Below, one piece after another: positions 1-32,000 of a DNA stretch of 32,000 nucleotides (positions within the stretch are counted from its first letter, which is position 1; each line of letters starts with the position of its first letter). The notes beneath the pieces are model-generated. The model was given only the letters and a program-made list of their open reading frames with translations, was not told the DNA's origin and ran no database searches. Location: contig NZ_CP195536.1 of the NCBI RefSeq assembly GCF_051307035.1, positions 540,001 to 572,000 of the forward strand. Reading direction: 5' to 3'. This DNA is from Psychrobacter sp. DM4 (lineage in GTDB: Bacteria > Pseudomonadota > Gammaproteobacteria > Pseudomonadales > Moraxellaceae). The translations under genes and the position numbers were made by a program.

Positions 1-350
1 GCCGCAGGGTAATTAAGATCATAAAGCGCATCATCAAACCCCGAAAAATCATGCCACGTTTTGGGCTTTGGATTGCTACTAACCTCAAGCTTGGTAGAGT
101 GCCAATGCGCGGACATGATAATGATAGCGCGCGGTTTGGGTAGATTGTGACCCATACGCGCCAGAGCGTTGGTCGTCGCCGATTGCTCAATAGCGAGCGT
201 TGGCGCGCCATGAGATATGAACAGTGCCGGTAGGCGAGCGGCGTTCTTTAGCCCAACAGGTGTATCCGCCCAAGCGACTGCACCTGTGATAGGAGTAGCC
301 GCTTTGCGCGGTTTAAAATTAGGAGGTGTGGCAAATCTTGATTGGCTCAT
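1..350 (-). CDS. 4,5-DOPA dioxygenase extradiol-like protein (YgiD / LigB-type class III extradiol dioxygenase), N-terminal part; 3' end lies outside the window
   Basis: Not in the ORF track because it runs off the window. My reverse-strand translation from the ATG at 350-348 gives MSQSRFATPPNFKPRKAATPITGAVAWADTPVGLKNAARLPALFISHGAPTLAIEQSATTNALARMGHNLPKPRAIIIMSAHWHSTKLEVSSNPKPKTWHDFSGFDDALYDLNYPAA. The blocks 'FISHGAP', 'SAHW' and 'HDFxGF..LY' are typical of YgiD-type dioxygenases. Confidence 0.75.
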   Translation of the reverse strand, partial: MSQSRFATPPNFKPRKAATPITGAVAWADTPVGLKNAARLPALFISHGAPTLAIEQSATTNALARMGHNLPKPRAIIIMSAHWHSTKLEVSSNPKPKTWHDFSGFDDALYDLNYPA

Positions 351-462
351 TTAGCATTTATTAGGGCGTAAGTGGGTTTTTCAATCGCTAGAAGGGATGA
401 TATTTTATGAAAAAAGGTATAGACATAGGTATTTTGATCGACGGAACACTTCTTCTTTAACA

Positions 463-951
463 TCAGTTACCACGATGATAAGGGTGATTATTATTGATAC
501 TCATCGCGCGATACAGCTGCTCCATGAGTACGACTCGTACTAGTGGATGAGGCATCGTCAGCGCTGATAATGACCATTTCATATCAGCTTTTGACAATAG
601 GTCAGGTGAGACACCGTCTGCGCCGCCAATGACCAGCGCGATATCATCGCCCTGTATCATCGCCTCGCTAAGCTTATCCGCTAGGCCCTCAGTCGAGAGC
701 ATTTTGCCCTTGACGTCGAGTACCCACAACTGCTCGCGCCCAGTATCATTATGTGCGGCGAGTATCGTTTGACCCTCTGTCTCTCGGTACTGAGCCAAAT
801 TGGCATCCGAAGGGTTTTTAGCGCGTTTAGCAGCAGCCAGCTCTATCACTTCAGTGCTGAGCATAGGTTGAATGCGTTTGTGATACTCATTAAAACCGCT
901 TTGTATCCAACTGGGCATTTTGTTACCAACTGTCAAAATCCGCACTTTCAT
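463..951 (-). CDS. rlmH: 23S rRNA (pseudouridine1915-N3)-methyltransferase RlmH (SPOUT family)
   Basis: The ~160-aa ORF has the typical RlmH layout: 'MKVRILTVGNKMP.W...GF.EY.KR' at the N-terminus and 'ALVIGGADGVSP' plus 'WSLSALTMPHPLVRVVLMEQLYRA' at the C-terminus. The track ORF begins at a GTG. An AGGAG lies 8 nt upstream of the ATG at 951, so I prefer that start. Confidence 0.9.
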   Translation of the reverse strand: MKVRILTVGNKMPSWIQSGFNEYHKRIQPMLSTEVIELAAAKRAKNPSDANLAQYRETEGQTILAAHNDTGREQLWVLDVKGKMLSTEGLADKLSEAMIQGDDIALVIGGADGVSPDLLSKADMKWSLSALTMPHPLVRVVLMEQLYRAMSINNNHPYHRGN

Positions 952-1098
952 ATGTATCACTCCTGGTTATCGTTAAGATAACTTTACAAACAAAAATTCG
1001 TTAGTTTTAAGTTTTATGCTCTACTAAGCCGAGATAAACAAAGCTTATTATGTTTATTTATCTCAAAATATCTCATTATAAAATCAATGGAGCTGATT

Positions 1099-1545
1099 AT
1101 GAAACGTGTAACATCAATGGTACTAGGTTTTAGTGCAAGCGCTCTACTGTCCACCTCTGCTCTTGCCGCCTCCTTAAATGGCACGCAATGGCAAACGGTA
1201 GACGACAAGACGGGTGAGAAAAAAGCCATTATCCAGTTAAATGAAAGTAGTGGCAAAGTATCAGGCAAAATCATTAAGGTTATGAATACCAAAGATGCCA
1301 AAGCACTGTGCGAAAAATGTCCTGGTAGTCTCAAAAATAAGCCCGTTGAAGGCTTGCAGATTCTGTCAGGACTAAAGGCAAACGGTAACAATCAATGGAG
1401 TGATGGTCAGCTTGTCGATCCAGAAACGGGCAAAGTCTATTCTGGTAAGTTGACTCTTAGCGATAACGGTAAAAGCCTAAAACTACGTGGTTATGTGGGC
1501 TCACCCGTCTTTGGTCGCTCGCAAACTTGGCAACGTGTGAAGTAG
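1099..1545 (+). CDS. DUF2147 domain-containing periplasmic protein (signal peptide)
   Basis: N-terminal signal peptide 'MKRVTSMVLGFSASALLSTSALA'. The body 'G.W.T.DDKTGE.KAII......GK.SGKI' and 'W.DG.L.DPE.GK.Y.GK..L..NG..L.LRGY.G....GR.Q.W.R' matches my recollection of DUF2147. GGAG lies 6 nt upstream of the ATG at 1099. Confidence 0.75.
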   Translation: MKRVTSMVLGFSASALLSTSALAASLNGTQWQTVDDKTGEKKAIIQLNESSGKVSGKIIKVMNTKDAKALCEKCPGSLKNKPVEGLQILSGLKANGNNQWSDGQLVDPETGKVYSGKLTLSDNGKSLKLRGYVGSPVFGRSQTWQRVK

Positions 1546-1574
1546 TTATTACAAAATAATCAATCAAGCTCAAC

Positions 1575-1607
1575 GGGAGTCTAATAGCAGTGGACTCCCT
1601 ATTTTTG
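1575..1607 (+). terminator. Rho-independent terminator candidate after the DUF2147 gene
   Basis: Stem gggagtc (1575-1581) pairs with gactccc (1593-1599), followed by tattttt. Confidence 0.6.
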
Positions 1608-1684
1608 TATGCAAATGTCGTAGCGCTTGTATAAACGCTTATTACTAGCTGATCGATAAATACATTTATCTGCTATCTGCAAGA

Positions 1685-2230
1685 TCAATCAATTAGAGGC
1701 TGTAGGGTCTCAGACACGCGTGCATCCTCTTTATTCTCTTTGCCTTCTTTTTCTTTGGGTTTTTTGAGGATAGTGAGTTTGGCATCAGACTCAAAGACTA
1801 CCGCTTCAATCTCATCAAAATCATTAGCGCCCTCAGAGCGCATGGCACATTCAACCTCTTGCTGAGTCAAACGCTCAGCGCGCAAAGCTTCAGGCAAGAA
1901 CTGTCCTTGATAAAAGACGATACGCGGGTCAGACAAAACAAACTGGCTAAATGGCGGCGAGATAGAAGCGTACTTAGTCACTAGGTATTGGAGGGCATAT
2001 AACACCAAAATCGACGATGATCCCTCTATAAAGGGAATGTCTTTGAGCAAAATAGTGCTAGCACCTAGTGAGCCGATCATGACGGTCACAATCCAGTCAA
2101 AATTATTAAGCTGAGAGGTTGAGCGTTTGCCTGAGACTTTGGTTGTTATGACAATTAGCAGGTATACCATAACGGTTGTTAATACAATTCGTCCTAGTTT
2201 TTCGAGGTCATCGAACATCAACATATCCAT
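1685..2230 (-). CDS. DUF421 (YetF-like) membrane protein
   Basis: Three N-terminal hydrophobic segments including the 'KR...QLN.FDW' block. The soluble C-terminal part has 'L.EALR.ERLT..EV..A.R..G......E..AVV.E.D..L' as in the YetF/DUF421 family. AAGGAAG RBS before the ATG at 2230. Confidence 0.7.
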   Translation of the reverse strand: MDMLMFDDLEKLGRIVLTTVMVYLLIVITTKVSGKRSTSQLNNFDWIVTVMIGSLGASTILLKDIPFIEGSSSILVLYALQYLVTKYASISPPFSQFVLSDPRIVFYQGQFLPEALRAERLTQQEVECAMRSEGANDFDEIEAVVFESDAKLTILKKPKEKEGKENKEDARVSETLQPLID

Positions 2231-2312
2231 GTGGCTGCTTCCTTATGATTGTAACTTATCATCATAGACGATGAGTGAGCCAAGCTCGTTGTAGGGTTTA
2301 TAAGAATGATAA

Positions 2313-2807
2313 CTATACGCCGATTTTGGTAGGCGCTAATAAGCGATTAAAAATTAAAATACCAATACGTGCGCTAATAACCGTCAGGATCATAACCATG
2401 ACAAGTGCGCTCAGTAAAGGTAAAGGACGATCCACAGCCATGTCCATAAGCACCTCACGACTGACGGCGTCAAATAATAAAAACCATAAACCCAATAGAT
2501 AAAGCGCACTTAGTAGCCATATTGTAGCGATACCTGCCACTGTCAAATAATTGATCTCACGGCGGCTCAAAGCACGGTGGTGATGCTTGATAAATTTGTA
2601 CACGGCGATATAAGCGCTGACGATAACAGACAGTACAGTGACGAGCTGCGGGTTCATAGGTAATTGCGTCTGAACAATCATCAATAGCGTGCTGGCAAGT
2701 ACATAACCTAGCGCAAAAAACACAACGTAGCGTGAGAGATTGACGGATATCATCTGAGGCGACGCTGACGACTTTTTTGATTTACTGATACTGGGTTTTT
2801 GAGACAT
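2313..2807 (-). CDS. hypothetical integral membrane protein (about 4 TM segments)
   Basis: Open frame with a K/S-rich N-terminus (MSQKPSISKSKKSSASPQ) followed by four hydrophobic stretches. I recognise no family. I chose the start at M29 of the track ORF (ATG at 2807) because the upstream 28 codons look non-coding. Confidence 0.5.
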   Translation of the reverse strand: MSQKPSISKSKKSSASPQMISVNLSRYVVFFALGYVLASTLLMIVQTQLPMNPQLVTVLSVIVSAYIAVYKFIKHHHRALSRREINYLTVAGIATIWLLSALYLLGLWFLLFDAVSREVLMDMAVDRPLPLLSALVMVMILTVISARIGILIFNRLLAPTKIGV

Positions 2808-2914
2808 GTTCTTGCCTATAAGTCGTTTTAATAATCGTATTAGACTTAAGCAAACTTTGAGGTTAACACTAATATTAAAGCTTAGCATCAAAGCTTGGCA
2901 TCAAGTGTCTTTTG

Positions 2915-4810
2915 TTATTGCTGAGCCGTCCAATCAAGTAGCGTATCCAATACAGGACGAGCGGTATAAGCATTGAGGGCTTGCTCGGTATTGATAATAC
3001 CAACCACCGCATAATCTTGACCTGATAGTCCTTTGACGTAGCCTGCTATCGAAGTTACATTATTTAGCGTCCCCGTCTTGATCCAAGCGCGTCCTATCGC
3101 TGCTGACTCAGGCAACCGCTCGCTATGAGAGGAGATAGTACCGCTCACACCTGCTACGCCTAATGAGCCGACATAAGCCTCAAAACTTGGATGCTTATAA
3201 GCGTAAGTTAAAAGTTCACTAAGATTGGCCGCAGTGAGGGTACAGTCTCGGCACAGTCCTGAACCATTAGTCAGATAAGGCGGCGCTGTGCTGAGATGAG
3301 TGCGCCACCAGGTATCAATGCGCTGCAAGGCTTGTGGATAGTCCGTAACCTTTGACGCACCATAATGATATAGGCTTGTTGCTTTATTAGCAGTTGGCGC
3401 ATTCTGATTGTGAGGCGTGCTATCTTGGCTATAAGCGCCTAACGACAACGCCACTTGCTCCGTCATAACGTTGTTTGAGAAGTGATTGATGTCGTAAATT
3501 TGCTGGGTCAAATCAAGCGAAGGATAGCTTGCAATCGGTAACGGTGAGACGATCTGTGCGACTCTTTTACTACCTTTTTTTGTAGCCTGATAAGGGCCGT
3601 CTTTTGCAATCACTTGACCGCTAAGCGTATTGCCCAGTTGCTGCCATTTCGAGGCAACAACGCGGGCGGCAAAGTCTTTGGCATCAGGATAAGCCACATA
3701 AAACACATGTTCCGCGCAGCTCGTCGGTAGATTGGCATTGAGTACCAATTTATCAGATTGCCACTCAGGCGCAAGACTACTACTCGCCTGCGAGCAACCC
3801 GCTTGACGCGTCCCGATAGATGATGGCAACTCATAGTTAGCGAGCTTGGGCTTGTAGGTAAGTTTTGCGCTTTTGTCGTCTTCCAAAAAGCTGTAAATAC
3901 CAACAGTACTAAAATTCACCAAGAACCCATCAGGACTGGCGTTATAGGGTCGCAGTGGCGCGTTATCAAAAGCGCTAGGATCTTTGGTCACATTATTGAA
4001 GATAGTGCTATCAACAATAATATCGCCATCGATATGATGAATGCCTGTTTTTTTGACTTGGTAAAGCAGCTGACGCAAACGCTCATGAGTCATCTTGGGA
4101 TCGCCGCTCCCTTGAATAATTAGATCGCCTTGCAAACGATCGCCGATAATGAGTCCAGTATGATAAACCCGAGTATGCCATACAAAATCAGCGCCCAAGC
4201 TATCTAAGGCAATAAAACTAGGAATGAGCTTCATCGTACTAGCAGGCGTGCGTGCAACATTGACATGATGGATTATTAAAGGCTGACGATTTGATGATAA
4301 AGGCAAAGTAGATGGGGTTTGAGACTCTATATCCTCAGCGTCCAAGGTATCGCTATTACTATCCGTATTTTCGATAGCTGGTACTACCAACGGATCAAGG
4401 CTTAAGTGAGTATAAGGGTCATCAGTATAAGCACTGAGCTTGCGTTCTTGTTCAATGATATCTTCTTCGACCACTAGTTGCTCACTTGCTACTAGCGTCT
4501 TGTTCACCTCATCCGCGATGGCATGATCTTCGCTTAGCGCCACCACTTGTATTATAGGCGGCAAACGACTGTTGTCTTTTAAACCAACGGGCACGACCAT
4601 GATACTAATATCAGCGGGTTCTAACTTTGCTTTTGACAACGCCTCCAAAATAGAGACAGGCAGTACAGCTTGCGCACTTATCGGCGTGAGCGTAGCTAGA
4701 GCTGCAAATACCGGCATCGATAAAGGCGTAATTGACGCCCGTATTAGCCTTTGATTATTAGCTACAAGCAAAGACATAAAGCGCTGATAGACTTGGGTAG
4801 TAGGCGGCAT
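2915..4810 (-). CDS. dacB: D-alanyl-D-alanine carboxypeptidase/endopeptidase, PBP4 type (peptidase S13)
   Basis: It carries an SxxK motif ('PASTMKLIP', S191), an SxN-type motif ('HFSNNVMTEQ') and KTG ('WIKTGTLNNV'). PBP4-like blocks 'IIQGSGDPK' and 'AVVGIIN' are present, with a signal-like N-terminus ending 'PISAQA'. Confidence 0.85.
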   Translation of the reverse strand: MPPTTQVYQRFMSLLVANNQRLIRASITPLSMPVFAALATLTPISAQAVLPVSILEALSKAKLEPADISIMVVPVGLKDNSRLPPIIQVVALSEDHAIADEVNKTLVASEQLVVEEDIIEQERKLSAYTDDPYTHLSLDPLVVPAIENTDSNSDTLDAEDIESQTPSTLPLSSNRQPLIIHHVNVARTPASTMKLIPSFIALDSLGADFVWHTRVYHTGLIIGDRLQGDLIIQGSGDPKMTHERLRQLLYQVKKTGIHHIDGDIIVDSTIFNNVTKDPSAFDNAPLRPYNASPDGFLVNFSTVGIYSFLEDDKSAKLTYKPKLANYELPSSIGTRQAGCSQASSSLAPEWQSDKLVLNANLPTSCAEHVFYVAYPDAKDFAARVVASKWQQLGNTLSGQVIAKDGPYQATKKGSKRVAQIVSPLPIASYPSLDLTQQIYDINHFSNNVMTEQVALSLGAYSQDSTPHNQNAPTANKATSLYHYGASKVTDYPQALQRIDTWWRTHLSTAPPYLTNGSGLCRDCTLTAANLSELLTYAYKHPSFEAYVGSLGVAGVSGTISSHSERLPESAAIGRAWIKTGTLNNVTSIAGYVKGLSGQDYAVVGIINTEQALNAYTARPVLDTLLDWTAQQ

Positions 4811-4959
4811 GAGGGGATCTATTATCTGAGGTCAAAAACAAGCTATGGTAGCATGAGTGGATAGTTTTACCTATATGAAGCGTAATGCTTAAGTCTATAA
4901 AACAGGACTGAGAGTACCAGATGGTCTCGCAAGACACCATAAAAAAATCCACTTCAGTA

Positions 4960-5571
4960 CTAACGCAAATGCAAAAACGCCATAGCAGTCATCACCGCAT
5001 CGTTGTAAGCGTCGTGAACACCTAATTCAGGGATGTCGTAGTGCGCTAAAATATGACTTAAATGATGAGATTTATTAGGAGGCGCTTGGGTAGAGCTCCC
5101 CATTTTTCTGGCGTATAAGCGCCGTACATCAATCACTTGATTGGGCAAAGGGGTGCCCATATAGCGCTTGATCAAAGGGTTCAAAAAGGCCGTATCGATC
5201 TGCGGACAAAACCCTACGATTGGACGATTACCGATAAAGGGTAGTAGCAGCGCGAGCATATCCTCATAACTCATGCCGTTTTCGACCTCAGCGCACCGTA
5301 GTCCATGGATAACAATGGTATCCGCGTCTGGCATAACAGGCGGGCGACAGACTAGATGTAAGCCGTTACCCGTATCGATCGTATTACTATTGATATGAAT
5401 GGCGGCTACCGAGAGCAGGTGGTGCTTGCGCGGATTTAGCCCTGTCATCTCACAGTCAATAGCAACCCACTGATCTGATAGTGGCGGCGCAAACAGCTTT
5501 GCCAGTTCAGGACGCTGCAGGCGAGTGCTATACCACAAGGTTGCTAATTGCTTAAGCCAGCTCATAGTCAT
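4960..5571 (-). CDS. DEDDh 3'-5' exonuclease (DNA polymerase III epsilon-like domain protein)
   Basis: ExoI 'AIDCEMTGL', ExoII 'IVGFCPQIDTAFL' and ExoIII 'HDAYNDAVMTA' motifs. It starts 23 nt after the stop of the upstream DUF294 gene on the same strand. Confidence 0.8.
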   Translation of the reverse strand: MTMSWLKQLATLWYSTRLQRPELAKLFAPPLSDQWVAIDCEMTGLNPRKHHLLSVAAIHINSNTIDTGNGLHLVCRPPVMPDADTIVIHGLRCAEVENGMSYEDMLALLLPFIGNRPIVGFCPQIDTAFLNPLIKRYMGTPLPNQVIDVRRLYARKMGSSTQAPPNKSHHLSHILAHYDIPELGVHDAYNDAVMTAMAFLHLR

Positions 5572-5593
5572 GACGCTCCGATATACTCTCCAT

Positions 5594-7540
5594 CTATCCT
5601 ATCTCTAAATGATAGTGATGACTGAGTTGGTTTTTGAAGCTTTTGACTACAGCGAGACACTCTTTTAGGGCATCGCGCTCAAGCGCTGACAAAGTGATAG
5701 GATCTACTTGGCGTGCGTATTTATCATCGGTAGATAGCGCTACCGCTAAGCGCTGCGCCATAAAAAACTCCAGCGCCTCGGCTAGCGTCTCGGCGCGCTC
5801 TTTGTTGAACATACGGGCAGCGACCAAGGCTTTGAGTCGCTCCTTAGTACTTGTCACCTCAAAAATATCATGCTCAAGTGCTAAGGTGCGAATACCATGT
5901 ACAAGCGGAAATAAGCCTGATTTTTTGAGATCAATGTCTCGGCGCGTGGGCTTACCTATCAAGGGTGCAAACTTTTGCCACCATTGACCAGTATCACCAA
6001 ACTGTAAGGCTACGCGAGCAAACTGACGAACGAACATAGGCTCTGAGCGCTGATGCGCTATCTGCAAATGAGCCCGTATTTGCGTTAATAGATCTTTGTC
6101 CCCGCAGATATATTCGCCATCGAGTATTGAGGATAGATAAACACTATGCATAGGGTCAGTGTTTTTAAACCATAAACTGATTTGTGCTTTAAAAGATTTA
6201 AGCTCCTGTCGCCATATCGGATTATTCATCATGATATGACCGTCACATAAAGGATACCCTAATATGGACAACTGCTGGTTAAAGGTATCCGCAAACTTAT
6301 CTAAATCAGGATGGATGTAACCGTCACGAATGATCAGCGCGTTGTCTTGATCTGTGCGCATGATTTGCTCTCCGCGACCCTCCGAGCCCATGACAATGAC
6401 GCAGGTGTTTTCGATCACCTCTTTTGGTACTATTAGCTGCCACAGCTTAGTAAATACTTGTGCATTCAATTGCTGTACCATACGACTGACCACGCCGACT
6501 CTTACCCCGTTTTGCTGCTGGGCGCGAATATAGCGCCCAATCAGCGTCACCGCTTTATCCAAACTTGCCATATCGCGTGCTTGTTCAATCTCCATACTAA
6601 TGAGCTGCGAGTGATGACTGACATAAGCGAGCATGTCGTTTTGTGCTAAGACTCCAATTACCTTATCATTACTATCTAAGACAGGTAGGCGGTGAATGCG
6701 GTAGCGCGTCATAGTCAATAGCGCATCGCCGATCTCACTATCGGCATTGATCGTATGCAAATCAAAGCTTGCATAGTGTAGGCAAGGAGTAGTGGCAGGG
6801 TCTCTTTGATCGCTCACTGCGCGGCAGATATCATGGTCGCTGAGCATACCTAAACTGCGATCAGAACCTTGATTTGCTAACGGGTCTGATAGCGTCTTAT
6901 CGATAGGTTCGGTCTGCTTGGGCAGACGCACTAATACATGCTTAAGAGAGGCGTCAGTCATAGTACGCGCCGCTTGATACAAGCTACTATGGGCATCGAC
7001 AATGTGTATGGGTAGCAAGGTTATATCAGTGACAGGTTGAAGCAAAATCTGCTGTACTTCTTGCTGAGCGGTATAACTGCTCGCGCCTGTATGTTGCGTC
7101 TGACGTCTGCTCTTTAGTGACTTTAGGCGCTCAGAGAGAGTATCAGAGAGCAGCTGACGTACTAGATGGTTTTGCGCCGCTATCTTATCGATAGTTGTAC
7201 CATCGATTTGAAGTAACAGGGAGTCTTCAAGCGCACAAAATTGATAACGATTTAGCTGTTTTTGGGGGTCAATACTCAAATCAGGAGTACGGCGACTATC
7301 GAACCAGTCGTTGCTGTTTAGTTGTTCGGTAAGGTTGTTACCTAGATAGGTGGTAACCCGCTCATCACCTAAGCGCTGTTCAATTTGACCCTTTAGGACC
7401 ACATAGAAATAGATAAAATCTTTATCAGCCAAGCACTCGTTTTGAGCCAAATAAATAACTTGAGTATGTTTTTTGACGCTTGAGCGCTCGTCATTACTTA
7501 GGACGTCAAAAGGCGGCTGAGTAAAATCAAGCTGAGTCAT
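5594..7540 (-). CDS. cNMP-binding-like / tandem CBS / DUF294 putative nucleotidyltransferase signal-transduction protein
   Basis: Domain order read from the translation. N-terminal cNMP-binding-like region. Then CBS pairs ('...HRLPVLDSNDKVIGVLAQNDML'). Then a nucleotidyltransferase core 'CVIVMGSEGRGEQIMRTDQDNALI' (GS...DQD). The C-terminal helical DUF294_C-like region has 'DLKKSGLFPLVHGIR'. AAGGAAG lies 5-6 nt before the ATG at 7540; the track ORF starts at an upstream GTG. Confidence 0.8.
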   Translation of the reverse strand: MTQLDFTQPPFDVLSNDERSSVKKHTQVIYLAQNECLADKDFIYFYVVLKGQIEQRLGDERVTTYLGNNLTEQLNSNDWFDSRRTPDLSIDPQKQLNRYQFCALEDSLLLQIDGTTIDKIAAQNHLVRQLLSDTLSERLKSLKSRRQTQHTGASSYTAQQEVQQILLQPVTDITLLPIHIVDAHSSLYQAARTMTDASLKHVLVRLPKQTEPIDKTLSDPLANQGSDRSLGMLSDHDICRAVSDQRDPATTPCLHYASFDLHTINADSEIGDALLTMTRYRIHRLPVLDSNDKVIGVLAQNDMLAYVSHHSQLISMEIEQARDMASLDKAVTLIGRYIRAQQQNGVRVGVVSRMVQQLNAQVFTKLWQLIVPKEVIENTCVIVMGSEGRGEQIMRTDQDNALIIRDGYIHPDLDKFADTFNQQLSILGYPLCDGHIMMNNPIWRQELKSFKAQISLWFKNTDPMHSVYLSSILDGEYICGDKDLLTQIRAHLQIAHQRSEPMFVRQFARVALQFGDTGQWWQKFAPLIGKPTRRDIDLKKSGLFPLVHGIRTLALEHDIFEVTSTKERLKALVAARMFNKERAETLAEALEFFMAQRLAVALSTDDKYARQVDPITLSALERDALKECLAVVKSFKNQLSHHYHLEIG

Positions 7541-7687
7541 GACATCTTCCTTCTGCACACAACGCTATAGTAAATCATCTATCACTATAGCATTATCTGC
7601 ATTCAAATCCACAATAACATCGTTGTTATCATAGCGTCATCTCACGACTATATTAGTATTACGAAAAAAGGTTACTTATGCCTCTTT

Positions 7688-8923
7688 TTACGCTGTAGCA
7701 CCGAGCAGAGTGCGGATACGGCGAATAGCCTCGCCGCTTTCATCGACGCTCGCGACTAGTGCGATACGCACGTATCCTTGACCAGGATTGACACCGTCAA
7801 CCTCTCTTGAGAGATAGCGTCCTGCGAGTGCATGAATATTAGCCTGCTCATACAAGGCTTTGACAAACCGCTCGTCATCCTCATTGAATTGCTCAGGTAC
7901 TTTTATCCAAAAGTAAAAGCCTGCATCTGGCATACGCAACTCTAGTAGATCACCTAAGTCCTGCATCCACAGAGCAAACTTCTCTCTATAAAGCGTGCGA
8001 TTGTGTGCCACATGCCTCTCATCCTGCCAAGCCGCTATCGATGCCAATTGATGGGGTATGGGCATCGCGCAGCCCTGATAAGTACGATATTGCACGTAGC
8101 TCTGTAGTATATCTCCATCACCTGCAATGAATCCTGAGCGTAGTCCTGGCAAATTTGAGCGCTTGGAGAGCGAATGAAAGACCACGCAATTTTTGAAATT
8201 ATCACGGCCAAGCGCTGCACAAGCTTGTAGCAGTCCTATTGGTGCTTCATCAAAGTACAGCTCGCTGTAACACTCATCACTTGCGATAATAAAATTATGC
8301 TGATCAGATAGGCGGATAAGATACTCCCAATCCTCCATACTCATGATAGCGCCAGTAGGATTGTTAGGATTACAAACGAATAGGAGCTGCGTGCGCTCCC
8401 AGACTTCTTTGGGTACTGAGCGATAACTGCCTTTAAACTGGTTATCAGGAGTACAAGGCACAAAATAAGGCGTCGCTTGCGCTAGTATCGCAGCTCCCTC
8501 ATAAATCTGATAAAACGGATTAGGCATCACCACCGTAGGACTTGCGTCAGCATCAGAGTTGTGATTGATTACTGCTTGTACAAAACTGAAGATAGCTTCG
8601 CGTGAGCCCATGACTGGAAGTATTTGAGAGTTTGGATTGATATGTTGCAAAAAGAATCGCTTCTCAAGCCAGTGCGCGATGGTTTGGCGCAGCTCAAACA
8701 TACCATTGGTCGTGGGGTAGCTGGACAATTTGTCCAAGTTTTCCTGTAATACGTCCAGTACAAACTGGGGCGGCGTATGTTTTGGCTCACCAATACCAAG
8801 CTTTATCTCGCTGTAATCGATAGCTGGCATACTATCGGCAAGGAGTGATGCCATCTTTGCAAAGGGATAAGGATGTAAGTGCATTAAGTTGTTATTCATA
8901 AGAGTGCTGACTATAATAGACAA
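7688..8923 (-). CDS. dapC: PLP-dependent class I aminotransferase, probably succinyldiaminopimelate transaminase (DapC-type)
   Basis: 'HLHPYPFAKM' N-terminus, 'NPNNPTG' and the PLP-lysine block 'SLSKRSNLPGLRSGF'. Its position next to glnD and map matches the map-glnD-dapC arrangement known from Pseudomonas. The start is ambiguous: ATG at 8923 or at 8899 (MNNNLMHLHPYPF). Confidence 0.75.
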   Translation of the reverse strand: MSIIVSTLMNNNLMHLHPYPFAKMASLLADSMPAIDYSEIKLGIGEPKHTPPQFVLDVLQENLDKLSSYPTTNGMFELRQTIAHWLEKRFFLQHINPNSQILPVMGSREAIFSFVQAVINHNSDADASPTVVMPNPFYQIYEGAAILAQATPYFVPCTPDNQFKGSYRSVPKEVWERTQLLFVCNPNNPTGAIMSMEDWEYLIRLSDQHNFIIASDECYSELYFDEAPIGLLQACAALGRDNFKNCVVFHSLSKRSNLPGLRSGFIAGDGDILQSYVQYRTYQGCAMPIPHQLASIAAWQDERHVAHNRTLYREKFALWMQDLGDLLELRMPDAGFYFWIKVPEQFNEDDERFVKALYEQANIHALAGRYLSREVDGVNPGQGYVRIALVASVDESGEAIRRIRTLLGATA

Positions 8924-9243
8924 TAAATAATAAAGTTATAAAGAAAAGTAACAATTGAGCAGTGTAGCACTTCTGCTATTTATTGTCTTTTTCTTCCCAA
9001 ATTATTGTCATGACCTTGGTATCTACAAGCTCTATGACAGTGTGTTATGACTAACCTATTACAGCGTCAATCGTTGCAACATTGATACTTTCGTTTTGAG
9101 TACGTTCTATCGTAACTGGGGTGCTCTGAGGTTTGACTGTATTTCTATTATAGTCTGGCTCATAGCTTATAAATAACAAGTATGACAAACCGTTGTGACG
9201 CCGTCTGTAGCGCGCATAGTTTGATAGGCTAAGGATGATTGAT

Positions 9244-9912
9244 ATGACTGTCGTTTACAATCCAAACAATGTCGATAGCGATAATTTCAATATAAAAGAC
9301 AACAGCACTGAACGCTGTGATCTTGTGTGCAATCATCTTAAAGCTCGTGAAGTGCAGTGGTGGCAGGCACGTAGACGTATAGTTACTCTCAAAGAGCGTC
9401 AAGTCTTTTGGTTCGGCGATAATAGTACAATGATGTGGTTACTGTGGCAACTGGTGGCTTATGTAGTGATCGCAATCTTGTTAATGCTCTCTGCAAGACT
9501 ACTAGGTATCTCCTGGTCTTATTGGGGCTATATGCTGGTATTTGGTCTACAGACGATTTTTTTCTTTGGTATGTTCGCCTTCAAGGGTCATCTGGCTAAT
9601 CGCATTCAAAATCGTATAGACAAGGCGGACATAACTTGTGAACAGGCTTTTAATGAGATGGTAGTTCTGGCCAAAGATAGCATTTTTGCTGATATTCATA
9701 CCCAGTCGCCTATCTCTTTGATGGCTATCTACGAGCGCTACGATGCTCAGTTGCATCTAGCTAGTTTACGTTGTTTGTTACAGGGCGAGGTTGAGTCTGG
9801 TAGGCTCATTATTAAACAAAAGCGAGTGGATGCCGATATCTTGCCTATAGACCTTGCTGATAAAGATCTTGCCAAACATGCTACTGAAATATTATACCGA
9901 AGTACGCTATAA
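9244..9912 (+). CDS. hypothetical membrane protein (2-3 central TM segments)
   Basis: Long open frame with hydrophobic stretches 'MMWLLWQLVAYVVIAILLMLSARLL' and 'WGYMLVFGLQTIFFFGMFAF'. I recognise no family. AAGGA overlaps the first ATG (9235), so the ATG at 9244 is the better-spaced start. Confidence 0.5.
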   Translation: MTVVYNPNNVDSDNFNIKDNSTERCDLVCNHLKAREVQWWQARRRIVTLKERQVFWFGDNSTMMWLLWQLVAYVVIAILLMLSARLLGISWSYWGYMLVFGLQTIFFFGMFAFKGHLANRIQNRIDKADITCEQAFNEMVVLAKDSIFADIHTQSPISLMAIYERYDAQLHLASLRCLLQGEVESGRLIIKQKRVDADILPIDLADKDLAKHATEILYRSTL

Positions 9913-9939
9913 ATCGATTAGTATGACGTTTTAAGTTTA

Positions 9940-9972
9940 AAAAAGCCTTGTAATCTACAAGGCTTTTTTTGT
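9940..9972. terminator. Bidirectional rho-independent terminator between convergent genes
   Basis: aaaaAGCCTTGtaatctaCAAGGCTttttttt. The 7-bp stem (9944-9950 with 9958-9964) is flanked by an A-run and a T-run. It sits between the + strand ORF ending at 9912 and glnD (-) ending at 9998. Confidence 0.8.
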
Positions 9973-9997
9973 CTAATAACTCAATGTTTCATCGCTT

Positions 9998-12757
9998 TTA
10001 TAAGCTTATATTATGAGTTGCTCTATGTTTAATATCGAGACTGTCTATCAAAGCATCCTTTAATGAGCCAAGTTTATCAGCAGACAGAGGGTTATCATCT
10101 TGATCACTGATGTAGAACATGTCCTCAGCGCGCTCACCTAAAGTGGTAATACGTGCTGCATGGATCTCTATTTCTTGCTCTAAAAACACTTGACCGACTC
10201 GCGACAATAATCCTGGCTGATCCAAGGTCTGTAAGCTCATGATATGCTGGTTTGATGCCTCATTAAACTCAAAGCCTATAGTCGTTGGTACCTCAAAGTG
10301 TCGAAGCTGACGCGGTATGCGTTTATGAGCAAGCTTAGGTACCGTCGGGTTTTTGAAGGCATCAATTAAGCGCTGTTTTAACTTTTGTTGATTGTCCTCA
10401 TCTGCAAGCAGCGTACCACTGCGATCTAAGAGCACATAAGAGTCCAAAGCAAAATCACGAGTTGCGGTAATAATACGCGCATCCAAAACATCTAAATTCA
10501 TCTGATCAAACACCGCCATCGTCACCGCAAACAGATTGGCTTGATCTTGCGTGTACACGAAAACTTGCACCGCATCGAGTGCCAGTTCGCGATGCTCGCG
10601 TAGCACCACTAAGGGCATGCTATCAGCATCAGAGGCTCGCCCGATTGGCGGGTGGTTCAAGATGGCCTCTGTATGCCAAAAGATATCCTCTGCAATCTCA
10701 CGCAAAAAATACTCATCGCCTAGATCATCCCATAGCCTTAGCACCTCATCACGATTCATATGCTGATTATCGGCATCATCTAACATCGTTAATGCTTGCT
10801 TATAAGTGGCCTCAATCATATCTTTGCGATTGTTGGGCGCATCGATATCAGCGCGCAAGATGCGACGCGTTTGCGAATATAGCTGCTTCATAAGAGTGGC
10901 GCGCCAGCTATTCCACAGCTCAGGATTGGTCGCATTCATGTCAGCGACGGTGAGCACATATAGATGGTTAAGGTGAGTGACATTACCGGTTAAATTTGCA
11001 AATATAGTGACCACTTCAGGATCTGAGATGTCCTTTTTCTGTGCGGTCATCGACATCAATAGATGATAGCGGGTCAACCAGCCGACAAGGTTGGCATCTG
11101 CTAGGCTCATACCATGTTTCAAGCAAAACTCAATGGATTCTATTTGGCCAAGCTCACTATGATCGCCGCCGCGACCTTTGGCAATGTCATGGAACATCGC
11201 CGCTAGTACCAATATCTCTTTGCGCTCAATACGCTGAAAAATAGCACTGACCAATGGGAAGTCTTGACTATAAGCTGGATCAGTAAAGCGGTGCAAAATA
11301 CGAATCAAAAACAGCGTATGCGCATCGACAGTATAGCGATGGAACAAGTCATATTGCATAAGACCTGTGACTTGGCCAAAGGCGGGAATGTAATTGCCTA
11401 GTACGCCATAGCGGTTCATAGTACGCAGACGACGGAACAGATAGTTTTGCTCTTTTAGGTTCGCCAAAAACAGTTGCTGGTGCTCAGGGTTATCACGGTA
11501 GTTTTGGTCGATACCGCGTGCGGCGATCTTTAGCGCGCGCAACGTGCGGGTGCGCACCGTCTTGATACCATGCTGTCCCATAAGCAAAAACATCTCAAGA
11601 ATCGCCTCAGGATGCTGAGCAAAAACGCGGTGATGCGATATGGCGATCTGATCGCCGATCTGATTGAAATGTGCATTAAGAGGCCGTTTACGCGGGCGCT
11701 CCTCATTGGGTAGTTCAGGCTCTATGATAGTCTCGTAATAGTGGTTGGTCAGCATCTCAGACAGCGTCGATATCTGCATAGCGCAGCGGTAATAATCACG
11801 CATAAAACGCTCAACTGCTGCATTAGGCTCGTCATCTGGTTGCGTCTCATAGCCCATGCGCTGGGCGATGTCACGCTGATAATCAAATAATAGCTTGTTC
11901 TCATTACGGCCAGTCAGCTCGTGCAAGTGATGACGTATCTGCCATAAGTAACTCTCGGAAAACTTTAACTCATCGAACTCCTTTTCGGTCAAAAAATTCT
12001 GCTGAACCAGATCGTAAAGCTTGCTGATGCGAAAATGGCTTTTAGTTACCCAGCCGATAATATGGATATCACGCAAGCCGCCTGGTGCAGCTTTAATATC
12101 GGGTTCTAGATTATATTCAGTCCCATTGTGGCGCAGATAACGCGATTTGGCCTCGCCTGTTTTAGCCTCAAAAAACTCACGCTGCGACCACTGTTCACTA
12201 ACCACGCGGCGAGGTATCGATTTGAGATCATCATTACCGATTAGTAGTCTAGCTTCTAATAAAGCGGTGGCAATAGTCTGATCACTCACCACTTCTAAGC
12301 AGTCAGCGATGCTACGTACAGAGAGTCCAGGCTCAAGTCCAACATCCCACAACATAGCGACCAATTGATCAATCTTGGTGCTGACCTCTGCGGTAATCTC
12401 TTTAGGCATTAATAATAAAATATCAATATCTGAGTACAAGGATAATTCGCCGCGACCATAACCTCCGGTTGCAAATAGCGCCAAGTCTGTCTCATCTAAT
12501 TTGAACCATAAAAACAATGAGATCAGTAGCTCGTCAATGGCACAAGCACGAGCCGCGACCAGTTGACGAATATTTACCCCGCGCTCAAGCGCTCGACTGA
12601 TATCTTCATTAATTTGTGTGAGCCACTCAGGAATGCCAAGCAGGGACTTTCTGCTTGTATCAGTGACTGTCAACAAAGGTGTTTTCATCGTAGCATCTGG
12701 TGGCAGCAAAGAGGGTAGTGGCGTGATATATACAGAGGCAACATCGCAAGTAAACAT
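9998..12757 (-). CDS. glnD: [protein-PII] uridylyltransferase / uridylyl-removing enzyme GlnD
   Basis: Nucleotidyltransferase motif 'ATGGYGRGELSLYSDIDILLL', HD domain 'MFHDIAKGRGGDHSELG', and two C-terminal ACT-like regions. Length is about 900 aa. The start may be the ATG at 12757 or at 12688 (MKTPLLTV). Confidence 0.93.
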   Translation of the reverse strand: MFTCDVASVYITPLPSLLPPDATMKTPLLTVTDTSRKSLLGIPEWLTQINEDISRALERGVNIRQLVAARACAIDELLISLFLWFKLDETDLALFATGGYGRGELSLYSDIDILLLMPKEITAEVSTKIDQLVAMLWDVGLEPGLSVRSIADCLEVVSDQTIATALLEARLLIGNDDLKSIPRRVVSEQWSQREFFEAKTGEAKSRYLRHNGTEYNLEPDIKAAPGGLRDIHIIGWVTKSHFRISKLYDLVQQNFLTEKEFDELKFSESYLWQIRHHLHELTGRNENKLLFDYQRDIAQRMGYETQPDDEPNAAVERFMRDYYRCAMQISTLSEMLTNHYYETIIEPELPNEERPRKRPLNAHFNQIGDQIAISHHRVFAQHPEAILEMFLLMGQHGIKTVRTRTLRALKIAARGIDQNYRDNPEHQQLFLANLKEQNYLFRRLRTMNRYGVLGNYIPAFGQVTGLMQYDLFHRYTVDAHTLFLIRILHRFTDPAYSQDFPLVSAIFQRIERKEILVLAAMFHDIAKGRGGDHSELGQIESIEFCLKHGMSLADANLVGWLTRYHLLMSMTAQKKDISDPEVVTIFANLTGNVTHLNHLYVLTVADMNATNPELWNSWRATLMKQLYSQTRRILRADIDAPNNRKDMIEATYKQALTMLDDADNQHMNRDEVLRLWDDLGDEYFLREIAEDIFWHTEAILNHPPIGRASDADSMPLVVLREHRELALDAVQVFVYTQDQANLFAVTMAVFDQMNLDVLDARIITATRDFALDSYVLLDRSGTLLADEDNQQKLKQRLIDAFKNPTVPKLAHKRIPRQLRHFEVPTTIGFEFNEASNQHIMSLQTLDQPGLLSRVGQVFLEQEIEIHAARITTLGERAEDMFYISDQDDNPLSADKLGSLKDALIDSLDIKHRATHNISL

Positions 12758-12835
12758 GAAGATTGTCCCATTAAAAGTTTATAGCTGAGGTAATGGTATT
12801 AAAAATAATAATATCAAAATAGGAGAATAATAAAT

Positions 12836-12861
12836 TCAAAAAAAAGACCGCCTAAGCGATC
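12836..12861 (-). terminator. Rho-independent terminator candidate downstream of map
   Basis: On the minus strand: GATCGC-ttag-GCGGTC (6-bp stem with one G-U pair) followed by T8. On the plus strand this is the A-run at 12838-12845. Confidence 0.55.
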
Positions 12862-12871
12862 CTTTATAGTA

Positions 12872-13663
12872 CTACTGAATCAAAAAACTCAAATCTTCTT
12901 CTGGACGCGTGGTAAAGACCTCACAGCCATTGTCTGTTACGACCATTGTATGCTCCCACTGCGCGGACAGCTTACGATCTTTGGTGATAGCAGTCCACTC
13001 ATCAGGCAGTATCTTGGTCTGCCATGTGCCCTGATTGATCATAGGCTCAATGGTAAAAGTCATACCGGTCTTTAATTCAAACCCTGTGCCTTTTTTGCCG
13101 TAGTGCATCACTTGCGGCTCATGATGAAACTCATTACTAATACCGTGACCACAGAACTCGCGCACGATACTAAAGCGCTCAGGCTCAACGACTTCTTGAA
13201 TAGCGGCGCCTACATCACCTAAACGCGCGCCATCTTTTACGACACTCATACCTGCGTACAAGGCTTCTTGTGCCACCTTACAGATACGCTCTGCCATGAT
13301 AGAGCCGTTACCGACGATCCACATTTTTGAGGTATCACCATAATAGCTATCTTTGATGACGGTCACATCGATATTGATGATATCGCCGTCTTTGAGTAGT
13401 TTACTCTCAGTAGGAATACCATGACAGACCACATGATTGACTGAAGTACAGATCGACTTTGGGAAGCCGTTGTAATTGAGCGGTGCGGGAATAGCTTGCT
13501 GCTCATTGACAATATAATCATGAGCGATTTGATTAAGCGCTTCGGTACTGATGCCTACGCGGACGTGTTTATCCAACATGACAAGTACATCGCTGGCAAG
13601 CTTACCAGCAACACGCATTTTTTCGATAGCCTCTGGAGACTGAATTAAAGTTTTTTTAATCAT
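12872..13663 (-). CDS. map: type I methionine aminopeptidase
   Basis: 263 aa with canonical MetAP-I blocks: 'VCHGIP', 'GDIINIDVTV..D.YYGDTS', 'FCGHGI', 'FTIEPM' and 'AQWEHT'. Confidence 0.95.
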   Translation of the reverse strand: MIKKTLIQSPEAIEKMRVAGKLASDVLVMLDKHVRVGISTEALNQIAHDYIVNEQQAIPAPLNYNGFPKSICTSVNHVVCHGIPTESKLLKDGDIINIDVTVIKDSYYGDTSKMWIVGNGSIMAERICKVAQEALYAGMSVVKDGARLGDVGAAIQEVVEPERFSIVREFCGHGISNEFHHEPQVMHYGKKGTGFELKTGMTFTIEPMINQGTWQTKILPDEWTAITKDRKLSAQWEHTMVVTDNGCEVFTTRPEEDLSFLIQ

Positions 13664-14008
13664 TATTATTAATCTTATCGTTGTGAAAATATAAGTTGAT
13701 TGACTACATCAAATTATAGCATATACGCATAATTTATATAATTAACGCTGTACTAATGACTTTGATATAGATTTCAAAAGAAGCTTACTAATCAGATGTT
13801 TACAGTTGACTAGAAAGTCATCCTTTTGTAATCACTAAACCAGATTATCTGTTGAATGTTACGGAGTTTACAAGTAATGTAAGTATCACTATCAAATGGA
13901 TTGATAGTTGTTTTTGATACCCTATGTGCTATTTACTTTGTAAATGGTTGTACTTTGAATAGGCCAGTACAAAAACTACCGTCCCGTCCCAACGACAAGG
14001 AAGTTGCT

Positions 14009-15091
14009 ATGAAGCTGAACGCTTATTTATCTGCTGCGATCTCATCAAGTAAATTTTTACCAACCTTAGGTGCTCTAGGTACCGGTCTACTTCTTATGAG
14101 TATGCCAACCATCTCCGCTCAAGCCGCTGGAAAACATTATAACTGCGCCAATGCGAATGGTTGTAGCGTAGTTGAAAGTAGATACTTTACCTCTAAGTAT
14201 ACCCAAACTCAATATCCTATAGTGATGGCCCATGGACTTGGCGGCTTCACGTCGTTGTTTGGTGTTATTGACTACTTCAATGGTATCCCTGGATCACTAG
14301 TAAGGGGTGGCTCAGAGGTATATACCACCAAAACGTCAGCTGTTAATAATAGTGAAATTCGTGGTGAGCAGCTACTACAGCAAGTCAAAACAATCTCAGC
14401 GATCTCAGGCAAGCCTAAAGTCAATCTATTTGGACACAGTCAAGGCGGTATCGATATCCGCTATGTCGCGGGTGTTGCTCCAAGATACGTCGCTTCAGTA
14501 ACAGCCGTGTCAAGCCCAGAGCAAGGCTCTAAAACGGCAGATTTTGTCAAAGCTACGCTTGAGCCAAGCAACAATGATGACTCTGGTGACAATCTAAATC
14601 TAGGCACAGAGCTGGTTGCGGGTCTGTTTAACTTGATTGGCGGCTTTACCGATATTGGTTCTGGTATTAGCTATAACGAAATACAAGAGCAAGATGGTTG
14701 GCAAACGTTGGTCGCTTTATCTACTAGCGGCGCTGCTACCTTCAATGCAAAATTCCCAGCAGCGATGCCCACGAGTTATTGCGGTCAGCCAGCCGATACT
14801 GAAGTCAACGGTATCAAATACTACTCATTTAGTGGTGTCGGACAACTGACAAGCATGCTTGATCCTACCGATTATCTGCTAGCAGCAACCAGCATTCCGT
14901 TTCTTCTCGAGGCCAATGATGGATTGGTCTCGAAATGCTCAAGTCGTTTGGGTAGAGTGATCCGTGATAACTATAGAATGAATCATTTAGATTCAGCAGA
15001 CCAAGTATTAGGAATGGCATCATGGGGTAGCTCTGAATCCAAGTCTGTCTATCGTGCGCAGGTCAACCGTCTCAAAAATAGTAGCCTTTAA
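14009..15091 (+). CDS. lipA: secreted triacylglycerol lipase, bacterial family I (Lif-dependent type)
   Basis: Signal peptide 'MKLNAYLSAAISSSKFLPTLGALGTGLLLMSMPTISAQA'. Oxyanion block 'PIVMAHGLGG', nucleophile elbow 'GHSQGG', 'NDGLVS' (Asp) and 'NHLDSADQ' (His). Two Cys residues ('YCGQ' and 'KCSS') are placed as in the family I.1/I.2 disulfide. AAGGA RBS at 13997-14001. The track ORF extends 5' from a TTG at 13901, which I reject. Confidence 0.88.
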   Translation: MKLNAYLSAAISSSKFLPTLGALGTGLLLMSMPTISAQAAGKHYNCANANGCSVVESRYFTSKYTQTQYPIVMAHGLGGFTSLFGVIDYFNGIPGSLVRGGSEVYTTKTSAVNNSEIRGEQLLQQVKTISAISGKPKVNLFGHSQGGIDIRYVAGVAPRYVASVTAVSSPEQGSKTADFVKATLEPSNNDDSGDNLNLGTELVAGLFNLIGGFTDIGSGISYNEIQEQDGWQTLVALSTSGAATFNAKFPAAMPTSYCGQPADTEVNGIKYYSFSGVGQLTSMLDPTDYLLAATSIPFLLEANDGLVSKCSSRLGRVIRDNYRMNHLDSADQVLGMASWGSSESKSVYRAQVNRLKNSSL

Positions 15092-15139
15092 TAGCGTCAC
15101 AAGCAGACTATCGCTTTGAGTCTACTGGTACGATATAGA

Positions 15140-15172
15140 ATCAGGGTCAACTCAGTTGACCCTGATTTTTTT
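15140..15172 (+). terminator. Rho-independent terminator/attenuator between lipase and foldase genes
   Basis: aTCAGGGTCAACtcagTTGACCCTGAttttttt, with an 11-12 bp perfect stem and a T7 tail. Confidence 0.8.
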
Positions 15173-15349
15173 ACATTAAATATCTACGCCTATTTATCTT
15201 ACTTTTTGAATTTGGGTTGTACGCTTGATACTACCTTACCGTCATGATAGTTACAGTAAATTCAGTGTCGCAAGTACGCAAGTCACTATTATATTTCCTA
15301 TAATTTAGTACTGTAATTGACCTAATTTATACAATAAGGCATCTTAATT

Positions 15350-16450
15350 ATGTCAAAAAAATATCGCGTTCCCTATTTTGCGCTCGTCATTATCGCTATT
15401 GTCATCGCTGTCACTATAGCTGTTATCTTGTGGTTTAAACCTGATAAAAGTGCTGCTACTGTCTTAGCAGACACCTCAACCACCGTCAGTAACGGCTCTA
15501 CTAACGCAATGACGGATATGTCTGATCCTTATAACGGGCTTGAGGTCTCATCCACGCAGACTAATACTGAATTTACCACAGGTTTAGAGCGTCTGCCATC
15601 CTCATTACAGGGCACACAAGTGGATGGCGAGATCATCATCGATGACAACAAGCAGTTGGTTGTGACCGAAGGGTTACGACGCTTGTTTGATTATTTCTTA
15701 TCAGCGATGGGTGAGGAGGATGAGGCGACTATCCTTGCGCGTGTGGAGAGCTATATCCGTCATCACACCCCAGAACCTGCTGCCAGCCAAGCTGTTGCAA
15801 TATTCAATCAGTACGTCAGCTATCTAAAGCAGCTATCAAAAATAGAGGCGAGCTATGGTAACTTACAACTGCAAGCGACCAAGGCAGGAGCATTGGATCT
15901 CAATGTCGTCGGCCAGCGCAAGCAAGACGTCAGTAACCTCCGTAAGCAGATTTTTGATGATGAAACTATAAAGGCGTTTTTTAGTAGCGATGACAGCTAT
16001 GATGAGTACAGTGTTGCCATGCTAGAGATCGAACAAAATCAGCTGATGTCTGATATGCAAAAAAACGCGGCTCGTCAAGATTATGTTAGTCGAATGCCTG
16101 ATGGTGATATCAAATCGAATATCAAGCAACAAGCAAACATAGGCGAGCTGATTGAGCGTACTGAACAGATGAAAGCAAAAGGCGCCTCCGCCCAAGAGCT
16201 ATACAATATGCGTCGCGAGTTAGTCGGTGCACCAGCGGCAACGAGACTTGCTAAGATTGATGTCGAGGATGCTAATTTTGATCAGCGTTTTATGCAGTAT
16301 CAAGCGCAAAAGCAGCAATTGCTAACTCAAAACCCAGATAACGCACAAATTCAGATCAATCAGCTAGAGCAGCAATTGTTCGATGACGCTGAACGTAAGC
16401 GCTTGACAGGATATGCTGCTCTAAAACAGGAGAGTTTAGACTCAAATTAA
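15350..16450 (+). CDS. lif: lipase-specific foldase (Lif / lipase chaperone), membrane-anchored
   Basis: N-terminal TM anchor 'YFALVIIAIVIAVTIAVILWF'. It contains the Lif signature Rx1x2FDY(F/C)L(S/T)A as 'RRLFDYFLSA'. The remainder is helical and Q/E-rich. It lies immediately downstream of the lipase gene. Confidence 0.88.
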   Translation: MSKKYRVPYFALVIIAIVIAVTIAVILWFKPDKSAATVLADTSTTVSNGSTNAMTDMSDPYNGLEVSSTQTNTEFTTGLERLPSSLQGTQVDGEIIIDDNKQLVVTEGLRRLFDYFLSAMGEEDEATILARVESYIRHHTPEPAASQAVAIFNQYVSYLKQLSKIEASYGNLQLQATKAGALDLNVVGQRKQDVSNLRKQIFDDETIKAFFSSDDSYDEYSVAMLEIEQNQLMSDMQKNAARQDYVSRMPDGDIKSNIKQQANIGELIERTEQMKAKGASAQELYNMRRELVGAPAATRLAKIDVEDANFDQRFMQYQAQKQQLLTQNPDNAQIQINQLEQQLFDDAERKRLTGYAALKQESLDSN

Positions 16451-16621
16451 CATTAAATAACTTTTAGTAAGATAAAAGACAGTTGTGATTAATCTTCAGA
16501 TAAGTTACGGTTGTTAATGGAAATACGAGTTAACATCGTAATTTTGACAAAAAGCATCAATAACACTTTTTGTAGTAAAATACTAACCAACGGATTTAAT
16601 TAAAACACTTAGGGAGCTTCA

Positions 16622-16744
16622 ATGAAAAACATGACCAAAGCACTTATGACCGGTATCGTAATGATGACTATGTTAGTCGGTTGCCAGTCTATGATGGCAC
16701 AGCCAACCAGTCAGCCTGATATTACAGGTACAGACGTTATTTAG
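16622..16744 (+). CDS. small putative lipoprotein (40 aa), not in ORF track
   Basis: My translation: MKNMTKALMTGIVMMTMLVGCQSMMAQPTSQPDITGTDVI*. It has a lipobox 'LVGC' and GGGAG 6 nt upstream of the ATG. A weak hairpin plus T-run lies at about 16775-16798. Confidence 0.5.
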   Translation: MKNMTKALMTGIVMMTMLVGCQSMMAQPTSQPDITGTDVI

Positions 16745-17034
16745 TTCTTATTAGCAGCAGTATCAGTTCAATGACCTCACAACTTAGTGGGGTTTTTTAT
16801 TGCCTTTTTATTAGCTGATAGCAGGTCTGTGTTTAGCTGACAAGTACGGATAGCAAAACGCTTATAATAAGAAACAGAGTAGAGGCTAACTCCATACAGG
16901 ATAGACGATGACAGTGATACCTTAGTCAGGCACAATAGATACATTGTTTCGTTTTACAAGTAGAACAATGAACTGATAATCATATGAAAGCACCAATATC
17001 ATTAAATTAAAACTATAATTTTATAGGAGACACT

Positions 17035-17520
17035 ATGAATAGTTTAACTAAAATCCTTATGGCAAGTACCTTTGCGGCTGGCATGTTAGCAGGGTGTCAA
17101 ACCATGTCAAACGTCAGCGCGCCGATGGCTCAGCCTATCACATCAAATACTCTACAAGCTTATAATTGGCAGCTTGTTGATGCCAAACGTGCAAATGGTG
17201 AGCAAGTGTCCCAGCTGTTTTACAATTCAGCCAAACCCTTAACCTTGAGCTTCTTTAAAAATGATGGCACCGATCGCGTCACCTTTATGAATACTTGTAA
17301 TAATATGGGTGCTGAATACAAGGTCGTAAACAGTAATGTTGAGTATGGCAATATAATAAGTACTTTGATGGCTTGTCCTGAGCCTCAAGCGAGCTTTGAT
17401 ACCGCAGCGATGGCAATAGTACAAGGAAAATATAGCATTAATAAGAATGCCGATAATCTACCTATCTTGACGATTCGCAATAACGATCAAGTGGCTTATT
17501 TTAAAGCGGTCTCAAAATAA
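17035..17520 (+). CDS. META domain (HslJ-like) lipoprotein
   Basis: Lipobox 'MLAGCQ'. META-like blocks 'W.L........G' and 'NTCNNMGAEY', with total size around 160 aa. AGGAG RBS before the ATG. Confidence 0.7.
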   Translation: MNSLTKILMASTFAAGMLAGCQTMSNVSAPMAQPITSNTLQAYNWQLVDAKRANGEQVSQLFYNSAKPLTLSFFKNDGTDRVTFMNTCNNMGAEYKVVNSNVEYGNIISTLMACPEPQASFDTAAMAIVQGKYSINKNADNLPILTIRNNDQVAYFKAVSK

Positions 17521-17555
17521 ACGTTGGAAAGAACCCAAAAAGCATCTTTAACAAT

Positions 17556-17587
17556 AACGCCTCGCTAGTAAGTGAGGCGTTTTTTTG
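17556..17587 (+). terminator. Rho-independent terminator after the META-domain gene
   Basis: ACGCCTC (17557-17563) pairs with GAGGCGT (17574-17580), followed by tttttt. Confidence 0.8.
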
Positions 17588-17621
17588 CAACAATTGCGTT
17601 ACACTAGAATCATTCATAGTC

Positions 17622-18593
17622 ATGATGACCCTCTACTGGATGCAATATATGCCAAAGCCGCACCTTTATAACAGCTTCAAGATACTGGCACTCACCGCCG
17701 CCGCTATTCTCAGTGGCTGCCAGACTCTCTCTAGTACAGCTCCCAAGACAACGTTAGATACCGGTACTAATAGTCCGCTTACCGCTGCCATGCCCGTGAT
17801 GGATCGCACAGGACGTATCGCTTATGTTGAAGAGCAAGGCGTAGGCGCTGCCAAAATATCGACGCTCTATAGTATTCGACCTGATGGTAGCGATCGGCAG
17901 CTGATAGAGCAGTTAAACGGCTATATTTATGCGCCAGCATGGTCAGCGGATGGTCGATTGCTCGCCTATAGCAAGCAAGCCATGCGCGAGCCGCCCAAGA
18001 TTTATATTTATGATCTTACTCAGCAAACGCGCAACTTAATCGTCAATAGCAATGGCAGTAATCTATCTGCTTCATTCTCGCCTGATGGTCAAAAGATGCT
18101 TTATACCTCGACAGTAGGCGGTAACGCTGATATCTACGAGCTATCATTGAACGACGGCAGTACGCGTCAATTGACAACGCTACCGAGTACCGAGGTACAA
18201 CCTAGCTACGCCGCAGACGGTAAGAGCTTCGTTTATGTCAGCGACAAAGTCCGTGCTGGTCGCCCGCGTATCTATCGTTATGACTTTGCGACTAGTAGCG
18301 CCTCCTTGATAGCGACCAATGGCTATGCAGCAAGTCCGCAGCTAAGCGGTGATGGTCAGCGTATGGCTTATCTCAATGGACGCAAAGCGGCAATCATGAC
18401 CCTCGCGACAAGGCGGGTTGTCGATCTTGCCGAAACGGGTCTCGATGAGCCTGCACGTCTGTCTCCTTCTGGGCAGTATGCGGTCTATCCTACGCGTAGC
18501 AGTTTAGTGATTGCCTCATTGACAGGTGGCAATAGTTACACGATTAGTAGTCAAGCAGGTACGGTTATACGTTCGCCGATTTGGGGTCGCTAG
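17622..18593 (+). CDS. TolB-like beta-propeller (PD40 / WD40-like repeat) lipoprotein
   Basis: Lipobox 'LSGCQ'. Repeated PD40-type units: 'PAWSADGRLLAYS', 'ASFSPDGQKMLYTS', 'PSYAADGKSFVYVS', 'SPQLSGDGQRMAYL' and 'RLSPSGQYAVY'. The true start is probably an internal Met (MQYMPK or MPKPH). Confidence 0.75.
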   Translation: MMTLYWMQYMPKPHLYNSFKILALTAAAILSGCQTLSSTAPKTTLDTGTNSPLTAAMPVMDRTGRIAYVEEQGVGAAKISTLYSIRPDGSDRQLIEQLNGYIYAPAWSADGRLLAYSKQAMREPPKIYIYDLTQQTRNLIVNSNGSNLSASFSPDGQKMLYTSTVGGNADIYELSLNDGSTRQLTTLPSTEVQPSYAADGKSFVYVSDKVRAGRPRIYRYDFATSSASLIATNGYAASPQLSGDGQRMAYLNGRKAAIMTLATRRVVDLAETGLDEPARLSPSGQYAVYPTRSSLVIASLTGGNSYTISSQAGTVIRSPIWGR

Positions 18594-18855
18594 TAGGATA
18601 CAAGCAGTGAATAGAGCGTTTATCTATCAGCGGTAAGTTTTCTTCATTATGCTATTTATTCTCTATATAATGACTAACAAAGAAACATAAGTTGAGAACA
18701 AAGATGTGAGTTTGAAGCTAGATTCTGTAGACTGTACTCAAAATAAGCAGCGTCGTCAGTATGGGCTTATGTAGCAGAGTAAGAGTTAATTACCATCAAT
18801 CAAGCCGTGTGTAAGCTAAGACTGGCTGTATAAGTGCTAAACGTAGGAGTACAGC

Positions 18856-19515
18856 ATGCAAGACAATTTTTTGATATTCATCACCAAAATCAGCCTATAC
18901 CCGACGATTGTCTTTACAGGTTTAGTCATGTTTGTCACTCTGTATTGGCTCGTGTCTTTATTGGGCATGGTGGATATGGATGCAATAGATGTGGGTGAAA
19001 CTGGTGATGTCTCTGACTTATCCTCGGTAGGATTCTTCTCAGGGTTACTGCTGAAGTTCGGCCTATACGGTGTGCCGCTCATTATTATCTTAACGCTCGT
19101 AAGCTTGATCGGTTGGTTACTGAGCTACGTTTACACAAGCTTGCTACATCAGTATTTTAGTTCAGGTCTCTTGTACTGGGTATTTGGTACAGGCGCATTG
19201 CTATTTGTGCTGGTAGTAGCCCTGTGGCTCACTGGCATTATTATCGCTCCGATTCGCAAAAACATTGCCAAAATCCCCAAGCGCAATGCTAGTAGTAATA
19301 TCGGTAAGATCGCCGTTGTACGTACGCTTAGCGTCACTGATAAACATGGTGAGGCTGAGCTAAATGATGGCGGCGCAGGACTGATACTCAAGATTCGTCC
19401 TGACATCAATGAGCATGGGTACTCGCTCAAACAGGGCGACAAGGTGTTATTGGTTGAGTATCTAGAGCATGCTAATACTTACCGAGTCGAGCGGGTTGAG
19501 GACAACTTACGCTAA
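18856..19515 (+). CDS. YqiJ-like / NfeD-like membrane protein (polytopic N-terminus, C-terminal OB-fold)
   Basis: Four hydrophobic segments followed by 'GKIAVVRTLSVTDKHGEAELNDGGAGLILKIR......L.QGDKVLLVEY', the NfeD-type OB-fold pattern. It sits directly upstream of a flotillin gene, as in E. coli yqiJ-yqiK. Confidence 0.7.
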   Translation: MQDNFLIFITKISLYPTIVFTGLVMFVTLYWLVSLLGMVDMDAIDVGETGDVSDLSSVGFFSGLLLKFGLYGVPLIIILTLVSLIGWLLSYVYTSLLHQYFSSGLLYWVFGTGALLFVLVVALWLTGIIIAPIRKNIAKIPKRNASSNIGKIAVVRTLSVTDKHGEAELNDGGAGLILKIRPDINEHGYSLKQGDKVLLVEYLEHANTYRVERVEDNLR

Positions 19516-19633
19516 ACAACGACTAGCGAAACAATAGCTAGTCAAAAGAATACTAGCTCAAACGAGTAACACTTATCGTGATTGCGATTTTATTTTTATA
19601 GTGGCATAGCCTGTTTTAATTAGAGGAATGAAT

Positions 19634-21592
19634 ATGGACATACTTATTATCGTCGGCGTGGTTGTGGTGCTGGCGTTTGTTTTCATCATGGCAGCGCTTT
19701 TGATGCTCAAAGCTTTTTACGTCAAGGTCGAGCAGGGCAAAGCACTGATCATTAACGGCGTAAACAAAATCGCTGTGCGTTTTGATGGCGGTTTTGTTTG
19801 GCCGATCATCAACAAAAAAGAGCTCATGCGCATCTCGCTTATTACGTTAGAGGTCGATCGCCGCGGTAAAGAAGGACTGATCTGTGCCGACAACATGCGC
19901 GCCGATATTACCGTCGCCTTTTATTTAAGGGTAAATGAAACCGAAGAAGACGTGCTTAAAGTTGCCAAATCCGTGGGCGTTGAGCGTGCCTCAGATAAAG
20001 TGGCAGTAAACGAGTTATTCAATGCAAAGTTCTCTGAAGCACTAAAAACGGTTGGTAAGCAGATAGATTTTGTCAAATTATTTGAGAACCGTAGTGAGTT
20101 TCGCGACAGTATCGTCCAAGAAATCGGTAATGATCTTAACGGTTATGTCCTAGAAGATGTCGCGATCGATTATTTGGAGCAAACGCCAAAATCCTCACTG
20201 GACTCGAGCAATATCTTGGATGCTGAAGGTATCAAAAAGATCACTCAGCTCACGGCCATGCAAAACATCATTACCAATGAGCTTGAGCGTGACGAAGAGC
20301 TGGCGGTAAAGAAGAAAAACGTCGAAACCAGAGAGGCTATGCTGGAGCTTGAGCGTCAACAAGCCGATGCTGAAGCCAAACAACAACGTGAGATCTCTTC
20401 GGTAATTGCACGTGAGACTGCTGAAACCCGTAAGATTGAAGAAGAAGAACGCAAAAAGTCTGAAACGGCGATCATTGTGGTTGAGCAGGACTTGGCAGTA
20501 CAGCGCGAAAACCAACAGCGTGAAATCGAAGTCGCTGAACAAAATCGTATGCGCGCCGTTATCATCGAGCAAGAAAAGGTTACTCGAGCACAGGATTTAG
20601 AAATTGTCTCGCGTGAGCGTGAAGTCAACTTGCAACGAATTGAGGCTGAAAAAGCGATTGAGCTTGAGAAAAAAGAGATCGCCAATGTCATCCGTGAGCG
20701 TATCGTCGTCGACAAGTCAGTAGCGCAAGAAGAAGAGCGTATTAAAGAAGTACGCGAAGTCAGTGAAGCCGATCGCGACAAGCAAACGCGCGTGTTAGCA
20801 GCTGAGGCGGAAGCCGAAGAAGGCAAAGTGCGTCAAGTCAAAAAGGCGGAGGCAGAAGAGTTATCTGCTAAGCACAAAGCGGTTGAAATCATGACCCTTG
20901 CCAATGCCAATCTAGAAGCCGCTGCAAAAGACTCAGAGGCCAAGATAAAAATGGCTGAAGGCACCAAAGCGGAAGAATCAGCGCGCGGTTTTGCTGAAGC
21001 GGCTATTCAAGAAGCTAAAGCCAGCTCACTTGAAAAAGAAGGTCTTGCCAAAGCCAATATCATCAAAGCGACTGGACAAGCGCAAGCACAATCTGATCGT
21101 GAAATTGGTATGGCTGATGCCGAGATCATCGCGGTTCGCGGTGAGTCGAATGCCAAAGCTGAGCGTGAAGTTGGACTGGCCAAAGCCGAAGTTACGCGTG
21201 CGCACTTCCAAGCCGAAGCCGATGGTTTGGTCGAGAAGTTCAATGCGATGGGTAGCATGAGCACTGAGGCGCGCGAGCACGAAGAGTTCCGCATGGGACT
21301 TGAAACCGCGCTACAAGAAGCGATGGCCTCTATCCAAGCCGGTAAAGAGATCGCCAAAGAAAATGCTGAAGTGTTAGCAGTGGCGCTACAAAAAGCCAAA
21401 ATCGATATCGTCGGCGGGGAGGCGCATTTCTTTGATAACTTCGCCAAGTCACTATCTATCGGCAAAGCTATCGATGGCCTTGCAGGCAAGTCTGATACTT
21501 TGAGCGGTATTATCAATACGATGATGGCGAGTCAGTTGAGCGGTAAGACCAATAAGTCTAGTAACGACGATTCTGATAACAAGCCTGCTTGA
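19634..21592 (+). CDS. flotillin-family SPFH/band-7 protein (YqiK-like) with extended E/A/K/R-rich coiled coil
   Basis: N-terminal TM anchor 'ILIIVGVVVVLAFVFIMAALLML'. SPFH core 'YVKVEQGKALIINGV.....RFDGGFVWPIINK....ISL.TL.VDR.G..GLIC.DN.RADI.VAFY.RV'. This is followed by about 400 aa of Glu/Ala/Lys/Arg-rich helical repeats. The AGAGGA RBS is too close to the ATG at 19628, so I prefer the ATG at 19634. Confidence 0.85.
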   Translation: MDILIIVGVVVVLAFVFIMAALLMLKAFYVKVEQGKALIINGVNKIAVRFDGGFVWPIINKKELMRISLITLEVDRRGKEGLICADNMRADITVAFYLRVNETEEDVLKVAKSVGVERASDKVAVNELFNAKFSEALKTVGKQIDFVKLFENRSEFRDSIVQEIGNDLNGYVLEDVAIDYLEQTPKSSLDSSNILDAEGIKKITQLTAMQNIITNELERDEELAVKKKNVETREAMLELERQQADAEAKQQREISSVIARETAETRKIEEEERKKSETAIIVVEQDLAVQRENQQREIEVAEQNRMRAVIIEQEKVTRAQDLEIVSREREVNLQRIEAEKAIELEKKEIANVIRERIVVDKSVAQEEERIKEVREVSEADRDKQTRVLAAEAEAEEGKVRQVKKAEAEELSAKHKAVEIMTLANANLEAAAKDSEAKIKMAEGTKAEESARGFAEAAIQEAKASSLEKEGLAKANIIKATGQAQAQSDREIGMADAEIIAVRGESNAKAEREVGLAKAEVTRAHFQAEADGLVEKFNAMGSMSTEAREHEEFRMGLETALQEAMASIQAGKEIAKENAEVLAVALQKAKIDIVGGEAHFFDNFAKSLSIGKAIDGLAGKSDTLSGIINTMMASQLSGKTNKSSNDDSDNKPA

Positions 21593-21613
21593 TAAGGTTG
21601 TATCACTAAAAAT

Positions 21614-21638
21614 CTGCCGCTTAGGTGGCAGGTTTTTG
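21614..21638 (+). terminator. Rho-independent terminator after the flotillin gene
   Basis: CTGCCGC-ttag-GTGGCAG (7-bp stem with one G-U pair) followed by gtttttgg. Confidence 0.65.
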
Positions 21639-21717
21639 GTGATAGGTTGGGTCTTTGACACAGCCTACAAAAACAGCATATCAAAATTTATGACATGACA
21701 CAGTCTATGGTTTAGTC

Positions 21718-21843
21718 GTAGGGTGCATTCCATGCACCATGCACTATGATAGTGTGATAATAGACAGTCTTATTTAAAAGATTTTCCCTGCTTAACGCGG
21801 CAGTGCTTTTTCATGGCTTTTAGGTGCTTAAAAAGCACCCTAC
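21718..21843. repeat. REP doublet (REPIN/BIME-like): two inverted GTAG-headed palindromes
   Basis: Left unit: GTAG-GGTGCAT-tcc-ATGCACC (21718-21738). Right unit: GGTGCT-taaaa-AGCACC-CTAC (21823-21843), which is the reverse complement of GTAG-GGTGCT-ttta-AGCACC. The termini GTAGGGTGC and GCACCCTAC are a perfect 9-bp inverted repeat. Confidence 0.6.
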
Positions 21844-21939
21844 CTATAATTTATAAAACGTTTTTTTAGACTAGCCCAAACTTTATCTTATAAAATTATA
21901 ATAATTCTCTATTGCCCAATATAAAGTGGACGACTCATA

Positions 21940-24900
21940 ATGGCGGATACGCAAAACCCAAACCCTTCTCATAGCCCAGATAAGAACCAGCAAAAGACGC
22001 AAGCGGACCAAACCGATCAGGCCGTGGCTTCAGGTAATGCTTATGAGCTGATCAAAAAACGCCTAACTGAGCAGGGTAATCGCTTAGAGGTGCAAACGGC
22101 TACGTTGAACAACGCGCGCTTACAAGAGTTTGGCAGTACGCAAATGCAAGTCATTGCGCGTACCCGTATCCGTACCGAATACAACTGCGTCGCACAGGAT
22201 ATGGTACAAGTCGGCGACTACTTGCTGTTTGGCTATAATGTCTTTATGGGGCTCAAGCGCGCGAGCACTGTCAAAGATGTGCTATCGCTCTACCGCTTGA
22301 CCGAACCTAGTAATAAAAGCAATGCTCAAGTTAGCGTTGATGACAACAGCAGTAATGCAGCCACTGATACGGCCGGAACCTTTACACAAGTTAAGTCTAC
22401 CGCGAGCAGGGACAATGATTATCAATTAGAAGAAGTTGATTTGGCGGGTACGTTTTTGGCGCAAGATAATTTTGTGCAAGACTTTAATGAGCTGTATCGC
22501 TATTACAAACAAACCCGTCTCATTCAAATAACGGTCAAAGACAGCAAACTACTACTAGCGTTTCAGATTGGCGAGCGCATTACCGATATTCGAGTGTTTC
22601 GATTTGCACTAGACTTCAGCGAAGGTACTCCTGAGGCGGCGCGTGTCGCTTATGTAGACAACCGTGGCGAGCGCGATATCGAACTGCCTCCTGCTTATGA
22701 TTTTGATTGGATTGAGACTACCCGTGATCAGATGATCAACGGCAAGTATCCGCACATGAATATCTTGGATACAGTCTTTGTGGAGACCATAGGCGGTGAT
22801 CTGACTATCAAAATAGAAGACAACACCCAATCAGGGCAAGGGATCTATAGCGAGTCGGTGAGTGATAGTACTCAGTCGCTCACCGATGCTGAAATTCATT
22901 ATGCCAAAGTTGGCAGTTTAATACTGCTCAAAATCCTGCCTTACCGAGAGGACAATTACCGCTATTTTGTCTATAACACTCTGACCGAGACGGTATTACG
23001 CTTGGATGCTATTGGGCAATCTTGTGTGCAATTGCCTGAGGATCATGGCATTATTTTCCCAGGCGGTTACTACCTACAGACGGGCGAGTATAAGCTATTC
23101 GATAGTAGCAATGGCGATGGCAATACGAGCAGCAGTACTGGTAAGAGTCTAAAGTTTAAGCGCCGTATCGTCTCACCTAATGGTGAAGATGTGCTGTTTT
23201 TATTTTATGACAGAGACTTAGGAGTCACTGGGTTATTCCCTTATAACCTCATCAAAAAACAATTAGCAAACCCTATCTATTGTAATGGTATGGCACTGGC
23301 TGAAAACGGTCGCTTAGTACTGTTCAGCGCGCAAAGCGACGCCTCACGTATTCATCCAATGCAGATATGGCACACGCCTTACGCCTCACAAGAGTATGTC
23401 AGCGAGCTGCCAGAGAGCACTAGCTTTTATGGCAAGATTGGCAATAAGGAGCTAGTACGCGGTATCTCAGACCTATATAGCATCACCCGCCTCATTGATA
23501 ATCAAAGCGTCTCACAAAAACTCTATGAGGAACTCGCTGATAATACCAGTCGCCTATTCGACAACTATTATTGGTTGTCTGAGCCTGACTTAACTGAGAT
23601 TGCGGGGAGTATCAAGGAAGTCACTGCGACCGCTGAGCTGGTCATTGATGAATTTGCCAAAGTACAGAGCATCCAAAAGCAAACTCAAAACGCGCTAGCG
23701 GAAGCTGAAACCAAACAGAACGAAATCGTACGACAAATTAAAATCACGACCTTTGAGAGTGCGAGTGATTACGTCGATCAGTTATCAAATATCAGACGTC
23801 AAAAAGGCCATTTAGTCAGCTTAGAGGACTTGCGATATTTAGACGGCGAAAAACTAGAGACGCTACAAGGCCAGTTAGAAGACGCCGAAGCTAATCTCGC
23901 TGAGCAAACCGTGGTCTATTTAAGCGCAGATAAAGCGCTATCGAGTTACGATGAGCTATTAGTAGACGTCAACGAGCGCCTTGAGACGGCAGAGACCAAT
24001 AGCGAGCTAAAACCTGTACTGGAGCAAATAGACAATACCGCGCAGGGATTGGATTTGCTAACCGAATTGCTCGGCACTTTAGATGTCGCCGATGCTACCG
24101 TACGTACGCAAATTATCGATGATATCTCAGCTATTTATTCACGCCTCAATCAAAGCAAAGCCAAGCTTAACCATAAACGCAAAAACCTTGGTTCAGCTGA
24201 GGCAGTTGCCCAGTTTGGCGCGCAGTTCAAGCTCTTTACGCAGTCGATCGCCAATGCCTTGTCGATTGCCAATACTCCTGAGAAGTCCGATGAGCAAATG
24301 GCCAAGTTACTGGTGCAATTAGAGGAGCTGGAGAGTCAATTTGCGGATCCTGAGACCAATAGTGGCGATCAGTTCTTAGCTGATATTATCACCAAGCGCG
24401 AAGAGATTTACGATACCTTTGAGAACCATAAACAGCAACTGCTCGATACCCGTAACCGTAGAGCGCAGAACTTAGGCGATGGTGCACTACGGATGCTTGA
24501 GAGCATCAAAAAGCGTACCCAAAGTACCGGGGTTACCGGCTTTATCGAAGAGGAGGCGCTCAACACTTACTTTGCCTCTGATGGCCTAGTACAAAAAGTA
24601 CGCGGTATCGCCAAAAGCTTGCAAGAGATGGGCTTTAGCGTCAAAGCCGATGATATCAATGCGCGCCTAAAAGCCCTTCAAATTGAGAGTTATAAGAGCC
24701 TCAAAGACAAGTCCGACTTGTTCGAAGAGGGCGGTCAAATTATCAAACTAGGCAGACATCGTTTTTCTGTCAATACTCAGCCATTAGATTTGACCTTGCT
24801 CAGTCGCGGGCACAACGACGGTACACGCATTCTGAATTTACATCTAACGGGCACAGACTATTACGAAGTGCTCGACAATGCTGAATTAAACGCCTTGCGT

Positions 24901-27900
24901 CCCTTTTGGGATATGAACATCGCCTCAGAGTCCGACAAAGTTTATCGTGCTGAATATTTGGCCTATAGCATCATCGAGAGCGCCAAAAATAGCCAAGACT
25001 GTCTGACTGAGGCGCGTCTATATCAGGCTTATGACGACACCGCTAGCGCTCTTAATAGCAGCGTCAGTAATACAGGCAATATTGACGACAGCCCACTTGC
25101 TAAACTAGTCAAAGCTCATGCTACGCCGCGCTATCAACTTGGGTACGACAAAGGCATTCATGATCATGACGCCACACGGCTGCTGATGCAAATATTGCCA
25201 ACACTGCGCGATGCCGGACTGCTGATATATACCCCACAAGTACGGGCGCTCGCGCAAGTGTTTTATTGGCAACTGGCTATCGTAAGGGCGCTCGGTCTGA
25301 GCAGTCTTAAGCAATACGGCTATTATGATCAGTGGCTCGATGACGTGCTACTTATGCGTATCGACAACTGGACTGACAGAGCCATGACCGCCGAGCAGCT
25401 GCGCCGCACTCTAGGTAGTGACACCGCCAAGGCGTTGCTAGTGGAAGATATGACGCAAGTGATGCGCCGCTTTGTCGCCGCTTATAGCGATAATAGCATC
25501 ACCAGTACTAACGGCACTAATAAAGAAGATAGCAAGGCTAATACTACCTTTGATAAGGAGCTGGAGACTAGCGGCATCCACAACGCCAATATTTTTAAGC
25601 AAAGCTATGTGGCTTTAGCTTGTGAATATTTAGTTAGCGTCATGGGTCAAACTGCTGATAGTAATGCAAGCTTAAGTACAGATCTAAAATCTGCTGCAAG
25701 CAAAAGTATCAAATGGCAGACGAGCAAGCAAGCGCAGGACTTGTGCAAACAGTTAGTAGAGACAGTCAGTAAAACCAGTACTGACGTTAGTGCTTCTTCC
25801 GCTAGCAACAAGGCGGGTTTTGAGCAGCTCCAAGTCGCGGTAGGCAAACTTGGCTTTCAGCCTAAATCTGCTTATGAGTTATTAGCGACTTGGTTCCATG
25901 CGCTACTCGATAAAGCCTATGCCAATAGCAAAGATGCTAATGCTAATAGTGATAGCAATGAGCTTAGTGAAGAACAGCGCGCCGAGCGTGAGACTCAAAA
26001 CGTACGACGTCAGCAACACTTACAGAGCGGTCGTCATTATGTGCCTGAAGCTATCGCAATTATGCTCACCCAGTTCAATGATGCTCAGCGCGAAACTTTA
26101 GTGCAGCGTCTTATCGACTCGGGTGCTAGCTTTGAGAATGGGGCGGCAAACGCTTCATCACGCTTATCCTTTAGCTCGGCTTCTTCTTTAACTAGTAGTA
26201 ATAACCCGCTCAATCAAGTGCAAAGCTTTGAGCGCGGCACAGGTGAGGTCGCGCTTGAGATTCAAGTTGATAATTTGCTCGGCGAGCACGAGCGTATTCA
26301 CAGCCAGACGCTCAGCTTTGCACTTGATGACTTCTTAAGCCGCTTGCATCATCATGAAAGCCAAGTTATTCCTGCTTATAGACGCTATCTCGCTATGCGC
26401 TCCGAGATCTTGCATGAAGCCCGCGAGGCGCTACGACTGGACGAATTTATGCCGCGTCCATTGTCCTCCTTTGTGCGCAACCGTTTGATCAATGAGAGCT
26501 ATCTGCCGCTCATCGGTGATAACCTTGCCAAGCAAATGGGAACGGTCGGCGAAGATAAGCGTACTGATCTGATGGGTATCCTGATGATGATATCGCCGCC
26601 AGGGTACGGTAAAACGACCCTGATGGAATATGTAGCAAACCGTCTCGGTCTTATCTTTATGAAGATTAACTGTCCGTCACTCGGTCATGATGTGACCTCG
26701 TTAGATCCCGAAAAAGCACCCAATGCGACAGCGCGTGAAGAGCTAAATAAAATTAATCTTGCCTTTGAGATGGGCAATAATGTCATGCTCTACTTGGATG
26801 ATATCCAGCATACGCATGCTGAATTTTTGCAAAAATTTATCTCACTTGGCGATGGCACGCGCCGTATCGATGGCGTCTGGCAAGGCAAGACTAAAACCTA
26901 TGACATGCGCGGCAAAAAGTTCTGCGTGGTCATGGCAGGTAACCCATACACCGAAAGCGGTGAGGCCTTTAAAGTGCCTGATATGCTCGCTAACCGTGCT
27001 GATATTTACAATTTAGGCGATATCATGAGCGGTATGGAGGAGGTCTTTGCACTCAGCTATATCGAGAACTCGCTCACCTCAAACAAGGTCCTTGCGCCTC
27101 TTGCTAATCGCGATTTGGCAGACGTGCATCGTTTGATTAAGATGGCAAAGGCAGACAATCCTAGTCTAGCGCAAGTGCAAGCTAGCGAGCTGACCTATCC
27201 GTATAGCACCTCGGAGATTAACGAGATCATCGCTATTCTGCGCCATATGTTCACTGTGCAAAAGGTGATCCTTGACGTTAACCAAGCCTACATCGCCTCG
27301 GCATCGCAAGATGATAAATACCGTGTTGAGCCGATATTTAAGCTCCAAGGCAGTTATCGTAATATGAATAAGATGACCGAAAAACTATCAGCAGTCATGA
27401 ATGATAATGAGCTGAACCAATTAATAGACGATCACTATTTAGGTGAGTCGCAACTGTTGACCCAAGGCGCAGAAAGCAACTTGCTCAAACTTGCAGAGAT
27501 GCGCGGCGAGCTTGACGATGCCGAAGCTGAGCGCTGGGCGCAAATCAAAGCCGACTTTTTGCGTAATAAAGCGATGGGCGGGGAGGACGGCGACGTTGGC
27601 GCTCGTATCGTCGCGCAACTGGTCGATCTTGCCAGCGGCTTCAATGCTATCAGCAGTCAGTTTGATACTTACCTTAGTCAAAACGATCCTGAGCAAACAG
27701 CGCGTCTTAGAGAAGCATCAGAACAAACAAAACGAGACGCGCAGCTTGAATCACAAAAACTACTCGCCGACAGCGTTATCACGGGTTTTGTAGATAACGC
27801 CAAAGTCGTCAGCGACAGCATCGATAATGGCTTTGGGAAAAGTATGAATCAGCTCATGCAAATCTATAAGCATGACCACGATGCTGAGGTGGCAGAAGGT

Positions 27901-28203
27901 GAGTCCCTCAAGCAAAATCAAGAGATGCAAAAAGCACTCATGGTGCAATTGGTCAGCGCAGTTGAACAATTAGCGCAGCAAATGGCTCAAAGTCTATCGA
28001 GTGGTGCTGACAATCAAGCCTCGAACACCGATCTCACTGAGCAAACCGCGTTACTGGTAAATGTGCTCAAGCAAGCGCTAGAGCCACTCACCATGCGACT
28101 AGACGAAAAGCTCGCCCTCGATACCAGCACGGAGCAATCGGGCAAGCTCATCGTTAACAGTCTTAATCAACTTAACAAAATATTTGATGAGCACCGCTCA
28201 TAG
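21940..28203 (+). CDS. giant (2,087 aa) uncharacterised protein with beta-rich N-terminal region, long coiled-coil/helical middle and one MoxR/AAA_5-like AAA+ ATPase module
   Basis: Uninterrupted 6,264-nt ORF. Walker A 'SPPGYGKTT' (K1558, nt 26611-26613). Walker B 'VMLYLDDIQH' (D1620/D1621, nt 26797-26802). 'VVMAGNPY' has N1668 at the sensor-1 position. 'PDMLANRADIY' contains R1686. All other-frame ORFs inside it are short shadows. Confidence 0.85.
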   Translation: MADTQNPNPSHSPDKNQQKTQADQTDQAVASGNAYELIKKRLTEQGNRLEVQTATLNNARLQEFGSTQMQVIARTRIRTEYNCVAQDMVQVGDYLLFGYNVFMGLKRASTVKDVLSLYRLTEPSNKSNAQVSVDDNSSNAATDTAGTFTQVKSTASRDNDYQLEEVDLAGTFLAQDNFVQDFNELYRYYKQTRLIQITVKDSKLLLAFQIGERITDIRVFRFALDFSEGTPEAARVAYVDNRGERDIELPPAYDFDWIETTRDQMINGKYPHMNILDTVFVETIGGDLTIKIEDNTQSGQGIYSESVSDSTQSLTDAEIHYAKVGSLILLKILPYREDNYRYFVYNTLTETVLRLDAIGQSCVQLPEDHGIIFPGGYYLQTGEYKLFDSSNGDGNTSSSTGKSLKFKRRIVSPNGEDVLFLFYDRDLGVTGLFPYNLIKKQLANPIYCNGMALAENGRLVLFSAQSDASRIHPMQIWHTPYASQEYVSELPESTSFYGKIGNKELVRGISDLYSITRLIDNQSVSQKLYEELADNTSRLFDNYYWLSEPDLTEIAGSIKEVTATAELVIDEFAKVQSIQKQTQNALAEAETKQNEIVRQIKITTFESASDYVDQLSNIRRQKGHLVSLEDLRYLDGEKLETLQGQLEDAEANLAEQTVVYLSADKALSSYDELLVDVNERLETAETNSELKPVLEQIDNTAQGLDLLTELLGTLDVADATVRTQIIDDISAIYSRLNQSKAKLNHKRKNLGSAEAVAQFGAQFKLFTQSIANALSIANTPEKSDEQMAKLLVQLEELESQFADPETNSGDQFLADIITKREEIYDTFENHKQQLLDTRNRRAQNLGDGALRMLESIKKRTQSTGVTGFIEEEALNTYFASDGLVQKVRGIAKSLQEMGFSVKADDINARLKALQIESYKSLKDKSDLFEEGGQIIKLGRHRFSVNTQPLDLTLLSRGHNDGTRILNLHLTGTDYYEVLDNAELNALRPFWDMNIASESDKVYRAEYLAYSIIESAKNSQDCLTEARLYQAYDDTASALNSSVSNTGNIDDSPLAKLVKAHATPRYQLGYDKGIHDHDATRLLMQILPTLRDAGLLIYTPQVRALAQVFYWQLAIVRALGLSSLKQYGYYDQWLDDVLLMRIDNWTDRAMTAEQLRRTLGSDTAKALLVEDMTQVMRRFVAAYSDNSITSTNGTNKEDSKANTTFDKELETSGIHNANIFKQSYVALACEYLVSVMGQTADSNASLSTDLKSAASKSIKWQTSKQAQDLCKQLVETVSKTSTDVSASSASNKAGFEQLQVAVGKLGFQPKSAYELLATWFHALLDKAYANSKDANANSDSNELSEEQRAERETQNVRRQQHLQSGRHYVPEAIAIMLTQFNDAQRETLVQRLIDSGASFENGAANASSRLSFSSASSLTSSNNPLNQVQSFERGTGEVALEIQVDNLLGEHERIHSQTLSFALDDFLSRLHHHESQVIPAYRRYLAMRSEILHEAREALRLDEFMPRPLSSFVRNRLINESYLPLIGDNLAKQMGTVGEDKRTDLMGILMMISPPGYGKTTLMEYVANRLGLIFMKINCPSLGHDVTSLDPEKAPNATAREELNKINLAFEMGNNVMLYLDDIQHTHAEFLQKFISLGDGTRRIDGVWQGKTKTYDMRGKKFCVVMAGNPYTESGEAFKVPDMLANRADIYNLGDIMSGMEEVFALSYIENSLTSNKVLAPLANRDLADVHRLIKMAKADNPSLAQVQASELTYPYSTSEINEIIAILRHMFTVQKVILDVNQAYIASASQDDKYRVEPIFKLQGSYRNMNKMTEKLSAVMNDNELNQLIDDHYLGESQLLTQGAESNLLKLAEMRGELDDAEAERWAQIKADFLRNKAMGGEDGDVGARIVAQLVDLASGFNAISSQFDTYLSQNDPEQTARLREASEQTKRDAQLESQKLLADSVITGFVDNAKVVSDSIDNGFGKSMNQLMQIYKHDHDAEVAEGESLKQNQEMQKALMVQLVSAVEQLAQQMAQSLSSGADNQASNTDLTEQTALLVNVLKQALEPLTMRLDEKLALDTSTEQSGKLIVNSLNQLNKIFDEHRS

Positions 28204-28223
28204 AGTAGGGTACAAGGAAAACT

Positions 28224-28388
28224 ATGGCACACAAAAAAAAGAACGTCCGCAAAAAAGAGTGCCCCGTCTGTGAGCGCGAGTTTAGTTGGACTAAAAAGCT
28301 CGATAAAAACTGGGAGAGTATGGTCTATTGCTCAGATCAATGCCGCCGGGTTAAGACCTATGAGAATGTAGAACATAAGAAAGGATAA
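28224..28388 (+). CDS. DUF2256-type small zinc-ribbon protein (54 aa), copy 1; not in ORF track
   Basis: My translation: [54 protein letters not shown]. It has the CPVC...YCSxxC four-Cys pattern with a basic 'W.KK' core. AAGGAAA RBS. The ATG lies 20 nt after the giant-ORF stop. Confidence 0.7.
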
Positions 28389-28392
28389 AACC

Positions 28393-28539
28393 ATGGCACA
28401 TAAAAAGGAAAACCTACCGCAAAAAATCTGCCCTGTATGCCTGCGTCCTTTTACTTGGCGTAAGAAGTGGGAGAAGGATTGGGACAACGTTGTTTATTGT
28501 TCTGAGCGTTGTCGGCGGGGGAAGGATAAAGCGGATTGA
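28393..28539 (+). CDS. DUF2256-type small zinc-ribbon protein (48 aa), copy 2; not in ORF track
   Basis: My translation: [48 protein letters not shown]. It shows the same Cys pattern and about 26 of 44 aligned residues identical to copy 1. AAGGA RBS. It starts 4 nt after the copy 1 stop. Confidence 0.7.
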
Positions 28540-28616
28540 ATCAGAATTAGGATAAAAGAAGACCGCCACGTTTTCTAACCCAATGTTGCCAGAGGAGGAA
28601 GATAGAGGTGGTGGTG

Positions 28617-28637
28617 CTTCTTACATATAATTATAAA
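28617..28637. repeat. left copy of imperfect direct repeat bracketing the AT-rich island
   Basis: cttct-tacatataAttataaa (28617-28637) compared with cttct(atc)tacatataGttataaa (31393-31416). The 16-nt core matches at 15 of 16 positions, and both copies carry the shared 'cttct' prefix. Confidence 0.4.
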
Positions 28638-28671
28638 AAAAGTATAGTGAACGTAATAGCTTGCATGCTTA

Positions 28672-29682
28672 TTAAGCTATTTTTCTAATAAAATAGTCAT
28701 ATCTATCTTGAATATGATTTTCTTTGAAAGCTCCTTTAATAGATTGTCTCAAAAATACTTCTAAGTCCTTTTGCGTAAGAATCATAACTAATCCTGCTTG
28801 ATTTCTATTAGCTAGATTCGATAAATGATTAAAATAAGAGTTTTTAATCTCATCACCACGAAACACTATAATTCCGAATTTACCTAAAGTATCGTTTAAG
28901 TAATAACCCATTTGATGAAAATCGTCTGATTTTAATTCTGTATAGTTTTTACATTCCCAAACAATTTGGGTAGCACCATATTTATTGCGAATCATTTCCC
29001 AAAAACCATCTGTTGCTCTGTTAGATGCAACCCAGTCTCTAATACTAGAACCTTCATGAGTCCTTTCTGAAGGTTGAACATTGACTAAAGAGCGGAAAAA
29101 GCATAGTTTTATAATTTCGCCAGTAATATCTTCAAACTCTTTTGCTCCAGAAGTTCCTGTGGGAAGATCTTTAAGTCTTGCAAGGAGGTCTTCTAGAGTT
29201 ATTTTATAATCATCTAACTGAAAACTTTCGGGTATATCTTCTAATAATCCTTCGACCTTTAAACTAGTATCATCTTTCAAATCAGTAATAAGTATAGGCT
29301 GTAGATTTAAGGCTTTATGATAAGTTGGATGAATTTCGAAAATACTACTATTACCTATAGCAGGTTTTGCGTTTGATTCTTTTCCTGATTCCTTATATTG
29401 AACGGTCTTATTTCGTTGAATTCCAATAAAACCTATTCCATACATTATTTCGATAAACCTAAAAGGAGTTGCGTTTTCAAATAACCAGTCTTTACAATAT
29501 TTATTAATCATATCGTTAATCAAAAGCTTTTGAATGAAGTCTTCTATTGCGTTTAGCGTAAACTTGTTACCAAGTCCATAAAAATATTCTAATACAAAGC
29601 TAATATTAGGATAATTCTCAGCAAACTCATCACCTAAATCTTTAAGTCTGCTTGTGCTATATCTAATAGAAGCACTTTCCAA
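28672..29682 (-). CDS. PD-(D/E)xK (Mrr/restriction-endonuclease-like) nuclease-domain protein; probably the C-terminal part of a frameshifted NTPase-nuclease gene
   Basis: The C-terminal half has the order helix-E ('KEFEDITGEIIKLCF', E183), D ('SSIRDWVAS', D216) and ExK ('QIVWECKNY', E243/K245, nt 28948-28956). The ORF begins at a TTG with no SD and no ATG for 57 codons. It overlaps the upstream ORF by 49 nt. A sampled 60-nt line is about 30% G+C. Confidence 0.65.
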   Translation of the reverse strand: MESASIRYSTSRLKDLGDEFAENYPNISFVLEYFYGLGNKFTLNAIEDFIQKLLINDMINKYCKDWLFENATPFRFIEIMYGIGFIGIQRNKTVQYKESGKESNAKPAIGNSSIFEIHPTYHKALNLQPILITDLKDDTSLKVEGLLEDIPESFQLDDYKITLEDLLARLKDLPTGTSGAKEFEDITGEIIKLCFFRSLVNVQPSERTHEGSSIRDWVASNRATDGFWEMIRNKYGATQIVWECKNYTELKSDDFHQMGYYLNDTLGKFGIIVFRGDEIKNSYFNHLSNLANRNQAGLVMILTQKDLEVFLRQSIKGAFKENHIQDRYDYFIRKIA

Positions 29683-30719
29683 ATTTTAATTGTAATTTTG
29701 GGGTTTCCACTGTTTATAGCATTGTCTATTGCGTAACTACAGAGCATAAGAACATCTCTCGGTCTATGCTGACAAAGTGACATAACTTGTGTTTGCGTAT
29801 TGAAGTTGGAGTTAGTATCATCGAAAAAATAACTCCAAGCTTCACCACCTAGTTTTGGCTTTGTTGTGAAGGGTTTGACCAATCTACGTTCTACAAGTTC
29901 TATTAACTTTTTCTGAGACCAGTCTAGGAAAACAGAAGATGTTTCTAGTCTTGAAAATTCATTGTCCATGGCTCTAATTCTATCGTAAATATTTTCTCTT
30001 ATAAAAATTAAAGGTCTTATGAAGTCTGTTGTGGCTCTTAGTCTTACTGAAGCGTGCATCAAAGCCATTAAACAAATTATTGCTGATTCGGAACCATCCC
30101 AAGATTCATCAAGACGATCGATAACTATTATAAAGTTGAAACTATTATTGGTAGCTATATTATTAGCTTCTTTAGTTATTTCACTACTACGTTTTACTTG
30201 TCTTAGCCATAGCTTTGAATTCTCTTTCGTGTATGCTTCGAATATCTCATCTGTTAAATTTAGAACTCTTTGATCAAAATCACAATTCTCGATTAAACCG
30301 CGTTCGCGATTGATTTGTCCATATTTTTTGTCAAATTTAAATAAATTTTGATTAGTCCATGTTTGGATTACTTCATCAATCAAAGCTCTTTCCATAGAAC
30401 ACATTAGAGATTTAAATGGTCTTTGTCTTGTATCTAAAAAAGCTTCATGTTCCAAAGGTAGAGTAATCAAATCGAAGATTTGAGGAGCTAAATGGATTGT
30501 TCTCGGGAATTTGCGTTGAACCTCAAAGGTCAATGCTGTTTTACCAGCGCCACGACGTCCAATAAAAAAGCAATCAGTTGATTTTTCGTCTAAAGAACTA
30601 ATAGTAGAAGGTGTGGATACGAATAATGCGTGGTCCTTTCTTATGATATCGTATTCTGCAAAAGCCTCTCCTAATCTAACTTTAGTCAATGCATTTTTAG
30701 GTAATTGTACTTTTCCCAT
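29634..30719 (-). CDS. P-loop NTPase (AAA/STAND-like, Orc1/Cdc6-style lid); probably the N-terminal part of a frameshifted NTPase-nuclease gene
   Basis: Walker A 'GRRGAGKT' (G54-T61, K60). Walker B 'FNFIIVIDRLDESW' (D201, D204/E205). Downstream are 'IFIRENIYDRI' and the lid-like 'HRPRDVLMLCSYAIDNAINSGNPKITIK'. GGAGAG RBS lies 6 nt before the ATG at 30719. Confidence 0.7.
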   Translation of the reverse strand: MGKVQLPKNALTKVRLGEAFAEYDIIRKDHALFVSTPSTISSLDEKSTDCFFIGRRGAGKTALTFEVQRKFPRTIHLAPQIFDLITLPLEHEAFLDTRQRPFKSLMCSMERALIDEVIQTWTNQNLFKFDKKYGQINRERGLIENCDFDQRVLNLTDEIFEAYTKENSKLWLRQVKRSSEITKEANNIATNNSFNFIIVIDRLDESWDGSESAIICLMALMHASVRLRATTDFIRPLIFIRENIYDRIRAMDNEFSRLETSSVFLDWSQKKLIELVERRLVKPFTTKPKLGGEAWSYFFDDTNSNFNTQTQVMSLCQHRPRDVLMLCSYAIDNAINSGNPKITIKIWKVLLLDIAQADLKI

Positions 30720-30753
30720 AATGAACTCTCCAATATGTTTTTAACTAATATCA

Positions 30754-31149
30754 TTAAAACCAATCAACCACGACTAAACCTTCTACACGCTCAAACTCTT
30801 TAGTATTATGCGTCACCAAAGTAGCGTTATTAGCAAGAGCGCAGCCTGCTATTTGTATGTCATAAGGGCCGATAGGTTGACCTTGACGTTCAAGTGTCGC
30901 TCGAATATGTGCTGAAACCTCTGCTTCTTTACGACCAAATGGCATGACTTGAACTTGTTTTAAAAGAGTAGATAATTGACTCAAACGTTTATCAGGGCTA
31001 GTAGATTTTTGAATACCGACATTCAGCTCGTAAAGTACAACAGTAGGAATGATAATTTCATGCGGATCATAAGAGTAAAGGTGTGAGGCAACTTGCCCCA
31101 CACCTTTGAAAAAGTAAATTAGCGTATTTGTATCTAAAACATAGCTCAT
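30754..31149 (-). CDS. vapC: type II toxin VapC (PIN-domain ribonuclease)
   Basis: 131 aa. 'YVLDTNTLIY' (Asp6), 'VLYELNVG' (Glu), 'PYDIQIAGCAL' (Asp) and 'LVTHNTKEFERV' form the classic PIN acidic quartet. A 4-nt ATGA overlap joins it to the upstream antitoxin ORF. Confidence 0.88.
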   Translation of the reverse strand: MSYVLDTNTLIYFFKGVGQVASHLYSYDPHEIIIPTVVLYELNVGIQKSTSPDKRLSQLSTLLKQVQVMPFGRKEAEVSAHIRATLERQGQPIGPYDIQIAGCALANNATLVTHNTKEFERVEGLVVVDWF

Positions 31150-31382
31150 AGGGATTCACGCTCGGCGTCATTACCTTGAGTATCATGAATCTCATCCAAA
31201 CTTGGAAAATCAGCCCAACTACCAGCCAATGCTTTGACTTCTGGTGACCATCCTTGATGCTGTTTAACTTGTCGCTTAACAAACTGACTTAACCAGAGAT
31301 CAGGCGCTATGTTTTCAGAATTAGCCATTTGATAAACAATAGCTTCAACTTCTTCGTCTAGCGTTAAAGTAATTTGGCTCAT
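31146..31382 (-). CDS. vapB: type II antitoxin (VapB-like partner of VapC)
   Basis: 78-aa ORF that is translationally coupled (ATGA overlap) to the PIN toxin. GGAG RBS. A palindromic operator candidate lies in its promoter. The antitoxin fold class cannot be assigned from sequence by eye. Confidence 0.7.
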   Translation of the reverse strand: MSQITLTLDEEVEAIVYQMANSENIAPDLWLSQFVKRQVKQHQGWSPEVKALAGSWADFPSLDEIHDTQGNDAERESL

Positions 31383-31392
31383 CTTAGTTCTC

Positions 31393-31416
31393 CTTCTATC
31401 TACATATAGTTATAAA
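31393..31416. repeat. right copy of imperfect direct repeat bracketing the AT-rich island
   Basis: See the left copy at 28617-28637. Confidence 0.4.
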
Positions 31417-31422
31417 CTATAT
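31404..31422. promoter_or_regulatory. palindromic operator candidate in the vapBC promoter
   Basis: ATATAGTT-ata-AACTATAT, with perfect 8-bp arms. It lies 22-40 nt upstream of the vapB ATG and overlaps TATA-rich -10-like hexamers on the minus strand. Confidence 0.5.
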
Positions 31423-31475
31423 AGGGTTATATAGATAAACTCCATCATCTTTAATTCAGATAGATAAAAGCAAAA

Positions 31476-31507
31476 GCGGGATTGACTACTAAAGCAACCA
31501 ATCCCGC
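31476..31507 (-). terminator. Rho-independent terminator of metH (minus strand)
   Basis: GCGGGATTG (31476-31484) pairs with CAATCCCGC (31499-31507) in a 9-bp stem. On the minus strand the hairpin is followed by ttttgctttt. Confidence 0.75.
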
Positions 31508-31540
31508 AACGAATATTTCTCTAGCAAACTAAAACCAACC

Positions 31541-32000
31541 CTACAAATTCGGATTCAACCACTTCTCAGCCGTCTTCATATCCCAACCTTTACGCTCAGC
31601 ATAACTCTCTAACTGGTCAGTGCTGATTTTACCGACGTTAAAGTATTCACTATCAGGGTGCGAGTAATAGAATCCGCTGACCGATGACGCAGGCCACATC
31701 GCATAGCTTTCGGTCAACGTCGTACCGATCGCCTCAACCGTACCGAGCCAGTCGAACAGCTTACCTTTTTCCGTATGCTCAGGACAGGCAGGGTAGCCAG
31801 GAGCGGGGCGGATGCCAACGTATTTCTCTTTAATCATCTCATCATTAGTGAGCGACTCAGTCGGCTGATAACCCCAGTACTCTTTACGGATGAGCTCGTG
31901 TAGATGTTCAGCGAATGCTTCAGCGAGACGATCGGAGAGGGCTTGTACCATGATAGCGTTGTAGTCATCACCTGCCGCTTTATACTTCTCAGCGAGCGCT
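31541..32000 (-). CDS. metH: cobalamin-dependent methionine synthase MetH, C-terminal (AdoMet-binding reactivation domain) part; 5' end outside the window
   Basis: The frame stays open to the window edge: '...[43 protein letters not shown]...[17 protein letters not shown]...[20 protein letters not shown]...WLNPNL*'. This is nearly collinear with the E. coli MetH C-terminus as I remember it. Confidence 0.93.

Follow-up and report, generated by a model that had tools for sequence, protein, structure and literature searches.

The window analyzed here, a 32-kb stretch of DNA from Psychrobacter sp. DM4, carries three genes in the same orientation on the forward strand, which encode a 219-aa YqiJ/DUF1449-like membrane protein (18856..19515), a 654-aa YqiK-type flotillin (19628..21592) and a 2087-aa AAA+ ATPase of the DUF3686 family that NCBI labels 'DNA repair ATPase' (21940..28203). 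Judging from sequence comparison, the two upstream products are true homologs of E. coli YqiJ (E 2e-5, with hydrophobic segments in our protein) and YqiK (28% identity, E 4e-37). The flotillin consists of an N-terminal membrane anchor, an SPFH domain, an E/A-rich coiled coil and a flotillin C-terminus, and its ortholog on pQBR103 matches Pfam Band_7 (E 9e-11); by our own reading, the YqiJ-like protein carries a putative NfeD-like soluble C-terminal domain. The flotillin and ATPase genes are 347 nt apart, and the gap contains a terminator-like hairpin (21614..21631, found by a pattern scan of both strands); these two genes may therefore be transcribed separately in the window. A similar hairpin with a T-run follows the flotillin gene at loci L004, L005 and L017.

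The ATPase ORF starts with ATG and is the longest in the window, as the first-pass annotation had stated and as the ORF list and translation agree; its ATGGC start is invariant at four other Psychrobacter loci. Along its whole length, the protein shows 100% identity to "DNA repair ATPase [Psychrobacter sp. DM4]" (P0001), from a 2.84-Mb contig. It also aligns colinearly with over 100 Psychrobacter clusters (79-91% identity) and with homologs of about 1,600-1,900 aa from other phyla. The ORF is therefore a real gene and not an assembly chimera, an eventuality that the first-pass annotation had raised against itself. The peptides quoted in that annotation are all found in the translation, at aa 216-226 (DIRVFRFALDF), 286-295 (GDLTIKIEDN), 340-356 (YRYFVYNTLTETVLRLD), 416-433 (EDVLFLFYDRDLGVTGLF) and 456-467 (NGRLVLFSAQSD), and its motif residues K1558, D1620, D1621, N1668 and R1686 are correctly placed. 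We found no membrane segment in the ATPase, whose Kyte-Doolittle 19-residue mean peaks at 1.22 compared to maxima of 2.8-3.3 for the two upstream membrane proteins; the earlier view that the protein has neither a transmembrane segment nor a signal peptide is supported.

Family and domain architecture

The ATPase matches Pfam DUF3686 (E 2e-187) and DUF7902 (E 2e-26), exceeds the respective cut-offs of Pfam AAA and AAA_5, and has more than 5,000 homologs. These matches identify it, at the level of sequence, as a real member of a widespread, named bacterial family. Furthermore, its operon was already described, independently and from comparative genomics, by Ravi et al. 2024 (PMC11237479), who proposed a role in sub-membrane dynamics. 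These results contradict the initial impression of a protein with "no recognisable family", while the accompanying statement that it belongs to no characterised family with known function stands: our search of the literature found no experimental work on any DUF3686-family ATPase. The protein is a new member of an already known, uncharacterised kind. Pfam, in its description of DUF3686, and NCBI, in its product name, both use the words "DNA repair"; we consider this label unsupported and probably inherited from a coiled-coil-driven COG0419-type annotation.

The domain architecture was derived from two AlphaFold2 models together with Pfam, and conservation from one family alignment of 38 members and others of 85. 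The models begin with N-terminal helices and a 7-bladed propeller and continue through a helical arm of ~440 aa and a small beta domain to an all-alpha middle domain, which precedes one AAA+ module, in agreement with the previously suggested layout of a propeller-like beta region, helical regions, linkers, a single AAA+ module and a helical C-terminus. The N-terminal helices (aa 16-64; 21985..22131), modeled at 16-31 and 34-64, are what Ravi et al. call the 'N-terminal coiled coil' and contain the conserved residues R41, L42, N57, R60 and F64. A disordered Q/N/D-rich tail (aa 1-15) lies ahead of them. The seven-bladed beta-propeller (aa 70-478; 22147..23373) forms the core of the DUF3686 match (aa 49-544) and comprises ~28 strands in seven groups of four, with pLDDT mostly between 80 and 93; its Foldseek matches (prob 0.9-1.0) are the clathrin terminal domain, WD40 and other propellers. 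Within the propeller, aa 123-158 form a disordered low-complexity insert, absent from other genera.

The long helical arm (aa 484-927; 23389..24720) includes several helices of more than 50 residues according to the AlphaFold2 secondary structure, encompasses the DUF7902 match (aa 665-749; 23932-24186) and is of conserved length family-wide, with an occupancy of about 1.0. It is followed by the small conserved beta domain (aa 934-977; 24739..24870), which bears the motif GGxxIKLGRHRFxVN with invariant G938 and F942 and has five strands in both models. The family-specific all-alpha middle domain (aa 1003-1430; 24946..26229) has an invariant H1074-D1075-x-D1077 motif and helices with pLDDT above 90 outside the disordered S/N/A/T low-complexity inserts that interrupt it in Psychrobacter (1033-1048, 1114-1136, 1181-1213, 1239-1254, 1277-1288, 1332-1364 and 1379-1427); it gave no Pfam or PDB match, even when compact homologs were included. 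Ahead of the motor, the AlphaFold2 model places a three-stranded sheet (strands 1431-1461) and a long helix (1462-1498), together spanning aa 1431-1498 (26230..26433). Beyond the motor, the lid and conserved C-terminal helical domain (aa 1701-1900; 27040..27639), delimited by conservation and AlphaFold2, contains the invariant QGSYRNMNK (1803-1811) in a setting of helices with pLDDT of 85-95. The last segment (aa 1922-2087; 27703..28200) is modeled as long helices at low confidence (pLDDT 41-62), with an occupancy below 0.3 for aa 1922-2082 among 36 non-Psychrobacter members. The ~370 aa of helical C-terminus proposed earlier are not supported as such: ~200 aa make up the conserved lid and C-terminal domain, and aa 1922-2082 are an extension mostly lacking outside Psychrobacter. 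This extension and the low-complexity inserts represent the ~400 residues by which the Psychrobacter protein exceeds the ATPase of the operon of Ravi et al.

The AAA+ motor and its relatives

The AAA+ alpha/beta core (aa 1515-1700; 26482..27039) was recognized by Pfam AAA/AAA_5, AlphaFold2 topology, Foldseek and hhalign. It contains a Walker A motif (SPPGYGKTT, 1552-1560, with K1558), a Walker B motif (VMLYLDD, with D1620/D1621), a beta-hairpin (1642-1655) preceding the sensor-1 strand, sensor-1 N1668 and arginine R1686. K1558, D1620, D1621, N1668 and R1686 are invariant in the 38-member and the 85-member family alignments; the motifs for nucleotide binding and hydrolysis are intact, and the single AAA+ module recognized at first reading is catalytically plausible. 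The Walker B motif ends in DD instead of DE, a variation tolerated in DnaA-type AAA+ proteins.

The earlier description of this module as "MoxR/AAA_5-like" draws little from profile comparison. The AAA_5 and generic AAA models tie at 29 bits, several family members score below the AAA_5 cut-off of 22 (our protein scores 29.2 bits), and hhalign aligned the family profile with RavA, a MoxR protein, at 18% probability versus 90% over 116 columns for ClpB NBD2; the alignment with FtsH covered the P-loop only. The ATPase has no match to the MoxR model and its neighbourhood no VWA/MIDAS partner. Yet the best target-normalised TM-scores in Foldseek are those of CbbQ and NorQ (0.48-0.54), both MoxR proteins, and the ATPase has in common with MoxR/AAA_5 proteins such as RavA, CbbQ and NorQ a GNP motif after the sensor-1 strand and an Arg ~18 residues further on. 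By E-value, Foldseek ranks RuvB, Skd3 and ClpA/B first. By profile comparison, the motor is nearer to Hsp100/Clp D2 and to RuvB than it is to MoxR, with a common Walker A and HCLR-type pre-sensor-1 hairpin, although this similarity is too weak for a family-level assignment because all sequence matches outside the P-loop are below curated cut-offs.

RuvB also tops the Foldseek and hhalign matches in a way that, with the Pfam and NCBI names, could be taken to favor a role in DNA repair as a RuvB-like or SbcC/Rad50-like motor on DNA. We regard this role as very improbable: the hhalign match to RuvB (96%) is confined to 41 columns of the P-loop region, the scores of RuvB_N (14.9 bits) and TIGR00635 (13.9 bits) fall short of their cut-offs of 27 and 299, respectively, no SbcC/Rad50/SMC, DNA-binding or nuclease domain was matched in Pfam, NCBIfam or PDB, the conserved neighbours encode membrane proteins and no repair genes, and we found no paper backing the name.

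Alternatively, the ATPase could be a protease-less Clp/Hsp100-like unfoldase or disaggregase that extracts or unfolds damaged proteins, in the membrane or close to it, which the flotillin scaffold gathers. The best alignment of its core is to ClpB NBD2; it runs from Walker A to sensor 1 and has the post-Walker-B 'HP(E/D)(F/V)' helix, the DG-containing beta-hairpin and the sensor-1 Asn in register (a common D[DE]..HP..-DG-hairpin-MxxN signature). Foldseek matches include Skd3, ClpA, ClpB and ClpC, and FtsH-HflK/C offers a precedent of an SPFH complex linked to an AAA+ quality-control enzyme (PMC13086221). However, the pore loop GYVG of Clp D2 aligns to a non-aromatic, poorly conserved AP-x-A-x-AR in the ATPase; the pore-loop tyrosine is absent, which makes it doubtful that subunits are threaded as by Vps4 or Clp. 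The protein further differs from Clp D2 by its DD Walker B, its single AAA+ ring and the lack of a ClpP-binding or M-domain, and its conserved neighbourhood includes no partner protease or adaptor. The conserved non-motor domains, which amount to more than 1,400 residues, point to a dedicated partner over general substrates, and we consider such an unfoldase unlikely.

Linkage to flotillin genes and a proposed role at the membrane

Upstream DNA extends for 3 kb or more at 75 related loci. In 74 of them a YqiJ-like gene, a flotillin gene and the ATPase gene succeed one another in this order on the same strand; the loci come from Gamma-, Beta- and Zetaproteobacteria, Myxococcota, Actinomycetota, Bacteroidota and one Clostridia MAG. 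The flotillin-ATPase gap has a median of 132 nt and does not exceed 200 nt in 52 of the 75. Linkage of the ATPase gene to the flotillin and YqiJ genes is near-obligate, and the hint at flotillin in the first-pass annotation was a good one. E. coli YqiJ-YqiK and Shewanella SO1376-SO1377 (DUF1449 and COG2268 flotillin) have the same order and orientation as the pair in the window, but E. coli K-12 has no ATPase gene after yqiK, and in Shewanella a two-gene unit only was described, with a rho-independent terminator after SO1377 (PMC1468410). Known phenotypes of these pairs concern the flotillin (iron metabolism, H2O2 sensitivity) and none the ATPase.

A PspA gene is located at position -3 in 24 loci and a gene for DUF2170 (YjfI, a CesT/Tir-like chaperone) at -4 in 21; PspA and the chaperone accompany the module in about a third of loci. 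The operon of Ravi et al., exemplified by Dokdonia donghaensis (their Table S3), reads CesT/Tir - PspA - YqiJ/YuaF - Band-7/flotillin - ATPase, the latter with beta-propeller, coiled coil and AAA+ as in the window, and the same order (Tir-PspA-DUF1449-flotillin-ATPase) is found at the Hymenobacter locus L003; the ATPases of the loci examined, L003 included, are all of one Pfam family. The window contains an abbreviated three-gene version, with the same YqiJ-like/flotillin gene order, no CesT/Tir gene nearby and no PspA gene within its 32 kb.

The patchy, multi-phylum spread of the module is compatible with a conflict or anti-phage system, in which flotillin/PspA would sense membrane damage, the ATPase would act as a switch, and an HKD nuclease/phospholipase, a rhomboid or a Zn-ribbon protein would be the effector in some genomes. 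Copies lie on large plasmids, among them pQBR103, a Streptomyces linear plasmid and a Hymenobacter plasmid, with tblastn matches on Deinococcus plasmids (outside the neighbourhood count); toxin-antitoxin and mobile cargo is inserted in or beside the module, between the flotillin and ATPase genes at L036 and L040; and in the window the module is directly followed by a variable low-GC island that encodes a Sll1717-family ATPase and a PIN toxin. HKD phospholipase-D-like proteins (PLDc_2 gene downstream) and rhomboids occur at 11 loci each, but putative effectors are present in only ~15% of loci, none of the three module proteins has a PADLOC match, and the module was not found on viral contigs. 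Moreover, five Psychrobacter genomes carry the module on the chromosome in a syntenic position, and the protein occurs in many named Psychrobacter species, a pattern that resembles vertical inheritance more than the turnover of defence islands. A conflict system is, in our opinion, quite improbable.

We instead propose, giving it an even chance, that the ATPase is an ATP-driven remodeller of flotillin/PspA membrane scaffolds and the third component of the YqiJ-like/flotillin/ATPase module. Beta-propellers are typical peptide- or partner-binding modules. The soluble protein would oligomerise through its single AAA+ domain, presumably as a hexamer given the AAA+ fold, and would project its propellers on the long helical arms, from where they may dock on the flotillin/YqiJ scaffold of the inner membrane from the cytoplasmic side and, in genomes with PspA, on PspA polymers. 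An SPFH-domain protein is reported to be needed in B. subtilis for the link of PspA to the membrane (PMC8581546). Vps4-ESCRT-III and FtsH-HflK/C are functional analogies only, in that an AAA+ enzyme has genetic ties to a membrane scaffold that polymerises: PspA is an ESCRT-III relative, and flotillin and HflK/C are SPFH proteins. The ATPase differs from Vps4 and FtsH by having no MIT domain, protease domain or transmembrane segment, and its AAA+ core is unlike their classical clade. ATP hydrolysis by the Clp-D2/RuvB-like motor could drive assembly, disassembly or turnover of the scaffold during membrane stress or repair, a direction and a substrate of remodelling that we infer. Several observations weigh against this proposal, namely the hairpin-bearing gap before the ATPase gene in the window, the mobile cargo between the two genes at L036 and L040, the missing pore-loop tyrosine, the DD Walker B and the lack of a PspA gene in the window. 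Because it is encoded right after a flotillin membrane-scaffold gene pair, the ATPase most likely acts at the cell membrane and not in DNA repair.

Family membership and length of the ATPase

The longest ORF of the window (21940-28203, forward strand) begins with ATG and comprises 2,087 codons. Its product matches a Psychrobacter sp. DM4 protein, encoded on a 2.84-Mb contig, from end to end with 100% identity. It also aligns colinearly with over 100 Psychrobacter clusters (79-91% identity) and, in other phyla, with homologs about 1,600-1,900 aa long. This identity and colinearity answer the concern, raised in a first-pass annotation made from the sequence alone, that the ORF could be an assembly chimera. 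The ATGGC start context of the gene is unchanged in four other Psychrobacter loci. The five residues (K1558, D1620, D1621, N1668 and R1686) and the five peptides quoted in that annotation all lie where it had placed them, and the protein does lack a transmembrane segment because no 19-residue Kyte-Doolittle mean exceeds 1.22, as compared with 2.8-3.3 for the two proteins encoded upstream.

The same annotation saw no recognisable family in this protein, which Pfam searches contradict. DUF3686 (PF12458, 'ATPase involved in DNA repair') matches aa 49-544 (E 2e-187; 623.6 bits vs a cut-off of 25) over profile positions 2-448 of 448, a full-length match above the gathering score. Three further models match: DUF7902 at aa 665-749 (E 2e-26; 92.5 bits vs 26), AAA at aa 1549-1625 (E 1.3e-06; 29.3 bits vs 21.2) and AAA_5 at aa 1548-1671 (E 1e-06; 29.2 bits vs 22). 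Six distant compact homologs share the architecture DUF3686, DUF7902 and C-terminal AAA with no other Pfam domain, and a 38-member alignment confirmed that the protein is colinear over its full length with family members. More than 5,400 homologs were recovered by a word-indexed search. An exhaustive comparison of aa 40-760 with 1.84 billion cluster representatives returned 826 matches at E ≤ 1e-3, 254 of them at E ≤ 1e-30, the full lengths of these homologs being typically 1,590-1,930 aa. Scanning one genome per species located the gene in at least 588 species of bacteria. Some homologs are plasmid-borne, on large replicons in Pseudomonas (pQBR103), Streptomyces, Deinococcus and Hymenobacter. 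Two scans of viral contigs, using close patterns and profile patterns, found no relatives.

The view that the family is uncharacterised was borne out. PDB searches, run with the protein's own sequence as well as with the family profile, gave P-loop-level matches (Rix7, p97, RuvB, NVL) and coiled-coil noise, and no solved relative. NCBIfam returned no match better than E 0.02, and none of the PADLOC-DB 2.0 families reached E ≤ 0.01 with the ATPase or with the flotillin and YqiJ-like protein encoded next to it. We found no literature on DUF3686/PF12458 or on a flotillin-, SPFH- or PspA-linked 'DNA repair ATPase' beyond Ravi et al. 2024 (PMC11237479), and a survey of SPFH proteins in P. aeruginosa (PMC13086221) does not mention the ATPase. 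The window protein is thus a long, insert-rich Psychrobacter member of DUF3686, encoded in an abbreviated form of an operon already in the literature. Our result for this window is mainly one of correct placement rather than discovery; comparative genomics had already drawn attention to both the family and the operon in 2024.

The protein is approximately 400 residues longer than the 36 non-Psychrobacter members to which it was compared. The additional length lies in inserts rich in S/N/A/T/Q (aa 5-17, 123-156, 391-400, 1033-1048, 1114-1136, 1181-1213, 1239-1254, 1277-1288, 1332-1364 and 1379-1427) and in a helical C-terminal extension (aa 1922-2082), all of which are common to other Psychrobacter species. 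Most of these stretches are modelled with low confidence by AlphaFold2, with pLDDT below 50 for the main low-complexity inserts and averages of 41-62 for the C-terminal extension.

Predicted architecture and the AAA+ motor

Two AlphaFold2 models computed from 85-sequence alignments cover aa 1-1110 (pLDDT 79) and aa 900-2087 (pLDDT 80, pTM 0.69). Helices at aa 16-64 precede a predicted 7-bladed propeller (aa 70-478), whose roughly 28 strands fall into seven sets of four and for which Foldseek returned propeller matches. Next come a helical arm in which individual helices exceed 50 residues (aa 484-927), a conserved 5-stranded mini-domain (aa 934-977), an all-alpha domain (aa 1003-1430), a small sheet with a long helix (aa 1431-1498), the AAA+ core (aa 1515-1700), and the lid with conserved C-terminal helices (aa 1701-1900). 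Compared with the PDB, the N-terminal model resembles the clathrin terminal domain and linker, other propellers and propeller-plus-helical proteins. This resemblance is generic because TM-scores are low despite E-values of 1e-5 to 1e-3. Foldseek matches the propeller-plus-helical layout weakly to several coat or tether proteins, the heavy chain of clathrin among them. A protocoatomer or clathrin kinship was considered and not adopted (generic propeller matches, TM-scores of 0.1-0.2).

The all-alpha middle domain has no detectable relative by Pfam or by PDB profile search, and the six compact homologs gave no Pfam match in this region either. At the start of one of its helices lies an invariant H1074-D1075-x-D1077 within the motif G-x-H-D-x-D (aa 1072-1078; nt 25153-25173), and more invariant charged residues (E997, R1003, R1102 and H1450) are found nearby. 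The motif may be a metal-binding or catalytic site. An HD-type phosphohydrolase site was considered and drew no profile or structure support.

The elements of the ATP site, namely Walker A (SPPGYGKTT), Walker B (hhhhDD), sensor-1 N1668 and the arginine R1686, are all invariant in family alignments. The Walker B motif ends in an invariant DD, not DE, which is unusual yet known in DnaA-type AAA+ proteins. In the AlphaFold2 model, a beta-hairpin (aa 1642-1655) lies between helix alpha-3 and the sensor-1 strand, and no insert is seen in helix alpha-2 of the core. Foldseek ranks RuvB, Skd3, ClpA and ClpB-D2, in that order, as nearest to the core by E-value, while the best target-normalised TM-scores (0.48-0.54) belong to the MoxR proteins CbbQ and NorQ.

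The motor had been described at first as MoxR/AAA_5-like. This label finds weak support: AAA_5 exceeds its Pfam cut-off, but the generic AAA model scores just as well (29 bits). Matches are limited to the generic AAA_5 and AAA models, with none to a MoxR-specific Pfam model, and no VWA/MIDAS protein of the kind that partners MoxR occurs in the window or among the recurrent neighbours of 75 related loci. We also aligned the family profile (aa 1500-1900) with E. coli reference proteins using hhalign. RavA, a MoxR protein, reached a probability of 17.8% over 22 columns, as compared with 96% for RuvB over 41 columns, confined to the P-loop region, and 90.5% for ClpB NBD2 over 116 columns from Walker A to sensor 1. 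The family and ClpB NBD2 have in common the signature D[DE]-x2-HP(E/D)(F/V)...DG...G-x-(K/R)T-x-D-x-R...V-x-M-x2-N. Like Hsp100/Clp D2 (HCLR-type) modules, the ATPase has a pre-sensor-1 beta-hairpin and aligns from Walker A to sensor 1; unlike them, it lacks the DE of Walker B and aligns the pore loop GYVG of ClpB with a non-aromatic stretch, PNATAR (family consensus AP-x-A-x-AR). From the hhalign comparison, the ClpB NBD2 signature and this non-aromatic stretch, we would class the motor as a pre-sensor-1-hairpin AAA+ module whose closest relatives are Clp-D2/RuvB, with a predicted intact ATP site and without the canonical substrate-gripping tyrosine.

This placement bears on two readings of the protein. 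A Clp-like quality-control unfoldase would fit the hairpin and the shared signature, but the pore-loop aromatic is missing, and we regard such an activity as improbable. A literal DNA repair ATPase has in its favour its database name and a P-loop-level resemblance to RuvB, and nothing else. The RuvB_N model scores 14.9 bits vs a cut-off of 27 and TIGR00635 scores 13.9 vs 299, and neither SbcC, Rad50 or SMC nor any DNA-binding domain was matched in Pfam, NCBIfam and PDB searches. We find this reading scarcely credible, and the label 'DNA repair ATPase', which has spread to thousands of database entries, is misleading and unsupported.

Gene neighbourhood and the flotillin link

The strongest evidence on the ATPase is its genomic context. 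Upstream of its gene, on the same strand, lie genes for a 219-aa homolog of YqiJ with hydrophobic segments (18856-19515; E 2e-5) and a 654-aa flotillin homologous to E. coli YqiK (19628-21592; 28% identity, E 4e-37). We surveyed related loci having at least 3 kb of upstream DNA by tblastn, using these two proteins and their counterparts from three plasmids. The order YqiJ-like protein, flotillin, ATPase, on one strand, was found in 74 of the 75 loci, with a median flotillin-to-ATPase gap of 132 nt; the sole exception (L082) has the flotillin gene and just 857 nt beyond it. The window flotillin gave no Pfam or NCBIfam match even at E ≤ 10, and the pQBR103 ortholog matches Pfam Band_7. The ATPase-linked flotillins seem to form a divergent subfamily missed by current models. 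YqiK has a conserved C-terminal region, IVGG...F..F...S.GK.

Clustering of all flanking ORFs revealed accessory genes, with PspA at position −3 in 24 loci and DUF2170 (YjfI, CesT/Tir-like) at position −4 in 21. In common with the operon of Ravi et al. 2024, the window has an adjoining flotillin gene, a YqiJ/YuaF-type multi-TM gene, and an ATPase with propeller and helices. Unlike the full operon it lacks the upstream CesT/Tir-PspA dyad, neither PspA nor Tir being found in the window by tblastn, and it matches the 'abbreviated operon' without PspA also recorded in that paper (PMC11237479), whose Table S3 gives the same gene order in Dokdonia donghaensis.

An additional conserved component between flotillin and ATPase was considered and rejected: the insertions seen there in some loci are unrelated cargo (mobile or toxin-antitoxin genes) or, in genomes of high GC, antisense ORFs that are spurious. 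Foreign cargo occupies this position in Lampropedia hyalina (L036:6497-9938) and in a Zetaproteobacteria MAG (L040:8039-9939), and comprises what we take to be an alpha/beta hydrolase, an NYN-domain protein, a nucleotidyltransferase/HEPN toxin-antitoxin pair and two tandem Rpn/YhgA-like genes. The ATPase must be expressed independently in these genomes.

Elsewhere than in this window, the ATPase gene is recurrently followed by optional genes in other taxa. They encode an HKD phospholipase-D/Nuc-like protein (PLDc_2) extended at its N-terminus by helices (11 loci), a TFIIB-type Zn-ribbon protein (7 loci) and a rhomboid protease (11 loci), with examples at L007:15963-16670, L009:16868-17425 and L001:430-987; none of the three is present in the window. 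The HKD proteins, together with plasmid copies and neighbouring islands, would suit a conflict system that senses membrane damage. We consider this a long shot given that the module has no PADLOC match, is absent from the viral contigs scanned and shows genus-wide synteny.

The Psychrobacter locus has peculiarities of its own. The flotillin-ATPase spacer is long (347 nt in the window) and poorly conserved in this genus, and the flotillin gene is followed by a hairpin and T-run (21614-31 in the window); the ATPase may have its own promoter here. The spacer also contains a 21-nt inverted repeat (21718-21738 / 21823-21843, GTAGGGTGC...GCACCCTAC; 81% complementary, 84 nt apart) that recurs in Psychrobacter sp. 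TAE2020 and not in three other Psychrobacter loci; it may act as an operator, or represent a small element of mobile or REP-like type. Rfam gave no match across the whole window. Upstream of the module (13901-16450 and 17035-18593) lie genes for a lipase (alpha/beta hydrolase), for the chaperone dedicated to it (Lipase_chap) and for two further proteins, one with a META domain and one with a PD40 beta-propeller. Their order is kept in most of five Psychrobacter genomes, the lipase or chaperone being lacking or truncated in some; the set has no evident tie to the module outside Psychrobacter. Downstream, the stretch between the ATPase and a metH fragment (28204-31500; metH at 31541-31951) differs in every Psychrobacter genome compared and looks like an insertion hotspot. 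Because synteny holds on the upstream side in five Psychrobacter genomes and the ATPase-metH stretch is variable, the module looks vertically inherited, beside an insertion hotspot. In the window the hotspot carries a Sll1717-like ATPase and a PIN-domain toxin (30754-31149). Two overlapping ORFs on the reverse strand (29634-30719 and 28672-29682), within a low-GC stretch (0.33-0.39), match positions 1-345 and 344-454 of one NCBIfam model, the P-loop ATPase Sll1717 family; matches to the PADLOC candidates PDC-M28C and PDC-M36A are also found there. The pair has the look of a single defence-candidate gene that a frameshift has broken in two, or else of a fused variant.

Proposed remodelling of flotillin and PspA scaffolds

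With family, architecture, motif conservation and gene linkage established, the reading we favour, with roughly even confidence, is that the ATPase is a remodeller of flotillin/PspA scaffolds. Partners would be recognised through the propeller and arm, the protein would oligomerise via its AAA+ domain, and scaffolds would be assembled or disassembled in an ATP-driven manner at the inner membrane; here we infer that the partners interact, that hexamers form, what the substrate is and in which direction the ATPase acts. The missing pore-loop aromatic speaks against a simple threading mechanism like that of Vps4 or Clp. A bolder version, which we hold as doubtful, sees in the protein the first ATP-driven regulator devoted to flotillin assemblies in bacteria, an AAA+ ring with propeller-tipped helical arms that would build, reshape or strip YqiK flotillin domes and pass damaged membrane to PspA/ESCRT-III.

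The role of bacterial flotillins and the control of their assemblies are still debated, and to our knowledge HflK/C with FtsH is the sole SPFH complex with a known enzymatic partner. A giant AAA+ gene found beside YqiJ/YqiK-type flotillin pairs in at least 588 species, and often near PspA, offers an untouched handle on this question, and suggests that membrane maintenance by flotillins and PspA has an energy-consuming step. The value of the ATPase is as a candidate energy-consuming partner of bacterial flotillins; were it indeed a dedicated regulator, a cycle resembling coating and uncoating would operate at the bacterial inner membrane.

What the first reader, a model, noticed from the sequence alone, without database searches (positions are those of the whole stretch)
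28672..30719. P-loop NTPase plus PD-(D/E)xK nuclease cassette: candidate uncharacterised defence system
Two adjacent, overlapping minus-strand ORFs in a strongly AT-rich block encode an NTPase and a nuclease domain.

- The NTPase has Walker A 'GRRGAGKT' and Walker B 'IIVIDRLDE'. It also has an Orc1/Cdc6- or STAND-like lid, 'RPRDVLMLCSYAIDNAI'.
- The second ORF ends in a restriction-endonuclease-like core (E183, D216, E243-x-K245).

NTPase-sensor plus nuclease-effector pairs in low-GC islets next to toxin-antitoxin genes are the typical signature of anti-phage and abortive-infection systems. The order here (NTPase N-terminal, nuclease C-terminal, about 680 aa in total, no TPR, helicase, TOPRIM or HNH part) does not match any named system I can recognise from sequence alone. 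I compared it against my memory of Gabija, Septu, PARIS, Lamassu, Avs, Shedu and Hachiman.
Basis: partly seen in the sequence, partly recalled or inferred. Interest (0 to 1): 0.8.

Follow-up and report, generated by a model that had tools for sequence, protein, structure and literature searches.

The report
Broken ATPase-nuclease mobile defence-like gene
The two overlapping ORFs are one gene, split by a single-base frameshift, that encodes an ATPase fused to a DNA-cutting domain; it belongs to a large, catalogued but untested protein family carried by mobile elements (including the classic gamma-delta transposon of the E. coli F plasmid) and is a plausible but unproven anti-phage or anti-plasmid weapon.

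Summary

They are one gene, not a two-gene cassette. NCBIfam NF047389 ("P-loop ATPase, Sll1717 family") runs collinearly across both ORFs. A 99.75%-identical contig carries an intact 682-aa allele. The window (Psychrobacter sp. DM4) has lost one A near 29681-29693, so this copy is a pseudogene or a sequencing error.

The intact protein has three parts: an ORC/Cdc6-STAND-type AAA+ ATPase, a probable winged-helix middle domain, and a PD-(D/E)xK nuclease with a QxxxY motif. All catalytic residues are invariant in the family.

The family is large (2,018 clusters at E<=1e-10). It has no conserved partner gene, is always lower in GC than its host, and sits in prophages, ICEs, phage-plasmids, variable islands and Tn1000/gamma-delta on the F plasmid.

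No named defence system matches. Only parts resemble the candidate PDC-M36A (nuclease) and the validated DS-41 (ATPase, remote).

Best reading: a single-protein nuclease-NTPase conflict module, inactivated here. The defence role is inferred, not shown.

The parts
28672..30719 (-). Whole gene (frameshifted): Sll1717-family AAA+ ATPase, winged-helix-like middle domain and PD-(D/E)xK nuclease. The intact allele is 682 aa.
   Evidence: NF047389 spans both ORFs collinearly: ORF1 matches model positions 1-345 and ORF2 matches 344-454. The repaired fusion finds 493 homologs of about 681 aa. The intact allele lies in L001 at 99.75% nucleotide identity.
29634..30719 (-). ORF1 (361 aa): conserved N-terminal AE(Y)D motif, AAA+ core and lid. 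It ends prematurely after the frameshift.
   Evidence: The AF2 model resembles ORC2/Cdc6, TnsC, SSO1545, MuB, RdrA and BrxC.
30537..30560 (-). Walker A, GRRGAGKT (residues 54-61).
   Evidence: Invariant in 31 homologs and across the distant branches. Coordinates.
30105..30131 (-). Walker B strand, IIVIDRLDE (residues 197-205). The hhhhDxxDE form is the STAND/NACHT-like type.
   Evidence: D201, D204 and E205 are invariant. Coordinates. The STAND-like reading of the motif rests on general knowledge.
29715..29765 (-). Lid helix with the RPRD motif (residues 319-335). It is a putative sensor-2 arginine region.
   Evidence: Q317, R319, P320, R321 and D322 are invariant in the close family, and P320/R321 across the distant branches. 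The sensor-2 role is inferred.
29681..29693 (-). Frameshift site. The window reads ACAATTAAAATTT where the intact allele reads ACAAATAAAAATTT: an A5 to A4 contraction plus an adjacent A to T change.
   Evidence: blastn of the window against L001 shows a single gap in 4044 aligned bases. The sequence was read. No X_XXY_YYZ slippery heptamer is present (by inspection).
29278..29682 (-). Start of ORF2: the middle helical/beta-hairpin (winged-helix-like) domain, which is the C-terminal part of the NF047389 model.
   Evidence: ORF2 residues 3-125 match NF047389 positions 344-454. ORC/Cdc6 Foldseek alignments of 460-520 columns extend past the ATPase. The winged-helix assignment is inferred.
28675..29235 (-). 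C-terminal PD-(D/E)xK (restriction-endonuclease-fold) domain. Key residues are E184, D216, E243-C-K245 and Q257xxxY261 in ORF2 numbering.
   Evidence: PADLOC PDC-M36A matches at 2.9e-20 over ORF2 167-310. The domain model has pLDDT 89.7. The best Foldseek matches are the Rpb5 N-domain and the EcoT38I REase. The residues are invariant.
28558..30753 (.). Strain-specific 2.2-kb segment (33% GC) that holds only this gene. It fills a variable slot between vapC and DUF2256.
   Evidence: Homology to other Psychrobacter strains stops at 30754/30755 and resumes at 28539-28557. The other strains carry different cargo in the slot.

Best explanation
**What it is.** The locus is a single gene, inactivated by a 1-nt frameshift, for a roughly 682-aa stand-alone 'nuclease-NTPase' protein. 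It belongs to the Sll1717 family (NCBIfam NF047389).

**Domain layout**
- A short conserved N-terminal motif.
- An ORC/Cdc6-STAND-clade AAA+ ATPase.
- A winged-helix-like middle domain.
- A C-terminal PD-(D/E)xK nuclease with a RecB-like QxxxY motif.

**How it most likely works (inferred).** The ATP-bound ATPase and winged-helix module binds and oligomerises on DNA, or on a signal from an invading element. Its structural relatives ORC/Cdc6, TnsC and MuB behave this way. Oligomerisation brings the nuclease domains together so that they cut DNA. This would restrict an incoming phage or plasmid, or kill the infected cell.

**How it travels.** The gene moves as one-gene cargo of mobile elements and variable chromosomal slots.

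**State in this strain.** In Psychrobacter sp. DM4 the reading frame breaks after residue 345. Only a truncated ATPase could be made, without the DNA-binding and nuclease parts, so the module is predicted to be dead here unless the frameshift is a sequencing error.

**Shown versus inferred**
- Shown: gene identity, frameshift, domain folds, residue conservation, single-gene nature, mobile and conflict-type contexts.
- Inferred: DNA binding, oligomerisation-gated cleavage, and the defence role.
For: **One gene, frameshifted**
- One NCBIfam model covers both ORFs collinearly.
- An intact 682-aa allele lies on a 99.75%-identical contig, with a single gap at the junction.
- 493 homologs are single proteins of about 681 aa.

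**Folds**
- The full-length AF2 model has pLDDT 82.7. Its best PDB matches are ORC2/Cdc6, TnsC, SSO1545, MuB, RdrA and BrxC, at E 3e-4 to 5e-3.
- The C-terminal domain model has pLDDT 89.7. Its best matches are the Rpb5 N-domain and EcoT38I. Pfam's placement of Rpb5_N in the PD-(D/E)xK clan is from my own knowledge.

**Both activities are under selection**
- Walker A, Walker B, RPRD, E530, D562, E589-x-K591 and Q603xxxY607 are invariant in 31 sequences.
- They are retained in branches at about 22% identity.

**The nuclease looks like the effector**
- The two variants that gained another enzyme have lost the nuclease catalytic residues. These are the C-terminal cyclase fusion P0187 and the N-terminal PNP_UDP_1 fusion P0256.
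- The same nuclease domain is fused to PRTase-CE in PDC-M36A-like proteins.

**Stand-alone and horizontally moved**
- No neighbour is conserved across 21 loci.
- The gene's GC is below that of its flanks in every host.
- Only 21 of about 185,000 species-representative genomes carry it, spread over six or more phyla.

**Mobile-element and conflict contexts**
- Tn1000/gamma-delta on the F plasmid.
- SSU5-like phage-plasmids.
- A B. pseudomallei prophage, an Enterobacter ICE and an Acinetobacter integrative element.
- Next to Gabija in Cupriavidus and next to a KAP NTPase in Vibrio.
- RM, AbiEi and MADS-like neighbours.
- TA genes next to it here and in Vibrio and Burkholderia.
- A variable single-gene slot in Psychrobacter.

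**Link to a validated system**
- The ATPase is a remote relative of the validated anti-phage protein DS-41 (PMC13092281).
Against: - No experiment on any family member was found in the searchable literature.
- No named defence model matches the whole protein.
- The similarity to DS-41 is marginal: 37.8 bits against a cutoff of 370, BLASTP E 0.007 and hhalign probability 18%.
- Many neighbours are housekeeping genes, and no formal enrichment statistic could be computed.
- The alternative cargos of the Psychrobacter hotspot have no PADLOC hit.
- The structural matches are weak: TM 0.2-0.5 and E about 1e-3 to 1e-4. They fix the fold class, not the mechanism.
- T6SS-effector and pyocin neighbourhoods, and carriage on a transposon, fit 'selfish or competitive cargo' as well as they fit anti-phage immunity.
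- The copy in the window is broken, so nothing can be said about activity in this strain.
Confidence: 0.6

Rival explanations
1. It is selfish cargo for competition between mobile elements or for addiction. The ATPase-nuclease would benefit the element that carries it, for example by excluding rival plasmids or phages, by stabilising the element, or by acting as a toxin. Protecting the host cell would not be its primary role.
For: - It is carried by a Tn3-family transposon, phage-plasmids, a prophage and an ICE.
- It sits beside TA modules, T6SS effector/immunity arrays and pyocin genes.
- There is no conserved immunity or modification partner.
- Related NTPase+HTH+REase modules are used as toxins in Crinkler effectors (PMC5289972).
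Against: - This overlaps heavily with the best explanation, because excluding phages or plasmids is defence from the host's point of view.
- No secretion or delivery domain and no cognate immunity gene is seen.
- Chromosomal copies sit in islands next to Gabija, RM and KAP NTPase genes.
Confidence: 0.2
2. It is a transposition accessory protein. In this reading it is a fused TnsC/MuB-like target-selecting ATPase plus a TnsA-like nuclease that takes part in moving an element. This is what the 'transposase' and 'transposon gamma-delta 80.3 kDa protein' labels suggest.
For: - TnsC and MuB are among the best structural matches, at E 4e-4 to 2e-3.
- Several sources name homologs 'transposase'.
- A homolog sits inside Tn1000/ISEc63-type transposons directly after tnpR.
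- Zhang et al. 2016, as cited in PMC10853773, derive NTPase-REase effectors from transposon ATPases.
Against: - No transposase or recombinase is conserved next to the gene in 21 species loci, nor in nine more contexts.
- In the window there is no transposase and no terminal repeat; the strain-specific segment holds only this gene.
- From general knowledge, Tn3-family transposition needs only tnpA, tnpR and res. This was not tested here.
- Variants swap the nuclease for a cyclase or a PNP domain, which suits an effector and not a transposition step.
Confidence: 0.1
3. It is a genuine two-protein system or a programmed frameshift. The ATPase (361 aa) and the nuclease-containing product (336 aa) would be made separately, or joined by ribosomal -1 slippage, as a regulatory device.
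For: - The ORFs overlap by 49 nt, and the shift is -1 in an A/T-rich run.
- ORF2 begins with a possible TTG start codon.
Against: - All full-length homologs, including a 99.75%-identical strain, encode one continuous protein.
- The break falls in the middle of the NF047389 model.
- There is no X_XXY_YYZ heptamer, and no Shine-Dalgarno sequence is evident before the TTG (by inspection).
- Other disruptions in the family occur at different positions (L016, L019).
Confidence: 0.04
4. It is a housekeeping DNA replication or repair factor, that is, an ORC/Cdc6-like initiator or a repair nuclease.
For: - It resembles ORC/Cdc6 structurally.
- It sits next to a giant protein whose DUF3686 domain Pfam describes as 'ATPase involved in DNA repair'.
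Against: - It is present in only 21 of about 185,000 species-representative genomes.
- It is absent from sister Psychrobacter strains at the same locus.
- Its GC is atypical for every host.
- It is broken in this strain.
- Its contexts are mobile elements.
Confidence: 0.03

Closest known systems
NCBIfam NF047389, 'P-loop ATPase, Sll1717 family' (function unknown)
   Same: The window gene is a member. ORF1 scores 163.8 bits and ORF2 scores 77.9 bits against a cutoff of 75, and together they cover model positions 1-454 collinearly.
   Different: The model covers only the ATPase and middle domain. It says nothing about the C-terminal nuclease or about function. The window copy is frameshifted.
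Third ORF of Tn1000/gamma-delta on the E. coli F plasmid ('transposon gamma-delta 80.3 kDa protein', WP_000422420.1, 698 aa)
   Same: - It belongs to the same NCBIfam family, at 292 bits.
- It has the same length and domain order, and the same Walker A/B, RPRD and D...(D/E)xK residues.
- Its function is also uncharacterised.
   Different: - It is only about 21-23% identical.
- It has D-x-K instead of E-x-K.
- It is embedded in a Tn3-family transposon after tnpR, whereas the window gene has no transposon around it.
Crinkler (CR/CRN) effector C-termini of the 'P-loop NTPase + HTH + REase' type and their prokaryotic relatives (Zhang et al. 2016, as summarised in PMC5289972 and PMC10853773)
   Same: - The domain order is the same: ORC/Cdc6-clade NTPase, then HTH, then REase.
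- The proposed logic is the same: the nuclease is the toxic part and the NTPase regulates it.
   Different: - Sequence homology to CR domains was not tested, because the primary paper and the CR profiles were not available.
- There is no eukaryotic header or delivery domain.
- This protein is bacterial and intracellular.
PADLOC candidate PDC-M36, protein A (PRTase-CE + nuclease)
   Same: The C-terminal nuclease domain is homologous, at E 2.9e-20 over 144 residues. A PRTase-CE fusion of this nuclease domain was also recovered (P0189).
   Different: - Only the nuclease domain is shared.
- The N-terminus here is an AAA+ ATPase, not a PRTase.
- PDC-M36 appears to be a multi-gene candidate (my reading of PADLOC's 'M' naming), while this is one gene.
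- PDC-M36 is itself unvalidated, as far as I know.
DS-41 ('AAA2', WP_033812887.1), a single-gene anti-phage ATPase validated in DefensePredictor (PMC13092281)
   Same: - The ATPase module is remotely related, with the N-terminal AExx motif, Walker A, DxLDE Walker B and PR(D/E) lid in the same order.
- Both are single-gene systems.
   Different: - The score is 37.8 bits against a cutoff of 370.
- BLASTP gives E 0.007 and hhalign gives probability 18%.
- DS-41 is 502 aa, too short to hold the whole 682-aa layout. Its last ~100 residues were cut off in the text I read, and it was not scanned for a nuclease domain.
Named nuclease-NTPase defence systems (Gabija, Hachiman, AbpAB, Hna, Nhi, Olokun, PD-T4-1/4/8 (Shedu), Upx, Septu, PARIS; bioRxiv 10.1101/2025.07.10.664194)
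   Same: The general logic is shared: a PD-(D/E)xK nuclease is coupled to a P-loop NTPase, and complex formation is expected to gate cleavage.
   Different: - Most of the NTPases surveyed in that paper are described as SF1/SF2 helicases (Gabija's nuclease subunit carries an OLD-type ABC ATPase); here the NTPase is an ORC/Cdc6-STAND-type AAA+.
- No PADLOC model of any of these systems hits the protein, even at E<=10.

Membership tests
NCBIfam NF047389 (P-loop ATPase, Sll1717 family) | Whole-protein score at or above the curated cutoff of 75 bits. | tested here: met
   ORF1 scores 163.8 bits and ORF2 scores 77.9 bits. Homologs are named this way by NCBI.
NCBIfam NF047389 (P-loop ATPase, Sll1717 family) | Collinear coverage of the whole 454-position model. 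| tested here: met
   ORF1 residues 16-350 match model positions 1-345. ORF2 residues 3-125 match model positions 344-454. Coverage is complete only when the two frames are joined.
PADLOC PDC-M36 (candidate system) | Full-length match to protein A (PRTase-CE N-terminus plus nuclease). | tested here: not met
   Only model positions 286-429 of 457 match, which is the nuclease part. The N-terminus here is an ATPase. The PRTase-CE form is a different protein, P0189.
PADLOC PDC-M36 (candidate system) | Presence of the other gene or genes of the multi-gene system. | tested here: not met
   No neighbour is conserved in 21 loci. The strain-specific segment in the window holds one gene.
DS-41 (NF053860, DS41_1_antiphage) | Equivalog score at or above 370 bits. 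| tested here: not met
   The score is 37.8 bits. Pairwise BLASTP gives E 0.007 and hhalign gives probability 18.5%.
Gabija / Septu / PARIS / Lamassu / Hachiman / Shedu / Avs and the other PADLOC v2 systems | A match to any protein model of the system. | tested here: not met
   A PADLOC scan of the intact protein at E<=10 returns only PDC-M36A and PDC-M28C.
Avs / STAND NTPase immune sensors | A C-terminal repeat sensor (TPR and the like) and an N-terminal effector flanking the NTPase. | tested here: not met
   No repeat domain is found by Pfam. The model shows ATPase, then a helical/winged-helix-like domain, then a C-terminal nuclease.
[quoted passage not shown] | An AAA+ core plus helical lid followed by a winged-helix domain, with intact Walker A and B motifs. 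| tested here: met
   - Foldseek's top hits are ORC2, Cdc6/Orc1, SSO1545, TnsC and MuB.
- There are weak Pfam hits to AAA_16 and ORC-CDC6-like.
- The motifs are invariant.
- E-values are only about 1e-4, so the clade assignment is approximate.
PD-(D/E)xK (restriction-endonuclease-like) nucleases | An alpha-beta-beta-beta-alpha-beta core with D...(D/E)xK catalytic residues. | tested here: met
   - The domain model has pLDDT 89.7 and the expected strand and helix order.
- The best matches are the Rpb5 N-domain and EcoT38I.
- D562 and E589-x-K591, together with E530 and QxxxY, are invariant.
- Catalytic activity was not tested.
Tn7 TnsC / Mu MuB-type transposition ATPases | Encoded together with a cognate transposase in one element. 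| tested here: not met
   No transposase neighbour is conserved. The Tn1000 case pairs it with a Tn3-type TnpA/TnpR, which by general knowledge does not use such an ATPase.
Crinkler-type NTPase-HTH-REase effectors and their prokaryotic relatives | The domain order NTPase, then HTH, then REase. | tested here: met
   The architecture is described in PMC5289972 and PMC10853773.
Crinkler-type NTPase-HTH-REase effectors and their prokaryotic relatives | Sequence or profile homology to the CR NTPase and CR REase families. | not testable with these tools
   The primary paper (PMC4857004) is not held. No CR profiles or named CR sequences were available.

The most novel reading that the evidence does not exclude
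The Sll1717-family ATPase-wHTH-nuclease proteins would be a widespread, still unnamed single-protein immune system. Members include the long-ignored third ORF of gamma-delta/Tn1000 on the F plasmid and the 'HypX' gene of SSU5-like phage-plasmids. An ORC/Cdc6-STAND-type AAA+ module would sense invading DNA, or a phage cue, and oligomerise to switch on a RecB-like nuclease. Lineages that replaced the nuclease with a cyclase or PNP effector would show the same sensor driving different outputs. This family may also be the bacterial stock from which eukaryotic Crinkler NTPase-HTH-REase toxins arose.
Probability: 0.35. Interest if true: 0.7.

Novelty: new variant of a known kind. Interest (0 to 1): 0.55.

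Why it matters
If the family proves defensive, it would add a compact one-gene nuclease-NTPase system built on a different motor from the named systems surveyed in the nuclease-NTPase paper, most of whose NTPases are helicases (Gabija's GajA uses an OLD-type ABC ATPase). Here the motor is an ORC/Cdc6-STAND-type AAA+ ATPase.

It would also give a function to a gene that has sat unnoticed in one of the best-known genetic tools, gamma-delta on the F plasmid, and in clinically common phage-plasmids.

The effector-swap variants (nuclease replaced by a cyclase or a PNP domain) and the shared nuclease module with PDC-M36A would give natural handles for dissecting how sensor and effector are coupled.

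For this particular window the practical message is more modest. The annotation should read 'frameshifted Sll1717-family ATPase/nuclease pseudogene in a variable slot next to vapBC', not a two-gene system.

Tried and rejected
- **Two-gene cassette.** Rejected. One model spans both ORFs and an intact allele exists.
- **Programmed frameshift.** Rejected. There is no slippery heptamer, and all relatives are in a single frame.
- **Membership of named defence systems.** No PADLOC hit even at E<=10. DS-41 scores far below its cutoff.
- **Conserved partner gene.** All-against-all BLAST of 231 neighbouring ORFs found none.
- **Sequence relatives with solved structures.** None was found; the best was a spurious VapW hit at E 0.37.
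- **Viral structure library.** Only generic AAA+ and Rpb5 matches, none at E<=1e-3.
- **tRNA or att-type insertion signature.** There are no tRNA genes in the window.
- **Promoter and terminator scan.** Nothing above the shuffled expectation, so transcription together with vapBC remains only a possibility.
- **Alternative cargos of the Psychrobacter hotspot as a proxy for a 'defence hotspot'.** No PADLOC hits. One of them is a VPA1262 N-domain protein of unknown role, so this line is neutral.
- **Literature.** Searches for Sll1717, PRTase-CE, PDC-M36/M28 and Tn1000 with defence terms found nothing on function. The serine-recombinase-marker paper (PMC13552941) does not cover this family. The primary Crinkler paper could not be read.


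Full report
**1. Observation**

Both minus-strand ORFs are present as described: 29634..30719 (361 aa) and 28672..29682 (336 aa), overlapping by 49 nt. The region is the most AT-rich part of the window. GC is 0.326 for the gene, 0.399 for the adjacent vapBC and 0.450 for the rest of the window.

GRRGAGKT starts at ORF1 residue 54 (K60), IIVIDRLDE at 197 and RPRDVLMLCSYAIDNAI at 319. ORF2 D216, E243 and K245 are correct. 'E183' is actually F183, and the conserved Glu is E184.

**2. One gene, not two**

NCBIfam NF047389 ('P-loop ATPase, Sll1717 family', 454 positions) matches ORF1 residues 16-350 to model positions 1-345 (163.8 bits). It matches ORF2 residues 3-125 to model positions 344-454 (77.9 bits). 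The cutoff is 75, so the model runs straight across the junction.

A fusion repaired by one residue finds 493 homologs, nearly all about 681 aa long, including a 682-aa protein reported at 100% identity over full coverage (the repaired junction residues differ slightly). That protein lies on a Logan contig (L001) that aligns to the window over 4044 nt at 99.75% identity with a single gap. The intact contig reads ACAAATAAAAATTTGG and the window reads ACAATT-AAAATTTGG. This is an A5 to A4 contraction plus a neighbouring substitution, at about 29681-29693.

The shift is -1, but there is no X_XXY_YYZ slippery heptamer and no evident ribosome-binding site before ORF2's TTG (inspection). Exact-sequence look-up places the window in Psychrobacter sp. 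DM4 (a 2.84 Mb contig). There the two halves are called as separate products without protein accessions. Intact alleles are seen only in two other assemblies.

I cannot tell a true pseudogene from a homopolymer error in the assembly. Either way the gene is a single unit.

**3. What the protein is**

An alignment of 31 homologs (52-76% identity to the first sequence) has 70% mean column identity. The invariant residues are:
- Walker A (G54-T61).
- Walker B (D201, D204, E205).
- R241-E242-N243.
- Q317/R319-P320-R321-D322 in the lid.
- In the C-terminal domain: E530, D562, E589-C-K591 and Q603...Y607.

AlphaFold2 on this alignment gives pLDDT 82.7. Foldseek against the PDB puts ORC2/Cdc6-Orc1, TnsC, the archaeal AAA+ SSO1545, MuB, RdrA and BrxC at the top, at E 3e-4 to 5e-3. 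The ORC alignments are 460-520 columns long and reach beyond the ATPase into the following helical/beta-hairpin domain. FokI also appears.

The C-terminal 187 residues were modelled alone from the window's own sequence, giving pLDDT 89.7. Their best matches are the Rpb5 N-terminal domain and the restriction enzyme EcoT38I. From my own knowledge, Pfam groups Rpb5_N with the PD-(D/E)xK nucleases.

No sequence relative has a solved structure. Pfam gives only sub-threshold AAA_16 and ORC-CDC6-like hits.

The layout is therefore an N-terminal motif, an ORC/Cdc6-STAND-type AAA+ ATPase, a winged-helix-like domain and a PD-(D/E)xK nuclease. The Walker B form hhhhDxxDE is the STAND-like variant, and QxxxY is the RecB-family signature. 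Both of these readings rest on general knowledge.

**4. Family, distribution and architecture variants**

An exhaustive profile search of 1.84 billion representative proteins finds 4,520 clusters at E<=1e-3, 2,018 at E<=1e-10 and 239 at E<=1e-30. Most full-length hits are 670-720 aa and match across positions ~16-660.

Among about 185,000 species-representative genomes only 21 loci were recovered. They span Gamma-, Beta- and Alphaproteobacteria, Verrucomicrobia, Bryobacterales, Bacteroidetes and Planctomycetes, with distant Chloroflexota and Solirubrobacterales relatives. In every one the gene has lower GC than its flanks. All-against-all BLAST of 231 neighbouring ORFs shows no conserved partner. 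It is a stand-alone, horizontally moving gene.

Architecture variants are informative:
- The nuclease domain alone occurs behind a PRTase-CE domain (P0189, which is PADLOC PDC-M36A-like) and at the end of a 1,094-aa protein that contains a methyltransferase domain.
- Whole ATPase-nuclease proteins have acquired a C-terminal nucleotide cyclase (P0187) or an N-terminal PNP_UDP_1 phosphorylase (P0256).
- In exactly those two, the nuclease Asp and the ExK are lost.

I read this as effector replacement, which makes the nuclease the effector in the canonical form (inference).

**5. Where it lives**

tblastn against 72,556 plasmids finds about 300 records with 22-26%-identical relatives of the same length.

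| Element or host | Context |
|---|---|
| E. coli IncF plasmids, including the 99,158-bp plasmid of K-12 EMG2 (which I take to be the F plasmid) | 698-aa ORF directly after tnpR in a Tn1000/gamma-delta (ISEc63-family) transposon; 292 bits on NF047389 |
| Klebsiella and Citrobacter SSU5-like phage-plasmids | 'HypX' gene, 249 bits on NF047389 |
| Vibrio | Next to a KAP NTPase; or among HigB, ParD and an S-type pyocin DNase |
| P. fluorescens | T6SS Tle1/DUF2931 array |
| B. pseudomallei | Prophage, between integrase/HicB and the structural genes |
| Ralstonia | IS element plus a VgrG-Tle3 region |
| Acinetobacter | AlpA/YfjJ/DUF932 integrative element |
| Enterobacter | Inside an ICE transfer module |
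| Cupriavidus | Immediately upstream of Gabija (GajA 8e-47, plus GajB) |

The Tn1000 case explains the 'transposase' and 'gamma-delta 80.3 kDa protein' labels seen.

A census of 111 neighbours also shows type II methyltransferases, XamI, N6_Mtase, AbiEi, MADS-like and OLD/AriA-like ATPases. It shows plenty of housekeeping genes as well. An ATPase-only cyanobacterial relative sits among HerA/NurA, DUF3696 and HNH genes.

In Psychrobacter, the homology between strains breaks exactly at the vapC stop codon (30754/30755) and resumes at the DUF2256 gene (~28539-28557). The slot holds this gene in DM4. It holds a 114-aa and a 496-aa gene in strain AH5. In sewage-metagenome strains it holds a 554-aa VPA1262-N protein, a 500-aa protein and an IS110 element. 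Those alternative cargos have no PADLOC match. The slot is therefore a variable hotspot, but it is not demonstrably a defence hotspot.

**6. Comparison with what is known**

PADLOC v2 gives only domain-level hits, even at E<=10 on the intact protein. These are PDC-M36A for the nuclease (2.9e-20) and PDC-M28C for part of the ATPase (4.6e-8). No model of Gabija, Septu, PARIS, Lamassu, Hachiman, Shedu or Avs matches.

NCBIfam's DS41_1_antiphage model scores 37.8 bits against a cutoff of 370. DS-41 is the 'AAA2' single-gene ATPase validated by DefensePredictor (PMC13092281). Direct comparison shows collinear motifs but marginal statistics.

The 2025 survey of 16 nuclease-NTPase systems (bioRxiv 10.1101/2025.07.10.664194) defines the general kind. 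Most of their NTPases are described there as SF1/SF2 helicases, and none of the systems has this architecture.

The closest architectural description is the 'P-loop NTPase + HTH + REase' class of Crinkler effector C-termini. Their prokaryotic relatives are said to derive from transposon ATPases of the Cdc6/ORC clade (PMC5289972, PMC10853773). I could not read the primary paper or test homology to CR profiles.

**7. Mechanism**

Shown:
- Intact, selected ATPase and nuclease catalytic motifs.
- The fold classes.
- The single-gene, mobile, conflict-type distribution.
- Loss of the nuclease residues where another effector domain is present.

Inferred: like ORC/Cdc6, TnsC and MuB, the ATP-bound ATPase and winged-helix module binds and oligomerises on DNA, or responds to an invader cue. 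Oligomerisation brings the nuclease domains together for cleavage. The outcome is restriction of incoming DNA or abortive infection.

In DM4 translation ends soon after residue 345, which removes the DNA-binding and nuclease parts. The module is predicted to be inactive unless the frameshift is an artefact. Transcription together with vapBC is possible, given the 34-nt gap and the absence of a terminator-like site, but it is not supported statistically.

**8. Rivals**

- Selfish or competitive cargo of mobile elements is hard to separate from defence and gets 0.2.
- A transposition accessory role gets 0.1. It is suggested by the TnsC/MuB resemblance and by Tn1000 carriage. It is contradicted by the lack of any conserved transposase neighbour and by the effector swaps.
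- A genuine two-protein system or a programmed frameshift gets about 0.04.
- A housekeeping role gets about 0.03.

**9. Verdict**

The locus is a frameshifted member of a catalogued, widespread but functionally untested family. Its architecture and contexts make it a credible unnamed single-protein nuclease-NTPase conflict system.

It is a new variant of a known kind and is not categorically new. The copy in this window is probably dead. The most interesting by-product is that gamma-delta on the F plasmid and common phage-plasmids carry members of the same family.

Interest is 0.55.

Noticed in passing
L027 4965-7061 (F plasmid of E. coli K-12 EMG2); L025 6965-9061; L026 6461-8557: The third ORF of Tn1000/gamma-delta-type Tn3-family transposons (698 aa, WP_000422420.1) sits directly after tnpR. 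It is a clear member of the same Sll1717 ATPase-nuclease family, at 292 bits on NF047389. It appears never to have been characterised.
   Followed up: partly
P0187 (900 aa) and P0256 (981 aa), alignment A4: Family members fused to a nucleotide cyclase (at the C-terminus) or a PNP_UDP_1 phosphorylase (at the N-terminus) have lost the nuclease catalytic Asp and the ExK. This suggests that one effector replaced another on a conserved ATPase scaffold.
   Followed up: partly
window 28558-30753; L042 8397-10888; L043 8396-11681: The position between vapC and DUF2256 is a variable slot in Psychrobacter. Different strains carry unrelated cargo there: a 114-aa and a 496-aa gene, or a VPA1262-N-domain 554-aa gene with a 500-aa gene and an IS110 element. 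None of these matches PADLOC.
   Followed up: partly
window 21940-28203 (+) and 19628-21592 (+): There is a giant 2,087-aa protein with DUF3686 (which Pfam describes as 'ATPase involved in DNA repair'), DUF7902 and a dynein-type AAA_5 domain. It is preceded by a 654-aa ORF with no Pfam match. It is present in some Psychrobacter strains at this locus but absent from strain AH5.
   Followed up: no
window 28224-28388 (+) and 28393-28539 (+): Two tandem small DUF2256 zinc-ribbon genes (54 and 48 aa) lie between the giant gene and the cassette. The first also gives weak hits to Lar restriction-alleviation and YacG-like zinc ribbons.
   Followed up: no
window 30754-31149 (-) and 31146-31382 (-): A VapC (PIN, E 9.7e-15) and small antitoxin pair is conserved between Psychrobacter strains. 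It ends 34 nt upstream of the ATPase-nuclease start codon with no terminator-like site between them. A strong terminator-like hairpin at 31507-31476 separates it from metH.
   Followed up: partly
L016 10001-12050; L019 9989-11737: Two other family members are also disrupted at different positions: one is split into 156 + 540 aa and one is truncated at 582 aa. Both come from MAGs, one of them at 1.4x coverage, so these may be assembly errors and not independent pseudogenisation.
   Followed up: no
L023 7986-10055 (Citrobacter phage-plasmid); CP101896.1 and CP101890.1 (Klebsiella phage records): A 'HypX' branch of the family (689 aa) is carried in the accessory region of about 110-kb SSU5-like phage-plasmids that are common in clinical Klebsiella and Citrobacter. 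Its neighbours there include DUF4942, RNase HI and a phage Dam-type methyltransferase.
   Followed up: partly
L048 4992-6443 (Nostoc plasmid pANSO36C): An ATPase-only relative (483 aa, lacking the nuclease) lies among DUF87/HerA, NurA, DUF3696 and two HNH endonuclease genes. This hints at split or multi-gene versions of the system in cyanobacteria.
   Followed up: no
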